Assembly: GCA_008632985.1 (NCBI GenBank)
Contig: QPGO01000050.1
Location: forward strand, 124,001-188,000
DNA: 64,000 nucleotides
Direction: 5' to 3'
Source of the DNA: Psammoneis japonica
Taxonomy: Eukaryota
The translations under genes were made by a program, and so were the position numbers. Within the stretch, counting starts at the first letter, position 1; every line of letters starts with the position of its first letter. Below the pieces are notes generated by a model that saw only the letters and a list, made by a program, of their open reading frames with translations, made no database searches and was not told the origin of the DNA. This document shows positions 1-64,000 of the stretch, one piece after another.

Positions 1-2560
1 GTAGATTGCACTGCTGCACACCCCACCCCCAGAAAACCAAGTTTGTTTCCAAAGTGTTGGCCACCAGTGGACTGCAAGTCAGGAACTGCACCCCCAGCCC
101 AACCAAAAACCACACGGTTGCCAAGAGGAGTTTCGTCCAAGGACACCACTTCAACTCTTTGGCTGGCATGTGTCTTGTTGTCACAGGCAAGAGGAGCAGC
201 ATCAATGAAAGTCAGCAAGCAAGGTTGGCTTGGAGAGGGATTTGAAGCTTTTGTGGCACGTGGTGTGTGCCAAATCAGCCAAGATTGAAACAGACATGGC
301 TCACAGTTGACAGCACACCCTTGCTGTGCAGTGCATGACATGGGAGCTGCTGAGGCTGGTTGCACAAGCAAGGGTGACAGCTTTGCTGGTGCTTGTCAGC
401 CCCCCACACAGCCTTTCCCTGTGGCCAAGATGGCAGGGTGCTGCTGGGGCCACCGGGCTGCACTGTGTGCACTGCCTGTCTCCAACACAGTGACCTGTCA
501 TTGCAGCTCTCTCTAAAATGTCAACGAAGCATGTGCACAGACACACAACAGCAATGAGCACTGTGGCAGCAATTGGAGAGCAGCAATGTCAGGCAGTGTG
601 ACAGCACATGGAGCACGCAACAGCTCATTGCTCTGGAGGGCCAGCACTCTCAACACAAGTTGAGCTCTCTTGTTTTGGATGCAGCGCAGCACTTTGCTTG
701 TTGAGGACATCTTCCAAAACCCTTTCAAAAGCATGAGAGAACAAAGTGATGGTTTTGTGCTGGTGCAGGTGCTCACTGGGGTTGCCGAGCTGGAAGGAGC
801 AATGGCACCATGCACAATGAAGAATGAAGGGAGTGTCAGTGGCAGTTGATGCAGCTGTGTGAAGATGCTCATCAACGAACAAAAAAAGCATTGCCCAAAG
901 TTTAGCTTGGGCCTTGATGAATGCTGCCACATGGCACTCACATGTGTCTGAGGTGCAACATCAATGGCCGGTCATTTCTCTCTGTGTGGATCACTTGCAG
1001 CTGACACCATCAATCATGTTGGTGGCTTCTGCTTGCCAGAATGAGCCCAACTTTGCATGGGCATTCACAACATGGTGCACTTCCATGGTGGGCTTCCATG
1101 GCTCTGACTTGACTCACGAAGTTTGGTGTTAGATGCTGGGATGTGACTGGCATCTGTCAGCCACTGGCATCACATGTCACACGCTGACATGCTTTGCAGG
1201 GCATGGCTCAAATGTGGTGCGCTGCTGGAGTTTGCGCAGCACATGCGTGAGTCTGGCTGCATGGGTGGGCTTCTTTTGTTGCATTTTCAAACTTTTTCAC
1301 ATGAACATCTTTTTCTTGGGGTCCAAGTCTGTGTTCATGTGCTCATGAAACTCAGTTTAATGGGTGCCAACACACAACACATCCCTCTGACAATGTCCAA
1401 CCAGCGCTGTTGTCAGAAATGTCTGCAGCACAAAGGATTTCATGTCTGGCATGGTTTCAAGGGCTTCATTGTCTCGTGGGAGTGACGCAAGCAACCTCTC
1501 TTTCTCAGCTGATCCAGCAGCTGATGTGACAGGACTTGGTGCTTTTGACTGGGTTGTTGCTTTTTTCACTTTTGTGTTTCTGTTGCTTCTCAGGGCCGGG
1601 AGCTCTGCAGCTTTCGTGCAACTGAAGTGGGGCAATGTGATTTGCCCCTCACTCCTTTTGACACACAGACATTTGCTCTGCAAGGTGCCACTCTCCTGCA
1701 AGTTTGCTCCTGCAAGATGACACAACACAGCAAAGCCATTGTCAGCAACAGCCTGACTGTTTTGGAGCCAACTTCGCGCCAGCACAGCAGTCTGAAGCAG
1801 CAAGCACAGTCATTGCCACAGCTCTCTGTGTGCTTTCCAGCTGCAAGAAACATTGCACTCAGATGATCACCACATGAGAGTTGAGAGACAAAAACTGCTG
1901 GAACCCTCAGCTGGACAGCTCACAGGCAAGTCTTTGTTGAGATGACACGCTGGCTCAAGAGAGACTCCATCACACTGTGAGGTGTTGGGCGCAACTCCTG
2001 CAGCAATGACGGGGGATCTTAGATTCACAAAAAGTGTGACTTTTTTTGCACTGAAGATTGAAAGGCTTTTTTCTTCAAAAATGTTGGCATCTCTGATTGC
2101 GGCAGCACCATCTGAGAGTGGCTGGTGGCAGAGGGGGGGCGATTGACACACACCACTGCTGCCATCAATTGAAGCAGCCATTTCAGGAGATGGCATCCTG
2201 TCTTTCTTTTTTGTCCTCCCCACTGAGAACTTTCACACCTTTTTGCAGCAGCGACCCCTCTTGTTTCCCACTTGAGTGGCGGGCGCATCAGGAGCAGAAG
2301 AGCCACTGCGCCTTGAAAGAGTCAGTGAAGAGAGCAGCAGCCACAGCCAGAATGAACAAGCACTTGAACCTCACATGCAGTTCAAGGGATGGAGAGTCCT
2401 CGGATGAAGACTTTGTAGCAGCAACCGCAGGGTCTTCTTTGTGGGCGTGTTGGGAGAGGCTGGGCAAGGGTTGGGAATGATCAGAGGAATCGGCGCTGAC
2501 GACGTTTGCAAGGTGATCCTGCCTTGGGTTGTTCGGCACATCTCCTGCGAGGAATGTTGT
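1..2560 (-). mobile_element. Degenerate repeat/transposon relic of unassigned family (TpA/CpG-erased), running off the window start
   Basis: Only 6 TpA in 1-2400 by eye, few CpG, strong TG/CA excess. Broken minus-strand reading frames start near ATG 2539. Composition matches the identified TE block at 16150-26700. No diagnostic domain recognised. Confidence 0.6.
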
Positions 2561-3019
2561 TCTAGAGATTCGATAAAAAATGTATGCTTCTTCATTTCTA
2601 TCAGAAACACAAGATGTCTTTCTAATAATTGGATGTGACTAAATCATGCTGAAATTCATTAATTCTACTATGATGCAAAAATGTCAATATAAATGTTCGT
2701 TGATGTCGCGACGAAAGCATGAGAAATTATGCTTTCGATTCCGTACCAGTGTAAAGAAAAGCGCGTTACTGATGCTGATTGACATCTATGGTAGTTTCTA
2801 TCCATGTAGGATCTAAACAATTATGTACAAAGACAGCTACGAGGGAGGTTGGACTTTTGTCCAGCCGTGTTACGCCTGTTGAGGGGCCGATCATTCATAC
2901 GGTAGGTCATAGGCTACGGCATTGTCTGCTGTTGCTGCTAAAGTAGACTCTGTCCTTCACATGTGTTGCGGTTTTAATCCCTAAAGAGTTCTTGCACGCT
3001 GTGGTAGAGAAGTCTCGAG

Positions 3020-3841
3020 ATGGATTTAGCCATCGAGTTCAACAACATTGGAGTATCATATCTGAAGATTGGAAAGCGAAAAGAAGCATGCGATATGTTC
3101 AAAGGGGGCTTCGAGCTATTGACTTTAGTTTCTAAGGATCATTCGATTCAGTCAGATGTCGAAGTGAGGTCATCTCCACTCCTGATCAAAGACAAACAGC
3201 ATATCCAAAATGCCGAGTCTCTTATGTCACAGAGAGTTTGCGACTATGAGGAAAAGGTTGTAACGCCCCCCAGTCAGCAAGAGGAGGCTGAAGATGAAGA
3301 AGGTCGCATCTCCAAATCAACGTCATTCTTAGGAACGTCACAACATCCATTTGTATTTCTATACTCACTGAAGATGGCAAAATGTGGTTTCATCAGACGT
3401 GATTGCTTTTCACCGCGAGACATGGCCAAGATTGCTGTGGCTGTTGTGTCGTGTAATCTTGCACTGGTGCACCACACCATGTGGCTAGATTCACCCGGAA
3501 ATCGAAAGGTACTTCAAGATCAGGTACTCAGAGCGTATGAAATTTCGAATCAGATGCTGAGTCAAAGTTCCTCAGCAGCACTGTGCCTCTTCCTCAAAAC
3601 GATTCTTCTAAACAACATGGGTCAAATTCATCACGAATTGGGAAACTACGACCTGTCCAGGTCGTATTTCGATCGTTTAGTCAACATTATCCGTGATCAG
3701 TGTGGTTGTGAAGTGAATTCATGGCAGGAAGTCAGCTATTTTCTTGAGGTGCAGACGGAAGATTCTTGGGAGGTGATGAAGCAGGACTTCCTATTGAATG
3801 CTACATTTCTAACAGCGCCACAAGTAGCACCTGCATCTTAA
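3020..3841 (+). CDS. Hypothetical protein, TPR-like family with NNxG ... LNNxGQ ... APA motifs
   Basis: Intact 273 aa ORF with NNIGV, CNLALVHH, LNNMGQIHHELG and terminal APAS. All motifs are shared with the paralog at 61745-62548. Confidence 0.8.
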   Translation: MDLAIEFNNIGVSYLKIGKRKEACDMFKGGFELLTLVSKDHSIQSDVEVRSSPLLIKDKQHIQNAESLMSQRVCDYEEKVVTPPSQQEEAEDEEGRISKSTSFLGTSQHPFVFLYSLKMAKCGFIRRDCFSPRDMAKIAVAVVSCNLALVHHTMWLDSPGNRKVLQDQVLRAYEISNQMLSQSSSAALCLFLKTILLNNMGQIHHELGNYDLSRSYFDRLVNIIRDQCGCEVNSWQEVSYFLEVQTEDSWEVMKQDFLLNATFLTAPQVAPAS

Positions 3842-4421
3842 TATCGAGTTGCGTCTTCGAAGTCATTCAAAACAAGTAGTAGTGTGTGTTCCAATGTGTT
3901 CCATAAGTATGTTTCGCTTACGCTCAATCACTAGGCCTATTGATCCGTTATGGCGCTCTCTAGTAGAGGGCCCTTCGACTATTGTCCCTGCCTGTGGTGC
4001 AGTGCTATCGCTTTGCTACAAGTAGCTAGCTCTCAAGTTTGGAAACAGATTGGGTAACTCTTTCTGTTTTGCTCTATCGAGAGGGAAGTTATAGTTGTTG
4101 CCATTAGTTATGGCCACCTACTTTGTAATGGTTTCAGTTTTCAGTTGGTTCTGCTACTCTTCTCTAGAGTCTAGAGTAGGAAGCTGGTAGAGTTCGTACG
4201 ATCAGTGACGGTAGAGCGCTCATACATGCTGCCCGGAATCAATCCCTTCAAGAGTTCAAGAGCTCGTGTGCTCGTCGAGAAAGCTCGTGTGAAGAATCCA
4301 AGGCCGAAAGATTTTTTTCCAGATTGGGACAAGATTGGAAAGATGTTACCGACAACAAACAACGCAACTAAAAGCAATAATAGCACACCATACTACTGTG
4401 CGATGCTGACTACTAGCACTC

Positions 4422-5483
4422 ATGCAATCGGTGTTTAAGTTATTTGTATTAGCTGGACTGTGGTGGTCTGCACACTCGTTCTTAGTCAATGTGCCTTATG
4501 AGCGCGGCCTCCGTTCTAGTCGCCACGAGCGAGGAAAGGAGGAGAGCCCGCGCCTGTCACTTGCTTCTGAAAATGATGAACTTGACACTTGCGAAGGAGA
4601 AAACATATTCATTGAGTATTGCACTGGGTGTCGCTGGCTCCTACGGTCCGCATGGTTAGCACAGGAGTTGCTTACAACGTTCGAGAATGAAATTGATTCT
4701 GTAACTCTAATTCCAAGTCGGCCACCTGCACCTGGTGGCGTCTTTAGAGTTTCACGGAACGGTGGGCTCGTTTGGGATCGAAAGGGAGAAGGCAGATTCC
4801 CAGAGAGCAAGGAGTTGAAACAACGCGTGAGAGACTTAATTGCGCCTCAACAATTCTTAGGACACAGTGACACTGCGACTAGGCAAGAGGAGGCTGCTCA
4901 AGACTGCGACGACTGCGCTGAGGATGAGAACCAGAACTCTGCAGTTCCATCCAGGGGTGACTCGACCACAATTAGTCTCAATGGCGGCGTCTCTCCGAAT
5001 ATTGCAATTTCTTACTGCACCGGATGCCGATGGTTGTTGCGCGCGGCTTGGATTGCACAAGAGCTCTTAGTTACTTTTGACACAGAACTAAATTCGGTGA
5101 CTTTGATTCCGTGTCGGCCTCCATTACCTGGGGGCACGTTTGTGAGTGGCACCAAGTTCGTTCATTTTATGCATTGCAGTATTTGTGAGATTTCTTGTAT
5201 CGTTTTGTGCGTGTCATTCTGATATCTACGTTGACGTTTGTGGCATCAACAGCTAGTAGTGTTGGACGGAAAGAAACTATTATGGGATAGATCTGCTATG
5301 AAGAAGTTTCCGGAGCTCAAAGAACTCAAACAAAAGATTCGTGACGAGATTGCACCTTCACTTAATCTGGGGCACAGTGATGACGATGAGCACCAGCAGA
5401 AGCAAGAAGAAGGCTTACCGATGATGGAAACCATGGATGATGATGAAGCAGAAGAAATGCGCAAGTATTTTGGAGTTATGTAA
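4422..5483 (+). CDS. Rdx (SelT/SelW/SelH-like) family protein with two tandem CxxC domains and a signal peptide; intron 5142-5252
   Basis: Two copies of YCTGCRWLLRxAWxAQELL...GGxF...WDR...FPExKELKQ...LGHSD. The GTGAGT...CAG intron joins the exons in frame. Confidence 0.88.
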
Positions 5484-5712
5484 CGACATTTTTGGATTGC
5501 ATTCGCATGGATCACACTTTGCAATAACTTTTCTAACTATGGAACGTATCGACCAAGTTAATCTTAATCATTTGGTCCCTTACACAGTAATCGTTTCCAG
5601 AATGCCCGTTTACTACATGCCCAATTTAGCCTTCTCACGACTGAGATGCAATGTAAGTTGTACTCCATTTAGGAAGGCCAGCTACATTATTTTGAAACTT
5701 TCATGCTGCACT

Positions 5713-6711
5713 TTACTCTACTTCGAAGACATCGTCGGTGTCAATCGTTCGCCACGATGAGTGCAGGTGTCGGTTGAACTCTTCCAAGGTTTCTCTCACT
5801 TGAGATGTTTGGTACCAGTCATCGAGGGGTTCCGGAAAAGGCGGTGGCGCTGGAAGGGATACAATTGACATTGAGGGATCCATCAGCAACGCTTTCGATG
5901 AGGATTTCTCGATTTTTCTGCGAAGGGAATGTTCGAGACGACAGCATACATGAGCGCGAAAAGAAAGGCAGACAGTAACGATGGAGAACATTTCTTACCG
6001 GCTCGCATATTCTCGCAGTGCGGATCGGTTATCATATCCAGATTCGAGAAGCACGACACCGGAAACATTGTAGCCTCGGAGTAACAGAGATTCCAATGCG
6101 GAGAGTGTGGCACTTATACCGCCTAATTTTCCGTCGCCAACCAAAACTACAGGAGAATAGGGAGCCAAAGGCTCGTAAAGGTCACCCTGAGTGGACCAAC
6201 CCCATGTGCTGTTCGGATTATCGACATCGTCTGGTTCGCCCCGTGCATGATATGACGCGTTGTTGTCGGGCGACGCAGATGAAGGACTTAACACACCTCC
6301 AGCCGTTTCTATCCAAACAGTTGTTTCAGGAACGTCGCTTGCCTCTGGTACATGGGACAGCGTTTTCAGCAGAGAATCTCTCACCTCGTCATCGCTCTTG
6401 GGTAGATTTTCAACACGAGATGCATAGTGAGGCGACGCGGCCGTGTCCCATGAAAAGAGCGTGTGGGTTTTCACTCTGCTTGTCGGACCGACGTGCTTGC
6501 TCACAAACGCTTCATCACTTCCCCCGCATTGCAAGGGCTTGATATAGTGAACAATCGATTCTGAATGCCCTTCTTGAAGAGAGGCTCGAACTAAGCCAGC
6601 CGATACCAAAGTCTTGCCGACATCTGTGTTAGCGCCAAAAACAACATGTGCTCGAAGATGTGATTTATGCAGCAACGTGGAGGATGCAAGCCGCGACACA
6701 CTGCTGGCCAT
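5713..6711 (-). CDS. Dethiobiotin synthetase (BioD/BIO3-type domain); intron 5918-5998
   Basis: GANTDVGKT P-loop, YIKPLQCG, IETAGGVLSP, VGDGKLGGISAT. The GTAAG...CAG intron restores frame into KIEKSSSK...DDVFEVE*. Confidence 0.85.
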
Positions 6712-7296
6712 AGCGAACAAGAACTACGGCAATTAGATGCAAGGCAAACTGAAATACGGTAAGCAGCAGGTTGTATGAACTGTTGCTCTTTCTTGACTCG
6801 ACTTGACGCGTTGATGATGGTGTTGGATCTTGAGATCTGGGATCTTGCCTGCTGTGCGCGAACCACTGCCGCGCGAGTCGTCATGTATGGCGGTGCGACC
6901 AAAAGAGTGCAACCGGTCTGCGGCAGATCCAGGCCTCCAGCTCACTTGCGTCAACGTCTCATCAGTTTGCAGCAGATTGTCTACTGGATGATTGGTGTTT
7001 TTTTCTTTCATTTTCCTGAATCGTGATGGAAGAAGGAACGAAGTGGAATGCGTGCAGGGCGGGAGCGAAAAACCTCCAGTCTTGCCGAAGGCGAAAACCG
7101 CGACCAGTGAGGGACACGTCACACACTTTTTTGCGCCATGGACCGCCATCACCCGACGCGACCCCGCGCCACCGTTGCAACTTCAAAAGCTCTTGCAACA
7201 AAGACAGTTGGTTGCTCTTTCCGTTATCATCGTCATCCTTCTTTGGTCCAAATTTGATACTGTACTTTTCTCCGCTCTTACGCACATGCGTCCAAC

Positions 7297-8103
7297 ATGA
7301 TCCGAATTAAGCTTCTCTCTCTCTTCTCGTCTTGGTTGATGATTTCAGTGTCGGGCTTTCTCGTTGCTCCCAACCGCCCCCATTTTGTACCCACCTCTCG
7401 ACTTTTTGCTGAATGCCAAGCCACTTTTGGAATGGGGTGCTTTTGGTAAGTAAGTTTTGGTGTTTGCTTGCTCTTCTCCGTCACGTCCGCGCAACTTTTT
7501 ACAAATGACCAACCATCGTCCGGATGTAATAGGGAACCGTCTGAATCCCTACTGGAGGTTGACGGCGTCATCGATACTGTAGCAGGATACACTGGGAACC
7601 CAAAGGCAACAAAGCCGCCGAACTATGAGAGCGTTTGCTACAGTCGCGAGTGGGTGGAAGCTGTTCGCGTAACGTATGATGATGAGGAACTGTCGTACAC
7701 AAAACTGTTGGATGCATTCTTTGAAAACCAGAAACCGCAAGGTTCGAGACAGTATGCTTCAATGATATTTTACAGTAATGATGAGGAAAGGAAGATGGCA
7801 GAGGAGTGGAAAGACCAAGATAAAGCTCGTCCAGACGGATTTCGGTCAAGCTATACGGCACTAGAACCGACATCACCATTCTATCAAGCAGAAGGATACC
7901 ATCAGCGGTTTTGGCAGAAGCAACGACCACGAATCGCGTTTGGCATCCTTTTGATTGCGGTGGCATCTGGAATTTTGAATCCTGTTGTCCCAGAAGAGTT
8001 TCAAGAAGCCGTCAAAACAGCCGGCAACGCAGGGTACATTGTTGGAGTGATCGCTCTCTTACTCGAAAGGAAAATCGACACCAAAGTTGTCGAACTACCG
8101 TAG
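7297..8103 (+). CDS. msrA: Peptide methionine sulfoxide reductase A, probably plastid-targeted; intron 7446-7532
   Basis: Exon 1 encodes a signal peptide then FGMGCFW (GCFW catalytic motif, split by the intron). Exon 2 has AGYTG, YESVC, EAVRVTYD, FYQAEGYHQ. Confidence 0.9.
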
Positions 8104-8139
8104 GCGTGATTTTCATTTGCAATAAATAACAGTATACAC

Positions 8140-9388
8140 CTACTCGCCCTTGTAGTTGGGTTGGCGACCTTCTCGGAATGCACGGAGCCCTTCTAAACGA
8201 TCTTGCGTGGGTATCACCTTCTGGTAGCATCGTCGTTCGATGTTTAAAGCATCTTCCATGCAGAGTGCTTCCATTCCTGTGTCAATCGCCTCCTTTGAGG
8301 CGCGAATACCCAATGGTCCGTTTTTGGTAATTTGCAAAGCAATTCTACAGAGGTACAATGGCGGCACGTGTAGATTGTGAACGACAGTGAGTCAGTCTAC
8401 AGTAAACAAGGTGGCAACCCGCGGCAACAAACGCCCATGGCTTCTCAACAGTACGTACTCGATTGCCTTTTTGTCCGCGTCGTCTTCTTCCACATGCTGG
8501 ACGATTCCGTAATCCAACGCAGTTGCAGCATTGATTCGCCGCCCGGTAAAGATGAGTTCCTTAGCTCGAGCAATGCCGATTAATCTTGGAAGTCGCTGCG
8601 TGCCTCCAGCTCCAGGAATAATTGCCAAGGATGTTTCAGGCAGTCCAAAAGTTGCGTTCACTCCAGCAACACGAATGTCAGTCGCCAAGGCGATTTCCAG
8701 CCCTCCGCCTACGGCAACACCCTAACGAAAGCGTGAGGGATCGATTGCGCAGTCTCCAGAGACAAAAGGTGAATAGCTGAAAGCAGTAACAGTGAAACCC
8801 TTACCTCTATCGACGCTATTGTGGGTATTGGTAGCGTGGCTAGTTGATTCATCGTCGTCCGAAGATTTGCTACAAAATCAATTGCTTCTTCCTGGGACAT
8901 TTTGGATCGTTCCTTCAAATCAGCACCTGCGTATCAAGAGTAACCAAAGATGAGGAAAGTTGTCAAAGCACCAAACAAACAGTTCATTGGTGTCTGGAAG
9001 GTGCTTCGAAGAGCCCAACAATGACCAACTCACCTGCTGAGAAAACCTTTTGGGAGGCAGACGTTAACACGACACAGCGTGTGGTCGAGTCGTCCTTCGC
9101 TAAAGCTCTCAAACTTTCTTGAAGTTGTTGAAGCATGATTGAACCCATTGCGTTTGCTCTTTTGGGCCGATTCAAGGTCAAAATTGATATGGTAGGATCC
9201 CTTTCGTGCTGATTTAGCAGAATTTGATGTTGGTCATTTTCGTCCGTCTTTCCGGCAGAAAACCATCGCAGTGATCGAGCAGAATTACACAGAGTTGGGG
9301 GACGAGCAACTACGTCGATGCGGAGGCTCGACTGCAACGCTTTCCCAGCTTTCGATGCGAGACAACTTCTAGTTATACTAAGAGCCAT
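8140..9388 (-). CDS. Enoyl-CoA hydratase/crotonase family, methylglutaconyl-CoA hydratase-like, mitochondrial; multi-exon
   Basis: [80 protein letters not shown] across exons. Confidence 0.88.
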
Positions 9389-10096
9389 TGCGTTCAGGAC
9401 TATGGTATACTTACGGTGCTTTTATGAGTCCTGGGTCCTGGGACAACGATCTATTTGCCGTAACCACTTTCAAGCTTGTGTCATCATTGTCAAGTTCCCT
9501 GTCACGTTTTGTCCGTCGTCCGTCGCTTAGTCTCGCTCGGGTTGTCCTTCGACCGCTGACCGCAGACATTCCTCATGTGTATTTCCGTTTTTAGCGGGGA
9601 ACCATTGCGTCGTCAAATCCGTCAAACTGACTAATATGCAATTGTATTTGCATCGAACATGATGACGGATGATGATGATGTGTGTTCCCAGCCACAAAAT
9701 TTCGGTGCACTTTCACATTGAAGTGAAATCCAAATCCAAATCTTGGCATTACGTATATAAGACCTACGCACAAAACATACCGGTGTTGGAGGGAGTTCAA
9801 AAACAATTAGTTTACTTATGGATCCAGCTGTTTTGTTCAACTTTGGAAATTGCCACACGTCATCGGAATCTGTCAAGAAGCACTAAATATACAATATTGC
9901 CCCTCACCGTTCACGTCACCTTCGGCGAGTGAGTCAGTCAGTCAGTGCACTCGCCGATAAGAATTTTGTCGGCAATCTCAATCTGCGAAATCAGAATCGA
10001 TTTGACGCTTCTGTTTGTGATGCACGAAAACAACCATTTAGCTACTCAGTCTGCGCCTCTTCGTTTAGACTACTTGTCATTTTCTCAAATATCAGC

Positions 10097-11266
10097 ATGC
10101 CTTCCATCCTAGCGTTTTCGGAGAAGGAATGTCGAAGGCAACAGCCCAGCGGCTTTCGCAGATGCACGGAGGGTACGCTTCTCGATGATTCTGCTTTGGA
10201 ATCGAATTGTGCCTGTGACTGTTCCATAACACGCGACATCAAATGCGGGAGAAGGGCGCCATCATCACATATATTGCTGGACTCTTCGGAAGAGTCACGA
10301 CTGTTACTCGCTGTTATGCTGCAAAAGGAAGAAACTGTCTACAGCTGCCCAGACTATCTTTCGCCTAAGTGGCTGGCAGAGCAATCTCAATCTGGCAACT
10401 CGGCGTCGCCAGAACCAACTAAAAACAAGAATAATCGTGTCCCTGCTGTTGACGACTGTACTAATCTCGTGGCGAAACTGGGGTTGAACGCCAGCGGAGT
10501 GATTGCACATGACAAAGCACTTTCAAGGGATCTCAGCAAATCTCACTCTCCCTCAACCATTACCACTTCTTCTGACAACCTTATCGATCTACACGGCCGA
10601 AGCAAGCCTGTAGTCACCCCCAATCTTGAATATGGCAAAAGTTTCTTGGGACCGTGGAGAACTCAAATGGTTGCATGGGCCTTTTCTGTTGCGGACACTT
10701 TTGCTTTGGATAGGGAGCTTGTCCCGTTCGCGTTTCGCTTGCTGGATCGGTATCTGGCAAAGGAAATACAATCATCGGTAGAGGAACCCATCACAAGAGA
10801 AGAATTTCAACTTTTTGCCATGACAGCGCTTTACATTACAGCAAAAACATTGGAACCTACGAGGAAACTGTCGATTGAATCCATCATGGACATGTCACGC
10901 GGTTTCTATTCGGAAGAAGACATTCTCGCCAGCGAAATCCACATGCTTCACAAGTTGGAATGGCACTTGAATCCACCAACTGAGATTGACTTTGTGCGAC
11001 TCTTGATAAACACTACCGGGTTCCATTCAAGTCCACAGTTCATGGACAAGTGTCGCCGAATCACTGAACTTGCTTTACAGGATTCTTCCCTCCTTGCCAG
11101 AAGAGCATCGTGTCTAGCAGCAGCTGCGGTGTTGTATTGCGCTGAACAAGATTGTTCGTACTCCGAAAGTTCCATAAACCAGTTTCTGATGCGAGTAAAT
11201 GATCTTGGAGTCGGTGTGGCCGACACCATGACTGTGTACCGTCGTCTGGAAATCCTCGCTCAATGA
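10097..11266 (+). CDS. Cyclin (diatom-type expanded cyclin)
   Basis: Cyclin box WRTQMVAWAFSVAD...LLDRYL...FQLFAMTALYITAK...E..ML..LEWHLNPPT. Start taken at MPSIL. Confidence 0.85.
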   Translation: MPSILAFSEKECRRQQPSGFRRCTEGTLLDDSALESNCACDCSITRDIKCGRRAPSSHILLDSSEESRLLLAVMLQKEETVYSCPDYLSPKWLAEQSQSGNSASPEPTKNKNNRVPAVDDCTNLVAKLGLNASGVIAHDKALSRDLSKSHSPSTITTSSDNLIDLHGRSKPVVTPNLEYGKSFLGPWRTQMVAWAFSVADTFALDRELVPFAFRLLDRYLAKEIQSSVEEPITREEFQLFAMTALYITAKTLEPTRKLSIESIMDMSRGFYSEEDILASEIHMLHKLEWHLNPPTEIDFVRLLINTTGFHSSPQFMDKCRRITELALQDSSLLARRASCLAAAAVLYCAEQDCSYSESSINQFLMRVNDLGVGVADTMTVYRRLEILAQ

Positions 11267-11397
11267 GAAACTCTTGGCTAGTCTCTCTAGATATAACACT
11301 ACTCGCTAATAATGGTGGTGCTAATAATAATGTTGCCTTACACATTCTAATCACCCGTGCCTTCTTTTTGTTGATTCTCGTACATCCACGGTTCCTT

Positions 11398-13716
11398 CTA
11401 GTTAGCTGCAGGACGACTGAAACGGCCACGGCCGGTGTTCACTACAACAGTCTTTCCACCGTCGACAGCAGGTGCGGACTTCTCCTCACCATCTTCCGAA
11501 ACAGCAACGACAGGATACTTCCTGGTTGCCTGCTCCCACGTGAGCTTGTTATGCACAAACGCAAAGACGACAGAAGTGACTTCGTCCTTTGAAAGACGGA
11601 TCTGAACCATGGAATCCCGTTCACGAAGAGTCACGGTGTCGTCTTTCAGCGTATCAAAGTCGACTGTTACAGCAAAGGGAACGCCCAACTCATCCGCACG
11701 GGCGTATCGCCTACCAAGTGCAGCAGTCGATTTGTCAACCCTGGTGAATAAGTCGCTCTCCATCAAGTCAGCAGCAATTTCGTCAACCTTGTCAGAGAAG
11801 ATAGCAAGGAACGTAATAGGGCAGAGTTAGGCGAGACGGAACCACAACTAATTTGATACAAAAATTCTTAAAAGAAGCCATACAACGTACCACTTCGTTG
11901 ACTTCGGGGCTACTGCTAATGGGGAGAACGGCGCATTTCTGGGGTGCCACCTGGGGGTTGAAGCTCATGACAACACGTTGCTTATCCGCATCGCGCTGGT
12001 AGAAGCTGTGTTCCAGCAAAGAGTACAAGATACGACCCATACCGAAAGACGGTTCAATCACTGACGGGGTGAACTTGATTTCATGAACGACCTTCTTGGT
12101 TTTCTGATAAGTGAACATATCCTTGGTAACTTCAAATCCATCTACCATCGCTTTTCCATCCGTTTCGATAGCTGTGGCAATGGGTTCGAAATCAGCCCAA
12201 TCCTCGGCGAGAGTTTCGAGGGCACCACTCACAGCTCGCTGATCCTGTCGAAAGGCCTTTCCTAATGCCTTACGATCGAGCTTAAGTTTGGCCACGTCAA
12301 TCTCCTTTGGTTTATCCAGCTTCAGAGTGGCCAACATCGGAGTCTTTGTTACCTTTGCGTGAACATCTAAATCATAACACGCCCTATCAGCGTGGCCGAC
12401 GCATTCCACCCATCCATAACTGCTTTGAATTTCCAAGTCCCAACAGTCAGCAGCATAGTGGGCCATTTCAGTCGACAAATGCTGGCGGAACCGAAGTCGA
12501 GACGGATCCATCCCAATACGCTCCATGTACAACTGGGTCCGTGCCATGAAGTACGCGAGGGTTTCGTTATTGATCAATCCGGACTTGACAGCATCGCCTG
12601 CTGTGACAACCTTAGTTTTTCCGCTACCAAGCTGATCGTCTCTACCGAACAATACCAGCTCCTTGTCCTTTACCGACGCAAAGTTGGCATGCGATTTGTC
12701 CTTCGGATTGACAAAGTGCTCAATTTCACCCATGCAAAACTCGCGAACACGCAACAAGCCACTGCGCGGGGCAATTTCTTAAAAAAAAAAGTAAGGAAAA
12801 GGAATATCGTGAGTGCAGCCAACACAAAAGCAGAGCTTCATCCAGCACTTTCAGCTTACCGTTGCGAAAGCCCAAGCCGATTTGAGCGGCGGCGAAAGGC
12901 ATCTTCTGAGCATTTGCATCCAAAAGCCGCTTGAAATTGACAAAGAGACCCTGAGCCGTTTCGGTCTGAGATAACCAACACTGGTACCTTCGGGACCAAT
13001 ACTGGTCTTGAACATGAGGTTAAAGGGAAACGAAGGCGAGAATTCGTTGCCGGATGCAGTCTTGCAGCCATACGCCTTCAACTGTTCATCAAGCTCTGCT
13101 GGGCTGAAAGCATCAGCCTGGCGTTGGATACGTAGATGCACCTCCTTCTCTTCACTAGACAGCGTGGGATTCTTTTCGAGAAAATCGTCAATTGCATCCT
13201 CCAACAGCTTGTCGGCGCGAAAACAGTCCCCGGTTTCAACGTCCTTAACCATGAGATCCGTGAAGCGATCTACATGACCAGACGTCTTCAGAACTACTTC
13301 AGGAGTCAAGCAGGTGCACTCCATTTCCAGCATGCTTTCAGCTAACACGAAATGCTTTCGCCATAAGTCGATCATTGAAGCTTTGAGGGCACAAGCCGGA
13401 GGACCCAGATCGAAGAGGCCCTTCACTCCGCCGTGGATTTCAAACGAGGGTACAACAAACATTTTGCGCAGGATCAAATCATCGAATGCCTTGCGATTGA
13501 ACGCAGGTAAGCTAGAACCGTACTCCTTCTCGATTTGCTCCGCTTTGATTTTGAGACCCTGGAGCATTGTCACCGCTTCACTCACAGCGGCGGCATCAGC
13601 ACCGTCTTTCTTCAACTCCCTGACCCGAGATCCCTGTTTCGTAATCTTGGCATTCAATGCGTCAAGTTCGTCCTGCCACGACGTCGCCTTTTCTCGTTGG
13701 ACGATTCTGTCGTCAT
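11398..13716 (-). CDS. GARS: Glycyl-tRNA synthetase (eukaryotic class II) with N-terminal WHEP domain; two introns and apparent frameshifts
   Basis: [37 protein letters not shown] (broken by a 1-nt loss near 12960), [37 protein letters not shown]. Confidence 0.93.
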
Positions 13717-14265
13717 GTTGGAAGCGAACGCTCAATAATAGTTCCGAAGCTTGCTTACTTAGTAGTAGTCGTCTGAGAGGCGAGAGGCAGCAGAGAGAGA
13801 AGTGAAACGTGAGCCTTCCGTTGTTCATCGGCAACAAAGCAACAAACGCGGCTCCGCCAGCCGAAGCCCGACTGCCGATCACAGCAACATACGGAACAGC
13901 AGTGAGATTCCCAATTCCAAAGTTATTTTTTGGCGGGAAAACATCTCACATTATGTGATAGTAATAGATACCGAAAATTATTTGATACTGCTACATAGCC
14001 ACAGATTTTTCTTTAGGCATTTGTATAGAGCTTTTTGTTGTTTTATAAACTTAGAAAATGGTTAATTAATTAATATTGCGGCCAAATTCAACGGAAAGAT
14101 TAGTTTATTAGATGCTGTTTGAAATTTATGATATTTTGAAATTTTTGTTTTATATACAATTAAGTGCGTATATATATAGCAACGCAGAACGGGATTTGAG
14201 ATCTGATCACATTTCCCGCGTTTTTCGTCTGCTGTTGCAAGTTGCAAACTAAGCACAGTAGAGGA

Positions 14266-16049
14266 ATGAACATGTTACGGCGAATGAGCCGGTCTCAGCC
14301 AAAGGACGGCATCAGCGTGTTGAGTCAGGAGTCTTCCGCGGTGTCATCGGAAGAAAGGGAGTTGTCTGAAGTGTTGGAGTGCGTCGAGAAAGAAATAAGC
14401 GACGCGAGGGCGAAGGGTGTGCACGTCGATCCCAACTGCATTTTGCGAATGACCCGTTCGGCGGTAGAAGCGGCAACGGACGACAAAAAACTCGTGGAAC
14501 TTGATGCATTGCATAAAGTACGAACGGTTGGAGATCATTCCACCCTTGTGGATGTGTTAAAGGAGGACGACGCGTTTCAGCTTAGCATTACAGTGGAAGA
14601 TTCTCCCGAAAGATCGAAGGGGACAAAAAGTCTTGGCACACCCACCAAGATTGATGATGTGTCTTCATCAACATCAGTTGATACGGAATATTCTTCGGGA
14701 TCATTGTCCGTGTCATTCATTGATACGGACTCTCTGCTTGACAGTCAGGCAGGCGGGTGGAAGACCTCCGAGGTAATTCAATCATTCCACCTGATGAATA
14801 TCAGACGTCTGACACTCGGCAGACTCCCGAAACATATTTCAGTGATGACTGCGAAACGGAGGGTGCGCACCGGCAGGAGAATACTGCTATTGAAATAACA
14901 CTTTCTTCTTTTCAGAGAGTCGAGGGTGATGCTCCTGTCGAACCGAAAGAGTCTTCAGAAGAAAGCTGTGAAGTCCTTCTAGCGACGTTTTTGGAAAGCC
15001 TGGAGAATCATGAAATATCGGTGTTGAAGGTTGAAGACCCCGAGCTCGATGAACTAAACATTGCTCTTGCAAATACAGTGGTCAAATCAACGGACGTAAC
15101 GGATGACACTGACTTTGTTTCCACCAACGACTCGAGCAAACAGAATGAAACAAGTAAAGAAACGCTCAACGTTGTATTTGTCGATGACAAAGTCCAAGTC
15201 GTGGACCGTGCGAAAAACAAGTTTGTAGAAATGGATCTCAAACAGCCTGGTGACAGGAAGCATCGTAGAGCTTTTTCTCGAACCTCCTCGAAGAACAAGT
15301 GGAAGCCTCTTGTCTCGATGAAGAAGCTGAACCGACGAAAAAAACGAAACAGGGCCCCCCTTGCTCACGATGCGTCTGAAGTCGATGTTCATGAAGTCGA
15401 TGATGATGAAGTAGAACCTTCCGAAACAGAAGAGTCGTCAGCAAAAATGCATTACGTTGTAACTGTAAGTACTCGCAGCTCTGTTACGGCTCACCAAAAC
15501 CAAACAATTCTCACGCCTCTGTCGCTTCTCGACTTCTTTTAAGTGCCACCACAAGACAAAGAAACCACGCGGCAAAGTCAGGTTTCCACCCATTGAAGAA
15601 GAGGACTACGATCTCCGGGATTCTGAATACGACTCTGATTACAGCGTCGGAGATGATTCGGAAACGGATGAGGTTGATCTCTTTGATCTGTTTGTTGAAG
15701 CGCTCGTCCAAAAGATGGAGCAAATGTGTACCCAGAAAAAATCGAGGGTAACGAGATCTACGAGGAGTCGTCACCGCGACAGGAACGCATGGCACGGTGC
15801 AGTGCTAGAGAGACGACAGCAGTCTGTTATCGACACCTTCGGAAGCAATTCACTTCTATATAAGTCAGGCATTCGTCCAGAAGAAAATCGCTTGGGGCAA
15901 GAGATTCATGTAACGTAGGCTACAATGCTACTAACATCGACGATAATGATAGCAGAGCAACAGGGTCATCCTTGACGGGACAGGACTCTGTTGTTTATGA
16001 TTTGCAGGTTGATGAAAGAACCGGAAGTCCAAAGCTTTTGCGCATGTGA
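14266..16049 (+). CDS. Hypothetical acidic/low-complexity protein, paralog of 27026-28529; intron 15465-15543; apparent frameshifts
   Basis: Shared blocks SVLSQESS..LSEVLE.VEKE, FQLSITV, DKVQV.D..N K.VEM.L, DLFDLFVEAL.QKME, TGSSLTGQ, and the same intron position. Confidence 0.65.
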
Positions 16050-16134
16050 TTGTGTCAGAGTTATCTCTCTACTAAACGCAGAGTTTTTCGGTTCATGAGG
16101 CCATATTATAGAGATTATAGATGGGAGCCTTAAT

Positions 16135-18090
16135 CACTGTAGCTCGCAAAATTCGTAGATGCACAGTTAGAGTCCATTTCATGTATAGATGCCCACAAGG
16201 ACTGGCTGCATTCCTTTCTGCGCTGACTGCATCCCATGCATTGCACTCGTCCAGATGCACCCCATGCTTTTAAGACAGAGACCACTTGGAAATGAAAGGA
16301 AAAATTGAAAAATGACAGGCGTGTAATTTTTTTCGACAATTGGAAAGGAGAGGATGCACAATTGCCAGCCAAGACATGATGAAACTTCTAAAAGGCAGTG
16401 GGTGCCAATTGGGTGTTTGTCCAAACTCGAGAAGATTCTGCTGCTCAAATCCCCAAGGCCAGGCACACATGGATGTCAAAGGCATGCCCAATTTCTGTTT
16501 GATGTGCAAAAGCAAGTTGCACAAGAAAAAGTGGACAAAACATCAGAGCACAGCACAGCTCTGATGGCCATGGGCTCACTCAATTGAAAGACAGTGGGCA
16601 GTGTTGCACTTGGCAACATGAACTTTGTTTGCAAGGAAAATCTCACAAACGGTCAATGCCCCAATTCCACAGGTGCACGCAGATGTGGCAGAGATGGTGT
16701 CGTGCTGCATGGTTCTTCCAGAAAATGCAATGTTTGAATGACAGCAGAGATTTTGGCTGCTGTGTGATTCCCAAGCGAGCTCCTCCAGTTGGTGGCAATC
16801 AGAGAGCAAAACCCCAGAGTTGCCCTCCATCTGGAAATCATTGTTGCTCTTGTTCAGAGCTGATCTGCACTTGACAAGAAGCCTGTGTTCTCAACAAGTG
16901 AAATCTTGACAACATGAATTTTGTGCACATTTGCAATGCAATGATTTTGAATGTTGCTGTGTCAACAATTGAGCCAATCATGAAAGCTGGAGATGACAAT
17001 GAGTGGCACATGCAACTGGCCAGCTGACACAGCTCATTTCCAATGACAATCGCACAAATCGATCTCATTGGCTCTCTTTTTCATTGGCTGCATGTCGCTG
17101 ACAATGCCAACAATTTGATTTGCACATGTTGCAATTTGGGTTTCTGGCAATGTCAGCTTGATGCAGCTGCATGTTCTCATCCTCCACTTTTTTGCTCCCT
17201 TGTCTTTGCTCTTTCCTTTTTTTCTTTGTTCTTCCAGCATCTTTCACTGTCTGCATGACATCTTCTTGTTCTTGGCTGGCTGTGCTGGCACCACCATGTC
17301 ATGCTCCAACTGGCATCTACACTTCAACTGGTGTCATGCTCCCATCACTTGTCTTTCAACAATTGTCAGCTTCTTGTTCTGGTGGTGTGCATGTCGCTCA
17401 TCCTGCAAGGGAGATCAAAGCAATGCCTGCCAGAAGAAATCAGAGAAATCATGAGTTTTGCATGTTTGATTTGGCAGCTCTCTCACAATCATGCTGCCTC
17501 CACTGACACTTGTGCTGCAACATTGCAGCATTGTGTTTCCTGCTTGCACAACTCACTTTAATTTGTCTGGGTGTCATGGATGAGTGAAAGTGCCTGTTTT
17601 TTTGCATTGTTCTGAAATCTGCTTGCTTTTGCAGACACTTCTGATCTTTCATTTTTCTCATTGCTTTTTTTGTTTGGGTGTGTGCAGCCCTTGGTTTTGT
17701 TGGTGCTTTCCCACAATGCATGATTGCACACAGGATGCTTGGGCACATCCTCTGCATTTTGTGTTGTTTTTTGTGTGGCAGCAATGATGCATTTTTTGGT
17801 GCAATGCCAAGCTGCCAGTGGGCTTGGTGGTCATTGTTTGCATCATTTTGCTGGCAGCATTTTTTCAAAAGCCTTTCATTTTGTGTGCTCTCAAAGTCTG
17901 TTAAATTGTTTGGGTTGACTTGAATGAACCAGTCAATTGGTCTTTGTTGTCACAGCATTTCAGTTGGTGGGCCTGTGAGCTGTCATTTGCTCAGCAGCTG
18001 GACATTGAACATTGTTTCAATCACATGCAACACATCATCTTTTGTCAAAGAAGCTTTTTGTGCCATCTCAGTTTTCACAAAATTCAACTT
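16135..18090. mobile_element. Degenerate repeat DNA of unassigned family at the left end of the TE block
   Basis: Switch to TpA/CpG-poor, TG/CA-rich sequence from ~16200. No intact ORF. Begins CACTGTAG, a possible TIR end, but no partner was found. Confidence 0.5.
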
Positions 18091-19950
18091 CTCTAAACTC
18101 CACACTGAAAGCCACCACCAAGCCAACAGCTGCAAGCTGAGGGCACTGGGCTGACAGTGTCCAGTGGTGTGTCCCAGGTGACACTTTCAGAGCTGTGGCT
18201 GAGCATTGCAAGGTTGATCTTGTGGCATTGTGCCCCTGTGTCATGTCATGCAAAAGAGTGGCAGACTTGAACTTGCAAACTCACTCCAGAGTGAAAGGAA
18301 GATCTCCCCATGAGACAGTGCCCACCAAACCACAAAACTGCCCACAGAAGACACTGGTGGCAGCATCTGGTGGACCTGGGGTGAGACTTCAAGAGCTGTT
18401 GTTGTGCATTGCAAGGTTGATCTTGTGGTGTTGTGGCAGCACCATGTCATCTTGTCCCCAAGAACAGGAGCAGACTTGAACTTTCAAACTCCAGAGTGAA
18501 AGAAGGGCCCCATGACAGCACCAACCAACCTGACCATCATTGCAAGATGAGGGCACTTGAAGTGTGTGGTGTGCCCCATGTGACTGCTTTAAGAGCTGTG
18601 CTTGAGCATTGCAAGGTTGATCTTGTGGTGCTGTGGCCTCACATCATGTTGTCCCCAACAGCAGACAGCAGATGAGTCTCCATGCAGAGACCATCACAGG
18701 AGCCAAAAAACTGGTGTCATGATGTCGGTGCTGCATGCTGTCATTGTTCTTGTGAGCCAAGTGGCTTGAAAGCAAACTGCATCGCACAACGCGCATGGAA
18801 CCAAGAGCACACACAATATGTGTGACAAACTAAAATCTTGTTCAAATCCTGTCACCAGCAGACTTGACTTTCCCAACTCCAGGAGTGCAGGGATCCCACA
18901 CCAGTGGCACCAACCAACCCAACAACTGACACCAGCAGAGGGCACCACTGGTTGTCTTTGGTGTGCCCCAGGTGACACTCCAACCATGGTTGGCTGAGCA
19001 TTGCAAGGTTGATCTCATGCGGCATTGTGGCCCTGTGTTGTGCTCTGCCCAATGACTGCTGCAGACTTTGACTTCCAAGCTCCCAAATGCAGCAAGTCTG
19101 ACCAGCCAATCTAACAACTGCAAGCTGAGGGCACTGGTGGTCTGCAGCAGATCCCAGGTGACAGTTTAAGAACTTTGGCTGGATGCTGCAAGGTTGCATG
19201 TTGTGGTGTTGTGGCCCCATGCCACCTTCTCCCCAACAGGAGTGCACAGACTTGAGCTTCCAAGCTCTGGAGTGAAATGTTCCCATGACAGTGCCAGCAG
19301 AGGACACTGAAGGTGTCTGCTGACAGACCCCAGGTGACACTTCAAGAGTTGTTGTTTGGGCACTTCAAGAGGTTGTTGGCACTGCGGCATTGTGGCTTGT
19401 TGTCACCTTGTTCCCAAACAGGAGGAGCAGACTTGAGCCCCCAAACTCCAGAGTGAAAGGACCCCATGACAGTGCCAACCAACCTGACAATTGTTGGGCA
19501 TCATTGCAAGGTTGACCTTGTGGTGCTGTGGCTCCATGTCTCTTCAGCCCCACAGGAGCAGACTTGAACTTGTTCCAAACTCCAGAGTGAAAGGAGCCCA
19601 CCATGACAGCACCCACCAACCTGACAACTGCAAGCTGAGGGCATTGGTGGTCTCTGGTGGAACCAAGGTGGCAGTTTGAGAACTGTGGTTGGATGTGGCA
19701 AGGAAGGTTGATGTTGTGGTGTTGTGGCCACATGTCACCTTGTGCCCAACAGCAGCAGACTTGAACTTCCAAACTCTCAAGTGAAACAACCCTGCGACAG
19801 TGCCAACCAACCCAACAACTGCAAGCTGAGAACATTGGCAGCCTCTGCTGGACCAAAGGCAACAGTTTAAGAGCTGCAGCTGGACATCGCACTGAGGTTG
19901 ATGTTGTGGTGTTGTGGCCCCATGTCACCTTGTCTCCGCCAGGAGCAGAA
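18090..19950. repeat. Degenerate tandem array, about 9 units of ~185-203 bp, with an unrelated ~170 bp interruption (~18680-18850)
   Basis: Recurring GCATTGCAAGGTTGATCTTGTGG-like motif at 18203, 18406, 18606, 18998, ~19183, 19501, ~19700, ~19890. Recurring GCAGACTTGAAC...AAACTCCAGAGTGAAA-like motif in each unit. Confidence 0.88.
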
Positions 19951-19959
19951 ACAAGAATG

Positions 19960-22700
19960 TGTGCACATGGCTCATCATCAAGTCAATCTGGACAGCATGA
20001 CATGTCAACTGCAGCTCCCACTTTCCTCAACAATCCAAGGATGGAGTCAACAATGCATCTTCCTGCCTGTTGGCACAGCAAGGTGGTGCATTCATTCCAG
20101 CTCTGGGCACAATTTGATGTTTTTTTTTCACATTCTCTGCCTTTTTTGCAAATGCTGCCATCTTTGTCAACACAACCTGCTTGCTCTTTGGACTCTGGTG
20201 CTGGAGGTGTGATGTGATGCTTTTTGTCACAGCACATCTGAAAATGATTGGCAACTCTGACAAATTCAGCAATGATGCAGGCCCTTTGCCATTGGGAAAA
20301 GAGCCATTGGTGTGGAAGGTTCCTGTGCTGGTGACTCTCCAACCAACTGATTTCCTCCAACATGTGTTTGTTCTACAGCGGCACCTGGCACAGGCAAAAC
20401 TGACTGCAACAGCGCCGCAGCTCCACGGAAGCTTGGGCTCAATGGGTTGACTGTGTGTGCCAAAAGATTGACTTTGGAGTCTGGATTCCATGACTCAATG
20501 TTCTTGTTGAAGCAAACCCAGAGCACCTCTCAGCAGCCAGCCATTTCTGGCTCCAGCCAGAAGTGTTCCTCAGTTCCACATTCTCTGTGCTGTGGCAAAC
20601 ATCACAATTTTTTCTCAATGTGGCTGTCATGTTCCATGTGGAATGACATGATTTGCAAGTTGCCATGGGGTGGTGTGCGGTTGTTTTTTTGCAACTTCTC
20701 TCAACTTTGTGGCTGCAAAAGTGGCACCAATTCATGATGTGAAGCAGGTGTGACATGTGTGATGAAGAAAATGGCATGCTTGATTTCACAATTGCAGCAT
20801 TTGATCCATCAAAATCAGTGCTCATTGTTCATGTGTGATTTTCTCCCATTGTGGCATCATGTTCCAGCACCTTTTTCCCAGCTTCTGCTCAGCTGCATCT
20901 GTGTCAACAAAATTCTGAACATTCTAGAAAATTGGGTGCCAACTTGTCTCATGACCCCAACTTGTCTCATGACCAGCTGTGCAAAACATGGTGTTGCACA
21001 TCCATCACACTCAAACTCAAGGACCACAATGATTGGCAAGCGCTGTTTGTGGCATCAATCAACATTGTTTGCCTCTCCTGGGTCATGTTGCACAGCAGAA
21101 TCACATTCAATGTGTCGCTCACTTTGACCCATTCAACCATGCATTGTTCAATGACGGAACCATCTCTCAACAAGCTTGAAAGTTCAATGGTCACTTGAAT
21201 GCTGTGGGTTGTGTGTGTTGAGTTAGAGAGCTGTCAGCACCATTTTGGTGGAGCTGCAAGACAGCACGTTGGCAACACTTGTCATGGTGCACCCTCTTTT
21301 GATGTTTTCCAGCAGTGCTTTTTGCAGTTCCCCCACAAAGTCCAGATGGAGCTGATGTGTGTGGCACTTGTTCCCCCAGACAAAAATGCAGCAGGAGCAC
21401 CCCAAAATGCAGGCAATCAAATGGAAGGTTTTCCAACCACATGAACAAATTCTCAACAAAATCAAAACTCACATGATGAGAGATTGCACATTTTGAAGCC
21501 ATTTCAACCCTCATCTGTGGACATTGATCACTGCAGAGAAAATGCCAGAGATGTGCAATTTTCAACAGGCAACCACAATGAAATCATTCAAGAATCAAGC
21601 GACAGAACAAAGCACAGTTGATGTTTGTGAAAATTGTGTGTTGGTGGAAATTGCAGCCACAAGTGTGAAAATCATTGTTGTTGTTCATTGTTCTTCTGTA
21701 AAGTGCAAAAACATCATGTTGCAGATGCCAACATTGCTTCTCACTCCCATGCCAAAATTGCTGCCTGAAGCAGCTTGAGCACCAGCCCCATGTCATGGAG
21801 ATCTGCAGGATGACATTTGGCCATGTTGCCACAACAGTTTTCCAAGAAGCACTGGGGGGGGAGGGGGGGGGGGGGGCACACCTGACAATCACAGCAGCCT
21901 TTCCAGGTGCAGCAGTGGCAACAAGGCATGGCAAAAGCTGATCATCTGTTTGCACAGCTTTTGTTTCCAGGAGGGGGGAGCCAACAGTTGCAGCACCACT
22001 GTCTCCAATTGGCCCAGTGCTGCTTGCTGCCACCTTGCACATGCCTGCTGACATTGCAAGTGGTGCACAATGCCACACACCTTGCTGAGCCTTTTTTTCC
22101 TGCTTTGCTGCTCACAAGTTGCAGAATGGCTGCCACCAGTGCATGCCATCTTTTGCTTTGGAGCCAGCCCTTGCTGCTGCAAAGCAGAAGCAAGGTCATG
22201 TGTTCTTGGAGCTTCTCCAATTCATTTGTGAAATGGCTGCTTCCAAGAGCAAGCGTCTTGCTCCTCTGCTCTGCAATGCTGTGACAAAGGCTTGGTTTCT
22301 CAAAAGCTGTTGAGCTGGCTGAACAAGAAAGGAGCTTCAGCTTCTCATGCTGCTGCACACCAGTTTGGGAATGTCAGGGCACATCATTCCAGGTGCTCAC
22401 CAAAGAAACAAAGGGCCTGCAGCACTTTGTCAACAAAGTGCCATTGTCATTTGTCCTTGAGTTGTTTGGCAGCACAGCACATTTTGGCTCAAAAGTGTGC
22501 TGGGCCCTGCTCTCTTTTTCTCACAGGGTGCAGTCCAGGTGGGTTGCACCAGCACACTCCACGCTCCTTGATTGGCTGCTGCTGTGTGGACACCCCCCCC
22601 CCAGCACCCCCTCCAGCCACAGCAACTTTGCTGTCATGCATTCATTGGTGCCAAGCTGTTCAAAAGTGCCTTTTTCTTGCTCAAAACCACCATGAAGTCT
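19960..22700 (-). mobile_element. Mutator-like (MULE) DDE transposase relic, pseudogenised
   Basis: Ordered minus-strand motifs MLIDATN..SLSVMD (~21060), STDFD....I...MP....H..LLH (~20820), NKNIESWN (~20500), then a Cys-rich possible SWIM remnant (~20080). Limits approximate; 21600-22700 assigned only by contiguity. Confidence 0.65.
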
Positions 22701-22749
22701 GCCAAGCCAAATGGACATCATTGGAGTTTTTTGCTTGGCAAGAGTTGGG

Positions 22750-25700
22750 TGTCTGGGGTGACAGAAGTGGGTGGTGGGTGGTGACTGGTGGTGGGAAAAT
22801 GGTGCACAGCTTGCTGGGCGGTGAAAAGAAAAAAGATTGGCCAATGGTGCAGACAGACAGCTGTGTGGCAGATGCATTGGTTAAAGTTGGGTGTCTTCAA
22901 GTCTGCAGAGGAGTTGCTGATGGTTGGACAAATGGGTGGAGAGGGCGATGATGCCAATGTTGAGGCTGAGGATCTGAGAGGCCCATGGAAGGGGTGCAGG
23001 AGAGATGAGATGGGAGTCACCAAAGTGGTCAGGGGAGATTTTGTTTCCAGGCAATGTTGGCAGCCACTGGCAAGAAGGTTGCGGAAGGTGCCAGAAAGGA
23101 GTTTTGGCATGCTGAAAAAGAGGCTTGGGAGTGGGGCAGATCAGATGGGCTTGTCCAGGGTGGTTTGGGTGGAAGGGGAGGAATGGAGGAGGATTGAGCA
23201 GCGGAGTGACCAAAGAAGAAAACATGAAAGTGGCACCCAATGCCTCCAAGGTGGTTGATGGTGAAAGGAAGAAGAGGTGAGCCAGCATTGTTGGTGGCAT
23301 TGATGATGTTGGAGCAGCAATCTGCGGATGTTGTGCAGCCAAGCGCTTGTCCCATGTGCTGCTGAGGTGAGCCTTGGCAAGTGGGATTTCAGGGGTGGGC
23401 AAACAGGGTGCAGGAGGTGGGGGAGCTGGTGGGCACAGCAACATTGATGGCAATGAACTGGTGTGTGGGGATGGGGCATCAGGAGGAGTGGAGTTGGGGA
23501 TGAGCTGTGCTCCAATGTTGGCAGAGCATTTGAGAGGGGGGTCAGTGAGGAGTCTGGTTGGATCTAGATGTGCTTCTTGTTGACAATTGCAGCACAGAAC
23601 CATTGAGAGGGCCAAGGTTTTCAATGATTGTGTGGAGGGTGTCATGGAGATGGTTTGACAGGGAGCCTTTGCACATTTTGGAGCAGGTGAAAGCATGGCC
23701 ACCACATGGGTTTGGTTGAGCATGGCCACAGGGACATTCGGCGTGGAGAAAATCAGAGGAGATGGTTGGAAGGCAGAGCTTGCAGAGAAGAAGGAGGGTG
23801 AAAAGGGCAGAAGGGAGTCATCAATTGGGTGGGTGAAGTCTTGAGAGGGAGTGAAGGCACAAACTTGCAAGGGGAGAGAGCAGGGATGGAAGAGCTGGTT
23901 GGATGGCAGGGTCTGCAAGAAGTTGAGGGAGAGTGTTGTGTTTGTGATGGTGAAGATGGAGCTGTTGGGAGAGACCATGGAGGTTGTGGTGCTTGATGGG
24001 AGTCAGAGGCATTTGAATGATGGGGAGTTGCATTGGAAGAGGACAGGGGCACAGTGCTTGAAGATGGTGCAGAGGAAAAGGTCAGAGCATGGGTTGGACC
24101 AGGAGCCAAGGGTGGTGGATTGGCTCAAGGGGAGGTGAAAGAGCTGGTTGCCAGTTGGCGGCATTCCGTGTGTGGCGCAACGGATGGAGTGGGCAAGGGA
24201 GGTGAGGATGGGATGGCAACACTGGAAATGTCTTGGTGTCCAATGCTGCCAAGAGAGACTGGGAGGATGGCAACAAGATGGGTGGCAGTTGGAAGAGGTG
24301 CAGTTGTTTTGGTGAGACAAGCAAGAAAAAGGAGGGAGTGGCCAACAATGGCATCCATAAAAGGGGGTGCCCATTCAAAAGGGCTGGGGCAGTTGGTGTT
24401 GTGTTTGAGATTGCAGCAGATGTCCACTGCAAGAAAGTGTGAAATGGACGGCATTGTGCATTTCCGAAAGAAGGCACTTTGAGTTTGTTTGTTGGTTGGT
24501 CGAGTGGTGAGGCAGCGGAGTTGTTTGGCAAAAGTGTTGGCTTTGTTGGCAAGAAAGTCAGCAGCAAATTCAACAGAGCCAATTGGTTGGCCAAGAAAGT
24601 GGATGCTGGCAGCAATCTTGGGTTGTGTGTGTGGGTGGTTGGTTGGGTTGAGGAAAAGCAGGGCTTGATTTGAGGTCTCAGTGTCGGCGTTGGTGGGAGA
24701 GAGCTTGTCAATTGGAGATTGGCTGTTGATGAGTGCAAGGATTTTGGTCTTGGACCTGTTGAGTTTGATGCCACATTGGGGTCCCAAGTTTTTGTGGGAA
24801 CTGTGGGAAAGTGGAGAAAGGAAGAAAGGCATGGGTGTTGTTGATGCAAGACGAGGTGGCCAATTTTGAGTGTGCTGGAAGGCATTGGTGGAGTTTGCCA
24901 TTCTTGATGGGTTTGAAAACACAAGCAAGGATGAGGCAGGAGAAGGCTGGACTTCAAGGACAGCCCTGTGTGAATCCTTTGTGTTGAAAGAAGGAGGGCC
25001 AATCAAGGTGGTGGTCTTGATGCCAACATGTGTTGGGATCTTGGCACAGGATGTTGAAGAGAGGAAGAGTGGGTTTGTGGTTGTCGGAGGATGCAAGGGT
25101 GTTGTGGAAGGCGTTGTGAGAGCATTCGTTGAAACAGTTGGTGAGGTCAAGCAAAACCAGGGCTTTTGCAGGGGTGGTGCCTGGGTCAAAGAAGCATTCA
25201 ATGTCAGTGCAGGTGGTGTTTTATTTGAGGCAGTCCAGGCCGCCTTTGACACCAACACCAAATTGGCTGAACAGGAGGAGGTCAGCTGCAAATTTGGCTG
25301 CCAAAAGGAACATGACCAGTGTTCCAAGAATTTGATGAAGAGCAGTGCAAACACCAATGGGGTGGAGTTTGGAGAGGTTCATTTTGTCTTTGTGAAGGGC
25401 GAGGAAAGAGTTGGGTGCAAAGGTTGGCTTGATCGAGGGCAGGAGGTCAGCAGCAAGGATGAGGTCAAGGAGATGTTTGAAGGTTGGGAGGCAGGGGCAG
25501 GAAGTGGCTGTTGGTGCAGAGCAATGGCAAAGGGCACAGGCTTTGAAGAGGTTGGCAGAGTTGGCAAAGGGGCCTGGTGCTTTGCCGGGGTTGGCATTTG
25601 GCAAGGGCTTTGCAAAGTCAGAAGTTTGTCTGCCAGAGGGGTGCGATGGAAGTGGTGGGTGTTTGCATGGTGGGCACAGCTTTGCCACTGGAGCCATGCA

Positions 25701-26140
25701 TTCTGGAGTGAGAGAAGCAACAGGGAGGGAGGAGGTGGTGCGGGTGCAGGCTGCAGAGAGGTCACTCACATCAGCAGCAATTTAGGCTGAGTGGGTGCAG
25801 AGAATGAGTCGCAGAAATCTGGGGGCTTGTCAGAGATGGTTGGAGTGGGCACTGCTTGAGAAGAATGACAGAGGGAGCAGATGGAGCCATTGCAGAAGAG
25901 GAAAAGGTGTTGGTTGATGATGGTTGAGATTGGGATCTTGGAGTCGGGGCTTTAAGAACAAGGGAAGAGGGCTGAAAATTTGAAGAGAAAAAAGAGTTTG
26001 AAGAAAGGGGTGGAAGAAGTTTGCCAGGATGGGAGGGGCTCATCAGGGTGTTCACAAGTTTGAGATGCATTGAGCATCCACCAGACCAAATGATGAAGGG
26101 CATGGGTGACTTGCAGGTGGGCTGAGGATGGGAGCTTGTG
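22750..26140 (-). mobile_element. Non-LTR retrotransposon relic, RLE-type (CRE/NeSL-like): RT, CCHC knuckle, restriction-like endonuclease
   Basis: KAPGP, LALHKD..KLHPIGV..ALHQI, QFGVGVKGG, LDLTNCFN, GFTQGCP, CINN (=YIDD), GIKLNRSKT, FLGQPIGS, LPVSLGSIG, CPCG...P.GxH.FTC, SANIG...IAINV. Frameshifted throughout. Confidence 0.85.
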
Positions 26141-26164
26141 CCAAAGGGAGGCACAAAAGGGAGG

Positions 26165-26690
26165 ACATGCTTGTTCACAAGTGCGACACAGACCACTGAG
26201 AGGGCCAAGGGTCTCAATGATTGTGCAGAGGGTGCTGTCAGGGAGATGGTTTGACAGGGGGGCTTTGTGCATTTTAGAGCAGGCAAAAGCATGGTTGCTG
26301 CATGGGTCTGATTGAACATGGCCACAGGAACATTCGGCGTGGGGAGAAAATCGGAGGAGATGGTTGGAAGGCGGAGCTTGCGGAGAAGAAGGAGGAGGGT
26401 GAAAAGGGTGGAAGGGAGTTCATTGGATGGGTTGAGTCTTGAGAGAGAGCAAAGGCATGAACTTGCAAAGGGAAAAAGCAGGGGTGGAAGAGCTGGTTGG
26501 ATGTTGGGGTCTCTGCAAGAAGTCAAGGGAGAGTGCTGTGGTGTTTGTGATGGTGAAGATGGAGCCGTCGGGAGAGACCATGGAGGTTGTGGTGATCAAC
26601 AGAGTGTCGGAGGGATTCGAATGATGGGGAGTCACATCGGAAGAGGACAGGGGCGAAGTCTGCTCAGAAGAGTTGGGGGCTCTCTCATTT
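26165..26690 (-). mobile_element. Second fragment of the same retrotransposon family (zinc-knuckle region), matching ~23575-24065
   Basis: Visible nucleotide alignment, e.g. CATGGCCACAGG.ACATTCGGCGTGG and GTGTTTGTGATGGTGAAGATGGAG in both places. Confidence 0.85.
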
Positions 26691-26711
26691 TTTCCCTTCT
26701 CCACTGGCCAG

Positions 26712-26775
26712 TCTAGAGTTAGCTAGCTACTGCTAGCTCTAGCAGCTAGCAGTAGCTAGTGGCTAAAGTAGAGTG
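26712..26775. other. CTAG/TAG-rich island at the right edge of the TE block
   Basis: TCTAGAGTTAGCTAGCTACTGCTAGCTCTAGCAGCTAGCAGTAGCTAGT directly follows >400 bp without a TpA. Confidence 0.7.
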
Positions 26776-27025
26776 GCACTGGGCGCACAACAATGAGCTG
26801 AAACACGTATGACAGGCAGACAGGTGCCGGGACCCAAAAAGAAATCATACAGTTTTCCAATGCTGAAAATGTGTATATCCCAACGGAGATTATACTTTTA
26901 TCCACATGCTTAGACTTTTCATATTTGAAATTTTGAAATTTTTGCCAACGGAAGAAGATACCGTTGTCCCACCCTGGCAAGAAGAACAAAATTTCCATTT
27001 TGCGTGGCGGAGGGTTAGACAGAAG

Positions 27026-28529
27026 ATGCTACGACGGCGATTCCATCGGTCTCACCCATGGGACCACAGAAGCGTGTTGAGTCAGGAGTCTTCCGTTGTG
27101 TCATTGGGAGAAACAACGTTGTCTGAAGTCTTGGAGTCCGTCGAGAAAGAAATGGGCGAGGGGAGGGCGAAGGGGGGGCATCATGTCGATGACGACTACA
27201 TTCTACAGAGAACCCATTCGGCGGCAGAAATATCAGCGGATGAAAAAAAACTTTTAGAACTTGGTACACCTCACAAAGTAAGTACATTTAGAGATGACTC
27301 CACCTGGGTTGATGTGAAGAAAGAGGACGGAACGGGAACGTTTCATCTGAGCATTACCGTCACAGATGGTCCGAAAAATACCAGGGAGCCAAGTCCCGGC
27401 ACGTCAGATATACGCTGGCATGATAGCAATGCTTTTGAAATGACTCCATCTTTTGCGGAAGAAATCGCTGATACCGATCCATTTGTAGTTGACAAGGTCC
27501 AAGTCAAGGACTCGTTGAACAACAAGCTTGTTGAAATGGAGTTAGAAAAGACTGACCGCCAAAAGCATCGTGATATGTTCTCTTCCACGAAGCTTGGTGA
27601 TTTCCATAAAGGAGGAAATGTTGGAGGGCAGTCTACTATGGCGCATTTGAAGAGGAAGGACGAAGGGTTTCAGCTGAGCGGTACAACGAAAGTTGCTCCC
27701 GAAAGAACTACCAAGATTTCAAGTCCCGGTTTGTCAGATATAGGCCGGTTCGATTGTAACGCCTTTGAAATGACTCCACTTTTTGTCAAGAAAATCGCTA
27801 GTACCGACACATCTGTAATCGAAAGAGTCCAGGTCAAGGACTCGGCCAACAACAAGATTGTAGAAACGGAATTCGAGCAAACGGGAACCCATAGGCAGCG
27901 TGATAGGTTCTCTGTGAGACCTGCAATTGGCAAGCGGGAGCCTTTCTTTTCCATGCGGAAGTTGAACAGAAACAAAACGAGAGACAATTCTCCTCCTGTC
28001 CAGGACATTCGTGAGATCAACACTCATGATATAGACCCTCATGACGACGAGAAACTCATAAAAGTTCCGGTAGAGCCGACCCCAAGAAAGACACGATACA
28101 TTGTAATCGTAAGTGCTTGTTGCTACCAGGACTAGCTTTGTTTGTCAGGTAACTCTCACTCCTCCCATTTTTCTCCTCGCTAAGCGTCGCAAAAAGAAAG
28201 GGGGATACGACTTTCGAGATGAGGAAGACGATTCAGAAATGGAAGAGTATGATCTCTTTGATCTCTTTGTGGAAGCGCTCATTCAGAAAATGGAGCACTT
28301 GTGTTCAACGGACGAGAAGTCTGTTCCACCTTCAACCCGAAACCCCCCAAACAGGGATTCAGCGCTCCTGATGGACTTGCACGACGTTCTGCTCGACAAA
28401 TTAGGTATTGCAGTGGAAGAAGATCGCTTTGCGTGTGAGATACATGCATGCTTTGACGAAAATAGCGACACAACCGGATCCTCGTTGACTGGACAGAACT
28501 CTTATGTTTCATGGGTTGCGGCTCATTGA
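27026..28529 (+). CDS. Hypothetical protein, paralog of 14266-16049, with an internal ~80 aa duplication; intron ~28109-28184
   Basis: Open frames in both exons. Internal repeat F.LS.T...SPG.SDI...D.NAFEMTP.F...IA.TD..V...VQVKDS.NNK.VE occurs twice. Confidence 0.75.
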
Positions 28530-28819
28530 AGATCTTGTTTAACTGTTGCGAATTGATGTTACTATGACTTAATTCCTTTTTCTAATGCTTAAGTGTCTTC
28601 AGTAGGTGATGCTTGTGTCCTTTCTCCTGCATTGCTCTTCTCGAGACATAATCAAGTGGGAAAGGCTGCATCTACGACGAATGGGACTCTTGCACTACGC
28701 ATTTCTATGTGTACTTCGACAGTGTTGGGCCTACCGGTATCCTCTTGAGGTTTAGCTCTAGCGTGCTGTAATTGTAGCTCAAGAGTCACTCAACATGGGG
28801 ATGTCTGAGCTCAAAGGGG

Positions 28820-29020
28820 CCCTAGCTACTCTCTCCACTACTAGTAGAGGGCGTAATCTAGAGAGTAGTAGGCCTAACGGTACCGTTAGCTACTCTAGCT
28901 AGGGCCCTACTAACTCTAGCTAGAGCTAGCTACTAGCTATAAGTACTTGCTACTTAGGCCTCTAGAGGACTACTCGACGACTCTCTCTCTCTACTGTAGA
29001 GAGTAGATAGAGAGGGCTAC
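28820..29020. other. CTAG/TAG-rich palindromic intergenic island
   Basis: Dense CTAG/AGCT/CTAC words. Perfect palindromes CTAACGGTACCGTTAG (28874-28889) and TAGGGCCCTA (28900-28909). Confidence 0.7.
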
Positions 29021-29262
29021 ACTTCCGTCCGTCCGTCCGGACGTCCAGCTCCCAACATCAAGGTCTGTACTTGTACCGGTACACCGCGCACCAACTCTGA
29101 TGGCGAGGCCGCGCAGGCGCGCCAAGGCGAGCACACCGAACACATCGCGACTCCTCGCGACGATGACAAAGCCACACAGCAAAAGAGCTACCTATTTCTA
29201 CTTCAGAGAGGGGACGCAGCTATCCATAAACGTGGCTTTTGAAGCATACAAAAGACCAAATC

Positions 29263-29898
29263 ATGGGACGTGGTGCATTGGTATTCAAAGGAGATTCACG
29301 CAAAGCGCACAAAAAGAAGAAGAAAGTGAAACGTGAGAGTGAGGCAAAGCGAGAACAGGTTGAACAAGTGGGAGTTGCCGAACAGCACGCTGCCGAACCG
29401 GCGCCACCTGCAAAACCGTTGGATCGTCCAAAAATTCAGAAGAGAAAAGGCGAAGGTCACATCACAACGTCTGGTACAGTCGTAACAGGGCATGGGACAA
29501 AATTCGAAAAGCAATTATCAAACGGTGATGCAATTGTCGTTGAATTGGGTAGTGGAGTGGAAGAAATGAGAATTGTTAAGATGCGTCTGGGACAAGTGTC
29601 TTGTGCGATATCATCTGAGTTTTCTACGAACCTTTCAACACCAACAGAGTACCATATTATCTCGAAACCGAGAAATCCTCAGCGTGATGCAAGGATTGCG
29701 TCTCAAAAAAAGGTGGAAGAGAAGAGGGAAGAGGAGGAAAAAGCCTTTGGGACGTATGGTTCGACCAAGGAGTTGGTTTATCGCGAAACAACCGAACATG
29801 GGAGTTATCGAATCAAACGTGTGAAGGTGTCAGAAGGCGCTACGCGAGGTGATCTGTTGTCCATGCGAACCAAGAAAAAGAGCGATAAGTACTGTTGA
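29263..29898 (+). CDS. Basic, probably nuclear hypothetical protein with FRG1-like termini
   Basis: Intact ORF. N-terminal LVFKG..KKKKK and C-terminal LLSMRTKKKSDKYC resemble FRG1 ends; the core is not recognised. Confidence 0.7.
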   Translation: MGRGALVFKGDSRKAHKKKKKVKRESEAKREQVEQVGVAEQHAAEPAPPAKPLDRPKIQKRKGEGHITTSGTVVTGHGTKFEKQLSNGDAIVVELGSGVEEMRIVKMRLGQVSCAISSEFSTNLSTPTEYHIISKPRNPQRDARIASQKKVEEKREEEEKAFGTYGSTKELVYRETTEHGSYRIKRVKVSEGATRGDLLSMRTKKKSDKYC

Positions 29899-30599
29899 TC
29901 GCTTTGGTTTTGCCAAATCTTTAACGTGTGAATTATAAATGCTATGTAGAGTATCAAGAAGTTTTCAGGCGTAGTTTGGCAAAAGCGCCTAAACATGCCT
30001 ACCAGTACTGATACCTGACCATGATGTAACCTCTATAGAAGATTGAGCCACTTGATAACGGTACAGGCAAAAAGATTCATGGAGTTACAGTGTGTGATAT
30101 TTGAGCTGCTCATTTCTGTCTCTACTAGAGTTAGTTGTATACATGTTGGCCAATGACTATACTACGTCCGTTTTGAAGTGCACTCTGTTCAAGGTAGGTA
30201 GAAAGGACGTCGCTAGCTAGAGCTCAGAGGACGCGTTTCTACCATCAGCCACGTCCGGTTTGCCTTTTAATCACCATTTGTCTGACTCTCTAGAGAGCAT
30301 GATACCGCATAGTAGCTATGGTCCCTAGAGCTGGAGTGTGAGCCGCATGCATGCCGCTCTAGAGTAGTCTACCGGCATTTGTAGGGCCCTATGTACATAA
30401 CATGATGTTACAGATTTCTTGCAGTTAGATTTGGCGAAAATTAATCCACGCTTTCCATCGCGCGCGATCGCATCGAGCCGCTACTGTATGTATCGATGGC
30501 GCGCGTCGATCGCGAAAATCTGGAATCTGGAAATCGATCGATGAAGAGAGAATAGATGATGAGAGAATATTATGATTGCGATTGAATGAACGATGCACC

Positions 30600-31298
30600 A
30601 TGGATGTCGACTTCACGTCATCCACGATGTCTACCTCATCAGGGGCGTCTGTGATGGCAGTAAGTGGCAACACTGCAGCAACAATGTCACAATTGGTTGG
30701 CTTTATGGTTCCGGGTGGGCCAGTTCGCACCGACTTTTCACAAGCTGACCCGTCGGGAGCAAAGTTCACCCTGACACTAACATGCCCTGGAGATTTCCCA
30801 GCCCCTATATCTTCTGTGTCTGATGTGGTGTGTTTTCTGTTGCCGGGAGCACAGTTGCCACCTCAACACGGAGTTCTATTGTATTGGCAGTTAGTTACCG
30901 CGCCTGGAGCAGTAGCGGGTGGCGACACGGGATTTGAATTGCTTGGAGCTCTCACACCGCTAAGACCATCCGGTGTCTTTCGTACTGGATGGGCTCAGAA
31001 TGAACAGGTACAGAGTCTTGGGTCACCTGGTAACAATATTATTGTAACCTTGGGGCTTTCAGTTGAACCATTGGCTCAAGTGGAAAATCTCTCCGTTCAA
31101 TCGGGTTCTGATGATCGGCTCTTTGTGGCGGAGAAAATTGCAACGGACCTCTTTCATTTTATGCAGAGTTTCGATACTGGAACTTCTGGCAGTAACAATC
31201 TCATGACGGTACCCACCAACATTTTCGATCGATGGCTCAAGAGATTTCAGGCAAGATTCAAACGCGATCCGAACTTCTTTCTGAAACCTCAATCTTAG
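30600..31298 (+). CDS. Hikeshi/OPI10 (DUF775) family protein
   Basis: PGGPVRTDF, VCFLLP, FELLGAL...RPSGVF, LGLSVEPL, LFHFMQSF, FDRWLKRFQARFKRDPNF. Confidence 0.85.
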   Translation: MDVDFTSSTMSTSSGASVMAVSGNTAATMSQLVGFMVPGGPVRTDFSQADPSGAKFTLTLTCPGDFPAPISSVSDVVCFLLPGAQLPPQHGVLLYWQLVTAPGAVAGGDTGFELLGALTPLRPSGVFRTGWAQNEQVQSLGSPGNNIIVTLGLSVEPLAQVENLSVQSGSDDRLFVAEKIATDLFHFMQSFDTGTSGSNNLMTVPTNIFDRWLKRFQARFKRDPNFFLKPQS

Positions 31299-31694
31299 CT
31301 TTGCGATTGCAGCAGAAATGCTTCAAGCTTGATCCTACAATGCTTCAATAATCCGTACGTACTGTTGGTAGATTGGTGGTCTGATGAGGTTCGAAATGAG
31401 TGTTTGTTGAAATTGTTTCAAATAAAAATAACATTAAAGCAGTACCGTAAGGTACCAAAAGTACTAGTAGCTGTTGACGTCCCATCCTCAATCCGGTCCT
31501 CACGGATTTGTCGATTTGAAAGGATACGTGGCTCGTCGTTCGGAACAGTTTATTATTTGAGAAGTTGTCTCGGCATTCTTGCCCTGTCTAACCACAGCAA
31601 AAGGCGTGAATACCCGGAGAACCGCTGTTTAGTTGCAACTTTTGGACCTCCGTTCGAAAGTGAAGGTAGATTTCTGATCGATTTTTCATTGTTT

Positions 31695-32063
31695 CTACCC
31701 TGTGTAGTCATAGGAACAGGTACTGGAAAAGGTACTCGTAGATGCATTCAACGAGTTTCGTCTTGGGGTTGCTGCAGCTTCGTCTCGAAGGCTTCCCATG
31801 ATGTTCTTCAAAGAATCACTGAACTTGGACATACTGGGCCTCGGTGTTTCTTGTTGCGCAGAGAAGTCAGCAATGATATCGTCTTCTCTCTGATAACGCG
31901 GGTAAGACTCCCGCGACGATTGACTGGGCGGCACAAAGTTTTTCATTTGTTCCTCCAGTGACAAGCGAAGCACAGCTTCCTTCACTTCAGCCGTGAGGGT
32001 GTGCTCTGTGACTGAGCAACGTCGCTGGTATCTTTGTCTCTTTGAGGATTCTTGGTTTGTCAT
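31695..32063 (-). CDS. Small hypothetical protein
   Basis: 122 aa ATG-initiated ORF in a slot between assigned genes; RRCSVT motif. No domain recognised. Confidence 0.45.
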   Translation of the reverse strand: MTNQESSKRQRYQRRCSVTEHTLTAEVKEAVLRLSLEEQMKNFVPPSQSSRESYPRYQREDDIIADFSAQQETPRPSMSKFSDSLKNIMGSLRDEAAATPRRNSLNASTSTFSSTCSYDYTG

Positions 32064-32708
32064 TTCTCGAAACGGGTTGCTGTTGCTGCTGCTGAACCTT
32101 GGTTAATGACCTATGTCTCGACTTTGTGGTGTTGGCGTTGTTGTGTGAGCAATAAAGCGATTACAGTTTTGTGAACGAGAATATCCCTCTAGGGCCTAAG
32201 AATATCCAAAGCCGAACGAGAATTATTTTTGTCCCAATGTCGACACGGGTTTATGGTAAGACATATTTACATTTAAAACTTCATAAACGGGACGTTCCCA
32301 AATTATTTAAAATAACGAAAACTATCCGGTTTTGTCACGGCATTGACAAGCGAAGCGCGGGAAAAACGGGATCATCATTCATCGCATCTAACCAATAATC
32401 TTGATCTTTGAGTGCGCATCTTCAACTCGTCGTTGGTCGTTGGCCATGACAAAAGGGACGACAGGAGGACGACTTCGCTGCAACAGTTGAGGATAGGCCA
32501 CTAAGCACCCAATCGTTTTATCATAAGTCGGAATTAGCTGGAACGTATTTTGTCAGAGATACTTTTTATTTGAGTTTGTGAACGCCCACAACGACGCCCG
32601 CATGCCTGTTATTGAGCTTTGATATCTCTCGTTGACATCCAAGATGCTCACCACGGCTATTGTCAGTGGACGACCTCTTTTCTTTTATCTTCTACGGTCG
32701 TCGTTAAT

Positions 32709-34043
32709 ATGAAAAGACTAATGTCGTCGTCAACTCCTCGCGGGTATCAATCAATTGGCTCTTTCCACTCAGAAAACATCGAACATTTAATGTCGCAATC
32801 AGAAGAAGAGTACATACCACCGCAACTTCCCTTTGAGTCCAATCTGTCGCCAAAACAGTCCTTTCTGTTGGATCGAAAAGAATGGACGTTTTTGAACCAC
32901 GGCGCATTCGGTGCAGCGCTCGAGTGTGGCTTTCGGCGTTCCGAGGAATGGAGACGGCATTTGGAGGCACAGCCATTGCGGTACTTTGATCGGGATCTTT
33001 TGCCTCATTTGGTGTATTCATCGAGACAATTGGCAAAGTTCATGTCCGTCGAGCGCGAAGGAATCGCACTCGTTCCCAACGTCACATCTGCCATGAACTC
33101 GATAGTCTCTGGCTATGCTAGACACTACAAGGATGCTGCTCGAATTCTTATTTGGGATGTCACTTATGGCAGCGTGAAGAAAATTGCCAAAGCATATTGC
33201 AACGATGTGGTAGAAATCGAATTGTTGAAGCATTTACAAACCCTGTGGACAGATGGTGAATCAGCTTTTGTGCAAGCATTTAATGAGACACTCTCCTCCT
33301 CAAGCGAGGATTGGTCGAATGCTCTGTTGATATTGGATCAAACGACGTCAAACACCGCGATCAACTTTCCGATCGAAACTCTGGCAAAACTTGCAAAGCG
33401 GGAAAGTATGTTTGTTGTCGTCGATGGAGCACATGGCCTGTTGGCCCAACCGATTGATTTCCTTCAACGCAACCTTGTGGATATTTACGTGGCCAATGGG
33501 CACAAGTGGTTGGCTTGTCCCCGAGGGGTCGGAGTGATGTATTGTCCTCACGAAGGCATTCGTGAAACCATATTGCGACAACCAGCTATAGTGTCACATG
33601 GAATTGATGATGGATACTTCAGTCGATTCATTTGGGATGGATGTAGGGACTACACGTCACAACTATCACTTCCAATGGTTTTGGACACTTGGAGGGATCC
33701 ACCAGCAATCCGTTCACAGCTTAAGGAGAGCCTGTTGCAAGGCTCTCAGATTCTTCAGTCAATGTGGCATTCAGATGGTGACACTAAAACGACATTGGCT
33801 CCCATGTCATTTCATTCACCCATGGCATTGGTGCGACTACCGGAATCATTGGCATACAACAGAACATCCGCTCACGCGAAGCAAATCCAGGACTACTTGT
33901 TTTATAGCAAGATTGAAGTTCCAATCAAATGTATTCAAGGCACTCTTTACGTCCGAGTTTCTTGCCACGTGTACAACACACCTGAAGATTTTGAACAACT
34001 CGGAAAAGCTATACTCCAATACGAGGCGAACAGCAATTGCTAG
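32709..34043 (+). CDS. PLP-dependent class V aminotransferase (isopenicillin N epimerase / cysteine desulfhydrase / Egt2-like)
   Basis: FLNHGAFG, VPNVTSAMN, VVDGAHG, ANGHKWLACPRG, WDGCRDY, YVRVSCHVYN. Confidence 0.88.
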   Translation: MKRLMSSSTPRGYQSIGSFHSENIEHLMSQSEEEYIPPQLPFESNLSPKQSFLLDRKEWTFLNHGAFGAALECGFRRSEEWRRHLEAQPLRYFDRDLLPHLVYSSRQLAKFMSVEREGIALVPNVTSAMNSIVSGYARHYKDAARILIWDVTYGSVKKIAKAYCNDVVEIELLKHLQTLWTDGESAFVQAFNETLSSSSEDWSNALLILDQTTSNTAINFPIETLAKLAKRESMFVVVDGAHGLLAQPIDFLQRNLVDIYVANGHKWLACPRGVGVMYCPHEGIRETILRQPAIVSHGIDDGYFSRFIWDGCRDYTSQLSLPMVLDTWRDPPAIRSQLKESLLQGSQILQSMWHSDGDTKTTLAPMSFHSPMALVRLPESLAYNRTSAHAKQIQDYLFYSKIEVPIKCIQGTLYVRVSCHVYNTPEDFEQLGKAILQYEANSNC

Positions 34044-34105
34044 GACACGGACAAAAACGTATTATTTTTCTATCAGATGTAATTGCACAATGCAAGTACG
34101 GTAGT

Positions 34106-35420
34106 CTACGCGACTGACGCAAATAACTCCGGATAATGCCGTCGTAGTGCGGGAATCCAAACATCATAAAACTCTGGCTCGAGTTCCTTTACATCTTGGA
34201 TAATCTTGTCCAAGTGAAACTCGCATGCGTAATTGTGTGTAACTGCCAGACTGGGTTTCAAATTCAGTACAACGTGAGGCCAACCACACGGGACAAAAAC
34301 AGTTTCACCGGGTTCTTGTATTATTTCAACCGGTTTCCAGTTGTGTGACCCCGCAACTGTCACCTCGTAGTACCGCTTGAACCAGACCACGCTTGCGAGC
34401 TGCGGTGCATTACCTTGACACATACCGATCTCGTCTAGAGGAGCCTGTGGAGGGAAGAGCATCCAATGCTTGCGCCCCTCCAGTAGAGTCACCCAAGCGT
34501 TCGTATATAGAGGGTCAATATGCATTCCAGTGCCTGATCGAGCAGGGCCTTTGGTGGAGTGGAACAGAAACTGATCTGTGAGAAAAGAGGAGAAACTAGC
34601 GACAACACAATCACTAGACAACGCACCCGCCAGGATCCATCGAAAAGGCGGGCGATCGCAGCATCGGGAACACACTCGAAGAGATCTTGAGAAAAGCAAG
34701 GAGGAATTGAATACTCGGCCAACAAGCATGATGTTGGTGACGATTCATTTCCAAATTCTGAATCATAAATGGCCAAGGGCGAATCATCGGTTCCTCCCTC
34801 TACCCGTGCATGTATTTATAGTAAGTACCCATTGTCATCATTTCCCCATGCAAGTCAGAAAATCTCCAATTTATATCTTTGAATCGCCGGGAAAAGTTCT
34901 CTAAGGACCAAGTTGTCGCAGCAGGCCAATCGGACGTTGCATTCTCGATAATCACCGGAGTGTTTGGTCTTTCGTAATCAACAGCAAACCTTGTAAAACT
35001 CCGTTTACTCTCCTCATCTCGAAATATTTCACATGCTTTCCGAATATCAATACGAGGGACACCTTCAGCATGGCTGTCTTTGTGTTCAACATTGCCGATC
35101 TGTTTCTTCTCCCACTCGTCAGGCAAGTCTACCGGCAGTGGGACCAGCTGTGATTCGCGTCTCCGCAAAGAACAGGCAGTGCCGACATTCAGAATTGCCG
35201 ATAGTTCGTTCCCAATTGATACGATTTCTTCTGTTCGCCATCCCGGAATATCGCAGCCATCGGAGAGTGGCTGAGCTTCCGTGTCGTATTCTTTTTGACC
35301 ACAGCTGTCGCATGAACGTGCTAAATGTGGTCGCTCAGCCAGCTTTACATTAAACACATCATACCGCTCGTCAGCGTCTAGGAAAATATCATGAGCGGGC
35401 ACTCTTTCCGACGTTGTCAT
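34106..35420 (-). CDS. JmjC-domain protein (JMJD6-like); intron plus apparent frameshifts
   Basis: YERPNTPVII..A..DWPA..W, PLAIYDSEF, RPPFRWIL, GPARSGTGMHIDP..TNAW, GRKHWMLFPP, QEPGETVFVPCGWPHVVLNL. Confidence 0.85.
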
Positions 35421-35599
35421 GTGTGCGAAACAAAATCACATCTAGGACTACGGATTATCGCCAACGACAACATGAAACGCAGTACGCCGAGATCCGAACA
35501 AGTTCCAATTTGTTGAAAATGAAGAATGAGGAGGAATGAATGAGAGGGTTCGGTGAAAATTGCGCCACGTGGAAGAAGGTGGAGAACATAGCTCCTGCT

Positions 35600-35775
35600 C
35601 TCGCTACTACAGTACTTCTTGTACCGGTAGTAGAGCTGTTCTCTAGAGAGTAGCTAGCTAGAGTAGCTAGCTCTATAAAGCTAGAGTAACTCTCTCTACT
35701 AGAGAGTAGACTAATAGTACTAGAGAGGAATATGTAGCTAGCTTAGCTAGCTAGTAGCTACTCTAGAGTCTAATG
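35600..35775. other. CTAG/TAG-rich intergenic island
   Basis: CTCTAGAGAGTAGCTAGCTAGAGTAGCTAGCTCT...TAGCTAGCTTAGCTAGCTAGTAGCTACTCTAGAG. Confidence 0.7.
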
Positions 35776-36073
35776 CCACTCTTATTGTTATTTTCCCCAG
35801 AGTATCCTGTAGTTTTACGAATATAGCTTGAAGGGCTCATCATCGGTTGATGAGCGACGGCAAAAAGCTGAGTGTTTCTAACCTAAAACTCTAGCATATA
35901 TAGTATACATTAACATTAGCTACAATTTCGATCCAAGGACAACAACAGACGGCACTAGCGGTGCCTCATTCCAGCATCAATCCATCTGTTTTCATTTTCT
36001 TAGCCATTTCCAAAACACACGTACACGGCCTTTCACGGCTTCCACTAACAAACAAGCACCACTGATTCTCTGT

Positions 36074-37989
36074 CTAACTAATGCGGGCCTTCTTGTTGAT
36101 GTGTCCAGCGGCGGCCTCTTGTAGCTCGCCGAGAGTGCTCTCAAAACGATGTTCCAATGTCATGTGATTGTCTGGACCGAGTCCAAGACATGCACGCATG
36201 ACATTGATGACAGCCTGGCGCTGGGTGAAAAGGGCGTTGACCACCGGGGCGCCATTTGGCACAAGAGGCGCCTTGAGCATGTAGGAAAGAAGCGAAAGAA
36301 CCGGGTGGAACGCCTCCCACTTGTCGTCGCCCTCCTTCTTCATGGTGATACGCTCGCAGAGTTCACCAAGGATCACAAGATCGTAAATGAGGGGGGTAGC
36401 GAGAAGCGAATCTTCGCACGTATTGTGCATAACGATGGTGTTCTTGCCGCCCATGAAAATCTCGTTTGTGTACTCGTCCATGGCCCGCTTGGAATCGGCA
36501 ACATACGGTACATACTTGATTACGACGACGTGATCAGTGTGCTCGTCTTCTTCGAACAGGATACGATTTGAAGCAACCATGTCATCGACGACATTGGACT
36601 TGCTGATCTCCTTACTGCGGAACTGACTTGGAGCACTCAGGTTCTTTCCGTCGTTGTTTCCAAGATGATTGTACGAGACGATACTGACAGGCTTGATTCC
36701 AGCAGAGACGAGGAAGTCAATGAGTACACTTTTCATTTTGGTCTGTCCGCTCTTGAAGTCGTCACCAGCAATGAAGACCTTGTGCTGCCTAGCTAGCTCA
36801 ACAACCCCAGGTACAAAAGTATTTTGAGGGGATCCGTTGATGAACGTGCATCCCTCCAAAATAGAAGCGACAGCGTAGACGGTGGATGCGCTCACTTCAG
36901 CTTCACCACGGGAAATACTGGCGAGGACGTTGTCAGCAGTATCGTTCACTCCCTCTTCAACACTGGCGAAGCGTTCCGTGTTGGCGGTCCAGAGAATGAT
37001 AACCTTGTCAAGGTTGTTTTTGGCCTTGAAGTCTTTGATATCCTGACGGAGTTGGTCCATCTGTTCCTGCTTAGTACCGCTTAGGACGTTGTCAGCGCGC
37101 TCTCCCTGATTGGCAGCAATGAAATCGGGAAAGTAGACAGCCTTCATCGGCTCGATTTCTTTCATGTATGGGTAAAGTTGCCTCTGCAAGTCAACGTCGA
37201 GGACCTTGGAGCGCTTCATGGCATCACCAAGGTTCATGGCGTTGATGTCCCAACCACCCCAAACAATGTCGTTGGGGTTGACCATTGGTAGCATGTTGCT
37301 CATGGGCGTCATCACAGAGTTGCCCTGGGTGTCATTTCCAAGCTTCACAGTAGAAGCCATAAGGAGAGAACCCCAGTAGTTCGCTTTCTTTGGTCCCTCC
37401 TTAGTTTCCCACTGCATCCCCATCTTGTTGGCGATGGCTCCAGCAACGCAAGTGCTGCACGATACAAAAAATAAAACAGTTAGGTGGCTAGTCCCAAGAT
37501 TTGGCAACTGGAACTCTATTCAAACTTTCTGCCAGCTACAGTTGCTTACCATCCATTGTTACCGCCAAGGCCAACAAGTAAGACGCCAGTCTTTCCAACC
37601 TTCTTGTCGGTCTTGAACTGCATCTTGCTCTCAACAGGCTTGACGACATTACCGTCCACGATGGTCGTCTCGTACCTAAGAAAAAAATATCGTGGTTGTT
37701 CAACGTTTTGTGAGTTCAGGGTTCGCTTCCAACGTACACACTACACTAGAACAAAAGAACGACCTCTTATATCAGTCAATAGCAAGCATCAGAATGCTAC
37801 AAGGAAAATGCACGAGTCCCTGCTAGTCTACACGACGTATACAGATACAATCGACAACTTCAATGGCGGCATGTTCTCCCATTCTCAAGATGAAACTTAC
37901 GTGTAGTCAGAAATTATGGAATCAGCAGTGTACGTGCACTTGTCGGACTGAACCGTGAAGGTTCCCTCGAGGTTATGAAAGCCAGACAT
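36074..37989 (-). CDS. INO1: myo-inositol-1-phosphate synthase; two introns near the 5' end
   Basis: [57 protein letters not shown]. Confidence 0.95.
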
Positions 37990-38611
37990 GGTCGGTTGCG
38001 TTGAAGATGGTTGCGTTGCCGATGATGAAAAAAATGATCGCGTCTTTGTCGGATGAACAAAGATGATCGAAGAATTGTGAGCAGGAAACAATCGAAATTT
38101 TGAATTCTGACGCACGTACTTGGCGCAAACTTCTCAAATGAAAGCAAGAAGTTCCATATTCTATTATAGTTGAAGCAAGGGCTTTACTGTGTGATGGAAT
38201 CATTGATTGCAGAAGCAAGTGTTTGACGCAATGCCTTTCTTTCATACGTCATTGGCAGAGTCGGCAAACAAAGATGCCAGTGTTTGTCGCAATGATGATG
38301 CGATCCATTCTTGGTCACCGAGAGATTCTCTTGTGCTCCGACAGTTTCTAGTAAATTGCATTTTGGATGAAACTAAAGAGGAATCTTTCACAAGGAATCA
38401 TTCAGATCGTCGGATCTATACCTTGCTGAATTCGCTTGGTAGGAATCTGAGTGTTCCGCTTGCTGAGGAATCCCACAACTGCAGAACAAGATCCGGAGTT
38501 GATGACGTTCATCTCTCTCTTGCTTGCTTCTGGGTGCAACGTCACCCCGCCCTCCAAAAAATAAAAAGGTGTGCGGACTTCAATTATTGGCGCCATTATT
38601 AATTCCCTCTC

Positions 38612-38850
38612 TTGAGTAGCTAGCTAGCTCTAGGAATAGAGGCCCTACTTTCTAAAGTAGAGCAGTAGCTACCGTAGAGTAGAGTACACGGCTGAGCGAG
38701 GCTCAAGCGAAAGAGTATTAGTATTAATATTACTAGGTAGCAGAGAGTAATACTTTTTGAACAAACTACGGAAAGTAGAGCAAGTTATTGTACTGGAGGC
38801 TATCGAGCCCCACAAGAGAGTGTCCATCAGAGTTCATCTAAGTCTAGAGT
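38612..38850. other. CTAG/TAG-rich intergenic island
   Basis: GAGTAGCTAGCTAGCTCTAGGAATAGAGGCCCTAC...GTAGAGTAGAGTAC. Confidence 0.6.
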
Positions 38851-39009
38851 AGGGAAACTCTATCGATGCCTTTCCTCGCAAAACCAAATCTTGTGCATGC
38901 GTGTGTGCATCCTGGTGTTCTTGGTTTCCTTTCGCAATCTCGATTCTCGCCGTGTCCCACCTTCTTGCTCTGTCAATGGCAAACGTTCTCGATTTCGGTT
39001 CAAGTAATT

Positions 39010-39510
39010 TCATTTCTTCTCAAGTTTTTCCAGTATCCCAGAAATGACATTCTTCATAATCGGCTGCCCTCTCTTGGTTCGTTTTGACATGTTCTTCGCA
39101 CGTAACTGTCTTTGCTTCTGACGCTCTTTCAGCTGTTTCTGTTTTGCTTCCATCTGAGCCTTAACTTCCTCCTGCTGTCGTTTCTTCTGCAACTTTTTCG
39201 TCGTGCGCTCTTTCCTTTGTTTCTTTGTCGCTGGTCCTTCCACATGGGATTCTTCGTCCGCCTTTGTCGACTTGTCGGTATGTTTGCGTTTTCGGGGTGA
39301 TTGATCCAGTTGATAACCTTCTTGCTTCATAACTTTCTTGTAACTACGAAATAGCGCCGCCTTTTTTATGTTCTTCTTCTCTTTCCTAACTTTGTATTGC
39401 TCTATAGCTCGAATGGCACCTTTTGGCCCCGTGGCAAATTCTTCCAACCCGACGACTTTTCGTCGTTCATGTTTTCCCGACTCGTTTTCGTTTGCTTTTT
39501 GCGACGCCAT
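39010..39510 (-). CDS. Fyv7/TAP26-like rRNA-processing protein
   Basis: Lys-rich coiled coil ending KRTKRGQPIMKNVISGILEKL. Confidence 0.75.
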   Translation of the reverse strand: MASQKANENESGKHERRKVVGLEEFATGPKGAIRAIEQYKVRKEKKNIKKAALFRSYKKVMKQEGYQLDQSPRKRKHTDKSTKADEESHVEGPATKKQRKERTTKKLQKKRQQEEVKAQMEAKQKQLKERQKQRQLRAKNMSKRTKRGQPIMKNVISGILEKLEKK

Positions 39511-39872
39511 GGCAAATAAAAATTCACTTTCAGCTTTCAGTGACCAGTGGAGCCTCGACGATGCAGTATGATGAATCCTTGTAATGCGATACCTGGTAGC
39601 GTTAATCTACAACTGCTCTAAGAGTGAGGTATTAGCTGGATAAGCTGGGTTTTGTTTGTTCTCTGAAGTCTGAAGTGAGTAGTGAGAAAGCGATGCGAAG
39701 ATCGAATGGATGTGGGCGAGCGAACCCACGCTCTGGTAAGAATCATGTAGAGTCTACGTATCTTCAACCGTCAGTTGCCAGCCCCCATCACTTTTAGCTT
39801 TTTGTCCCCATGATGGCCCATAGCACATCTATCATACTGTAACATACATTCAACTTGAGGAGCTTATGTAGG

Positions 39873-40796
39873 ATGCCGTCGTTCTTTCTCTCTCCCGTTG
39901 CACACGTTTTGTTCGTTACGCTATGGATTCAATCCGTGCAGTCGTTCTCGACAGACGTCCTAGGACCGCGACATCTCGTGTTGATATCACGTCACACAAC
40001 ATTTCACCTGAGAATGGCCGAAAACTACGTTGATGTGCGTTCTAAGACTCGACGACGCATGATCTATTCCACGTTTGCATCCGCTTTGCCGTTTTGGCAA
40101 AGTACGGTTAAAGCTAAATCTGTTGAGAGTATCCCTCCGACACGGCAAGAGCTGCAGAATTATCGTTACAGCAGCGATTGGACGGGTACGGCTCTGAAAC
40201 TGTTGTCGCTGGAAGATGCATACAAAAAGCAAGAAAGTTCTCCTGTATTTGACTTTGGGCAGTGGCCTGATGTAATTTTACGGAGAGCTGCTTCTCCAAT
40301 CCCCGAGTCTTTCTTTCGTGAAAGGGGAAAGCTCTCTGCAATTGCGAATGCATTGAGAGCTACGGCACGAAAGGTGGGAGCTGTGGGATTGGCTGCTCAG
40401 CAGTGTGGCATTGATGCAAGACTAGTATTCTTAGAAGACGATGCTAATGCGGATGGATTGTTTCTTGTCAATCCTCAAATCATTGCGAGATCTCCTGAAC
40501 TAGACATGGTTGTTTGGACCGAAAACTGTTTGGTGCTTCCACCCACATTCAAGGCGACAGTCTTGAGGGATTTGTGGATAACAGTCAAGTATCAAACTTT
40601 GACAGGAGAAACGACACAGAAAACGTTACATGGAGAATTATCAAGAGCTGCACAGCACGAGTTTGATCATCAACGCGGTATCTTGATTCTGGACCACATT
40701 GGGCTGGAAGATATGGAGAGTAACGACATGAGACGCATCGAGCAAGACGGACACGAAGAGCGAATGAAGCTTGCTTATTATCGATACCTTTCGTAA
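39873..40796 (+). CDS. def: Peptide deformylase with signal peptide (likely plastid)
   Basis: GLAAQQCG, ENCL, QHEFDHQRGIL. Hydrophobic N-terminus ending VQS-F. Confidence 0.88.
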   Translation: MPSFFLSPVAHVLFVTLWIQSVQSFSTDVLGPRHLVLISRHTTFHLRMAENYVDVRSKTRRRMIYSTFASALPFWQSTVKAKSVESIPPTRQELQNYRYSSDWTGTALKLLSLEDAYKKQESSPVFDFGQWPDVILRRAASPIPESFFRERGKLSAIANALRATARKVGAVGLAAQQCGIDARLVFLEDDANADGLFLVNPQIIARSPELDMVVWTENCLVLPPTFKATVLRDLWITVKYQTLTGETTQKTLHGELSRAAQHEFDHQRGILILDHIGLEDMESNDMRRIEQDGHEERMKLAYYRYLS

Positions 40797-40885
40797 ATGG
40801 GGCTTCATACCGTGTTGGTTGTGGTTTACTTATGCTTCTGGTACTTTATGGCAGTTCAGGGGTGTCATGACCCCCCCTTGAATGT
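40622..40885 (+). repeat. Direct repeat copy 1 (~260 bp): deformylase 3' end, spacer and degenerate CK2 3' end
   Basis: Aligns by eye with 43288-43546. Confidence 0.85.
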
Positions 40886-40904
40886 AAGGAATCCATAGCC
40901 ACCA

Positions 40905-41410
40905 ACAAGTGACAATTGCTTTGCTATCCAAAAGGAGAATGAGTCAGCCCTGAATTTCTTCTCTCGAGCCATGCAACTCGATCCGACCTTCCCCTACGCC
41001 CATACACTCTCGGGACATGAGTATTTTTGAACAGGCCGTGGCGTGTTATACCGCAACGCTACCAAATGCGTGTTCATGAGCGTCATTTCAATACCTGGTA
41101 TGGCTTGGGTCCGTCTATTGTCACCAGGAAAATTACGGATTGGCTGAATCCTGTTATCGCCGGGCCATTAGCATTAATCTCCAAAGCAGTATGCTCTCGC
41201 TACTCTGACAGTGGCGTTTTGCATGGAAGAATTGATCTCGGGAGTCGTCCATTCATTTTGCTCAGTGACGGGTGCTAAAACGCATTGAACGACCTGAACA
41301 GGCCACGAGGTGCTTCGTTATAGCCAAGGATTTGGATCCTAAGGTGAACAAGCCCATCAAGGCAGCTATGGACAAGTCGGAGGACCCTAACATGGATGAA
41401 GAAGTGTTGG
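40905..41410 (+). pseudogene. CDC27/APC3 TPR fragment, broken
   Basis: NCFAIQKENESALNFFSRAMQLDPTFPYAHTLSGHEYF, RHFNTWYGLG, YRRAISIN, with stops, frameshifts and deletions. Confidence 0.75.
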
Positions 41411-41429
41411 ACTTTTAGAATGGAAACTA

Positions 41430-43100
41430 GCGAGAAGCGATTCTGTTGGCTGCGTTGCTGTGGTCTCATTCGTCCGGTTGCGACTTCGGGCATCTGGTTT
41501 TCCTCTAGCTGCTCTACCAATACACAGGTTAGCTACAGAGTTGACGGGGAAGTATGCTAGGACCTAGCCATACCTCAAGAGCCTACACTTTGCATGTGGC
41601 ATTGGCAAAGGCACTCTTTTTACAGCTGGAATTCTTATTTCTGGGTAAGTCTTGACGCCGGCTAATGATTTCTTTTTTCTTTTACGAATCAAAGCCATTA
41701 ACGCCTTCACTTGTTTGTGATTCGAACATTCCAGACTAATCTACCAACCACTTGGATATGGATGCGGTGCGGTCCTGTGGCTAGATGACTATCTTTCCAA
41801 CTGGGACATTGTTTCGTTTGCCATTCGCAAGATTTTATGAACAATGTATGTACGCATATTGTTAGTCTTGAAATGATCTATAAGAAGTTGCGCTATTACA
41901 ATCGAAATTACGACACATATGTTCAGACGCGTCGGGATCAAGACATGGTGCAGTTGCGTCAATACGAAGCTGTGCAGCGGCATATTGCTTACATCAAGGG
42001 CTTCATTGCCAGAGTAAGTCATCGCAATTTTGTACTTTGTCGCTATGCTGTACCACCGCACATTGCCGTTCTCCTCTTAACGGACCTAATTGGGCAGTTT
42101 GGCTACGGTGCAGTTAAAATGGTGCCACAAGCGCAGGCTCGTTAACGGCTTTATCAGAAGAAACTCCCAAACGTTAAGTTCTTAGTGTGATTGGTCATTT
42201 CCCGATACAGGATAATTGCCAGTTTTGGTATTGTCGATTAAACGAGTCAGCTTTGCTTATCCTGCAGGGCAGCAGCTATAGCAATGTAGACTTTGGTGTT
42301 GGTTTACAGACTCGAGTCGCTTTTGTACCGGTAGGACCTAATGGTGCAGGTGAGCCGCACCTCAATTTCCCAAGCAATGCGCGCATGAGTTCTTCTTATC
42401 TAAACTTGTTTCTTCTCTGTACTCTGAAGGCAAAACGACGTTGATCAAACTCTTGACGGGTGAACTTGGCCCCACCGTTTAGCGCAACATGCATTTGAAA
42501 ATATCTCGTTTTACGCAGCACTTTGAAGAGAAGCTCGACCTGACCTGTCCATGACCCCACTCAACTTCTTCAAACAGATAGAAGCTCATGCGAGAAGAGC
42601 CCATTGAGCGGATCCGGCTCTCTGTTGGGTAGGTATGATTGCACTGGAGACGAACAGAGTCAAGTGATGAGACAGCTGTCTGCGGGACACAAGACGTGGA
42701 TTGTTTTCGCCATTATTTCGTTTGATAGGCCACACTTTTTGCTTTTGGTGAGTACCGTCGTTCGTTTTACTTTGAAAGTATCCTGCGTTGATTTTGTCTG
42801 GTTTGATTCGCTTCTACTCTAGTCTCTCATTGAATTTGTGATCCTGCTTCCAACGCCGCGCTTAGGATGAACCAACGAACCCGCTTGATATGGACTCAAT
42901 TGATGCTTGGGCACAGTGTCTGAAAAAGTTCCAGGGTGGAGTTTTGCACGACATGAGTCGTCTCATTTAGCAGTCTGCCGAAGAGACTTATATTTTCGGC
43001 GAAAAGAAGGTTCAGAAGAGCAATGGGGACATTACGGAGTTCAAACTTCTCACCAAGAAACAAAACAATGAGAAGCTCGCCGAACACATGAATGAACAGA
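41430..43100 (+). pseudogene. ABC-F family (ABCF2-like) pseudogene retaining introns
   Basis: ALAKALF, PTNHLDMDAV, SQDFMNNVCTHI, NYDTYVQTR, GPNGAG|KTTLIKLLTG, FTQHFEEKL, DEPTNPLDMDSID. Many stops and indels. GT(A/G)AG donors near 41645, 42013, 42350, 42748. Confidence 0.85.
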
Positions 43101-43287
43101 GTGGCCGGAGAACTTAAGTTTGACCAGAGGTCACAAGGTCGTCCAAACAATGGCGTGCTCTTTCAAAGCTGGCTCAATGGATGCTTTCGCTCAGGTAGAG
43201 AGTCATGACACTGGAGATTATTATAATATTTGTCGATATGGACCGGCGACTCGTCAGTAGAATCCTCTGGCAGAATCAGAATGGTTG

Positions 43288-43546
43288 AACATTAAACGGT
43301 GGATTATCAAGAGCTGCATGGCACGAATTTGATCATCAATGCGGCAGCTTGATTCTGGACCACATTGGGTTGGAAGATATGGAGAGTGACGACATGAGAC
43401 GAATCGAGCAAAACAGACATGAAGAGCGAATGAAGCTTGCGTATTATCGATACCTTTCGTAAATGGGGTTTCATGTCGGGTTGGATGTGCTTTAGTTTAC
43501 GTTTATGGTACTCTATGGTAATTCAGGGGTGCCACCCGGTTGAATG
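43288..43546 (+). repeat. Direct repeat copy 2: orphan deformylase 3' end abutting the intact CK2 3' end
   Basis: TTATCAAGAGCTGCA...GATTCTGGACCACATTGGG...GAAGAGCGAATGAAGCTTGC.TATTATCGATACCTTTCGTAAATGGGG is shared with copy 1. Confidence 0.85.
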
Positions 43547-44838
43547 GGAGAAGTGGTAGTGTCTTCAGTTTGTCTGTTTCTTTGGAGGTGTATCTGCTCC
43601 ATGACTACATCACGTACATTATCAAAGAAGGCATGCTGAATCGCTTGCTTCGCCGTGAGACGGTTATCGTGATCATAGACAAGTAGTTTGTCCAAGAGAT
43701 CTAACCCAACAAGATTAGGAACGGGGCATTTATCCGGCAAGAATGACAACCACGGTTTTCGATTACCACGACCCGCCTCACGCATTGTGTACTTAGCAAT
43801 TACCTTTTGCACCTCTGGTTCGAGCTGGATGTTGTATCGCGTTACATATGCGACTAGATCGTTGGTTCCCAATACTGATATTACCTTTCCCAGTTGGTCA
43901 ACATTATCCTTGCCCCGAAAGAACGGCTCTCGTCGCAACAACAACCCTGCCAAGATACACCCAATTCCCCACATATCCAAGGCATAGTCATAGTATTGAT
44001 AACTCACAAGCAATTCGGGTGCCTTGTAGTGACGTGATGCGACGCGCACATTGTATTGCGTGTTTGGCAAGTAGAAATCGGCTAGACCCAAATCAATCAA
44101 CATGAGGGGCATGGCGTCTGAATCTTCCGGTTTGCTTTGCGCGAAGGAACGACGAATCATAACATTTCGTGGTTTCAAGTCTCGGTGCATTATTCCCTTT
44201 GAATGCAAGGAATCCAAGGCCACCAGCAAGTGGCACAAAAAGTACTGCACTTCGTACTCGGACAGAAAAGGGTCTTTCGTATCACTACCGTTCTGAGGCG
44301 ATTTACTATCATGGGCTCGACCGTGACAAAACCATTGTGAATCAACACCTGCGTGTTCCAGCACAAGGGAGGGCATGGGATGCAATTTAGTACGACGTCG
44401 AGACGGTTCTTGCTTGTCAAGCAACGGTTCGGGTATCACGAGCCCCTTGAGGCGGGCTAGATTCGGCAATTTCGATGCGTGTGAGAGTACCAAGAGTTCT
44501 CTTCGTATCTTCCGATCTGACACGGGCTTTAGGCACTTTAGAACAACCAAGTCATTCTGATTGACTTGTTCACTGTCTTTGTTTTCTACTGCTTCAAAGA
44601 CATCACTAAACTTTCCTGCCCCTAATCGTCTCAGTAAACTAAAATCGCTTGTCGATCGTATTCTTGCAAACGGAGGCGGAAACACAGAGTTGTCGTAGTC
44701 ATAATATTCTGGAGCTTCTCGGGAACAGCCTAATGGGTAGGCCCTTTCTGCTCTGACCAAAGATATCAGGAAGTATCCGGTAGAAGTCAATGTAAGCACA
44801 GCCATTCGGAAGCGGCGACATTTCTGATGCAGCGGCAT
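43513..44838 (-). CDS. Casein kinase II alpha-like kinase with N-terminal hydrophobic extension
   Basis: LGAGKFSDVFE, LKPV..RKIRRE, GIMHRDLKPRN, IDLGLADFY, YNVRVASRHYKAPEL, YDYALDMW, EPFFRGKDN.DQL. Start may be 44805 or 44838. Confidence 0.9.
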   Translation of the reverse strand: MPLHQKCRRFRMAVLTLTSTGYFLISLVRAERAYPLGCSREAPEYYDYDNSVFPPPFARIRSTSDFSLLRRLGAGKFSDVFEAVENKDSEQVNQNDLVVLKCLKPVSDRKIRRELLVLSHASKLPNLARLKGLVIPEPLLDKQEPSRRRTKLHPMPSLVLEHAGVDSQWFCHGRAHDSKSPQNGSDTKDPFLSEYEVQYFLCHLLVALDSLHSKGIMHRDLKPRNVMIRRSFAQSKPEDSDAMPLMLIDLGLADFYLPNTQYNVRVASRHYKAPELLVSYQYYDYALDMWGIGCILAGLLLRREPFFRGKDNVDQLGKVISVLGTNDLVAYVTRYNIQLEPEVQKVIAKYTMREAGRGNRKPWLSFLPDKCPVPNLVGLDLLDKLLVYDHDNRLTAKQAIQHAFFDNVRDVVMEQIHLQRNRQTEDTTTSPIQPGGTPELP

Positions 44839-45463
44839 CCGAACAGTATCTTTTTTCTGTTGCCTTAGATCTCTCTCTCTATAAGTGTGTAATGAATTTT
44901 GCATCAACAACGATGATTCATGATTGAAGCATACACTTCTTTGAGACCTCTGATTAGTTTTTTGTATCGTCGGTTATGTCGGTTGTCGGAGGCGTTTCGT
45001 CGGCCTGGTGTGCATCATGGTGCGATGCGATTTCACCGGGACGCGGCAAGACCAATAATTATTTGATATTCATCTCTATATACATAATTTATTGATTTTT
45101 AATATCATTCCCTTATTCTTCAAGAGTGAATATCGGGCAACTTCACAGTTGAAGGGGGCAATAATGTAGCCTTTACAAGAGTTACAGTACTGTACACAAT
45201 TTTGATGCTAAAATTTTTTGGCAATTGATGACGTGGCTCTCCGGTACACTTTCAACGAGAGAAGCACGCGAACGTGTTCTTGCTTCATTCACAGGCAGGA
45301 AGCACAAAAACGCGTTCTCTCATGTTGCTTTTCACTCTTCTCGTTGGCGAACGAGATTCGCGTTTCATTACTATTGTTTCCTGTTTACCTGCATCTGCAA
45401 CCCATTTGTTCGTGCCTAAGCGCGTCCAAAGAAATTCCTATTTATTAGCAACACACATAATCA

Positions 45464-47956
45464 ATGAACTCGGGCCACGTTTACGGCACGAACGCACCTT
45501 CGTCGCGAAAGAATCGGCGAGGTGCGTCGACTGTCTCGCCGAATTTTTATGATGAGTTCAGTCCCATCGGTTCAGTTACTTCTCCGGAAGAACAAGCACG
45601 TAATCGAGAACGTCAGGGATACTGTACTACGTGTAAACAACATCCAATCAAGCTGTTTGATATCAAAAAGAACAAGTTAAATCCTCTCCGTCGCATCAAG
45701 GCGCCTCTAACTGTCGCTGGTCAAAGTTTCGAAGGAAAATGCCTCGCTTGCCACCCTCACTTGGACCCAGATCGCAGCCATAGAAAAATACACAGATCGT
45801 CAAGAAAGGGTGGACTTGGCAGTAGTTCTAGTCGCAGTGGGATTAGAACTGTTGGGAAAAGCAGTCCATCACTCAGCCCGACCGGAAGTGGACGCAGCCT
45901 TTCTTCAGGTTATTCTCAGGAAAGTATCACGAACTCAATTCCTCGTGGTAGCTCTTCCTCTAGTTTAAACTTCAGCAGCAGTAGCGCTAGGCCGTTGCAT
46001 GATCAAGTCTCTCATCAGAGCCGGAGACATGGACATCACACACCTACTTCGCCTCTAACCCCAAGACAAACTAGGAACCCGGTGCCTAGTCCCATCTCTT
46101 CGGACTATCGCTCCACTCCTCGGGAGCGTTCATCGCCTTCAAGATATGTGGGCATTCGTAATTTGTCGGATGACGCTATTGTCCAGGGGGGTCTCGGTAT
46201 ACCTGGAGCGCAAGATGCTCTCAACGATTCCTCTGATGTTCTGCACTTCTCGGGATCGTCACTTGGCACCTCTTCCTCGTCTCTTCAACACACCCCGTCA
46301 AGAAGCTCTCTTATGGCTCAGGGGCAGTCGATGAGCTCGTGCCAGCTTGATACGCGTCGACAAGATGACAGTAATTTGGATGATGGACACAAATCGTGTC
46401 CCGATATCAGTCTTCAACGAGGACCACGTCGTCCTGTGTTCTCTCAAACCGTTTCCGCGAGGACTGGGGATCTTGGGCTAGAATCATCTTCCTCCTCTTT
46501 TGCCGCGGGACCTCATCCATCCCTTCATGGCAGGGACGCATCGATTCCGTCCCTAGCAGCAGATGTTAGTACAAGTATGAGCGAAGAAGAAAGTGAGGTT
46601 GCTGGACTCAAGCTCCTCATCAAGGAGGCGAGTGGAAATGCAGAATTCACTGCTGACATACTAGCTAATGCTGTTCGAGACAAGTCTGTTTCGGATCCCA
46701 TGAAGATCTTCTTTCTGGAGACCGTCTGTTCTACTTGCAAACACAACGAAGAAAACAAATCATACTTCATAAGTATGGGTATTCACGAGGACGTGTTGAA
46801 TACCATGCTATCTAATTTGGATCATGCTCGTGTACAAGAACTTGCATGTGGTGCGATTTGGACCATGTCGGTCAGCGAGCGCAACCGTCGCTTTCTTGGA
46901 AAGGCGGGTGCTGCTGGATGCGTATTTCGAGCGTTGGAGAGGCACGAAAGTGACCAGAAAGTGTCAAAGACAGCGATCAGCGCACTTCGCACTGTGTCTC
47001 CCGATGCGGGTATTCAGCAAGAGTTGGCACAGTACGAATGCGCAGCATTAGTAGCACGAAACATGGGATTGCACACTTCCGTTCTGGACATTCAACGTGA
47101 CGGATGCGCCTTTTTGTCCAACATGGCGGTCAACATGGAAGCGAAAAGTGTATCCGTTGTTTCCTATGAGGAGATGAAGGCAGTGGTGAGAGCCATTGGA
47201 TACCATACAAAAAGCGACAAGGTCGTGTCTAGTGCTTGCTTCGCTCTGAAGAACTACACCTATGCGGAGCAGAACCTACGGACCATGCGGAGATTTCATG
47301 AATTGAAAGAGCTGTTGCGGGACGTATCACGGTATGGCAACTCGAGTTCGAGCAGAGAAGACGCCCTTGACATACTTGAAGCCATCGAGATGTCAGAACA
47401 GACAGATGCGTCGCTCGAAACCATTGTCGCTAGTTCATTTCACGATATTGCAGCTGGTCCGGACGCTGTATCCAACTTAATTGGTATCATCAGTGACTAC
47501 GGTTGGTCTCCAAAACTCGTGTGCGATGGTTTAGACTCATTGTCGGAGCTGGCTGAACGATCGGACAGTCACCGTCGCAAGATTGTGGAGTCAAACTTCA
47601 TAGAGAAGATAATTGACTGCATGAATCATCATGAAGCAGATGCTGGTATTCAACACCGCTGCTGCAATCTATTTCGCGAGACCGCCTCAAACTCTCAGGG
47701 TCGCTCAGCGGTTTGTAGAACTGAAGCTTGCGCGTCCATGCTTCGTGCCATGCAGAACCACTCAAAGGATGAGCCAGTACAGGTCGCAGCAGTAACAACG
47801 CTAATGGTTATTGCATCTGAAGTGCAGTTTGCGTCGGAAAAGCAGCATAAGGACGTGATGGCGGCAATGCAAGATGCACTTCAGCGTTTCCCACACAATG
47901 AGGAGCTCCAACGAGCGGGAGCAAAAGTCGTTGCCTCGCTTTCCACTCGCATATGA
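45464..47956 (+). CDS. Armadillo-repeat protein with Ser-rich disordered N-terminal half
   Basis: 830 aa intact ORF. Repeats such as VQELACGAIWTMS, IQRDGCAFLSNMA, VVSSACFALKN, VQVAAVTTL. Confidence 0.8.
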   Translation: MNSGHVYGTNAPSSRKNRRGASTVSPNFYDEFSPIGSVTSPEEQARNRERQGYCTTCKQHPIKLFDIKKNKLNPLRRIKAPLTVAGQSFEGKCLACHPHLDPDRSHRKIHRSSRKGGLGSSSSRSGIRTVGKSSPSLSPTGSGRSLSSGYSQESITNSIPRGSSSSSLNFSSSSARPLHDQVSHQSRRHGHHTPTSPLTPRQTRNPVPSPISSDYRSTPRERSSPSRYVGIRNLSDDAIVQGGLGIPGAQDALNDSSDVLHFSGSSLGTSSSSLQHTPSRSSLMAQGQSMSSCQLDTRRQDDSNLDDGHKSCPDISLQRGPRRPVFSQTVSARTGDLGLESSSSSFAAGPHPSLHGRDASIPSLAADVSTSMSEEESEVAGLKLLIKEASGNAEFTADILANAVRDKSVSDPMKIFFLETVCSTCKHNEENKSYFISMGIHEDVLNTMLSNLDHARVQELACGAIWTMSVSERNRRFLGKAGAAGCVFRALERHESDQKVSKTAISALRTVSPDAGIQQELAQYECAALVARNMGLHTSVLDIQRDGCAFLSNMAVNMEAKSVSVVSYEEMKAVVRAIGYHTKSDKVVSSACFALKNYTYAEQNLRTMRRFHELKELLRDVSRYGNSSSSREDALDILEAIEMSEQTDASLETIVASSFHDIAAGPDAVSNLIGIISDYGWSPKLVCDGLDSLSELAERSDSHRRKIVESNFIEKIIDCMNHHEADAGIQHRCCNLFRETASNSQGRSAVCRTEACASMLRAMQNHSKDEPVQVAAVTTLMVIASEVQFASEKQHKDVMAAMQDALQRFPHNEELQRAGAKVVASLSTRI

Positions 47957-48022
47957 AAGACAAACAAAGAAGTTTCATAAATCTAGACCTTTACTTGTAT
48001 GCTGTAGTCGGTTGCATCTTGT

Positions 48023-49560
48023 TTAGTGCTCCAATATGCTTTGCAGAACAACCCTTAGCTTTTGCCCCACAACAGTTCCCCTCTTCTGACCACGCGCCCA
48101 CTTTCGAACTAGCCGACACAACTCTGCCATATCATCAAAACCATTAGCGAATCCAAGCCAACCAGCAAGTTGAAATCTGACAGCACATTTAGAAGCGTAC
48201 AACTGTCGTCAGACTTTTGCAAGGCAGCAAGGACACGTTTCTTGGACTTGGCTGTTAAACTCCCGTTCTTCTTCACGGCGTTCACAGACGCCGTTCCAGC
48301 AAAAGACCCTTCGTGCCCCAACATGGCAGTGTTGACCAAACATAAAACAGAATCCAGTTGTGTGCTTTCCTTACCGTCGACAAGCACGGCATACCTTGTC
48401 TCAACGAAACGACCCATATCCTCGCCGAGGATTCCCTCCGCTACCATTTGGACACTGACATCACTTAGCTGAAACGCCTCCGTGGCACCAGTCTTGGCAT
48501 CCATCGCAAACGTTACACACTTGGAACCATCGCTGATATTATCTGGATTGAAAGTTTGCATGTTGCGAATCTGCAGTGTGGCACCTGTGACAACATCAGG
48601 GCCCCAGACCGGAAGAGCGTCCTCGTCCTTGTGACGATCGTCTGAATACGAGAAAATCCAGCCCACCGGTCGCAAACCCAACATGGATGCAATTTCTAGA
48701 ACCCGCTTTACTTTCGGGCTGTCGTTCCACAATTTCAATTCCGATGCGTCATATGGTCCTCCTTTTTTGGAGCTCGATGCCGTTTGCGGTGGTTCCCAAA
48801 GAGCGTGAACTTTTGCAACGTCGCAGTAGTCCTGATCCGAAGGTGCGGAGGACAGTGACGTTCTCGTCTTTTTCGGCTTGGTATCGACACGTTCTCGTGC
48901 AATGCTTCCAAGAAGAAGGGCAACGCGATTCTGCAGCAATGTTTCCTTTGACTTTTTCGTTCTAATATGGCAGTTCGCTTGGAATCGTTCTGCGGATATT
49001 CTGCACATGTAAGCGCGTTTCAAGGGGCCGTCCGCTTGCGGCTCGACTACATGGAGAGAGGATTGCAAGTCTGCCAAACTCCCATATGACATGCCTCCTT
49101 GACTTCCACGGCGTGTCTTGGTTCGACGAAGTGCCCTTTCATAATCCTTTGCCAAATCAGGAAACGGATCGAATCTTTCGCCAGATGAGCTCACCGTCTC
49201 CAGCGGTTTCGCTCTTTCTCGTTCTGAAGGCGTTTCTCTTGTTGTTTTTGGCGCAACAATAGTAATCAATGATCCGTGCTTTAATCCCAAAGCGGAGATA
49301 GTTTGTGAACCGTTCTTCACAATTGATGTCCCGATACGATAAGATACAGGCGGAGAATTGTCTTTCGGTCGCAGTTGCAATGGTGAAAGGGCTTGATCAA
49401 GCGTCGTGGTATCTTCAGCTCCAGCAGGAACCTGAAGACGTTCAATTGAGCCATCACTCGTGCGGACCCTGATAATCATGCCTTGGCTACCTGATGATGC
49501 GGTAGCAGCATGAAGTAAGAAAACGAAGATCAGTAGCGACCAAAGAAATCCTTTCCGCAT
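48023..49560 (-). CDS. NPL4-like protein with signal peptide
   Basis: MRKGFLWSLLIFVFLLHAATA, then MIIRVRTSDG ubiquitin-like domain, VHALWEPPQ, LGLRPVGWIFS, EAFQLSDVSVQM. A 1-nt loss near 48142 hides a C-terminus ending LQSILEH*. Confidence 0.78.
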
Positions 49561-49932
49561 ACTGAGTTCTCTCCGGCAGCTTGAAATTGTAACGCCACTC
49601 TTGGCATATAATGAAAACACACGCATGACCTTCGTAACGTTCAGTAGCGGTTGTTAAGTCGTTTTAGACAAAACTTGAAACAGAATCAAGTGATGTGATG
49701 CGATGACATCCAGCAACACACGAAAACCTGCGCCGCTAATGAAAAAGTGAGGTTCCACGTGTTGTCTACGAAAACTGAAAACTCCCTCCGACCTCTTTTC
49801 CGTGACTCAATCCGCGACCCATTGCGCGCCACCCACTCACGAGGCAGGTTGCGGCCGTGTCGAATGTTGAATGTTGGCTCAAGGCTCAAGTCTCTCCGGA
49901 ATAAGACTACCCTATCAGGGTAATACCCCAAG

Positions 49933-51525
49933 ATGGAAAAGGAGCCTGTGTTGGTAGTGCCACCGAAGTTGACAAAATCCGCTTATGCTATTCTCAGACG
50001 TGTTGGAGGAGTTGCGGAGAGATGGCACCTTCAGGGGCAGCACGGATCTCGCACCCACCGAATACCTGGAAACGATAAGATTGGGTTTCCCGTCTTGCCC
50101 GGAGTTGCGCAGCAAATTATTTCATTTCAGGAAGAAGGGAATCAGAGTAGTGAATTGAACTGGAACCAGGAACTAGTTGATCTCCTGCAAACTGACGGTG
50201 TAGAGATTGTGTACAAAGTTGTCCCGACACCAAAATCTATTCCAAGAGACGAATCTGTTGATGCCACTGTACATCCCGAAAGAGCGCGACATGGAATTCA
50301 GACGAGTATTTTTGTGAATGGAGGACTGGAACTGCATACTAATATGGAGAAATGTCAAGTCCATGCTTCAGATTTCACTTTTGCCGAACTCTTCAGTGGC
50401 ATCGGTGGCTTTGGAGTAGCTCTTGAGGCTTTAGGCGGCCAATGTATATTCGCTTCCGAAATAAACAAATCATGCCAGCGAGTCTTTGCTTCCAATGTAC
50501 GTGTACCTTCAGACGGGATTCATGGCGACATTTACGCTGTTTCTGATAAATCCTTGCCGAAAGAAGGTGTGCTGGACTTGCTCGTTGCTGGCTTCCCGTG
50601 TCAACCGTTTTCAACTCTTGGCAGTCAACCCGGATTCTTGGATGGTTCTCGGGGTTTGCTCTACACCCAGATTGTCAGAGTCCTCTCTGTTTGCAAACCC
50701 AAAGCATTCTTGTTAGAAAACGTCCCCGGTCTCTTGAGCATTGACTCGGCCTTATCTACGATTGTGTCGTCCCTTGAGAACGTTGGTTACAAAGTCGCCG
50801 TCGAGGTTTGTTCTTCGAGAGGACTTACCGCTCAGTCACGAAAAAGGCTCTACTTTGTAGGCCTTAGACAGCCAGACAAAATCACAAGGAGCGACAATGC
50901 GGGTGACCCTGTTTTCGAATTCCCATTCATTCCGGACATTGGCATTCGTTGTGCTGATATTCTCGATTATCAGCTTGATCCTCACTGCGAAGATGATCCG
51001 TTCGCTGGCCTCTATCATCTTAGCAATGATCAGATGCAACAGCTTCTCTTGTGTCGGTATGAAAAACGACGGTGGAAACCAGCGAAACTTGCATGGCCAG
51101 ACAAAGTTTGTGACACAATAGATGGGCACTATGGAGTCTGCGTTGGCAATGGCAACTCGCAATTGGTACCATGCCAAGCCCCACTTCATCCAAGGAGATT
51201 CACTTTACGAGAATGTGCAAGAATAATGGGTTTTGGAGAAACCTACAAAATTTCGTCTTGCCCTCGAAATGGCCAGGGAGAAAGATCTTTTTTAAAGGAA
51301 CATTTTCAAATGTTTGGCAACGCCGTTTGTCCACCAGTTATTGCCGTTATTGCTGGCGCAATTCTTGAGCACTGCCCCAGCATTAGCGGATACAACAACC
51401 ATGAAGATTGGGTGGAGTGGGGTCTCCAAATAGCCCTGAAACTTTCTCTGAACTCTGTGTTGCCTCATAGAAAGGAGAGAGTCAAAGCAAACATCGTTTC
51501 TGCGATGAATAAATCGAAAGATTGA
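49933..51525 (+). CDS. C5-cytosine DNA methyltransferase, bacterial Dcm/HhaI-like layout, intronless
   Basis: Motif I FAELFSGIGGF, IV AGFPCQPFS, VI LLENV, VIII QSRKRLY, IX RRFTLRECARIMGF, X FGNAV. Confidence 0.92.
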   Translation: MEKEPVLVVPPKLTKSAYAILRRVGGVAERWHLQGQHGSRTHRIPGNDKIGFPVLPGVAQQIISFQEEGNQSSELNWNQELVDLLQTDGVEIVYKVVPTPKSIPRDESVDATVHPERARHGIQTSIFVNGGLELHTNMEKCQVHASDFTFAELFSGIGGFGVALEALGGQCIFASEINKSCQRVFASNVRVPSDGIHGDIYAVSDKSLPKEGVLDLLVAGFPCQPFSTLGSQPGFLDGSRGLLYTQIVRVLSVCKPKAFLLENVPGLLSIDSALSTIVSSLENVGYKVAVEVCSSRGLTAQSRKRLYFVGLRQPDKITRSDNAGDPVFEFPFIPDIGIRCADILDYQLDPHCEDDPFAGLYHLSNDQMQQLLLCRYEKRRWKPAKLAWPDKVCDTIDGHYGVCVGNGNSQLVPCQAPLHPRRFTLRECARIMGFGETYKISSCPRNGQGERSFLKEHFQMFGNAVCPPVIAVIAGAILEHCPSISGYNNHEDWVEWGLQIALKLSLNSVLPHRKERVKANIVSAMNKSKD

Positions 51526-51980
51526 CATGGGTAATGCTCCATTAGGGAAATGTTTGGTTGGGGATTGGGGGCTGTAGTCCTTGGGAAGTTTCTTCAGTTC
51601 ATGACGTTCATGACGGAGATCTGCGTGTGCGGTGCGGTGCGGTGACAGGTGCTCTTTGGAGAACGGTTGGCAAGGCAAGGTCTTCAGCAGCTACCGAAGA
51701 CATTCTTTCAGAAGGACGGGTATGTAAATATAGAGGAGGACCACAACATTGCTGCTTGAGTAATTATGATGATACATGTACTGTGCTGTAGAATACAGTT
51801 GGAAAGTGGCGCGCATCCAGGTTGAAAATCGAAAATCATCGTGGAAGTCGCGTTGGGCCAACTGGCGCCACCTGCTGCGCCCGCCGCCGCCGCACGAGAA
51901 GGAAGCGAAGCGACGATGAGCGCGATGAGATGCCGTATGTAGAAGATCCCAGATCCCACTGCAGCCGCGAGTTTTCGACC

Positions 51981-53714
51981 ATGACAAAGGCGGTGGTGCG
52001 CCGCCTTTACCTTACTGCAGCGACCTTGGTTGCCGCCCTCTTCTTGGACTATTCCTCCCGTTACTTGGCAGCTGCTGAGATTCTCGATCCTCGATACAGC
52101 AGACGCCGAATACCATTTGTGGGTACTCCCCTCGCACCCGCCGCAGGAAGTGTGTGGTTTGGCCATCGTCAACTGCAGAGGAATGAAACAACCGACTCTT
52201 GCTCCTTATGCAGGGGATATGCGTTACGGGAGGATGTAGCACCTCCCTATGAACCGAGTGAGGAAATTCCAGAAGGTCTTACGTGTCGAGATTGGGCAGA
52301 AATTACTGCAACATTCCCGCTGGAGTTCTTTCAGTTTTCCACTTGCCAAATAATAATTGGCGCATTCGCCCCAGCGTGCTGCGAGACTCCTCCATCCTAT
52401 GTATGTGAACAGAACGTGCGTTCTCAGATATTTGCAAACTATGATGCCGCCGTAGCACCGCTTGTCGAAGGAAAGTTGCAGGTGGGAACTCAACTTGATT
52501 TCTACCACATTACCGAGCTTGATTTGAAGTCAGCGACCGCTCAGATATTCACTTGGTTGCATCTGAACTGGACTGACCCGCGACTTGCTTGGGATAGTAG
52601 CAACAGTACAAGTTCAGCTGTTGGGACCGACACATGTGCGGCCAGCATCACTGTTCGTGCCTCGCTTGACGCTGAAATCACAGACATTTGGGTGCCTGAC
52701 TACGATCTTTACAACCAAGCAAGCGGCGTCCAAGACATGCCTGAAGCTATGGCTACCGTTTATCCAGATGGTTCTGTGACATGGGTAAGGAATGGTGGCA
52801 TCCGTGCCCTATGTTTTTTCTCTGGACTTCGAGCCTTTCCGTACGACACGTTGGGGTGCACCTTTCTGTTTGGAGGGTGGACGCGACAAGGGAATATCGA
52901 ATTCATTCTAGGTGGCGAGGACGGTGACGGGTTGTTCGTGGGGGATAATGTGGAGGATATAAAGTATACGGAGTACAAGCTCATCCCAGAAAAAACCGAG
53001 ACAGGTTACCAAGATTCCGACGCGGTGTACTACAACTTCTTCTTTGAAAGATCACAGCGTTATTACGTGACGAAGATTGTGATTCCTACAATTATTTTCA
53101 CCATTCTCTCCTTTGGTGTTTTCTTGTTGGATCCACGGGTGGGAGAGCGCTTGACGTACGGCTTAACAGTCTTGCTCGTCATTATTGCTCAGGACATTGT
53201 GACTTCGGAGAGATTGCCAGTTGCGGACGAGCGACTCTGGATCAATGTATTTTCCAATGCCTCCTTTTATTGGGTGTTGGTTTCTTTGCTCGAATCCATT
53301 TTTATCATGTGGCTCTATTTCTTGAGTGACAGCAAAATAGAAGGGGGGCCCAGGAATAGCGAGGAGATCTCCAACAGTAGTGACGGGAACGACACAGAAG
53401 AGAATCATCACGATGCAGACAATGACGAGGGAACCGTATCTGTGCCAGCTGTATCGACAACAACCGGCCAAGATCAAGAGTCGCTACAGCGCTCACGTTC
53501 GAATCATCGTATTCTCCCGTCTAAGCAAGGAGCAGCAAAGACGTTGAAGCGGGCGCTCATGTCAGCGGGAATATCCGGTACCCCACGCCATCAGTTCATC
53601 AAGAAGGTTGATCGTGTTTGCTTCATTATTGTCCCATCGTCCTACATCATTTTCGTTATTGTAATGCTGGCTACCAAGCCCCAGCAGTGGTCGGAGGAGC
53701 ACGAGGGAATTTAG
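51981..53714 (+). CDS. Pentameric ligand-gated ion channel (Cys-loop family)
   Basis: WTDPRLAW, IWVPDYDLYN, CFFSGLRAFPYDTLGC loop, three clustered TM helices (GERLTYGLTVLL), long loop and TM4. Extra Cys-rich N-terminal module. Confidence 0.88.
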   Translation: MTKAVVRRLYLTAATLVAALFLDYSSRYLAAAEILDPRYSRRRIPFVGTPLAPAAGSVWFGHRQLQRNETTDSCSLCRGYALREDVAPPYEPSEEIPEGLTCRDWAEITATFPLEFFQFSTCQIIIGAFAPACCETPPSYVCEQNVRSQIFANYDAAVAPLVEGKLQVGTQLDFYHITELDLKSATAQIFTWLHLNWTDPRLAWDSSNSTSSAVGTDTCAASITVRASLDAEITDIWVPDYDLYNQASGVQDMPEAMATVYPDGSVTWVRNGGIRALCFFSGLRAFPYDTLGCTFLFGGWTRQGNIEFILGGEDGDGLFVGDNVEDIKYTEYKLIPEKTETGYQDSDAVYYNFFFERSQRYYVTKIVIPTIIFTILSFGVFLLDPRVGERLTYGLTVLLVIIAQDIVTSERLPVADERLWINVFSNASFYWVLVSLLESIFIMWLYFLSDSKIEGGPRNSEEISNSSDGNDTEENHHDADNDEGTVSVPAVSTTTGQDQESLQRSRSNHRILPSKQGAAKTLKRALMSAGISGTPRHQFIKKVDRVCFIIVPSSYIIFVIVMLATKPQQWSEEHEGI

Positions 53715-54654
53715 CCTCGCAGAGGAATCTTGGACTAAGCAGTACGCGCATCTGGTCAACAGGCAACTATCCTTGCAAGAGAATAGGAACATTGGGCGTT
53801 TTGGGTGCGTCGGGCATTTGAAAGGCGTGTCCTGTAAGCAACCTTGTAGATCGTTACAAATGCGTTTGACCCAAGGTCGCCACAGAGTGCTACAAGGTCG
53901 TGATCTTGCGCCAGAAACGAACCATTACATTGGATCAGATTTGTATGTCGAAGCATTTTGTAGCATGAACGAATATGTTGTTGTTGGATTCTCCCTTCTC
54001 CATGTGACGAGCGATTTGTCGAGCAGCGGGAGCACCGTGTATTTTGGCCCACAGCAGATTTTGGCACGGAGGATGAGTAGGCGATTCCAAGACCCGACAA
54101 CTCTCCTGAAATGGGACATCTTAGCGGAGATGCTTAATAATGGCATGTCAAGCCCAGATGTCAGTGGCGCATCGCCGCTCACGCTCGAGCCTCTTGCGAA
54201 AAAAGTGGGACTTCCAGTACCTGACGAATCGAGTGATTTGAGAATGCGGCAATTGTTGTGACTGGAACTGGATCGAGAAAGCATGGTTGCGTAAAATCAG
54301 CAGAGCGTATTTTTGAAGTTTCTTCCCACTACTTTTGCTAACTGCAGGTAAACGATTGACATTTGTGATAGACGTAAATCTAAGTGGATGCTCCAAGATA
54401 TATGGCATCCTCGCTGCTCCACTTCCAACCAGTCTCCTCTGTATAACTAACCAAAGGGTTGAGCATGGCCGATGCTCGCTGCTTTCCTGCTTCTGCGATA
54501 CCAAGTATGGGCGGTATTAGTGTATAAGGAAAAAGTGTTACGATTCTCTCAAGCTAGTTGAGGAAAAAGTGACCCACAAGTTAGTTGAGAGGGTTTTTAA
54601 CATAGAGATGAAGGCACCACTTTTTTTAGCTTTTTCCTGTGTACCTACAGCAGT

Positions 54655-54830
54655 CTCTCTAGTGTGCTGAGGAGCAATCTAGCTAGTAGCTAGAGAGTTG
54701 GGCTCATACTCTCTAGAGAAGAGCTACTAGAGTACCTACTACTTTAGTAGCTTCTCTCTACTACTAGAGTAGCTACTCTCTCTCTCTACTCTAGAGAGTA
54801 GAGTTAAGACTCTAGAGTAGCTCTCTCGAG
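54655..54830. other. CTAG/TAG-rich intergenic island
   Basis: TCTAGCTAGTAGCTAGAGAG...CTACTACTAGAGTAGCTACTCTCTCTCTCTACTCTAGAGAGTAGAG. Confidence 0.7.
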
Positions 54831-55169
54831 TTGCGCCGAGCGAGAGGATGAGGGATGAAACTAACTGTACTGTACGGTACGTGTCGAGAGCATGACTCTG
54901 ACTTGTTCGACTACGTGTGATTTATTTAACGCCGGCGGTCATTGCAAGCCCAACGCACCCAACGGTCATCACAGCCGGTTTTCCTACGCTTTCGGCCAGC
55001 GTTCAGCGTTCAAGTCGCCGCAAACATCAATGCCTCCGTCGACACGCTAAAGTACGATAGGGCCCCAGTAAACTGCAACCCCTTGACCTCTTCTCTCTAA
55101 CCTTGCTGAAGCGATATACCGGTAACGTTTTTCCTCTTGTCTCCTGACAGCGCATTTCATTCATCTACC

Positions 55170-55868
55170 ATGTTCTTCTCTTCGTCCGGGTTAACAAGCC
55201 GCAAGAAATCGCCGACTGAGCAGTCGGAAGAATCATCATCAACGGATCTCATGCAGAAGTCCGCAACGCATTTAGGGACGGGTGAATCCAACGATATCGA
55301 GAGGGAGAAGGAAAAAGCTCCCTGGTATGACAGTTGGAAAGCAACGATTGCGACGTGGGTGTTTTTGTTCTTTTTGATGTACTGCGTTCACGCCCCAGCT
55401 CGTATGAAGAAGGCGCATCGAAAAGCTGTGGACGATCAACTCGCACACATCGCGGATGGCCTTTCGGTGCAAAAAAATGCACTCGCTTCAAAGATTGATG
55501 ACGTGGCTAAGAGCTTGGAGCTCGACAAGATTGACCTGGGCGTTGTCTCCAAAAGCCACCATGAAGGCGAGTTAACGAAGCTAAATGTCACCCTTACACA
55601 GCAAGTCGAGACGCTCAAGAAAGAGAAAGAGGCCGCGGTGGCGCAAAAAGAAGCGGAACTCAAAGATCTTAAAGCCAGGATGGCGACAATGTCTGTCAAC
55701 CTCAGCTCATTTTGCCCGTCGTGCCCATTCCATAGTGGTGGATTACGGACATCGTGCGGTGCTCGTATGGAGTACTTGATTAGTCACTACGGCAGTAAAA
55801 TGGAGGACGCCAAAGCAGCAGTGATGCAGGTGGATCCTAATTGCGCAAAGGCGCCAGGGCGTGTTTAG
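55170..55868 (+). CDS. Hypothetical single-pass membrane protein with coiled coil and Cys-rich C-terminal domain
   Basis: TM ATIATWVFLFFLMYCV, coiled coil, CPSC...SCGARMEYL..YG...AVM..DPNC. Confidence 0.7.
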   Translation: MFFSSSGLTSRKKSPTEQSEESSSTDLMQKSATHLGTGESNDIEREKEKAPWYDSWKATIATWVFLFFLMYCVHAPARMKKAHRKAVDDQLAHIADGLSVQKNALASKIDDVAKSLELDKIDLGVVSKSHHEGELTKLNVTLTQQVETLKKEKEAAVAQKEAELKDLKARMATMSVNLSSFCPSCPFHSGGLRTSCGARMEYLISHYGSKMEDAKAAVMQVDPNCAKAPGRV

Positions 55869-56406
55869 AAATTGATCTTTGTATGAAAGATTCTTGTGTT
55901 GTGCAGTCGCAGTTAAATAATTAATGTAATCAAAGCTGCAGCGAGGACGTGCTTCATCTTCTTAGTTTCGTCTAGTAGTGCTTTCTAGAAGCCTGAAAAG
56001 TGTACTGCTATGATAGCAGGCTTCAAATCTGATTCAGTGTATCGGCGTGCTCCGTGCCATTTCTTTCGTTAACTTGCATTGAATCGTACAAGCTCAGAAG
56101 AAGCAAGCTAGAGAGAAGTATTCAGTCCTAGTGCGCACATCTGGGCTTTCTAAGCGCAATCTAGAGATTGATTCGTCTTTCTTTACAATTTCAAAACTTG
56201 GTTCTGAAAAGACTGACGAAATCGTAACTTGTTACAGTGTCTATCTACCGTACTGCGCCATTCAGCCATTCAGCCATCGAATGTTGCGTTGGAACACGCA
56301 ACATACCGATTTGGATCCAGTACCGGAGACCATCGTAGGTTTTACATACGTAATTCTCGTACACTTTTCAACGAAAGCATTTTGCGGTCATTTCTTGCGC
56401 GACACG

Positions 56407-57934
56407 ATGGTGGCGTCGGCGGTGTTCATCACTGACTTGTCGGGCAAGTCCATCATTAGCCGCAACTATCGTGGGGATGTACCTCTCACCAAGGCCATTG
56501 AGCGTTTCTCACAATACCTTGCCGAGACAGAAGATGAATCGAAAAAGCCAGTCTTTCACGTCGACATGAACGGCGACGTGATGGAATCCGCAGAGGATGT
56601 TGGGAGCGCTGGGGCGGGCGGAGAGACGTTCGTCTACGTACAGGTCAGTACTAATTCTACGCAGTGAATGCTTTGACAATGCGAAAAAGCCGATGGTGCT
56701 CCAACTAAAGTGCCGATAATCGCATCGATCTATTCTCACTTCTTGTGTTCTTGTTTCATGGCGTAAACCACACAACGAACCTTTCTCTTTTCTTCTATAA
56801 CTACAGCAAACCAACTTATACTTATGCGCGGTGACTCGTAAGAATTCCAACGTGGCGCTGATCCTAACGTTTCTCTACAGGTTAGCCTCAGTGTTCAAAG
56901 ACTACTTCGGCGCGTTGGAGGAGGAGTCGATAAGAGATAACTTTGTCGTGATATACGAACTGCTGGATGAGACCATGGACCACGGGTTACCTCAGAGTCT
57001 GGATTCGACGATTTTGCGCAGTTTCATCACGCAGGATGCCAACCGCATGTCGGAGGATTCCAAGTCGAAACCTCCTGTGGCACTCACCAACGCTGTAAGT
57101 TGGCGTGCCGAGGGCATTAAGCACAAGAAGAATGAAATCTTTTTAGATGTTGTCGAAAAGTTGAATTTGCTCGTGGCGGCGAACGGTACCGTATTGCACA
57201 GCGAGATTCTCGGAGCAGTCAAGATGAAGTCCTTTCTCAGTGGCATGCCCGAGTTGAAGCTTGGATTGAACGACAAGCTCATGTTTGAGGCGACGGGGCG
57301 ACAAAACCAGGCACGTGCTAAGGCCGTTGAGCTTGAGGACATTAAGTTTCATCAATGTGTCCGTTTGGCTCGTTTCGAAAACGATCGGACCATCAGTTTC
57401 ATCCCTCCTGACGGGGAATTTGACCTCATGACATACCGTCTCAACACTCATGTGAAGCCTCTCATTTGGGTGGAGGCTGTCGTGGAACCCCATAAGGGGT
57501 CACGAATTGAATACATGATCAAGACGAGGTCTCAGTTCAAATCACGTAGTGTCGCAAACAACGTAGAGATTATCATTCCTGTTCCGCCGGATGTCGACAG
57601 TCCTGCCTTCAAAACCAGCGTTGGGTCCGTAACCTATTTGCCGGACCGTGATGCTATTGTATGGACGATTAAGCAGTTTCACGGTGGACGAGAGTATCTA
57701 ATGAGAGCACATTTCGGGCTTCCCTCCATTAGCGCAAGCGACGTTGACCACGAAAAGAAGAAGGGCGAGAATGCTTGGAAGGCTCCTATTGGGGTCAAAT
57801 TTGAAATCCCTTACTTCACGGTCAGCGGAATACAAGTGCGATACCTCAAAATTATCGAACGCAGCGGCTATCAAGCCCTTCCTTGGGTGCGGTACATCAC
57901 TGCCAACGGAGACTATCAGCTGCGAATGGCGTGA
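56407..57934 (+). CDS. AP1M1: AP-1 complex mu subunit; intron 56644-56806
   Basis: SAVFITDLSGK.IISRNYRGD, EESIRDNFVVIYELLDE, VSWRAEGIKHKKNEIFLDV, FIPPDGEF, YQALPWVRY. Confidence 0.95.
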
Positions 57935-58182
57935 GGATGATGCGTTTTGCCTCGCGGTCAATGAAGAAACGAGCTACAATACTGGTACTCTAGAGACGGA
58001 TAAAACACGTTTTTGCAATTCAATTTATCTGACAAAAGTGTTATGTAGGAAATCCCACAGAATGTATTGTCTTTTATTTATTACCAAAAAGAAAACCAGG
58101 TACTGCCGGGCTCTTTCCCAGCATGAGGCGGTTTCGCATCCCCCGTCCGAGACCTGATCCGGAAGTCTCTCTTATTATCTAG

Positions 58183-61066
58183 CTAGAGAGGGCTTAGTGG
58201 AGAATCAACTTCTTGACTCTCGGCCTCGGAAGTAGCGTCGGTAGAGACGATGCCGTTCGAATCTGACTCTGCTGAAGAATCGCTCGTCACAACGCTTTCC
58301 ACTTCAAGAACTGGTGCAATGCCGCTATCCAGCTCAAACGCAACCTTGGATGATTCGTCGTCTGTCTTCTCACGAACCTTTGCTGTATCCGGACACGCTT
58401 CTTCAATCACTTTGGCAACCATTGGACTTTTCTCTATCCTCTCCTCTACAACGGCTGCTGCGGCTTCGGCCGTTCGACTGATGCCAGCTTCGGGTTTCTC
58501 ACCTGTCGAGTCCTTCTCTTCCTCTTCTCTTTTTCTTCTTCGGGAACGACATCCACTACGGCCGCTTTCTTTTTCTTCTTTGGCTTCTCCTCCACGCTTA
58601 TTCCCAGTTGTGCCAACGCTAGCTCTTCCTCATTCTTAGTTAGACCGCGGCCAATAAGAAGTTCCTTGCGTTTGCCTTCAAGAAGTGAGTTGACTTCTTC
58701 TGGGGCGGCACCAAGACTTTTCAATACCGCTCCAGCGAATGGTAAGGTGAGCAAGAGATTGTCTTCGGGTAAGACAGGTACCATCGCAGCAACGTCAAGC
58801 GTCGACTGCAATCTCTCTGCATGATCCGCGTTCTTGGCCCGACAGAAATCTTGAGGTCCGGGTACATTCGACGAAGGGAAATAACTGCGCGATTCGTTTG
58901 CTCCTTATCAGCAATACAAAGAATGACAGCATTGGCTTTTCCCACATTGAAGGCTTCTGCGACCTCGGGCCGTCCGACGTCTCCATAGAACACGGGCAAT
59001 CCTTTGTTTCGTGCCTCTATCGCCTTGTTGGGGTCGATTTCAATACCAACGTATTTGATCAGTTTTTGATCCAATAAGTCGCATACGACCTTTCCGACCA
59101 CACCGTAACCAACCACCACCGCAAAACCATCGCTTTCCTTGATCTCATTTGCGTCGCGATCTTGTCCGAGGTAGTGAGTGAAATCACTCTCTTCCTCCAG
59201 ACGTTTGGCAATCTTTCCCCCAATTCCTGCCAATGCAGGTGTGACAGCCATTGTGAGACTCACACTCGTAAGCAAGAGCTTGGTAGTGGCCGGATCTAGA
59301 ATGCCCAGACCACGAGCCAAGCCAAACGCGACAAAAGCGAACTCCCCGCCTTGACTTAGAATCAGACCGGTTTGCTGGGAGGTGGATAGACTCAGCCCGA
59401 AAGCTAGAGAAAGCAGTGTGATAGTAAGACCCTTGATAGCGATTATTCCCATCACAATACCAGCAACTTGAGGAAACTTGGATGCAATTAGATGCAAGTC
59501 TATCTCGAAGCCAACCGTGACAAAGAAGAGCCCAAGCAAAATCCCTCGAAATGGAGCGATGTCAGCCTCAATTTGATAGCGGTACTTCGTTTCTGAAAGA
59601 AGAACTCCCGCAAGAAACGCCCCGAGTGTATTGCTTAAGCCTAATCCTTCTGTCATGAAGGACATGCTTAAAACTGTCAGCAACACCACTCCCAGAAAGG
59701 CTTCTTGAGACTGCGACTGTGCTACAGTCTTGAACAATGGATTAAGAATCACTCGCCCCGCAAAAGCAATAGATCCAAGCGCCATGGCGGCCTTGATAGT
59801 GGCAGAGCTTAAAGCTGAAGCAAGACCTCCACCACCACCCGCTAGAATAGGAGTGACGACTAGCAGTGGAACGACGGCCAAGTCCTGAAAGAGCAGAACG
59901 CCAAAGGATGCCTTTCCAAAACGCGTTGCCAGTTGATCCTTGTCTTTGAGCAATTGAAGGACAAAAGCCGAGCTCGACAAGGCTAACCCACCACCTAGTA
60001 CAACCAAGGCATTGGCAGGAAGACCAAACATCCTACCGCCGCTGCAATGGCAACGGCAGTGGATATAAACTGGCTGAAACCCAACCCGAAGACATCCTTT
60101 CTCATGCTCAACAATCGTTCAAAACTCAGCTCAATTCCCATCTCAAACAAGAAGAAAACGATACCAAGCTCTGCTAGCGTTTCTGTTGTATGAATTCCAC
60201 TTATAAGGCCCCACCCATTAGGGCCGAGAAGCATACCTGATGCAAGGAAGCCGAGGATTGGGGAGGTTCCAAATCGTTTGCAAACTGGAGTAATCAGCGC
60301 AGTAGCGAGCAGGAGGAGCAATGTGTCCGACTTTGGTCCATTCATGTAGTCACCAAGTTCTGTGATTGCTTGTTGAATAGTTCTTCCTGTTTGTTGGGCG
60401 GCGTTGTCCACTTTCTCTTTCTTATTATTTTGTAATCGAACTGAATCACCACCGCCACGCGACACCGCCTGCGTTCGAGCCACAGGTAAGTTTTGTGTTT
60501 GTGTTTGCGTGGAAGACGCCATTTGTACAACTTCCGTTGGACTAGGCTGAACAGCAGGCTGACAATATTGATCGATCTGTTCCGACGATACAAACGCAGC
60601 AGCTAATGCCATGGAAGCAGCGAGAACAATGTTGCGACGCGACTTTTTCTGCCAACGCAAGATCGACTTCATGATCGCTCTCGTCCTCAACGCAAGATTA
60701 TGACATGACTTCCGAACCCATTTTCTTGCCCCAAACTTCCCAGAAGACTATACGGTGCGACAACAACGTGTATTCGATCGAGAAAGGCGATTAAAACAAA
60801 AACCTGATGGTGTCAAGCATGCGAGAAAAATAATCAGAAGGCCTTACCTCGTCACCCTCATCAGATACAAACTGGCTGGTCGCTCGGTAAACAAACCGTT
60901 GACTTGGATAGCTTGCGGATCGTGCACTTTGGTGAATCTTGGGAGAAACCGCCTTCAGTCTGCTTCTTGTTAGCGTTGGAGCTACCTGTACAAAGGCGTT
61001 GCAACAAGATACCGCCAAAAGTACCGCAATTATAATGAAAGTGTGAAGTGCTTTGAAAAGTGCCAT
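58183..61066 (-). CDS. K+/H+ antiporter (KEA/KefC, CPA2) with KTN domain and bipartite plastid presequence; apparent frameshifts
   Basis: Signal peptide ending CNA-F; SPILGFL, LAELGIVFFLFEMGIELS, LLFQDLAVVP, LGAFLAG, SQGGEFAFV, VVGYGVVG, FYGD. Confidence 0.88.
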
Positions 61067-61744
61067 TTTTTGCACGAATTTGAACGTAGATACTCCACTT
61101 TATAGGCGTTCCTTTAGATATACAGGCCCAGCAGTCGCTTTCGATCGAACAGGTGCAATGAGACTGCCCCTACCTAATCTAAACTCGATGTCTTCGCATG
61201 ATCAACAACAAGGAAAGCCGTGATGTTGTGGTGTCGCTTCGGCCGGGTGCGTGTTGTGTCTCGACTGACGTCGCCGTTGGATCCTACGTGGATTTGTACG
61301 AAGAAAAAATGAGCGGTCTCGCGCCGCCCGTCGCACAGCCAAAATCTTGCTTACCATGACTGGCTTGGGTGGACAGATAACTGATCTGACACACTCACAG
61401 TACAGAAGGAACACACGATTGCGCGAGCCAACCATCCGACCCAACGGAAAAGAAGTCATTCTTACATAAATGAAGAGTCATTAATGTATTTGTCATACTA
61501 GCGATTTTGCACGAAATGACTCGCTTTTTAGCCTCGGACACCGCGCAATGCCGCCAAAACCACGGTCACAAAGTGTTTGCGTTGATCACATCTGCACCGA
61601 CAAAGAATTTGCACGAGATATCACTTCGCATCACACATCGTCGAGGAAAAAGAGCACTTTAGATTACACCTGCCATCCATAATTTTGAGACAATTGCGAG
61701 ACTCGAGTCAATTTGATCAACAGAATTCGACACGCGACACCGCA

Positions 61745-62548
61745 ATGTCGAGATCACAGAATGAGAATGAGTATAACGTCAATTTCGTTACCTGCCAAGC
61801 AGTTAGGTTCAATAATACTGGGGTAAAGTTTCTGGAAACGAGGAGTTTACATGATTCATGGGTGATGTTTAAGGGTGCTCTTGAGACTATAAAACTTGCG
61901 TACCGCCATGACGACTCTGCGATTCTTGCCAACGTTTCAGACAACTCACACATCCAGAACGCAATGGAGTTGCTTGACAAGGAAGCTATAGGACAACGGA
62001 ATGGTTGTAAGAATGGGATTCATATGAGCATTGATCCATGGAATTCATGCTCACTGGGAAACTCGACTCACTGCTTCACACCTCATCCATTCGAGGTTCA
62101 AGGACTTGATTTCTCGGGGTCGGATACATCGATGTTGTCGGCATCAGTTGTATCAGCTGTTGTGCTTTACAACTTGGCCCTTGTTGAACATATGAGATGG
62201 CTAGAGGGTCCACGCAACGTTCAGTCGATGATTGAAACTGTTTTGCAGCTCTACGCACTTTCATTCGGTCTAACGCAGCGAGCCGATCTGGAAGGGCATG
62301 TCGTACATTTGAACCTTGCCATACAAAACAACCTCGGACAGCTTTTCTATGAACTGGGTCAATACAGCGTGGCAAGGATATACCTGGACGGGCTTGCTTA
62401 CAGAATGGCGTTTCTCTCCGCCAGAGGATGCCTCGGTCGCTCGAATAACAGTACTTTCAAAATGGTGATTCACGGATCTGATCCTTTCGAGGGGTTTCTC
62501 TCAAATATTATGCTCCTCCACCCTCCTACCGCAGCCCCATCAGCATAG
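61745..62548 (+). CDS. Hypothetical protein, same family as 3020-3841
   Basis: FNNTGV, LYNLALVEH, QNNLGQLFYELG, terminal AAPSA. Confidence 0.8.
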   Translation: MSRSQNENEYNVNFVTCQAVRFNNTGVKFLETRSLHDSWVMFKGALETIKLAYRHDDSAILANVSDNSHIQNAMELLDKEAIGQRNGCKNGIHMSIDPWNSCSLGNSTHCFTPHPFEVQGLDFSGSDTSMLSASVVSAVVLYNLALVEHMRWLEGPRNVQSMIETVLQLYALSFGLTQRADLEGHVVHLNLAIQNNLGQLFYELGQYSVARIYLDGLAYRMAFLSARGCLGRSNNSTFKMVIHGSDPFEGFLSNIMLLHPPTAAPSA

Positions 62549-62607
62549 CGTCCATGATCCAGGTCACAACTAAAAAGAGGGGACAAAGGCGACATTGTGA
62601 AACCAAG

Positions 62608-62817
62608 GGTAATTGGTACATAATAATCTCTAATCATTTTTTTTTAATGAACTGTACAGGATTCCCACCACCGCCACTAAGCGCTTGTTCGGGGAATGAG
62701 ATCAAGCACGTCGGTAATTGGTATATGGTATTCTCTAATCATTGTTTAAAAAAATGAACTGTACAGTATTCACACCACCGCCATTAAGCGCTTGATCGGG
62801 GAATGAGATCAAGCACG
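62608..62817. repeat. Tandem duplication of ~105 bp covering the mutase stop codon and 3' flank
   Basis: GGTAATTGGTA...CTCTAATCATT...ATGAACTGTACAG...TAAGCGCTTG.TCGGGGAATGAGATCAAGCACG at 62608 and 62713. Confidence 0.9.
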
Positions 62818-64000
62818 AGCTTTGCCGCGTCTGTAATGCGGGTTCCTGGTCCAAAAACAGCACTGCAGCTTTGAGTCTCCTTCAAGAGGAAGTCGTAGTC
62901 TTGCGGCGGGATAACTCCTCCCGCAACAACGACAATATGGCTTGCACCCCGCTCTTCGAGCTCTTGTTTAAGTTTTGGCAAGAGCGTTTTGTGCCCGGCA
63001 GCCTGAGAAGAGATTCCAATGACATGCACATCTGAATCAAGGGCTTGGAGAGCCACTTCTTGTGGAGTCTGGAACAGTGGACCAACATCGACATCAAACC
63101 CTAAATCGGAAAAACCGCTGGCGATAACCTTGGCACCACGATCATGTCCATCTTGACCCATCTTGGCGACGAGGATACGGGGCCTTCTCCCTTCCACCTC
63201 TTGGAAATCCTTGACCCTATTCAGGATTGACTCGTATTCATCAAACAGCTTATCGTCGTCACCACTACCGCTGGAAAAGGAAGCGCTGTACGCCCCTTGG
63301 ACCACCGCTGTTGTCGGAACGTGGCGTCCCCATGCATTCTCCAATGCCATGGAGATCTCACCAAGCGTGCACCTGGCTTGAGCTGCATCAATGCTAAGCT
63401 TCATCAGGTTGTCTGGATCGTCGCCCTTGCTAGTACTACGGTCCATTCGAGCACTGGCTTCCAGCTTGGCGAGAGCTTGTTGCGCAGCGCTTTCATCTCG
63501 GCCATTGCGCAGGTCCTGCAAACTCTTGATTTGCATCTCCCGAACTTCCGTATTGTCAATGTTCAAAACATCAATCATCTCCTCCTTCGCTTCTTCCTCA
63601 CTGAGTTGATACTTGTTGACCCCGACAATGACTTCTTGTTTTGAATCGATTCGTCCTTGCTTGCGGGTGGCGCTCTCTTCAATGCGCAATTTCGCAAGTC
63701 CACTATTAATGTACTTGGTCATACCACCCGCCTCTTCGACTTCAGCCAGAATATCCATGGCCTTTTCTGCCATTTCGTCCGTCAAGCTCTCCATCATGTA
63801 GCTGCCTCCCCATGGATCGGCCACGTCGCAAACACCGGTTTCATCCTGGAGAATGAGCTGAGTGTTGCGCGCCACTCGAGCCGTCTGCACGGTTGGCAAT
63901 CCCACGGCTTCGTCGTATGAATTGGTGTGCAAGGACTGCGTTCCACCCTGAACGGCGGCAAGAGCGCTAATGGTGGTGCGGACAATGTTGTTCATGGGCT
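62784..64000 (-). CDS. MUT: Methylmalonyl-CoA mutase (B12-dependent), 3' part
   Basis: [52 protein letters not shown]. Confidence 0.95.

Follow-up and report, generated by a model that had tools for sequence, protein, structure and literature searches.

In RIP, C is converted to T at CpA, which creates TpA and leaves the affected repeats with a high TpA/ApT index; strand-coordinated runs of mutations result from single events on duplicated sequence, and the process depends on RID/DNMT4 and on the sexual phase. Adenine deaminases of the TadA/ADAT2 type act on a tRNA substrate in which the target A directly follows U and, in the bacterial case, is itself followed by C. To our knowledge, no natural chromatin-targeted DNA adenine deaminase has been established in any eukaryote. 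TpA>TpG/CpA hypermutation has been measured directly by Mettrop et al. (bioRxiv 10.64898/2026.01.13.699255) in mutation-accumulation lines of Bigelowiella natans. According to the preprint, 230 of the 231 mutations in two hypermutable regions of integrated viral DNA were of the types A>G and T>C, every one of these 230 at TpA; the target is single-copy, the process keeps to DNA that is silent or of foreign origin and leaves host genes alone, the de novo rate is ~1000-fold over background, and the process was active in some lines only. The same source reports 124 clusters of TpA-poor, CpA+TpG-rich windows in the B. natans genome, with low-TpA genes enriched in RT and DDE domains, and names an ADAT2-like deaminase as an unproven candidate enzyme, its authors favouring adenine deamination. 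In diatoms, repeat blocks have been reported to be CpG-methylated in domains (DNMT5a of P. tricornutum, PMC9998398; the methylome of C. cryptica, PMC5124317).

Here we present the analysis of a 64,000-nucleotide stretch of DNA (the window) from Psammoneis japonica, a diatom-like stramenopile. Its initial annotation proposed a mutator that runs opposite to RIP and knew of no described system of this kind; the latter statement no longer holds, since the process has been measured in B. natans in the preprint of 2026.

Two TpA-erased domains and their contents

Between positions 16200 and 26700 (10,501 bp) the window contains 24 TpA where its base composition predicts 667 (observed/expected ratio, O/E, 0.04) and 76 CpG where 624 are predicted (O/E 0.12), together with an excess of CA (O/E 2.0) and TG (O/E 1.64). 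The rest of the window exhibits O/E values of 0.58 for TpA and 0.94 for CpG, and if its densities are taken as the expectation, ~440 TpA and ~575 CpG should be present in the segment (Poisson P ~3e-152 and ~5e-152, respectively). These exact counts bear out the initial annotation, which had estimated about 24 TpA and described CpG as scarce, TG/CA as excessive and the flanking genes as normal in both dinucleotides; destruction of TpA with gain of CpA is, as it had claimed, the opposite of RIP. It had also described the translations as almost free of Tyr and rich in Cys and His, in good agreement with the six-frame frequencies of 0.03% Tyr (2.53% in flank DNA), 5.97% Cys (3.42%) and 5.07% His (3.26%), which are an arithmetic consequence of the loss of TA and the gain of TG/CA.

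The TpA-erased domain (block 2, Table 1) occupies the whole intergenic space between two tandem genes, which are paralogs of each other (14277-14614 matches 27034-27379 at 74%), and these spliced genes of normal TpA content come within ~100-300 bp of the erased DNA. The genes of the window are intron-poor. Their products have no near-identical counterpart among recorded proteins, and the placement as diatom-like is a loose one, based on one match to a named diatom (34% identity) and one to an ochrophyte (63%). Both edges of the domain are sharp, TpA and CpG being normal up to ~16389 and ~16430 on the left, and from 26714 and 26566 on the right. A second domain with the same signature (block 1), overlooked in the initial annotation, lies at the start of the window; at its edge CpG is back at ~2250 and TpA only at ~2563, and no similarity between the two blocks was found by sequence comparison. 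The loss of TpA outreaches that of CpG by ~300 bp in block 1 and by ~150 bp in block 2, which indicates that the two processes are separable. The numerical criterion of the B. natans preprint, as given there, selects 12 of the 64 1-kb windows, all of them inside the two blocks (ten consecutive ones at 16001-26000 and two at 1-2000), and none of the 52 others.

Table 1. Features of the window discussed in the text (coordinates in the window).
Feature	Position	Strand	Remarks
Block 1, second TpA-erased domain	1..2562		Same signature; cut off by window start
Left flanking gene	14200..16126	+	Spliced in run X2 (X2 records; intron 15465-15543); normal TpA and CpG
Block 2, TpA-erased domain	16390..26713		21 TpA remain
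Block 2, CpG-erased core	~16430-26565		Slightly smaller than the TpA-erased domain
Sub-block L	16400..18070		T-rich, full signature; TA 1.8/kb, CG 5.4/kb, TG 130/kb, CA 112/kb
Tandem satellite	18075..20015	+	~190-200-bp monomers; 11 monomers or pieces
Sub-block M	20016..22500		Full signature; TA 1.6/kb, CG 4.4/kb
Degraded retroelement reverse-transcriptase (RT) gene	23032..25781	-	Colinear over several frames
Fragment of second copy of same retroelement	26170..26654	-	3' part only; direct repeat of 23576-24050, 83% identity
GCTAGC/CTAG-rich short repeat	26714..26770		11 TpA in 56 bp; exact point of TpA return, right edge
Right flanking gene	27008..28567	+	X2 record; GT..AG intron 28109-28184; normal TpA and CpG

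The total number of pyrimidine-purine (YpR) steps per kb is conserved between the blocks and the flanks. The flanks contain 40-43 TA, 55 CG and 142-144 TG+CA per kb (sum 239), and four of the five sub-blocks contain 1.6-3.6 TA, 4.4-12 CG and 236-242 TG+CA (sum 247-251); in the fifth (R) the sum is 213.

The gene-free blocks hold a satellite, the remnant of an RT gene and ~4 kb without assigned identity; neither sub-block L nor sub-block M matched Pfam or the RT HMM. On the satellite very many other contigs of the public run X1 pile up (summed depth to 16,885 vs ~60 in the flanks), from which it follows that this satellite family is abundant in the genome of run X1. The RT gene, whose sense strand is C-rich and G-poor, was recognized by a local HMM with E-values from 1e-55 to 5e-11, HMM positions 38-225 being found at 25224-25781, 228-314 at 24957-25220, 383-573 at about 24206-24793, 643-701 at 23824-24081, 705-776 at 23545-23817 and 862-929 at 23032-23388. 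Its homologs number 115 at a threshold of E<=1e-3, 36 of which reach 1e-10, and RVT_1 is the only domain in 8 of the 10 homologs tested. The retroelement is likely of the non-LTR type; neither an endonuclease domain nor a poly-A tail was identified in its sequence. The second copy, in which HMM positions 665-729 match ~26341-26538, is 5'-truncated, since only its 3' part is present. Among the labels given to this DNA in the initial annotation, a tandem array and a retroelement are thus retained, and a MULE transposon is not: not one of the 110 ORFs in both blocks that are 70 aa or longer has a credible Pfam match at E<=1, and a search for terminal inverted repeats returned none; the inverted pairs seen were 4 weak ones, 20-31 nt long and 71-83% complementary.

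The signature is present in five unrelated sequence units, which supports the earlier supposition that it is a property of the locus rather than of a single element. The description of it as restricted to repeats applies to the satellite and the retroelement, which are indeed hit, but it is too narrow, since parts of the block match only one X1 contig (at >=80% likeness) and since the target reported in the B. natans preprint is single-copy.

Contigs of run X1 bridge both edges of block 2, at 13899-18222 (10 differing letters) and 24806-30000 (7), with a depth of 56-66 as in the flanks and 99.7-99.9% agreement with the window; the signature is therefore no assembly quirk, run X1 being possibly the same sample as the assembly and hence not a fully independent check. 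On some platforms base calls can be wrong where DNA is heavily modified, which would favour an artefact of sequencing, base calling or assembly at modified bases. Alternatively, the composition might be native to the elements, e.g. owing to selection against TA and CG words, since avoidance of CpG and UpA with an excess of CpA and UpG is a known selected signature of RNA viruses (PMC3829696). However, the k-mer contigs of X1 reproduce the sequence over both edges with undiminished depth, where a strand-dependent miscall would have split or halved them, and an O/E of 0.04 is far outside any selected bias. Moreover, the signature is common to five unrelated sequences, TG<->CA doublets distinguish repeat copies from one another, and conserved RT residues are altered in the predicted directions beside frameshifts. 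Both explanations are thus largely refuted, and we consider them extremely improbable.

Direction and context of the changes

The initial annotation had supposed a DNA-level conversion of TpA to TpG/CpA beside the decay of CpG, and this is supported by the conservation of YpR steps and by four independent polarisations, namely those of the satellite monomers, the duplicated element end, the window against the public run, and the residues of the degraded RT. The satellite contains 39 YpR-dominated columns, of which 20 mix TG and CA, 14 are uniform, 3 have TA with TG and CA, and 2 have CG with TG or CA. In the duplicated element end, the copy at the edge and the one in the interior differ by 13 TG<->CA doublets, and the edge copy exhibits CG against interior TG/CA at 9 sites and TA against TG at 1 site, which it has kept owing to its position at the edge of the block. 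Among the 19 listed events inside the block by which the window differs from X1, there are 2 TA<->TG, 6 CG<->TG/CA and 3 TG<->CA doublets, and the first and the last of these classes hint at recent activity. In the RT remnant, 90 of the 257 conserved columns differ, 63 of them by a single step, and tabulation by context revealed that 36 of these single-step changes fit TA/CG>TG/CA (14 TA and 22 CG), compared to 12 for a matched RpY control. The changes are of types such as Tyr>Cys/His, Thr>Ala and Arg>His/Gln, the 14 TA-type codon sites including Tyr>Cys three times and Tyr>His once; all 5 consensus Tyr have been lost (to Cys in 3 cases, to His in 1 and to Ser in 1), and His now stands in place of 5 of the 14 consensus Arg, Gln in place of 3 and Cys in place of 1. 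The polarised TA cases thus comprise 3 satellite columns, 1 site in the duplicated end, 2 window/X1 differences and 14 RT codon sites, and the polarity of CpG is documented at the 9 sites of the duplicated end and by the 22 CpG>TpG/CpA changes of the RT remnant.

Neighbouring sites mutate independently and on either strand. In contrast to the strand-coordinated outcome of RIP, no clustering of TG or CA outcomes was detected by the runs test in 5 of 5 sub-blocks (z from -0.9 to +1.3), a test that is diluted by the ~60% of TG/CA steps that are ancestral.

The 26 surviving TpA, on which alone the following context rule is based, are not a random sample of sequence contexts: 20 of them are YTAR, compared to 456 of 2130 in the flanks (21%; Fisher P=3e-9), and the corresponding Y__R context accounts for only 24.7% of the CA/TG sites in the blocks (binomial P=3e-8). 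The surviving fraction amounts to 0.36 in TTAA, 0.17 in the A/G class and 0.06 in CTAG, and to at most 0.03 with a 3' pyrimidine on either strand; it is additive over both strands. TAG (0.063) is 4-6x better preserved than TAC (0.010) and TAT (0.015), and the predominance of YTAR among the survivors implies a rate order of TAC~TAT > TAG > TAA, the process being ~3x or more faster when the A precedes a pyrimidine. This 3'-neighbour rule (TAY > TAR) is derived here and may represent a new detail beside the account given in the B. natans preprint. AA has an O/E of 1.21 in block 2, with AAA/TTT at 1.08x the flank level, which makes the previously suggested Pol eta-like A:T mutagenesis (WA, i.e. 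TA and AA) unlikely, and AT is barely altered (O/E 0.81 vs 0.90 in the rest of the window), which makes a modified adenine, if the modification is placed at ApT, an unlikely candidate as well.

The context rule bears also on A-to-I hyperediting at the level of RNA, by which an ADAR-like enzyme would act on double-stranded repeat RNA that is then reverse-transcribed and re-inserted. The block does include a retroelement, and ADARs favour a 5' U (PMC10661471), a preference shared by the process described here; their motif is UAG according to the same source, however, and this preference for a 3' G is contradicted by the good preservation of TAG. The signature runs unbroken over the satellite, the RT element and other DNA and spills beyond the ends of the elements, tandem monomers of one locus differ by TG<->CA, and A>G is found on both strands. 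ADAR-type hyperediting is therefore already disfavoured, and its probability appears minimal.

Candidate mechanisms and enzymes

We regard it as probable that two context-specific transition processes have come near completion in a chromatin domain that lacks genes and is presumably silenced. The first would be the ordinary decay of methylated CpG to TpG/CpA, and the second a TpA>TpG/CpA process, with A>G on either strand, of the same kind as the local hypermutation reported for B. natans in the preprint. The TpA process would strike single sites independently on either strand and would act on any sequence in the domain, be it the satellite, the retroelement with its truncated copy, or sequence without known match, sparing the transcribed neighbour genes to within ~100-300 bp. 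As both processes preserve the pyrimidine-purine step, every YpR step would eventually become TG or CA. The data demonstrate the signature with its edges and polarity, the context preference and the mutual independence of adjacent sites; that the domain is silent or methylated, and which enzyme acts on it, is inferred.

Like RIP, the TpA process would ruin mobile or duplicated DNA in place by context-specific transitions at the level of DNA, and what remains are blocks of skewed composition that end abruptly next to normal genes; unlike that of RIP, its signature includes stretches without a second X1 copy at >=80% likeness. As in the decay of methylated CpG known from diatoms, loss of CpG to TpG/CpA is confined to blocks of repeats with gene-rich DNA in between; such decay, however, covers only about half of the gain of TG/CA and cannot remove TpA. 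With the B. natans process, as far as the preprint describes it, the one seen here shares the restriction to TpA, with TpG or CpA as the product depending on the strand (AA and AT are not depleted here), the confinement to particular regions in huge contrast to the neighbouring DNA, RT-bearing sequence among the targets, and the long-term footprint of TpA depletion with gain of CpA/TpG in clusters of 1-kb windows. On the other hand, the host is a diatom-like stramenopile here and a chlorarachniophyte there, the process is saturated here (Rho_TpA 0.02-0.06, compared to 0.45 in the B. natans NCLDV insert), the targets are a satellite, a retroelement and other DNA with no recognisable virus, and erasure of CpG is superimposed, CpG having 0 occurrences in the available text of the preprint.

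As to the enzyme, our best guess, prompted by a tRNA substrate that likewise presents A after U and, in bacteria, before C, is a TadA/ADAT2-type adenine deaminase that would act on transiently unpaired DNA. TadA/ADAT2-3 and ADARs alike convert A into I (read as G) and target an A after U/T. In the TadA motif the A is followed by C (Table 1 of PMC10661471), which fits TAC as the most depleted word in the blocks. The adenine preference reported for amphioxus ADAT2 is for GAA and hairpin loops and not for TA (PMC10354150), which counts against the ADAT2-type reading.

A single deaminase of dual specificity, ADAT2-like and with A as well as C in DNA as its substrates, could in principle be responsible for both losses, which coincide almost exactly in the two blocks; amphioxus ADAT2 has been reported to deaminate C (at TCG) as well as A in DNA (PMC10354150). 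However, the loss of TpA extends 150-300 bp beyond that of CpG at two edges, the edge copy of the repeat retains 9 CpG and no extra TpA, and the survival of CpG betrays no preference for TCG (0.10 for TCG, 0.096 for ACG). Furthermore, the hypermutation in the B. natans preprint is TpA-only, and in the RT remnant the two changes run in opposite sense-strand directions (TA>TG 11 vs 3, CG>CA 19 vs 3; Fisher P=2e-4), the bias having been read through amino-acid changes and hence with biased detection. A common enzyme is accordingly quite unlikely.

A point against adenine deamination is that the same strand directions, viewed from the pyrimidine side, represent changes to the pyrimidine of one strand in both processes, and would agree with a thymine-centred lesion no less than with it. 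In dinoflagellate DNA, TpA steps are enriched in 5-hydroxymethyluracil, and 5-formyluracil mispairs with G. It might thus be thymine and not adenine that is attacked, by JBP/TET-type oxidation to 5-hydroxymethyl- or 5-formyluracil in the RTA context of silent chromatin, with mispairing to G and T>C as the result. TA>TG and TA>CA would look no different if T>C had occurred on the opposite strand, and the CpG and TpA changes of the RT remnant lie mostly on the antisense pyrimidine. The strand bias may, however, be a detection artefact of reading amino acids, no such bias of CpG was found in the duplicated element end (5 vs 4), and the authors of the B. natans preprint prefer adenine deamination; oxidation of thymine thus seems to us unlikely, albeit worth keeping in mind.

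Returning to adenine deamination, we tentatively propose, as a possibility that is far from certain, that at least two SAR branches (the stramenopile analysed here and the rhizarian of the preprint) share, in the TpA mutator, an old system of chromatin-directed genome defence, run by a tRNA-wobble-type (TadA/ADAT2-like) deaminase that would be recruited to 5mC- or H3K9me-marked domains and would act on any silent DNA, satellites included, until no TpA is left. What has been observed is the footprint of a process first described in 2026 in B. natans, which here has reached saturation in another, unrelated lineage. If the proposal is true, eukaryotes would have a second system resembling RIP, one that runs from AT to GC, and the T-A-pyrimidine rule would betray its ancestry in tRNA editing.

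Extent and authenticity of the TpA-erased domains

Between positions 16200 and 26700 of the window TpA occurs exactly 24 times, the number estimated by eye in the initial annotation, whereas base composition predicts 667 (O/E 0.04), and CpG, also described there as scarce, occurs 76 times, with 624 predicted (O/E 0.12); the excess of TG/CA noticed together with these losses corresponds to O/E values of 2.0 for CA and 1.64 for TG. Outside this interval the O/E values are 0.58 for TpA and 0.94 for CpG, and the density in the flanks would predict 440 TpA and 575 CpG within it (Poisson P ~1e-152 each). A 500-bp scan revealed that the edges are sharp and that the beginning of the window (block 1, positions 1-~2560, incomplete because the window start cuts through it) carries the same signature as the large domain (block 2). 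At the level of single positions, normal TpA ends at 16389 on the left of block 2 and resumes at 26714 on the right, the corresponding limits for CpG being ~16430 and 26566, while in block 1 CpG is back at ~2250 and TpA not before ~2563. There are thus two zones of normal CpG density, 2250-2562 and 26566-26713, with one TpA where ~12 are expected and none where ~6 are expected, respectively, and therefore the TpA process extends beyond the CpG process, by 150-300 bp at two edges. Since, in addition, the copy of a repeat located at the block edge has retained CpG but not TpA, the two losses are separable.

The point at which TpA returns on the right of block 2 coincides exactly with a short GCTAGC/CTAG-rich repeat (26714-26770), whose 56 bp contain 11 TpA, the majority of them in the slowly mutating CTAG context; this repeat might act as a boundary element, mark where the inserted DNA ends, or be present there by chance. 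Near the edge of block 1 there is a minus-strand ORF of 103 aa (2291-2599) without a Pfam match, and at 4410-5222 an ORF with two tandem Rdx (SelW-like) domains (Pfam PF10262, E 2.8e-42), with a CxxC motif in each, an unusual doubled form of a small redox protein.

The six-frame translations of the block are, as had been noted, nearly devoid of Tyr (0.03% vs 2.53%) and enriched in Cys and His, owing to the dinucleotide change itself. In both blocks TGA is the sole possible stop codon, which results in long ORFs that overlap in several frames and reach 417 aa. Five ORFs are at least 250 aa long, where simulation gave 1.5 on average (95th percentile 4), a borderline excess that is partly due to a degraded reverse transcriptase (RT) gene, and most of the long ORFs of both blocks are artefacts.

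Three public sequencing runs were found, all from one sample and study. Contigs built from one of them (X1) and matched to 12001-30000 cover 13899-18222, differing from the window in 10 letters, and 24806-30000, differing in 7, and therefore cross both edges of block 2; their depth across the block edges is 56-66, equal to that of the flanks. Strand-dependent misreading of modified bases is ruled against, because it would split or halve k-mer contigs. The block signature is not an artefact of assembly or reading, an explanation contradicted by several results, although X1 possibly derives from the same sample as the assembly, and so backs the sequence without being independent of it. The transcriptome-like run X2 shows splicing in the flanking genes (introns 12778-12859, 15465-15543 and 28109-28184), which identifies them as genuine expressed genes with normal TpA, in agreement with the initial description. 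Inside 16201-27000 X2 provides no cover save a trace in one bin, a blank that is not evidence of silence.

Contents of the blocks

Block 2 fills the gap between two tandem paralogous genes, with X2 transcripts ending at 16126 and starting again at 27008; the paralogs are 74% identical at the DNA level over ~340 bp (14277-14614 vs 27034-27379).

Features of block 2 and of the genes on its two sides (positions in the window)
Feature	Position	Strand	Remarks
Left flanking gene	14200-16126		product acidic and Ser-rich, like that of the right gene; no Pfam match
T-rich part	16400-18070		no assigned identity
Tandem satellite	18075-20015		~190-200-bp monomers
Part without assigned identity	20016-22500
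G-rich part (retroelement)	22501-26560
RT gene	25781 down to 23032	minus	colinear, frameshifted; local HMM of 19 homologs, positions 38-929, E 1e-55 to 5e-11
Second-copy RT fragment	~26341-26538		3' part only; local HMM of 19 homologs
Right flanking gene	27008-28567		tandem paralog of the left gene, block 2 lying precisely between the duplicates; product acidic and Ser-rich, no Pfam match

The tandem array proposed in the initial annotation is thus a satellite. Its family is abundant in X1, where very many other contigs stack on it (summed depth up to 16,885; 1357 contigs matched to 12001-30000 in all). Metagenome scans for it found 0 loci in the portion scanned, and hence yielded no environmental copies for polarisation. 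Pfam searches with 14 and later 110 block ORFs gave no credible match, and no terminal inverted repeats were found, so the suggested MULE is unsupported; the two blocks share no sequence. A word-indexed protein search with the 417-aa ORF likewise returned no match, but exhaustive HMMER searching with the same ORF recovered 115 homologs (E<=1e-10 for 36), and RVT_1 was the sole domain in 8 of the 10 homologs tested. Together with the HMM map, these RT homologs confirm that the retroelement is genuine; its assignment to the non-LTR class is likely, rather than proven. The second copy of the 3' part of the RT gene explains a direct repeat of 83% identity (23576-24050 / 26170-26654).

The satellite and the retroelement are both affected. 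In three bins (16201-16800, 22201-22800 and 26401-27000) the summed depth of X1 equals that of a single contig, and the TpA process is not strictly repeat-dependent. The gene-rich part of the window contains other short direct repeats of 87% identity (40622-40867 vs 43288-43534; 62608-62710 vs 62713-62817) with normal dinucleotides, so that duplication alone is not enough for the signature here. Contigs of 33-81 nt from the third run (X3, tiny, 0.16 million letters) match satellite positions 18665-18775 at 80-90% on both strands; if X3 is a small-RNA library, as it may be, this would suggest that the domain is targeted by an RNA-guided mechanism.

Polarity and sequence rules of the changes

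The flanks contain per kb 40-43 TA, 55 CG, 70-71 TG and 71-73 CA, i.e. 239 pyrimidine-purine (YpR) steps, and four of the five sub-blocks contain 1.6-3.6 TA, 4.4-12 CG and 236-242 TG+CA, i.e. 247-251 YpR steps (213 in the retroelement sub-block). The number of YpR steps is therefore conserved, and ~95% of them are now TG or CA; only about half of the gain in TG/CA is attributable to the loss of CpG. Comparison of related copies agrees with this picture. Among 39 YpR-dominated columns of the satellite monomers, 20 exhibit a mixture of TG and CA and 14 are uniform, three combine TA with TG and CA (e.g. TTTAAG / TTCAAG / TTTGAG), and two combine CG with TG or CA. The two copies of the duplicated element end (the repeated 3' part of the RT gene) differ by 13 TG<->CA doublets; of the sites that read TG/CA in the interior copy, 9 are still CG and one is still TA in the copy at the block edge. 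The 19 listed in-block differences between the window and X1 include two TA<->TG (20375, 25265), six CG<->TG/CA and three TG<->CA doublets, which indicates that the process has been active since the split of these haplotypes or strains.

The RT remnant differs from its homologs in 90 of the 257 columns where these agree, and among the 63 differences explicable by a single step 36 fit TA>TG/CA (14) or CG>TG/CA (22), whereas a matched control (AT/GC>GT/AC) accounts for 12. All five consensus Tyr residues have been lost (3 Cys, 1 His, 1 Ser), the 14 consensus Arg include 5 replaced by His, 3 by Gln and 1 by Cys, and the commonest predicted types are Thr>Ala via T|ACN>T|GCN (5), Gly>Ser via C|GGC>C|AGC (4) and Ile>Val (3). 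Mutation has brought the blocks to an end state fed by TpA and CpG alike, and the original reading of a conversion of TpA to TpG/CpA accompanied by CpG loss is, on the evidence of the satellite, the duplicated end, X1 and the RT polarity, essentially correct. A native composition of these elements, or RNA editing followed by retro-copying, are both contradicted by several results. Of the causes considered at the outset, the WA signature of Pol eta-like mutagenesis and a modified adenine (at ApT) were set aside on composition; GC-biased gene conversion was likewise discarded, since it is unable to drive CpG>TpG simultaneously.

Surviving TpA are concentrated in the context YTAR, which accounts for 20 of the 26, while the flanks have it at just 456 of their 2130 TpA (Fisher P=3e-9), and back-mutation from CA/TG is rejected as their source, as just 24.7% of CA/TG sites are in the Y__R context (P=3e-8). 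As each TpA presents one A per strand, survival can be expressed by the two 3' neighbours: it is 0.36 for A+A (TTAA), 0.17 for A+G and 0.06 for G+G (CTAG), and at most 0.03 once either neighbour is a pyrimidine. Survival is additive over the two strands, and the order of rates is TAC~TAT > TAG > TAA. The spacing of the residual TpA is somewhat regular (coefficient of variation 0.65, 21 intervals). A runs test, diluted by ancestral TG/CA steps, found no strand-coordinated clustering of TG vs CA in the five sub-blocks, the order along the DNA being random in all five (z -0.9 to +1.3); therefore sites are struck singly, on either strand. On the sense strand of the RT remnant TA>TG (11:3) and CG>CA (19:3) run in opposite directions (Fisher P=2e-4), a direction read through amino acids and hence subject to biased detection, and the duplicated end has no CpG bias (5:4). 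The plus strand of the retroelement part (22501-26560) has G 0.379 vs C 0.144 and TG 125/kb vs CA 77/kb, an asymmetry for which native composition, transcription or replication asymmetry, and a pyrimidine-centred lesion are candidates.

Known systems, candidate mechanisms and implications

We know of no cellular process described before 2026 that removes TpA from DNA. The initial annotation regarded the process as undescribed; the literature searched contains a sole paper on such a process, a 2026 preprint on Bigelowiella natans (Mettrop et al., bioRxiv 10.64898/2026.01.13.699255), and none of it describes a loss of TpA in diatoms or other stramenopiles. According to the preprint, two integrated viral regions mutated in mutation-accumulation lines at ~6e-7 per site per generation, with A>G/T>C accounting for 230 of 231 mutations, every one of the 230 at TpA, and with activity in just 11 of 15 lines; 1-kb windows poor in TpA and rich in CpA+TpG form 124 clusters in the genome, RT and DDE domains are over-represented among its 324 low-TpA genes, an ADAT2-like deaminase is put forward as an unproven candidate, and CpG is not mentioned. 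The numerical criterion given there is passed by 12 of our 64 1-kb windows, all 12 inside the two blocks. The locus is a further case of a process already described, not a new category. Its targets are not confined to viral inserts, as it affects a satellite and a retroelement here, in a second, distant lineage, and the process has reached saturation and coincides with CpG decay.

The window does not come from B. natans and, judging from protein similarity, its DNA appears to belong with diatoms/ochrophytes. Introns are few in its genes; named protein matches include the ochrophyte Phaeothamnion at 63% identity (one among 120 matches listed) and the diatom Cyclostephanos at 34% (one of 11), and no protein in a collection that included annotated public proteomes was more than 40% identical to the cyclin encoded in the window. 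In diatoms, repeat DNA is reported to be CpG-methylated (PMC9998398 and PMC5124317), in C. cryptica as methylated repeat regions of up to 30 kb alternating with unmethylated gene-rich DNA (PMC5124317).

We consider it probable that ordinary 5mC>T decay has operated here alongside an A>G process specific to TpA and similar in kind to that of B. natans, both confined to a silent chromatin domain. Methylated CpG would decay by 5mC>T in this domain, and the TpA-specific process would act in the same domain; that the CpG decay is co-extensive suggests that targeting follows the silent or methylated state of the chromatin. A single deaminase acting on both A and C, which would account for both losses at once, is disfavoured, since the TpA and CpG edges differ and the B. 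natans spectrum is TpA-only.

TadA and ADAT2 act on the A that follows U33 in tRNA, and an adenine deaminase of this type is a candidate enzyme. The TadA motif has C after the target A (PMC10661471), which fits TAC as the most depleted word. ADARs, which according to the same review prefer UAG, do not fit, as this preference is at odds with the context rule found here. The sole DNA-active ADAT2 on record is described as preferring GAA and hairpins (PMC10354150). Alternatively, and less probably, the lesion may be centred on thymine, with oxidised T mispairing with G, which would leave a footprint identical to that of A>G at TpA.

The algal group to which the window appears to belong is distant from chlorarachniophytes and ecologically dominant. 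What the locus adds is this second distant lineage, the saturation, the coincidence with CpG decay, the satellite as a target, the 3'-neighbour rule and the independence of sites. Such blocks generate false long ORFs and Tyr-free, Cys/His-rich proteins that mislead gene callers and domain searches, and standard RIP indices will miss them. The window represents the end state of the kind of process that the preprint captures in real time in one chlorarachniophyte. The rule TAY > TAG > TAA is testable and, together with independent strikes on the two strands, constrains the enzyme. A second lineage allows for a comparative search for deaminase paralogs or thymine-modifying enzymes that are present with the footprint and absent without it, and the search for the enzyme and for the targeting signal thereby becomes tractable.

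Follow-up and report, generated by a model that had tools for sequence, protein, structure and literature searches.

TpA-restricted A:T to G:C substitution with a 3' pyrimidine preference in transposon-rich DNA of the diatom Psammoneis japonica

In transposon-rich DNA of Psammoneis japonica, TpA dinucleotides are converted to TpG or CpA by substitutions that require a 5' T strictly, consist of transitions only, fall on both strands alike as single independent hits, and prefer the context N-T-A-Y. They are read here, with a probability of about 0.5, as the product of a host process that acts after insertion on the chromosomal DNA of silenced, transposon-rich domains. The analysis started from a stretch of 64,000 nucleotides (contig QPGO01000050.1, positions 124,001 to 188,000, assembly GCA_008632985.1), hereafter the window, and was extended to other copies and segments of the same genome.

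A block of decayed repeats that is depleted in TpA and CpG occupies 16190..26710 of the window; dense TpA stops at 16186 and restarts at 26714, and between 17001 and 26000 the observed/expected ratio (o/e) was 0.02-0.06 for TpA and 0.06-0.22 for CpG. A second depleted block, also delimited by its o/e profile, lies at 1..2410 and continues past the left end of the window; it has weak repeats elsewhere in the genome (68-85%), and neither Pfam nor genome repeat matches provided a family assignment for 1-2400. The TA-normal flank at 2600..16186, which has a TpA o/e of 0.45-0.69 and carries host genes (TPR, Rdx, cyclin, and WHEP-TRS by Pfam), was used as a spared control. A flanking gene had its best hits in diatoms. 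Within the larger block, ORF pieces and 39 genome matches delineate a decayed non-LTR retrotransposon with a reverse transcriptase on the minus strand (22880..26600, bounds approximate). A relative of this element (L030) carries RVT_1, and inspection of intact relatives by eye suggests that it is of the restriction-like-endonuclease type. An internal duplicate within 23576..26654 (23576-24050 and 26170-26654) is 83% alike, and the differences include 12 TG/CA doublets. Such doublets also often distinguish the copies of an imperfect repeat array detected by self-alignment at 18100..19950 (spacing about 190-200 bp), which is high-copy in the genome, with a summed contig depth of up to 8439 versus about 60 nearby. 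The fragment copy at 20774..21375 is mutated and has a TA-normal donor at L205/L207; its alignment with L207 provides direct polarity, TA to TG/CA, within the block. Where the donor has TA, the five commonest outcomes were CA (15), TG (5), AA (2), TC (2), and GA (2), and about 42 AA were retained.

An earlier note on this DNA had claimed that the surviving TpAs are mostly YTAR. All 15 coordinates quoted for this are YTAR, and both of its counts were reproduced: 17 of the 24 TpAs left in 16260-26280 (TTAA 8, CTAA 4, TTAG 3, CTAG 2) and 5 of 6 in block 1-2400, the one exception there being GTAG at position 2. The non-YTAR survivors in 16260-26280 were GTAA (2), CTAC (2), ATAT (1), ATAA (1), and TTAT (1). 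The proportion of 17/24 differs from the baseline in the window's normal DNA (444 of 2074 TpAs, 21%; binomial P=3e-7) and from the 24.9% expected from the base composition of the block (P=2.8e-6). Survival of NTAN classes in proportion to composition was not observed in a genome sample of 39 arbitrarily placed stretches of 10 kb (390 kb in total, about half of it TA-poor) either, as 397 of the 729 TpAs surviving in TA-poor segments were YTAR, versus 1328 of 7737 TpAs (17%) in normal segments. The same note had deduced a TAY-preferring mutator from the survivors. The TAY bias holds, being seen in substitutions and not in survivors alone, but YTAR is incomplete as a rule, as further protection comes from T at -2/-3 and from A at +2. 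Survival in the genome sample accordingly ran from TTAA (0.48) through CTAA/TTAG (0.31) to CTAG (0.13), which is about equal to GTAA/TTAC (0.14). TTTAAA showed no depletion.

Substitution rates were determined in a retrotransposon family of 30 loci, obtained from 46 matches; 19 young copies were used, 3 near-duplicates were dropped, and 8 older copies were scored separately. TA-class sites were defined by the family's own polymorphism. The young copies had lost 44-71% of TA sites, 1-9% of CpG, and about 0.3-1% of other sites; because the copies share ancestry, these counts are not fully independent. A>G after T was found at 1225/3262 sense and 783/3261 antisense sites (0.38 and 0.24), and A>G in other contexts reached at most 0.014. 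The rate at TA was about 50-fold above that at AA (17/2948 and 56/7221). CA>CG was near background (28/5143 and 66/4689), and in old blocks CpG decay would mask CA loss. Transversions at TA were rare (A>T 1/3262, A>C 8/3262). The change of TA to TG or CA arises post-insertion, almost exclusively by transition, and equally on both strands, with a strand ratio of 0.95 in a hazard model (0.76-1.12, site bootstrap). Mutated sites showed no strand coordination in five distance bins (z from -1.5 to 0.9), and TA loss was uncorrelated with CpG loss across 12 full copies (rho 0.34, P=0.28).

The hazard model also resolved the sequence context. Relative to A at +1, the rate was 2.9x with C, 4.0x with T, and 1.0x with G. 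A pyrimidine at +1 therefore raises the rate 3-4-fold, and it also chooses the strand: mutated YTAY became TG in 72% of cases, and mutated RTAR became mostly CA (TG 27%). At -2, A was best (ATAT, ATAC), the factors for C, G, and T being 0.54, 0.64, and 0.43. T upstream (-2/-3) and A at +2 were protective, and the worst context was a T-tract/A-tract, TTTAAA. TACG was disfavoured relative to other TAY, with a factor of 0.59 (0.43-1.02) or 0.63 (0.47-0.83) over 22 contexts; YTAC survivors by +2 base were 46/477 for G, 28/480 for C, and 13/586 for T. For the 10 NTAN classes, the ranks predicted by the model agreed with those of the genome survivors (rho 0.96). A symmetric RTAY model was rejected for its poorer fit (nll 2702, against 2578 for the strand-specific model). 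In a crude test, the residual rate against predicted unpairing gave rho -0.16 (n=340), and no hairpin-loop preference was seen.

The TAY rule was replicated in a 14.2-kb segmental triplicate, in which 153 sites differ, 93 of them TA-type and a further 11 TG/CA; mutated sites were 77/326 with a +1 pyrimidine versus 24/302 with a +1 purine (OR 3.6, P=6e-8). Some parts of the triplicate remain identical among copies, and a haplotype-like pair (C41/C317) showed few TA events. Polarity was further assessed from codons, Tyr being the top homologue residue at 19/36 TAY-phase sites versus 2/69 fixed TGY/CAY codons. In L208, comparison with its donor fragment gave TA to CA 17 times and to TG 14 times, with TA kept once and AA kept at 64 of about 70 sites. 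In five copies beside a TA-normal flank, 5/30 TA were lost within 150 bp of the junction; 0.75 of the same junction sites were lost in full-length copies, and 11/13 were lost near the junction in three copies with a TA-poor or gap flank. The process is limited to mobile DNA and spares host genes apart from a copy-specific spill, by which RING and methyltransferase ORFs are mutated in one duplicate and not in another. Sparing of roughly 150 bp beside normal DNA, spill into neighbours, and uncoordinated hits together show that targeting is set by position in the domain and not by element sequence.

For the chemistry of such a host process, we suggest that a putative deaminase recruited to heterochromatin would turn adenine into inosine in duplex DNA, which may be transiently open, and that replication would then read the inosine as G. 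Access may be hindered by purines stacking on the 3' side of the target A and by flanking A-tracts. Each TpA step would be hit once, because the TG/CA product leaves no TA on the other strand; the slower CpG decay in the same domains would likewise end in TG/CA.

The altered base may instead be T, because A>G in TAY, read from the opposite strand, is T>C in RTA: the two are one double-stranded event, identical in sequence. JBP/TET-like chemistry converts thymine to 5hmU/5fU, and an enzyme of this kind acting at R-T-A in silenced DNA, with a product that pairs with, or is repaired to, C, is an unlikely but serious alternative: the strongest neighbour effect adjoins either base, and duplex-acting dioxygenases would yield uncoordinated hits, as seen. 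Removal of about 70% of sites with hardly any transversions would, however, be high for a miscoding lesion. Searches of the genome for Tet_JBP and MT-A70 gave no match and were both uninformative, the Tet_JBP controls having given none either. MT-A70 bears on the idea that TpA adenines are first marked, by 6mA or otherwise, in silenced DNA and then deaminated or miscopied. A dinucleotide-strict, two-strand, domain-bounded pattern resembles a methyltransferase mark, diatom TEs are CG-methylated by DNMT5, and a CpG analogue is active in the same domains; nevertheless, no strong A>G mutagenicity is known for 6mA, and we consider this route quite improbable.

Gap filling by Y-family polymerases during heterochromatin repair (Pol eta at WA; Pol iota placing G opposite T) has slightly poorer prospects still. 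Pol eta-like and Pol iota-like genes are present and Pol eta hotspots are WA, but AA>AG, proposed earlier as the discriminating measurement, was at background and so disfavours Pol eta; A>T, which with A>G makes up Pol iota's two commonest errors, was nearly absent; and no strand-coordinated patches were found. Both polymerases fit poorly, and only a TpA-specific glycosylase that supplies one-base gaps would rescue this reading. That the change precedes insertion, through editing of the transposon RNA or errors of reverse transcriptase, is exceedingly improbable: A>G is the ADAR/TadA signature on RNA and two A_deamin genes exist, yet both strands are equally affected, sparing tracks each copy's own junction, and host-type genes beside a copy are altered in one duplicate and not in another. 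As TAA and TAG terminate translation and TTAA is an established target site, YTAR could have been kept or added for these reasons; a survivor bias of this kind, or one from base composition or assembly error, is equally remote, since the same rule was measured from substitutions and predicts survivor ranks, and since contigs of run X1 reproduce the block. As a main effect this bias is refuted; it may contribute slightly to the excess of TTAA.

The literature search gave a single description of TpA-specific A:T>G:C change, in Bigelowiella natans, and none of a TpA process in diatoms, most subscription papers lying outside the search. According to the accessible part of the B. natans preprint (Mettrop et al., bioRxiv 10.64898/2026.01.13.699255), TpA-restricted A:T>G:C hypermutation affects integrated NCLDV and virophage DNA, de novo mutation is TpA-only A:T>G:C at a rate raised about 1000-fold in some lines only, transposase and RT domains are overrepresented among TpA-depleted CDS, and ADAT2 is proposed. 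Both systems convert TpA to TpG/CpA on both strands, by transitions only, in foreign or mobile DNA. The present case differs in its diatom host, its near-complete erasure, its occurrence in transposon domains whose edges have been measured, and a sequence context wider than TpA itself; the words 'diatom', 'trinucleotide', 'context', and 'flanking' are absent from the main text of the preprint as accessible, which gives no wider context. Tentatively, diatoms and chlorarachniophytes might share a heterochromatin-guided, distributive duplex-DNA adenine deaminase at NTAY, that is, a natural A-to-G genome editor acting as a 'reverse RIP' defence, patchy across lineages and leaking into neighbour genes.

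Fungal RIP likewise introduces dinucleotide-specific transitions in repeats and spreads into flanks. Its polarity is opposite (TpA from CpA), and here duplication alone is no trigger, as parts of the triplicate remain identical. Pol eta WA somatic hypermutation shares A>G at TA, whereas here AA is untouched and patches and transversions are lacking. ADAR favours a 3' G and one strand, in contrast to the +1 G factor and strand ratio given above. Wild-type bacterial TadA prefers UACG, known TadA-type DNA deaminases need single-stranded DNA, and TadA editors may have a 3' pyrimidine preference, for which the literature search gave no confirmation. The TadA8e editors, in the accessible parts of the reports, resemble the present process in A>G on DNA with a favoured 5' T and genome-wide off-targets at TA; they prefer YA including CA, whereas here CA is near background and TACG is disfavoured, and they are engineered and act on exposed single strands. 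A single-stranded substrate would tend to give strand-coordinated clusters, none of which were seen. The compatibility with a TadA-like enzyme that had been suggested earlier keeps its 5' T; TACG at about 0.6x other TAY and the sparing of CA weaken the link, and the lack of a loop preference in the crude test may do so. Amphioxus ADAT2/3, a natural eukaryotic A-to-I enzyme on DNA, acts preferentially at GAA and TCG and in hairpin loops, unlike the TpA rule, and also deaminates C (PMC10354150, accessible part). The ADAT2-like candidate L105 has Asn at the place matching amphioxus ADAT2, but that paper describes Asn as common among ADAT2s, so L105 is not singled out.

The deaminases found in the genome are ordinary-looking tRNA/nucleotide types, and no gene was tied to the process. 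The TadA-like candidate L102 has Asp at the Asp position of E. coli TadA and a hydrophobic N-terminal extension. In the ESM Atlas, one of two candidates matched nothing beyond generic A_deamin clusters, and the other had no match at all; L152 and L175 had no DNA match in G000, which is not proof of absence. An initial metagenome scan found nothing. Among 53 related metagenome elements, 51 were without TpA loss and 2 follow the same rule; the second of the two A_deamin genes, by contrast, is widespread in diatoms, which counts against it as the enzyme. A strict 5' T, the 3-4-fold effect of Y at +1, A as the best base at -2, protection by T-tracts and by A at +2, and the disfavoured TACG together constitute a pass/fail fingerprint for any candidate enzyme; it helps to ask whether B. 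natans uses the same machine, and it reduces the field of possible natural editors of A to G in DNA. If real, an adenine deaminase that naturally acts on duplex DNA would matter for genome-defence evolution and base-editing tools. In genomes of this kind, both the tyrosine content and the apparent age of transposons are strongly distorted.

Exact look-up of two window proteins gave no match for either. Reads of run X2 omit introns and have no coverage at 16151-26550, and were not counted as expression evidence. Most of the 16190..26710 block was recovered in short-read contigs of run X1, which is possibly the assembly's source sample. In the comparison of X1 contigs with the window, covering 40 of 65 differences, the non-YTAR survivor CTAC at 20374..20375 (plus strand) reads TG in one contig, and so marks a TAY site that one allele or strain has lost.

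Best hits for the inositol-phosphate synthase encoded in the window identify it as diatom DNA. The window contains two TpA-depleted blocks (1-2410 and 16190-26710) in which TpA observed/expected (o/e) is 0.02-0.06, CpG is low, CpA and TpG are raised, and AA and TT are not reduced. The second block is made up of decayed repeats piled together, with a decayed non-LTR retrotransposon at about 22880-26600. An imperfect repeat array at 18100-19950, where summed contig depth reaches 8439 compared with about 60, is a high-copy satellite-like family. The earlier note had reported that the surviving TpAs are mostly YTAR (TTAA, CTAA, TTAG or CTAG), and all 15 positions that it named were confirmed: YTAR accounts for 17 of the 24 TpAs in 16260-26280 (P=3e-7 against the 21% found in normal DNA) and for 5/6 in 1-2400. 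Genome-wide counts were based on 39 stretches of 10 kb at arbitrary places, with half of the bases in TA-poor segments. YTAR made up 397/729 survivors in these segments versus 1328/7737 in normal DNA, which refutes survival in proportion to composition. Survival per NTAN class was 0.48 for TTAA, 0.31 for CTAA/TTAG, 0.14 for GTAA/TTAC and 0.13 for CTAG, and was lowest for ATAT (0.002); TTTAAA showed no depletion (47 vs 32).

Substitutions were scored in a younger retrotransposon family related to the window element (30 of 46 matches fetched, copies mostly 3-4% apart), using 19 young copies after three near-duplicates were dropped; eight older copies were scored separately. The process is half complete in this family, with 44-71% of the 202 TA-class sites now TG or CA and only 1-9% of CpG sites changed. 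A>G after T was counted at 1225/3262 sense and 783/3261 antisense positions, A>G after A at 17/2948 and 56/7221, and transversions at TA were rare (A>T 1/3262, A>C 8/3262); these counts are non-independent, and polymorphism at a site is itself what places it in the TA class, so polarity was checked by separate routes. Tyr is the top residue in homologues from other organisms at 19/36 TAY-phase sites, versus 2/69 fixed Cys/His codons. Copies of a TA-normal donor fragment (L205/L207) in depleted blocks, one of them at window 20774-21375, show TA changed to CA or TG, and in the copy L208 this applies to 31/32 TA sites, with AA mostly retained. The fragment comes from a TA-normal locus, is about 680 bp long and is present in at least seven depleted blocks (L204, L206, L208-L210, L213 and window 20774-21375), which suggests capture by a mobile element. 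Six family loci (L031, L035, L037, L038, L041 and L047) retain an open frame of at least 1253 aa in which just 8-16 Tyr remain, since loss of TA strips Tyr and makes no stops.

A competing-risk model of the young family gave factors relative to A of 2.9 (C), 4.0 (T) and 1.0 (G) at +1, 0.54 (C), 0.64 (G) and 0.43 (T) at -2, and 1.85 (C), 1.47 (T) and 1.2 (G) at +2, with a sense/antisense rate ratio of 0.95. When junction-near sites were excluded, the +1 factors became 3.9 and 5.1, and T at -3 had a factor of 0.39. The TG share among mutated sites was 72% for YTAY (93 sites), 27% for RTAR (16), 51% for YTAR (11) and 55% for RTAY (27), a pattern also true of sites where TA persists, and the strand-specific model outperformed a symmetric RTAY model. 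The preference for TAY inferred in the earlier note is upheld by this model, by its agreement with genome-wide survivor ranks (rho 0.96 over 10 classes), and by a 14.2-kb triplicate ~1% diverged, itself partly an older copy of the young family, in which 104/153 differing sites were TA-type or TG/CA and 77/326 +1Y sites were mutated versus 24/302 +1R sites. T-tracts upstream and A at +2 add protection beyond the TAY rule.

In five 5'-truncated copies abutting normal DNA, 5/30 sites were lost within 150 bp of the junction, versus 75% of the same sites in full-length copies; this sparing weakens by 300-800 bp and was not seen in three copies flanked by TA-poor DNA or by a gap (11/13 lost). At 3' ends, most copies adjoining normal DNA were spared (1-3/19 sites lost), with the exceptions of L051 (12/19) and L057 (9/19); the 3' end of L054 adjoins depleted DNA, yet only 6/19 sites were lost. 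In the tandem triplicate (G000:C127:136543-179238, on another contig of the assembly) the mutator reached host-type genes to an extent that differs per unit: only one unit carries hits, 15 in all, within a RING-domain ORF, and two of the three units carry hits in a methyltransferase ORF. Junction sparing and the unit-specific hits therefore indicate that the process targets DNA already inserted in the chromosome and follows domains. From co-located CpG decay and published Phaeodactylum DNMT5 work, we infer that these domains may be CG-methylated heterochromatin. TpA loss far outpaces CpG loss and is also found where CpG stays intact.

Deamination of adenine, which would take place in duplex or briefly opened DNA, is the favored mechanism (probability about 0.5), because the requirement for a 5' T and the restriction to A>G agree with the action of TadA8e on genomes, described as A>G with a 5' T. 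The link to a TadA-like enzyme proposed earlier is weakened: TACG is mutated at ~0.6x, CA is spared whereas TadA editors are described as preferring YA, a crude test showed no hairpin-loop preference at mutated sites, and strand tracts do not appear. The pattern also differs from that described for amphioxus ADAT2, which prefers GAA/TCG and loops. Mutagenesis by Pol eta or Pol iota, genes for both of which are present in the assembly, does not fit, since the published signatures consulted disagree with the substitution counts and with the absence of strand coordination between neighboring sites, none being detected at any distance; mutated sites do cluster regionally. A Pol iota-like Y-family polymerase gene of the diatom (L119:1192-2355, minus strand) adjoins a TA-poor stretch. 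Set beside adenine deamination, thymine modification is a less likely source of TpA loss, and a 6mA step before TpA mutation is less likely still.

Six-frame searches of the assembly, in which introns were ignored and divergent enzymes may escape, returned one TadA-like gene that keeps the wild-type Asp, one that is ADAT2-like, deaminase genes of the dCMP, guanine and RibD types, and two A_deamin genes, none of which stands out as a candidate. The second A_deamin (ADAT1/ADAR-fold) gene (L116/L115, G000:C79:344500-345900) has relatives at about 42-66% among many diatom-labelled and unlabelled proteins with PF02137 as sole domain, and is widespread across diatoms. On the same contig, a single open frame (L104:313-1785, minus strand) fuses a nucleobase-deaminase domain to a DIOX_N/2OG-Fe(II) dioxygenase and probably serves small-molecule metabolism. 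A two-domain dCMP deaminase gene lies in a near-identical region pair (93-99.6%; G000:C41:504451-519761 and C317:42513-57883), possibly haplotypes.

The diatom TpA loss is real and is a new variant of a process described once before. Mettrop et al. (bioRxiv 10.64898/2026.01.13.699255) describe de novo TpA-only A:T>G:C mutation in integrated viral DNA of Bigelowiella natans, which the diatom process resembles in mutation pattern; their main text mentions neither wider sequence context nor diatoms, and a search of mainly openly accessible literature found no report of a TpA process in diatoms. Among 53 related elements in metagenome contigs, two were TpA-depleted and neither matched DNA of the assembly. 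L152 has a TpA o/e of 0.02 in its RT part with CpG at 1.0, two ORFs (706 and 398 aa) that lack Tyr altogether, and 11/24 YTAR survivors overall (9/12 within its initial 3500 bases, a limit set post hoc); L175 has a TpA o/e of 0.21 and 7/11 YTAR, and the other 51 elements gave 1663/10085. The YTAR rule probably reaches further organisms, and its distribution among them is patchy.

Elsewhere in the window, a C5 cytosine methyltransferase gene (49924-51522, plus strand), which among solved structures is closest to bacterial HhaI-type enzymes, lies in TA-normal DNA, and a pentameric ligand-gated ion channel-like gene (Neur_chan_LBD) is found at 51792-53711 on the plus strand.

Follow-up and report, generated by a model that had tools for sequence, protein, structure and literature searches.

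Organization of the locus

The window, the 64,000-nucleotide stretch of Psammoneis japonica DNA that was analysed (contig QPGO01000050.1, positions 124,001 to 188,000), carries on its minus strand a decayed non-LTR retrotransposon and, beside it, a fragment of a second copy. Both lie in a block of DNA poor in TpA and CpG. The features are listed by window position, with the basis or family consensus in parentheses.

16390..26713, no strand: block poor in both TpA and CpG (dinucleotide observed/expected ratios, o/e, and TA map)
22725..26167, minus strand: main copy of an RLE-type non-LTR retrotransposon, 5'-truncated, frameshifted and with stops (profile search)
23443..23445, minus strand: endonuclease Asp codon, now AAT (Asn) in AINV, a CpG>CpA change (family column 1034)
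23576..24050, minus strand: part of the main copy that has its paralogue in the upstream fragment (direct repeat)
23683..23736, minus strand: CCHC zinc-knuckle region of the endonuclease module, CPCGHAQPNPCGGHAFTC (family consensus CxCxxxxDxxGDHxFxC)
24746..24772, minus strand: reverse transcriptase (RT) motif GIKLNRSKT, in a frame different from that of the YxDD box (family consensus GIxLNxxKT)
24837..24848, minus strand: dead YxDD box, TGC ATC AAC AAC, read as C-I-N-N (sequence and alignment to relatives)
24957..24977, minus strand: RT motif GFTQGCP, in the same frame as the YxDD box (family consensus EGFxQGCPLSP)
26170..26654, minus strand: second-copy fragment, CCHC/RLE-proximal part only, profile positions ~877-993 (direct repeat and profile matches)
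26714..26769, no strand: CTAG-rich palindromic stretch with 11 TA (TA map; inverted repeat at 26723-26759)

The 3' end of the main copy (22725) is approximate, having been set by a short A-run together with the end of the C-rich skew. An hmmsearch of the six frames with a profile made from 22 relatives recovers family-profile positions 110-1203 of 1227, in matches at 26167-25829 (E 8e-17), 25796-24900 (E 1e-83), 24793-24050 (E 2e-42) and 23997-22987 (E 9e-33). An in-frame TGA (24956-24954) directly follows GFTQGCP. Because roughly the first 110 profile positions are missing, the main copy was probably dead on arrival. Full-length relatives show a Cys2-His2-like pattern at their N-termini in the alignment; the copy in the window is without this zinc finger, as it begins at profile position 110.

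The second-copy fragment adjoins the 5' end of the main copy, upstream of it, with profile matches at 26544-26353 and 26341-26177. It is identical to its paralogue in the main copy at 409 of 480 aligned bases. More than half of the 71 differing columns (37) are interchanges among TA, CG, TG and CA, including 13 TG-versus-CA pairs (7 in one direction, 6 in the other), 10 CG-versus-TG/CA pairs and one TA-versus-CA pair. The upstream fragment still has 12 CG and 1 TA, the paralogue 2 CG and 0 TA.

Identity of the retrotransposon

The element is an R2-like non-LTR retrotransposon with the order zinc finger, RT, CCHC knuckle and restriction-like endonuclease. Its relatives number 286 at E<=1e-3 by phmmer (best 2.9e-56), the nearest being ~42% identical in protein, so that no base-by-base DNA ancestor is available. 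A word-index homologue search with a 186-aa frame, targeting longer proteins, passed none of 1074 scored candidates; an exhaustive search succeeded. Seven ORFs of the element, each taken from a single frame, gave no Pfam family, and RVT_1 matched the read-through translation (P0001) below threshold (E 2.1e-4, 21.5 bits, cut-off 29.6). Among 12 relatives scanned, RVT_1 was found in 11 at E<=1e-3, in 8 of them above the cut-off, and was the only Pfam family seen, with no apurinic-type endonuclease. A protein atlas look-up for the family likewise leads to RVT_1 clusters.

Comparison with known structures points to the R2 protein (PDB 9nl3, 9dou, 8gh6, 8iby), in which RT is likewise followed by a CCHC knuckle and then a restriction-like endonuclease. 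The relationship is distant, with ~15% identity: R2 proteins are the best hits of the PDB profile search, on the RT core only (E 5e-8), and supply the first seven PDB fold matches of the predicted C-terminal module (pLDDT 83; E 2e-3 to 5e-2, probability 0.66-1.00), ahead of cap-snatching endonucleases. A C-terminal CCHC knuckle with a restriction-like, PD-(D/E)xK-type endonuclease fold is thus predicted for the family with moderate confidence, given that no fold match of the module lies at E<=1e-3. The residues C, C, H, C, E, D, D and K of knuckle and endonuclease are invariant in 31 loci. In the copy in the window, the Cys and His residues of the CCHC region are retained, and conserved Asp has become Asn and Gly.

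The YxDD box

The preliminary description of this DNA, made from the letters alone, had recognized the YxDD box of a non-LTR RT in the codons TGC (24848-24846), ATC (24845-24843), AAC (24842-24840) and AAC (24839-24837), about 35 codons past GFTQGCP and ahead of GIKLNRSKT. The distance was found to be ~36 codons, GIKLNRSKT follows after a frameshift, and phmmer, MAFFT, BLASTP, the PDB profile and the fold matches agree on the assignment. In BLASTP (E 2e-49), S-C-I-N-N-T of P0001 pairs with S-Y-L-D-D-T of the relative P0008, and the MAFFT alignment with 22 relatives gives the same register. It is on these two alignments that the register rests, as hmmalign stopped short of the box, leaving profile positions 545-593, box included, unaligned for the copy in the window. 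With C-I-N-N in place of an intact catalytic box, this copy is, judged by its sequence, a dead member of the RT family and not a functional enzyme.

In the DNA of the relatives, all 72 loci have DD at the box and 63 have Tyr (TAT in 33, TAC in 30), and the ancestral box was therefore most likely TAY-NNN-GAY-GAY. The ancestor originally proposed, TAC ATC GAC GAC, agrees with this form, although its exact codons go beyond proof. In the proteins (family columns 573-576) the box reads Y in 62/86, D in 82/83 and D in 80/83. Cys or Phe in active relatives had been named as an observation that would speak against the proposal; Cys occurs in only one of the 86 and Phe in nine, the other residues among the 24 proteins without Tyr being I (7), V (2), W (2) and N, S and T (1 each). 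These residues, together with SVMDD in the second and third best matches (P0003 and P0004), leave some room for an ancestor with Phe, Ile or Val, in which case the Cys would record no TpA>TpG change and both Asp-to-Asn changes would still stand. Such an ancestor is improbable: Tyr is present not only in most proteins and loci but in the best match (P0002) and in P0005-P0009, and TAC>TGC is one transition of the dominant class, whereas TTC>TGC or GTC>TGC takes a transversion or two changes. Moreover, not one Tyr codon is left in the 1067 in-frame codons of the copy, against a median of 2.2% Tyr in the relatives.

From the most likely ancestor, one TpA>TpG and two CpG>CpA changes give the box, as was first proposed, and context statistics over the whole element back both classes. 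As the sequence itself shows, each of the two G>A changes comes directly after a C, the last base of ATC in the first case and of AAC in the second. At codon level the box proves the direction of change (TA ancestral and TG derived; CG to CA), because hundreds of relatives give the ancestral state. The claim that TpA was lost after inactivation stands as regards this TA-to-TG polarity; that the loss came after inactivation is suggested by the 5' truncation.

The remaining conserved positions point the same way. Eight conserved Tyr columns, the box included, now read Cys (4), His (2), Ser (1) and Phe (1), with none kept and no stop. The expectation of almost exclusively Cys or His, with Phe or stop rare, was thus borne out in six of the eight, the exceptions being the single Ser and Phe. 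Four ancestral readings suggested for nearby motifs agree with the family: FNILC from a sequence with LY (column 496, Tyr in 101/123, here TGC), KLHPIG from KLRPIG (column 388, Arg 86%, here CAC), ALHQI from ALRRI (columns 397/398, Arg 87%, here CAT and CAA) and AINV from AIDV (Asp 100%).

Substitution spectrum and sequence context

Comparison at 222 conserved columns shows 82 that differ in the copy in the window: 59 by a single change, 18 by at least two changes and 5 ambiguously. The single changes comprise CpG>CpA (23), TpA>TpG (8), CpG>TpG (5) and TpA>CpA (4), 40 of the 59 in all, with 8 other transitions and 11 transversions outside these classes. The 23:5 ratio of CpG>CpA to CpG>TpG is biased, since scoring at protein level catches CpG>CpA at codon boundaries and misses synonymous CpG>TpG. 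Conserved Arg columns (n=17) now read His or Gln in nine cases, Cys in three and stop in one. As a separate observation on a possible 'TAY-only' target rule, 8 of 9 TpA>TpG changes have a 3' pyrimidine and several TpA>CpA changes a 5' pyrimidine, in a small sample.

The changes depend on the neighbouring base. Among first-base G, a 5' C precedes 15/18 that changed to A and 3/42 that were retained (p=1e-8); among first-base A, a 5' T precedes 7/8 that changed to G and 0/14 that were retained (p=5e-5), a test that is partly circular because the element is now almost without TA. With the base frequencies at third positions as the expectation, a binomial test gives p=8e-4 for G>A after C and p=7e-4 for A>G after T. 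In the element, A:T>G:C transitions are concentrated on TpA, with both TpG and CpA as products, and C:G>T:A transitions on CpG, where the o/e is 0.2.

Context-free decay of an old pseudogene, with C-I-N-N arising by coincidence, would account for the frameshifts and stops and for the 19/59 single changes outside the four classes. The context tests nevertheless make it extremely unlikely, as do a TA o/e of 0.03 against 0.44-0.93 in relatives and ~0.4-0.96 in the rest of the window, and an approximately two-fold enrichment of both TG and CA across the block.

The TpA- and CpG-depleted block

The loss of both dinucleotides extends beyond the element. The block at 16390-26713 (10.3 kb) includes the element and ~6 kb of neighbouring DNA without a match to it, and holds 21 TA in total, with, per kb, a TA o/e of 0.02-0.06 and a CG o/e of 0.06-0.22, and both TG and CA at ~1.5-2.5 times expectation. 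Its edges are sharp and the same for TA and CG (16,389 and 26,714), the right one being formed by the CTAG-rich stretch just beyond the element. The element itself has 1.8 TA/kb and 10.6 CG/kb, compared with medians of 53 and 32 in 59 intact ORFs of at least 900 aa; the CG o/e of intact relatives is 0.34-1.28. TpA loss is limited to certain regions of the window, namely this block and a second TA-poor block at ~1-2,400, and the genes neighbouring the main block have a CG o/e of ~0.8-1.2. Pfam found nothing credible in 21 ORFs of 16.4-22.9 kb and two host-side ORFs, the sole match being a chance one to GM_CSF below the cut-off.

The extent of the block bears on whether TpA>TpG arose at the RNA level, through ADAR-like A-to-I editing of UA sites in a transcript of the element that was then reverse-transcribed. 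Tyr-to-Cys is indeed a sense-strand A>G change, and ADAR favours U ahead of the edited A, as noted in the part of a preprint that deals with it (10.64898/2026.01.13.699255). However, both products are found at conserved columns (4 TpA>CpA beside 8 TpA>TpG), the TG/CA pairs between the two copies fall 7 versus 6, and the loss runs through ~6 kb of DNA outside the element to a sharp chromosomal edge, so that editing of RNA is a very unlikely source.

Strand skew

The sense strand of the element is 38.7% C and 13.5% G, and the GC skew of the plus strand is ~0.47-0.51 over 23-26 kb. G>A has also altered numerous conserved residues (Asp, Gly, Glu, Arg). Both features would suit an APOBEC-like G>A process on first-strand cDNA or exposed single-stranded DNA, one that would have replaced Asp by Asn and left the sense strand poor in G and rich in C. 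Yet the longest ORFs of 80/80 related loci have a sense-strand skew too (-0.11 to -0.58, median -0.34), intact relatives are already poor in GNN-coded residues (median 23.7%), G>A is bound to a 5' C, and the flank at 16.4-22.7 kb has the same TA and CG loss without any strand skew. The family had this strong strand skew to begin with; it is not APOBEC-like editing, and an APOBEC-like origin of the changes is highly improbable. Strand-asymmetric hypermutation by G>A (with T>C) was likewise rejected as the source of the skew, which is present in all 80 related loci.

Proposed mechanism

The YxDD box was very probably inactivated, in a decayed and 5'-truncated R2-like copy, by two strand-symmetric, dinucleotide-specific transition processes. 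Both would act on DNA after insertion, over the copy and its 10.3-kb neighbourhood. One would convert TpA to TpG/CpA (A:T to G:C), removing ~97% of TA and leaving TGC where the Tyr codon TAY had stood; the other would convert CpG to TpG/CpA (C:G to T:A), removing about three quarters of CG and changing the two Asp codons from C|GAY to C|AAC. For CpG, the loss may reflect 5-methylcytosine deamination in transposon chromatin that is methylated. For TpA, it may reflect hypermutation restricted to this dinucleotide, like that of Bigelowiella natans, possibly via an adenine deaminase acting on DNA. Of the two processes, the one on TpA probably runs much faster, because TpA has gone completely in places that retain about half of their CpG.

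The coincidence of the edges for both dinucleotides also fits one defence targeted to a chromatin domain, which would mark the block (for example by cytosine methylation) and turn TA and CG into TG/CA within identical borders; the adenine-directed activity would then be guided by, or be part of, the methylation machinery. A TA o/e of ~0.03 everywhere, beside a CG o/e that varies from 0.06 to 0.47, argues for two separate kinetics, and a single system appears unlikely.

Implications

The case is a clean, outgroup-polarised example of TpA erosion and not a new phenomenon. It adds weight to the idea that a DNA mutator which destroys TpA is at work on retrotransposons too, in another algal lineage unrelated to the first; experimental demonstration of such a mutator comes so far from one alga only, going by the sections of the preprint concerned (10.64898/2026.01.13.699255). 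The greater speed of TpA loss and the sharp borders common to both losses are points of use elsewhere, and the native strand skew of this element family must not be taken for APOBEC-type editing. In depleted blocks, annotation meets long frames free of stops on the strand of the element, and scores stay under Pfam thresholds, so that dead transposons there are easily overlooked or miscalled.

Comparison with known systems

In RIP of ascomycete fungi, C>T changes create TpA. The present block resembles it in that regional, dinucleotide-specific transitions fill transposons with missense and nonsense changes, but the direction is opposite, TpA being destroyed here and G+C not lowered. Fungal RIP, with C>T at CpA, gain of TpA and a fall in G+C, was accordingly rejected as a candidate (element GC 0.51). 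APOBEC3 and ADAR inactivate animal retroelements by deamination-type transitions on one strand or on RNA, leaving a strand-asymmetric footprint inside the element; the footprint described here is, by contrast, strand-symmetric and chromosomal, and reaches past the element.

In the diatom Phaeodactylum tricornutum, transposons are under the control of DNA methylation (PMC9998398). CpG decay of methylated transposons is matched here by CpG>TpG/CpA changes limited to repeat DNA, the neighbouring genes retaining CpG; unlike in such decay alone, a second and faster TpA process occurs alongside, and methylation is here a presumed state. A literature search on diatoms returned no description of TpA hypermutation among the matches listed.

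The closest parallel to the TpA loss is with integrated viral DNA of B. natans, where, in the sections of the preprint concerned, A:T>G:C hypermutation is restricted to TpA and yields TpG or CpA depending on the strand (Mettrop et al., bioRxiv 10.64898/2026.01.13.699255). As in that system, TpA has been lost to TpG/CpA on both strands in regions of foreign or repeated DNA. The two differ in that the target here is a non-LTR retrotransposon with its neighbouring DNA in another organism, and in that the process is known from a fossil footprint alone, whereas the B. natans mutations were measured de novo. The block described here is also without most of its CpG, a loss that does not figure in the sections of the B. 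natans account concerned.

The element and its relatives

The element was mapped by searching a profile of 22 relatives (1227 positions) against the six frames. The main copy lies between 26167 and ~22890 and covers profile positions 110 to 1203. As the N-terminal finger region is missing, this copy is 5'-truncated and was probably inactive from the moment of insertion. Upstream of it, 26654-26170 belongs to a second copy (85% identity, 409/480 bases, to 24050-23576), the rest of which was not found.

Parts of the two copies
26167-25829, minus strand, profile match, main copy (six-frame profile search)
25796-24900, minus strand, profile match, main copy (six-frame profile search, E 1e-83)
24793-24050, minus strand, profile match, main copy (six-frame profile search)
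23997-22987, minus strand, profile match, main copy (six-frame profile search)
26654-26170, minus strand, second-copy fragment, profile positions ~877-993, directly upstream of the main copy

In all three sense frames, runs of 274-417 codons are open (22881-26595, minus strand): with TA lost, TAA and TAG can scarcely arise, and G is scarce on this strand. These long frames are composition artefacts, not genes.

Single frames of the element have no match in Pfam. P0001, the read-through of the reverse transcriptase (RT) frame with X placed at its two stops, matches RVT_1 weakly (E 2e-4, 21.5 bits, under the 29.6 cut-off). Exhaustive phmmer searching yields 286 relatives of P0001 at E<=1e-3 (113 at <=1e-10, 22 at <=1e-30), the top one at E 2.9e-56 and 42% identity. 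Full-length relatives measure 1200-1300 aa and carry an N-terminal Cys/His finger, followed by the RT and by the motifs CxC..D..GDH..C and RPAD...D.T; 11 of the 12 scanned against Pfam match RVT_1, and no further family was found among the 12. The best PDB match of an 18-relative profile is to R2 retrotransposon proteins (5e-8, RT core only). The C-terminal module, modelled from 31 loci (pLDDT 83), has R2 proteins as its first seven fold matches (E 2e-3 to 5e-2), with PD-(D/E)xK-type endonucleases coming next; as no PDB fold matches this model at E<=1e-3, fold support for an R2-like module is moderate. The earlier assignment to the RLE clade holds, at the level of RLE-type elements rather than of a named clade.

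Polarised substitutions

The substitution spectrum comes from a profile alignment of 150 relatives with the window's in-frame segments; a column was scored if 30 or more relatives covered it and its commonest residue reached 60%. Of the 222 columns that qualify in the main copy, 140 keep the consensus residue. Among the 82 that differ, 18 call for two or more base changes and 5 are ambiguous, and both sets were left unclassified.

Classified changes in the main copy
CpG>CpA, 23/59
TpA>TpG, 8/59
CpG>TpG, 5/59
TpA>CpA, 4/59
other transitions, 8/59
transversions, 11/59

Ascertainment largely explains why CpA outcomes outnumber TpG 23:5: where a codon boundary reads NNC|GNN, a change to TpG is silent and leaves no trace in the protein. 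Conserved Arg codons now read His or Gln in 9 cases, against 3 Cys and 1 stop. The changes depend on the preceding base. Where the consensus is Gly, Ala, Val, Asp or Glu, the codon begins with A in 18 cases (15 after C) and has kept G in 42 (3 after C; Fisher p 1e-8); where it is Ile, Met, Thr, Asn or Lys, the codon begins with G in 8 (7 after T) and has kept A in 14 (none after T; p 5e-5). The retained-base side is partly circular, given how few TA and CG the element still has. Against third-position base frequencies (C 44%, T 27%), binomial p is 8e-4 for G>A after C and 7e-4 for A>G after T.

The catalytic box and other Tyr codons

The YxDD box reads TGC ATC AAC AAC (minus strand, 24848-24837). 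GFTQGCP (24977-24957) lies in the same frame and is followed by an in-frame TGA, and GIKLNRSKT (24772-24746) lies past a frameshift from the box; the preliminary description is exact. As hmmalign stopped short of this stretch in the window, the register was taken from BLASTP, which pairs S-C-I-N-N-T with S-Y-L-D-D-T of the database relative P0008, and from MAFFT, which gives the identical register. Among the 150 relatives aligned to the profile, the Tyr column (n=86) holds Y 62, F 9, I 7, V 2, W 2 and N, S, T and C once each, and the Asp columns hold D in 82/83 and 80/83. Some database relatives are themselves damaged here: P0036 has FIDN, isolated H, N or G residues occupy the Asp columns, and Cys stands once in the Tyr column. 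The protein collection therefore mixes decayed and intact copies. At the DNA level, 72 of the 80 metagenome loci cover the box: its first residue is Tyr in 63 (TAT 33, TAC 30), Phe in 5, Leu in 3, Ile in 1 and Cys in none, DD is present in all 72, and 36 read YIDD. In the window, C precedes both Asn codons (ATC|AAC and AAC|AAC). The proposal that one TpA>TpG and two CpG>CpA changes produced CINN from TAC ATC GAC GAC is supported by these loci (Tyr in 63/72, DD in 72/72) and by the polarised spectrum. A first residue other than Tyr in the ancestor is improbable, and would leave both Asp changes and the overall conclusion unaffected. Given the truncation, it is reasonable to place TpA loss after inactivation of the element.

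It had also been predicted that conserved Tyr codons would decay almost always to Cys or His, and rarely to Phe or a stop. In seven further columns covered by the window, Tyr is the most frequent residue (at least 40%); they have become C, C, S, F, C, H and H. With the box, 6 of 8 columns have gone to Cys or His (4 Cys, 2 His) and the other two to Ser and Phe; none has turned into a stop, and Tyr survives nowhere among them. At the 60% threshold the outcome is Cys or His in 3/4. The Phe may be ancestral, as Phe occupies that column in 35/132 relatives. Across 1067 in-frame codons there is no Tyr (relatives' median 2.2%); Cys stands at 5.2% (1.7% in relatives), His at 6.7% (4.5%) and Arg at 1.1% (6.1%).

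Extent of TA and CG depletion

TA and CG in the element and its relatives (o/e, observed/expected)
TA: element 7 in 4001 bases, o/e 0.03; relatives (80 loci) o/e 0.44-0.93
CG: element 42 in 4001 bases, o/e 0.20; relatives (80 loci) o/e 0.34-1.28
TA per kb: element 1.8; intact relative ORFs, median 53
CG per kb: element 10.6; intact relative ORFs, median 32

TG and CA reach 2.17 and 1.43 times expectation in the element. Depletion extends beyond it, with 21 TA in the 10.3 kb from 16,390 to 26,713. The right edge is abrupt (11 TA in the 56 bases just past 26,713) and the left equally sharp; a second depleted block takes up approximately the first 2.4 kb of the window. The ~6 kb at 16.4-22.7 kb is as depleted as the element, but without the strand skew. 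Neither a match to the element family (16390-22700) nor a Pfam domain in its 21 ORFs was found, and it is presumably older repeat DNA.

A CTAG-rich palindromic stretch (26714-26769, 11 TA, inverted repeat 26723-26759) stands at the block edge, adjoining the element's 5' end from outside. The neighbouring 422-codon ORF (26867-28135, plus strand) has normal TA and CG, no Pfam match, an internal repeat (27340-27500 and 27667-27830, 71%) and a segment (27034-27379) with 74% identity to 14277-14614.

Y-TA-R context accounts for 20 of the 26 TA remaining in the two blocks (16400-26700, 3-2400). The corresponding share is 21% for the 2131 TA outside them and 24-25% for CA/TG within them (binomial p 3e-9). 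At least one remaining TA is newly made: the TAA at 25782-25784 (minus strand) falls in a column where 76% of relatives have Gln, and so came from CAA through a C>T change. It stands in the spared C-TA-A context, so the residual TA cannot all be inherited from the ancestor.

Relative rates and proposed mechanism

Between the two copies, 37 of 71 differing columns are swaps among TA, CG, TG and CA. TG is paired with CA 7 times in one direction and 6 in the other, as expected if ancestral TA or CG resolved independently on either strand. CG stands against TG or CA 10 times, and TA against CA once. The upstream fragment retains 12 CG (~0.47 of expectation) and only 1 TA, its main-copy paralogue 2 CG and no TA. 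Across sub-blocks, CG o/e ranges from 0.06-0.09 (17-23 kb) to ~0.2 (element) while TA o/e is uniformly low (0.02-0.06), from which we infer that the TpA process reaches completion much faster than CpG decay. TpA loss would then reflect a hypermutation process, and CpG loss slow methyl-cytosine deamination. RNA editing before integration fails as the cause, because outcomes occur on both strands and the loss continues into DNA beside the element.

The sense strand is C-rich and G-poor (38.7% C, 13.5% G), which at first suggested APOBEC-like G>A editing; the same skew in relatives ruled this out. Measured on the longest ORF of each of the 80 related loci, sense-strand GC skew is -0.11 to -0.58 (median -0.34); for the 59 whose ORF runs uninterrupted for 900 aa or more, the median is -0.32. 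GNN-coded residues are scarce in intact relatives (median 23.7%). Judged from these sequences, the skew is native to the family; with G>A restricted to CpG besides, deamination of cDNA or single-stranded DNA fails as an explanation.

Contigs of a sequencing run differ from 22500-27500 at 15 single bases. Transitions account for 13 of these; in five of the 15, CG faces TG/CA, with CG on the contig side in four. At 25106 and 25265 contigs have TA where the window has TG (plus strand); the family columns there (Arg 80/132; Gln 83/129) suggest that these TA are derived, by CAC>TAC and CAA>TAA on the element strand. One contig, 10,127 bases long and with 7 differences over 2,695, continues into unique flank and so represents the same locus; short contigs may be paralogues.

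Comparison with known systems

Transposons of the diatom P. tricornutum are reported to be controlled by DNA methylation (PMC9998398). No description of TpA hypermutation in diatoms was found in the literature searched. For Bigelowiella natans, a preprint describes mutations in two integrated viral regions that are near-exclusively A>G and T>C, all at TpA and giving TpG or CpA, with similar footprints in other foreign sequences; its authors suggest a DNA adenosine deaminase (10.64898/2026.01.13.699255). Both the original observation and its interpretation stand, and the element is a neat, well-polarised instance of the process reported in that one preprint rather than a new kind of thing.
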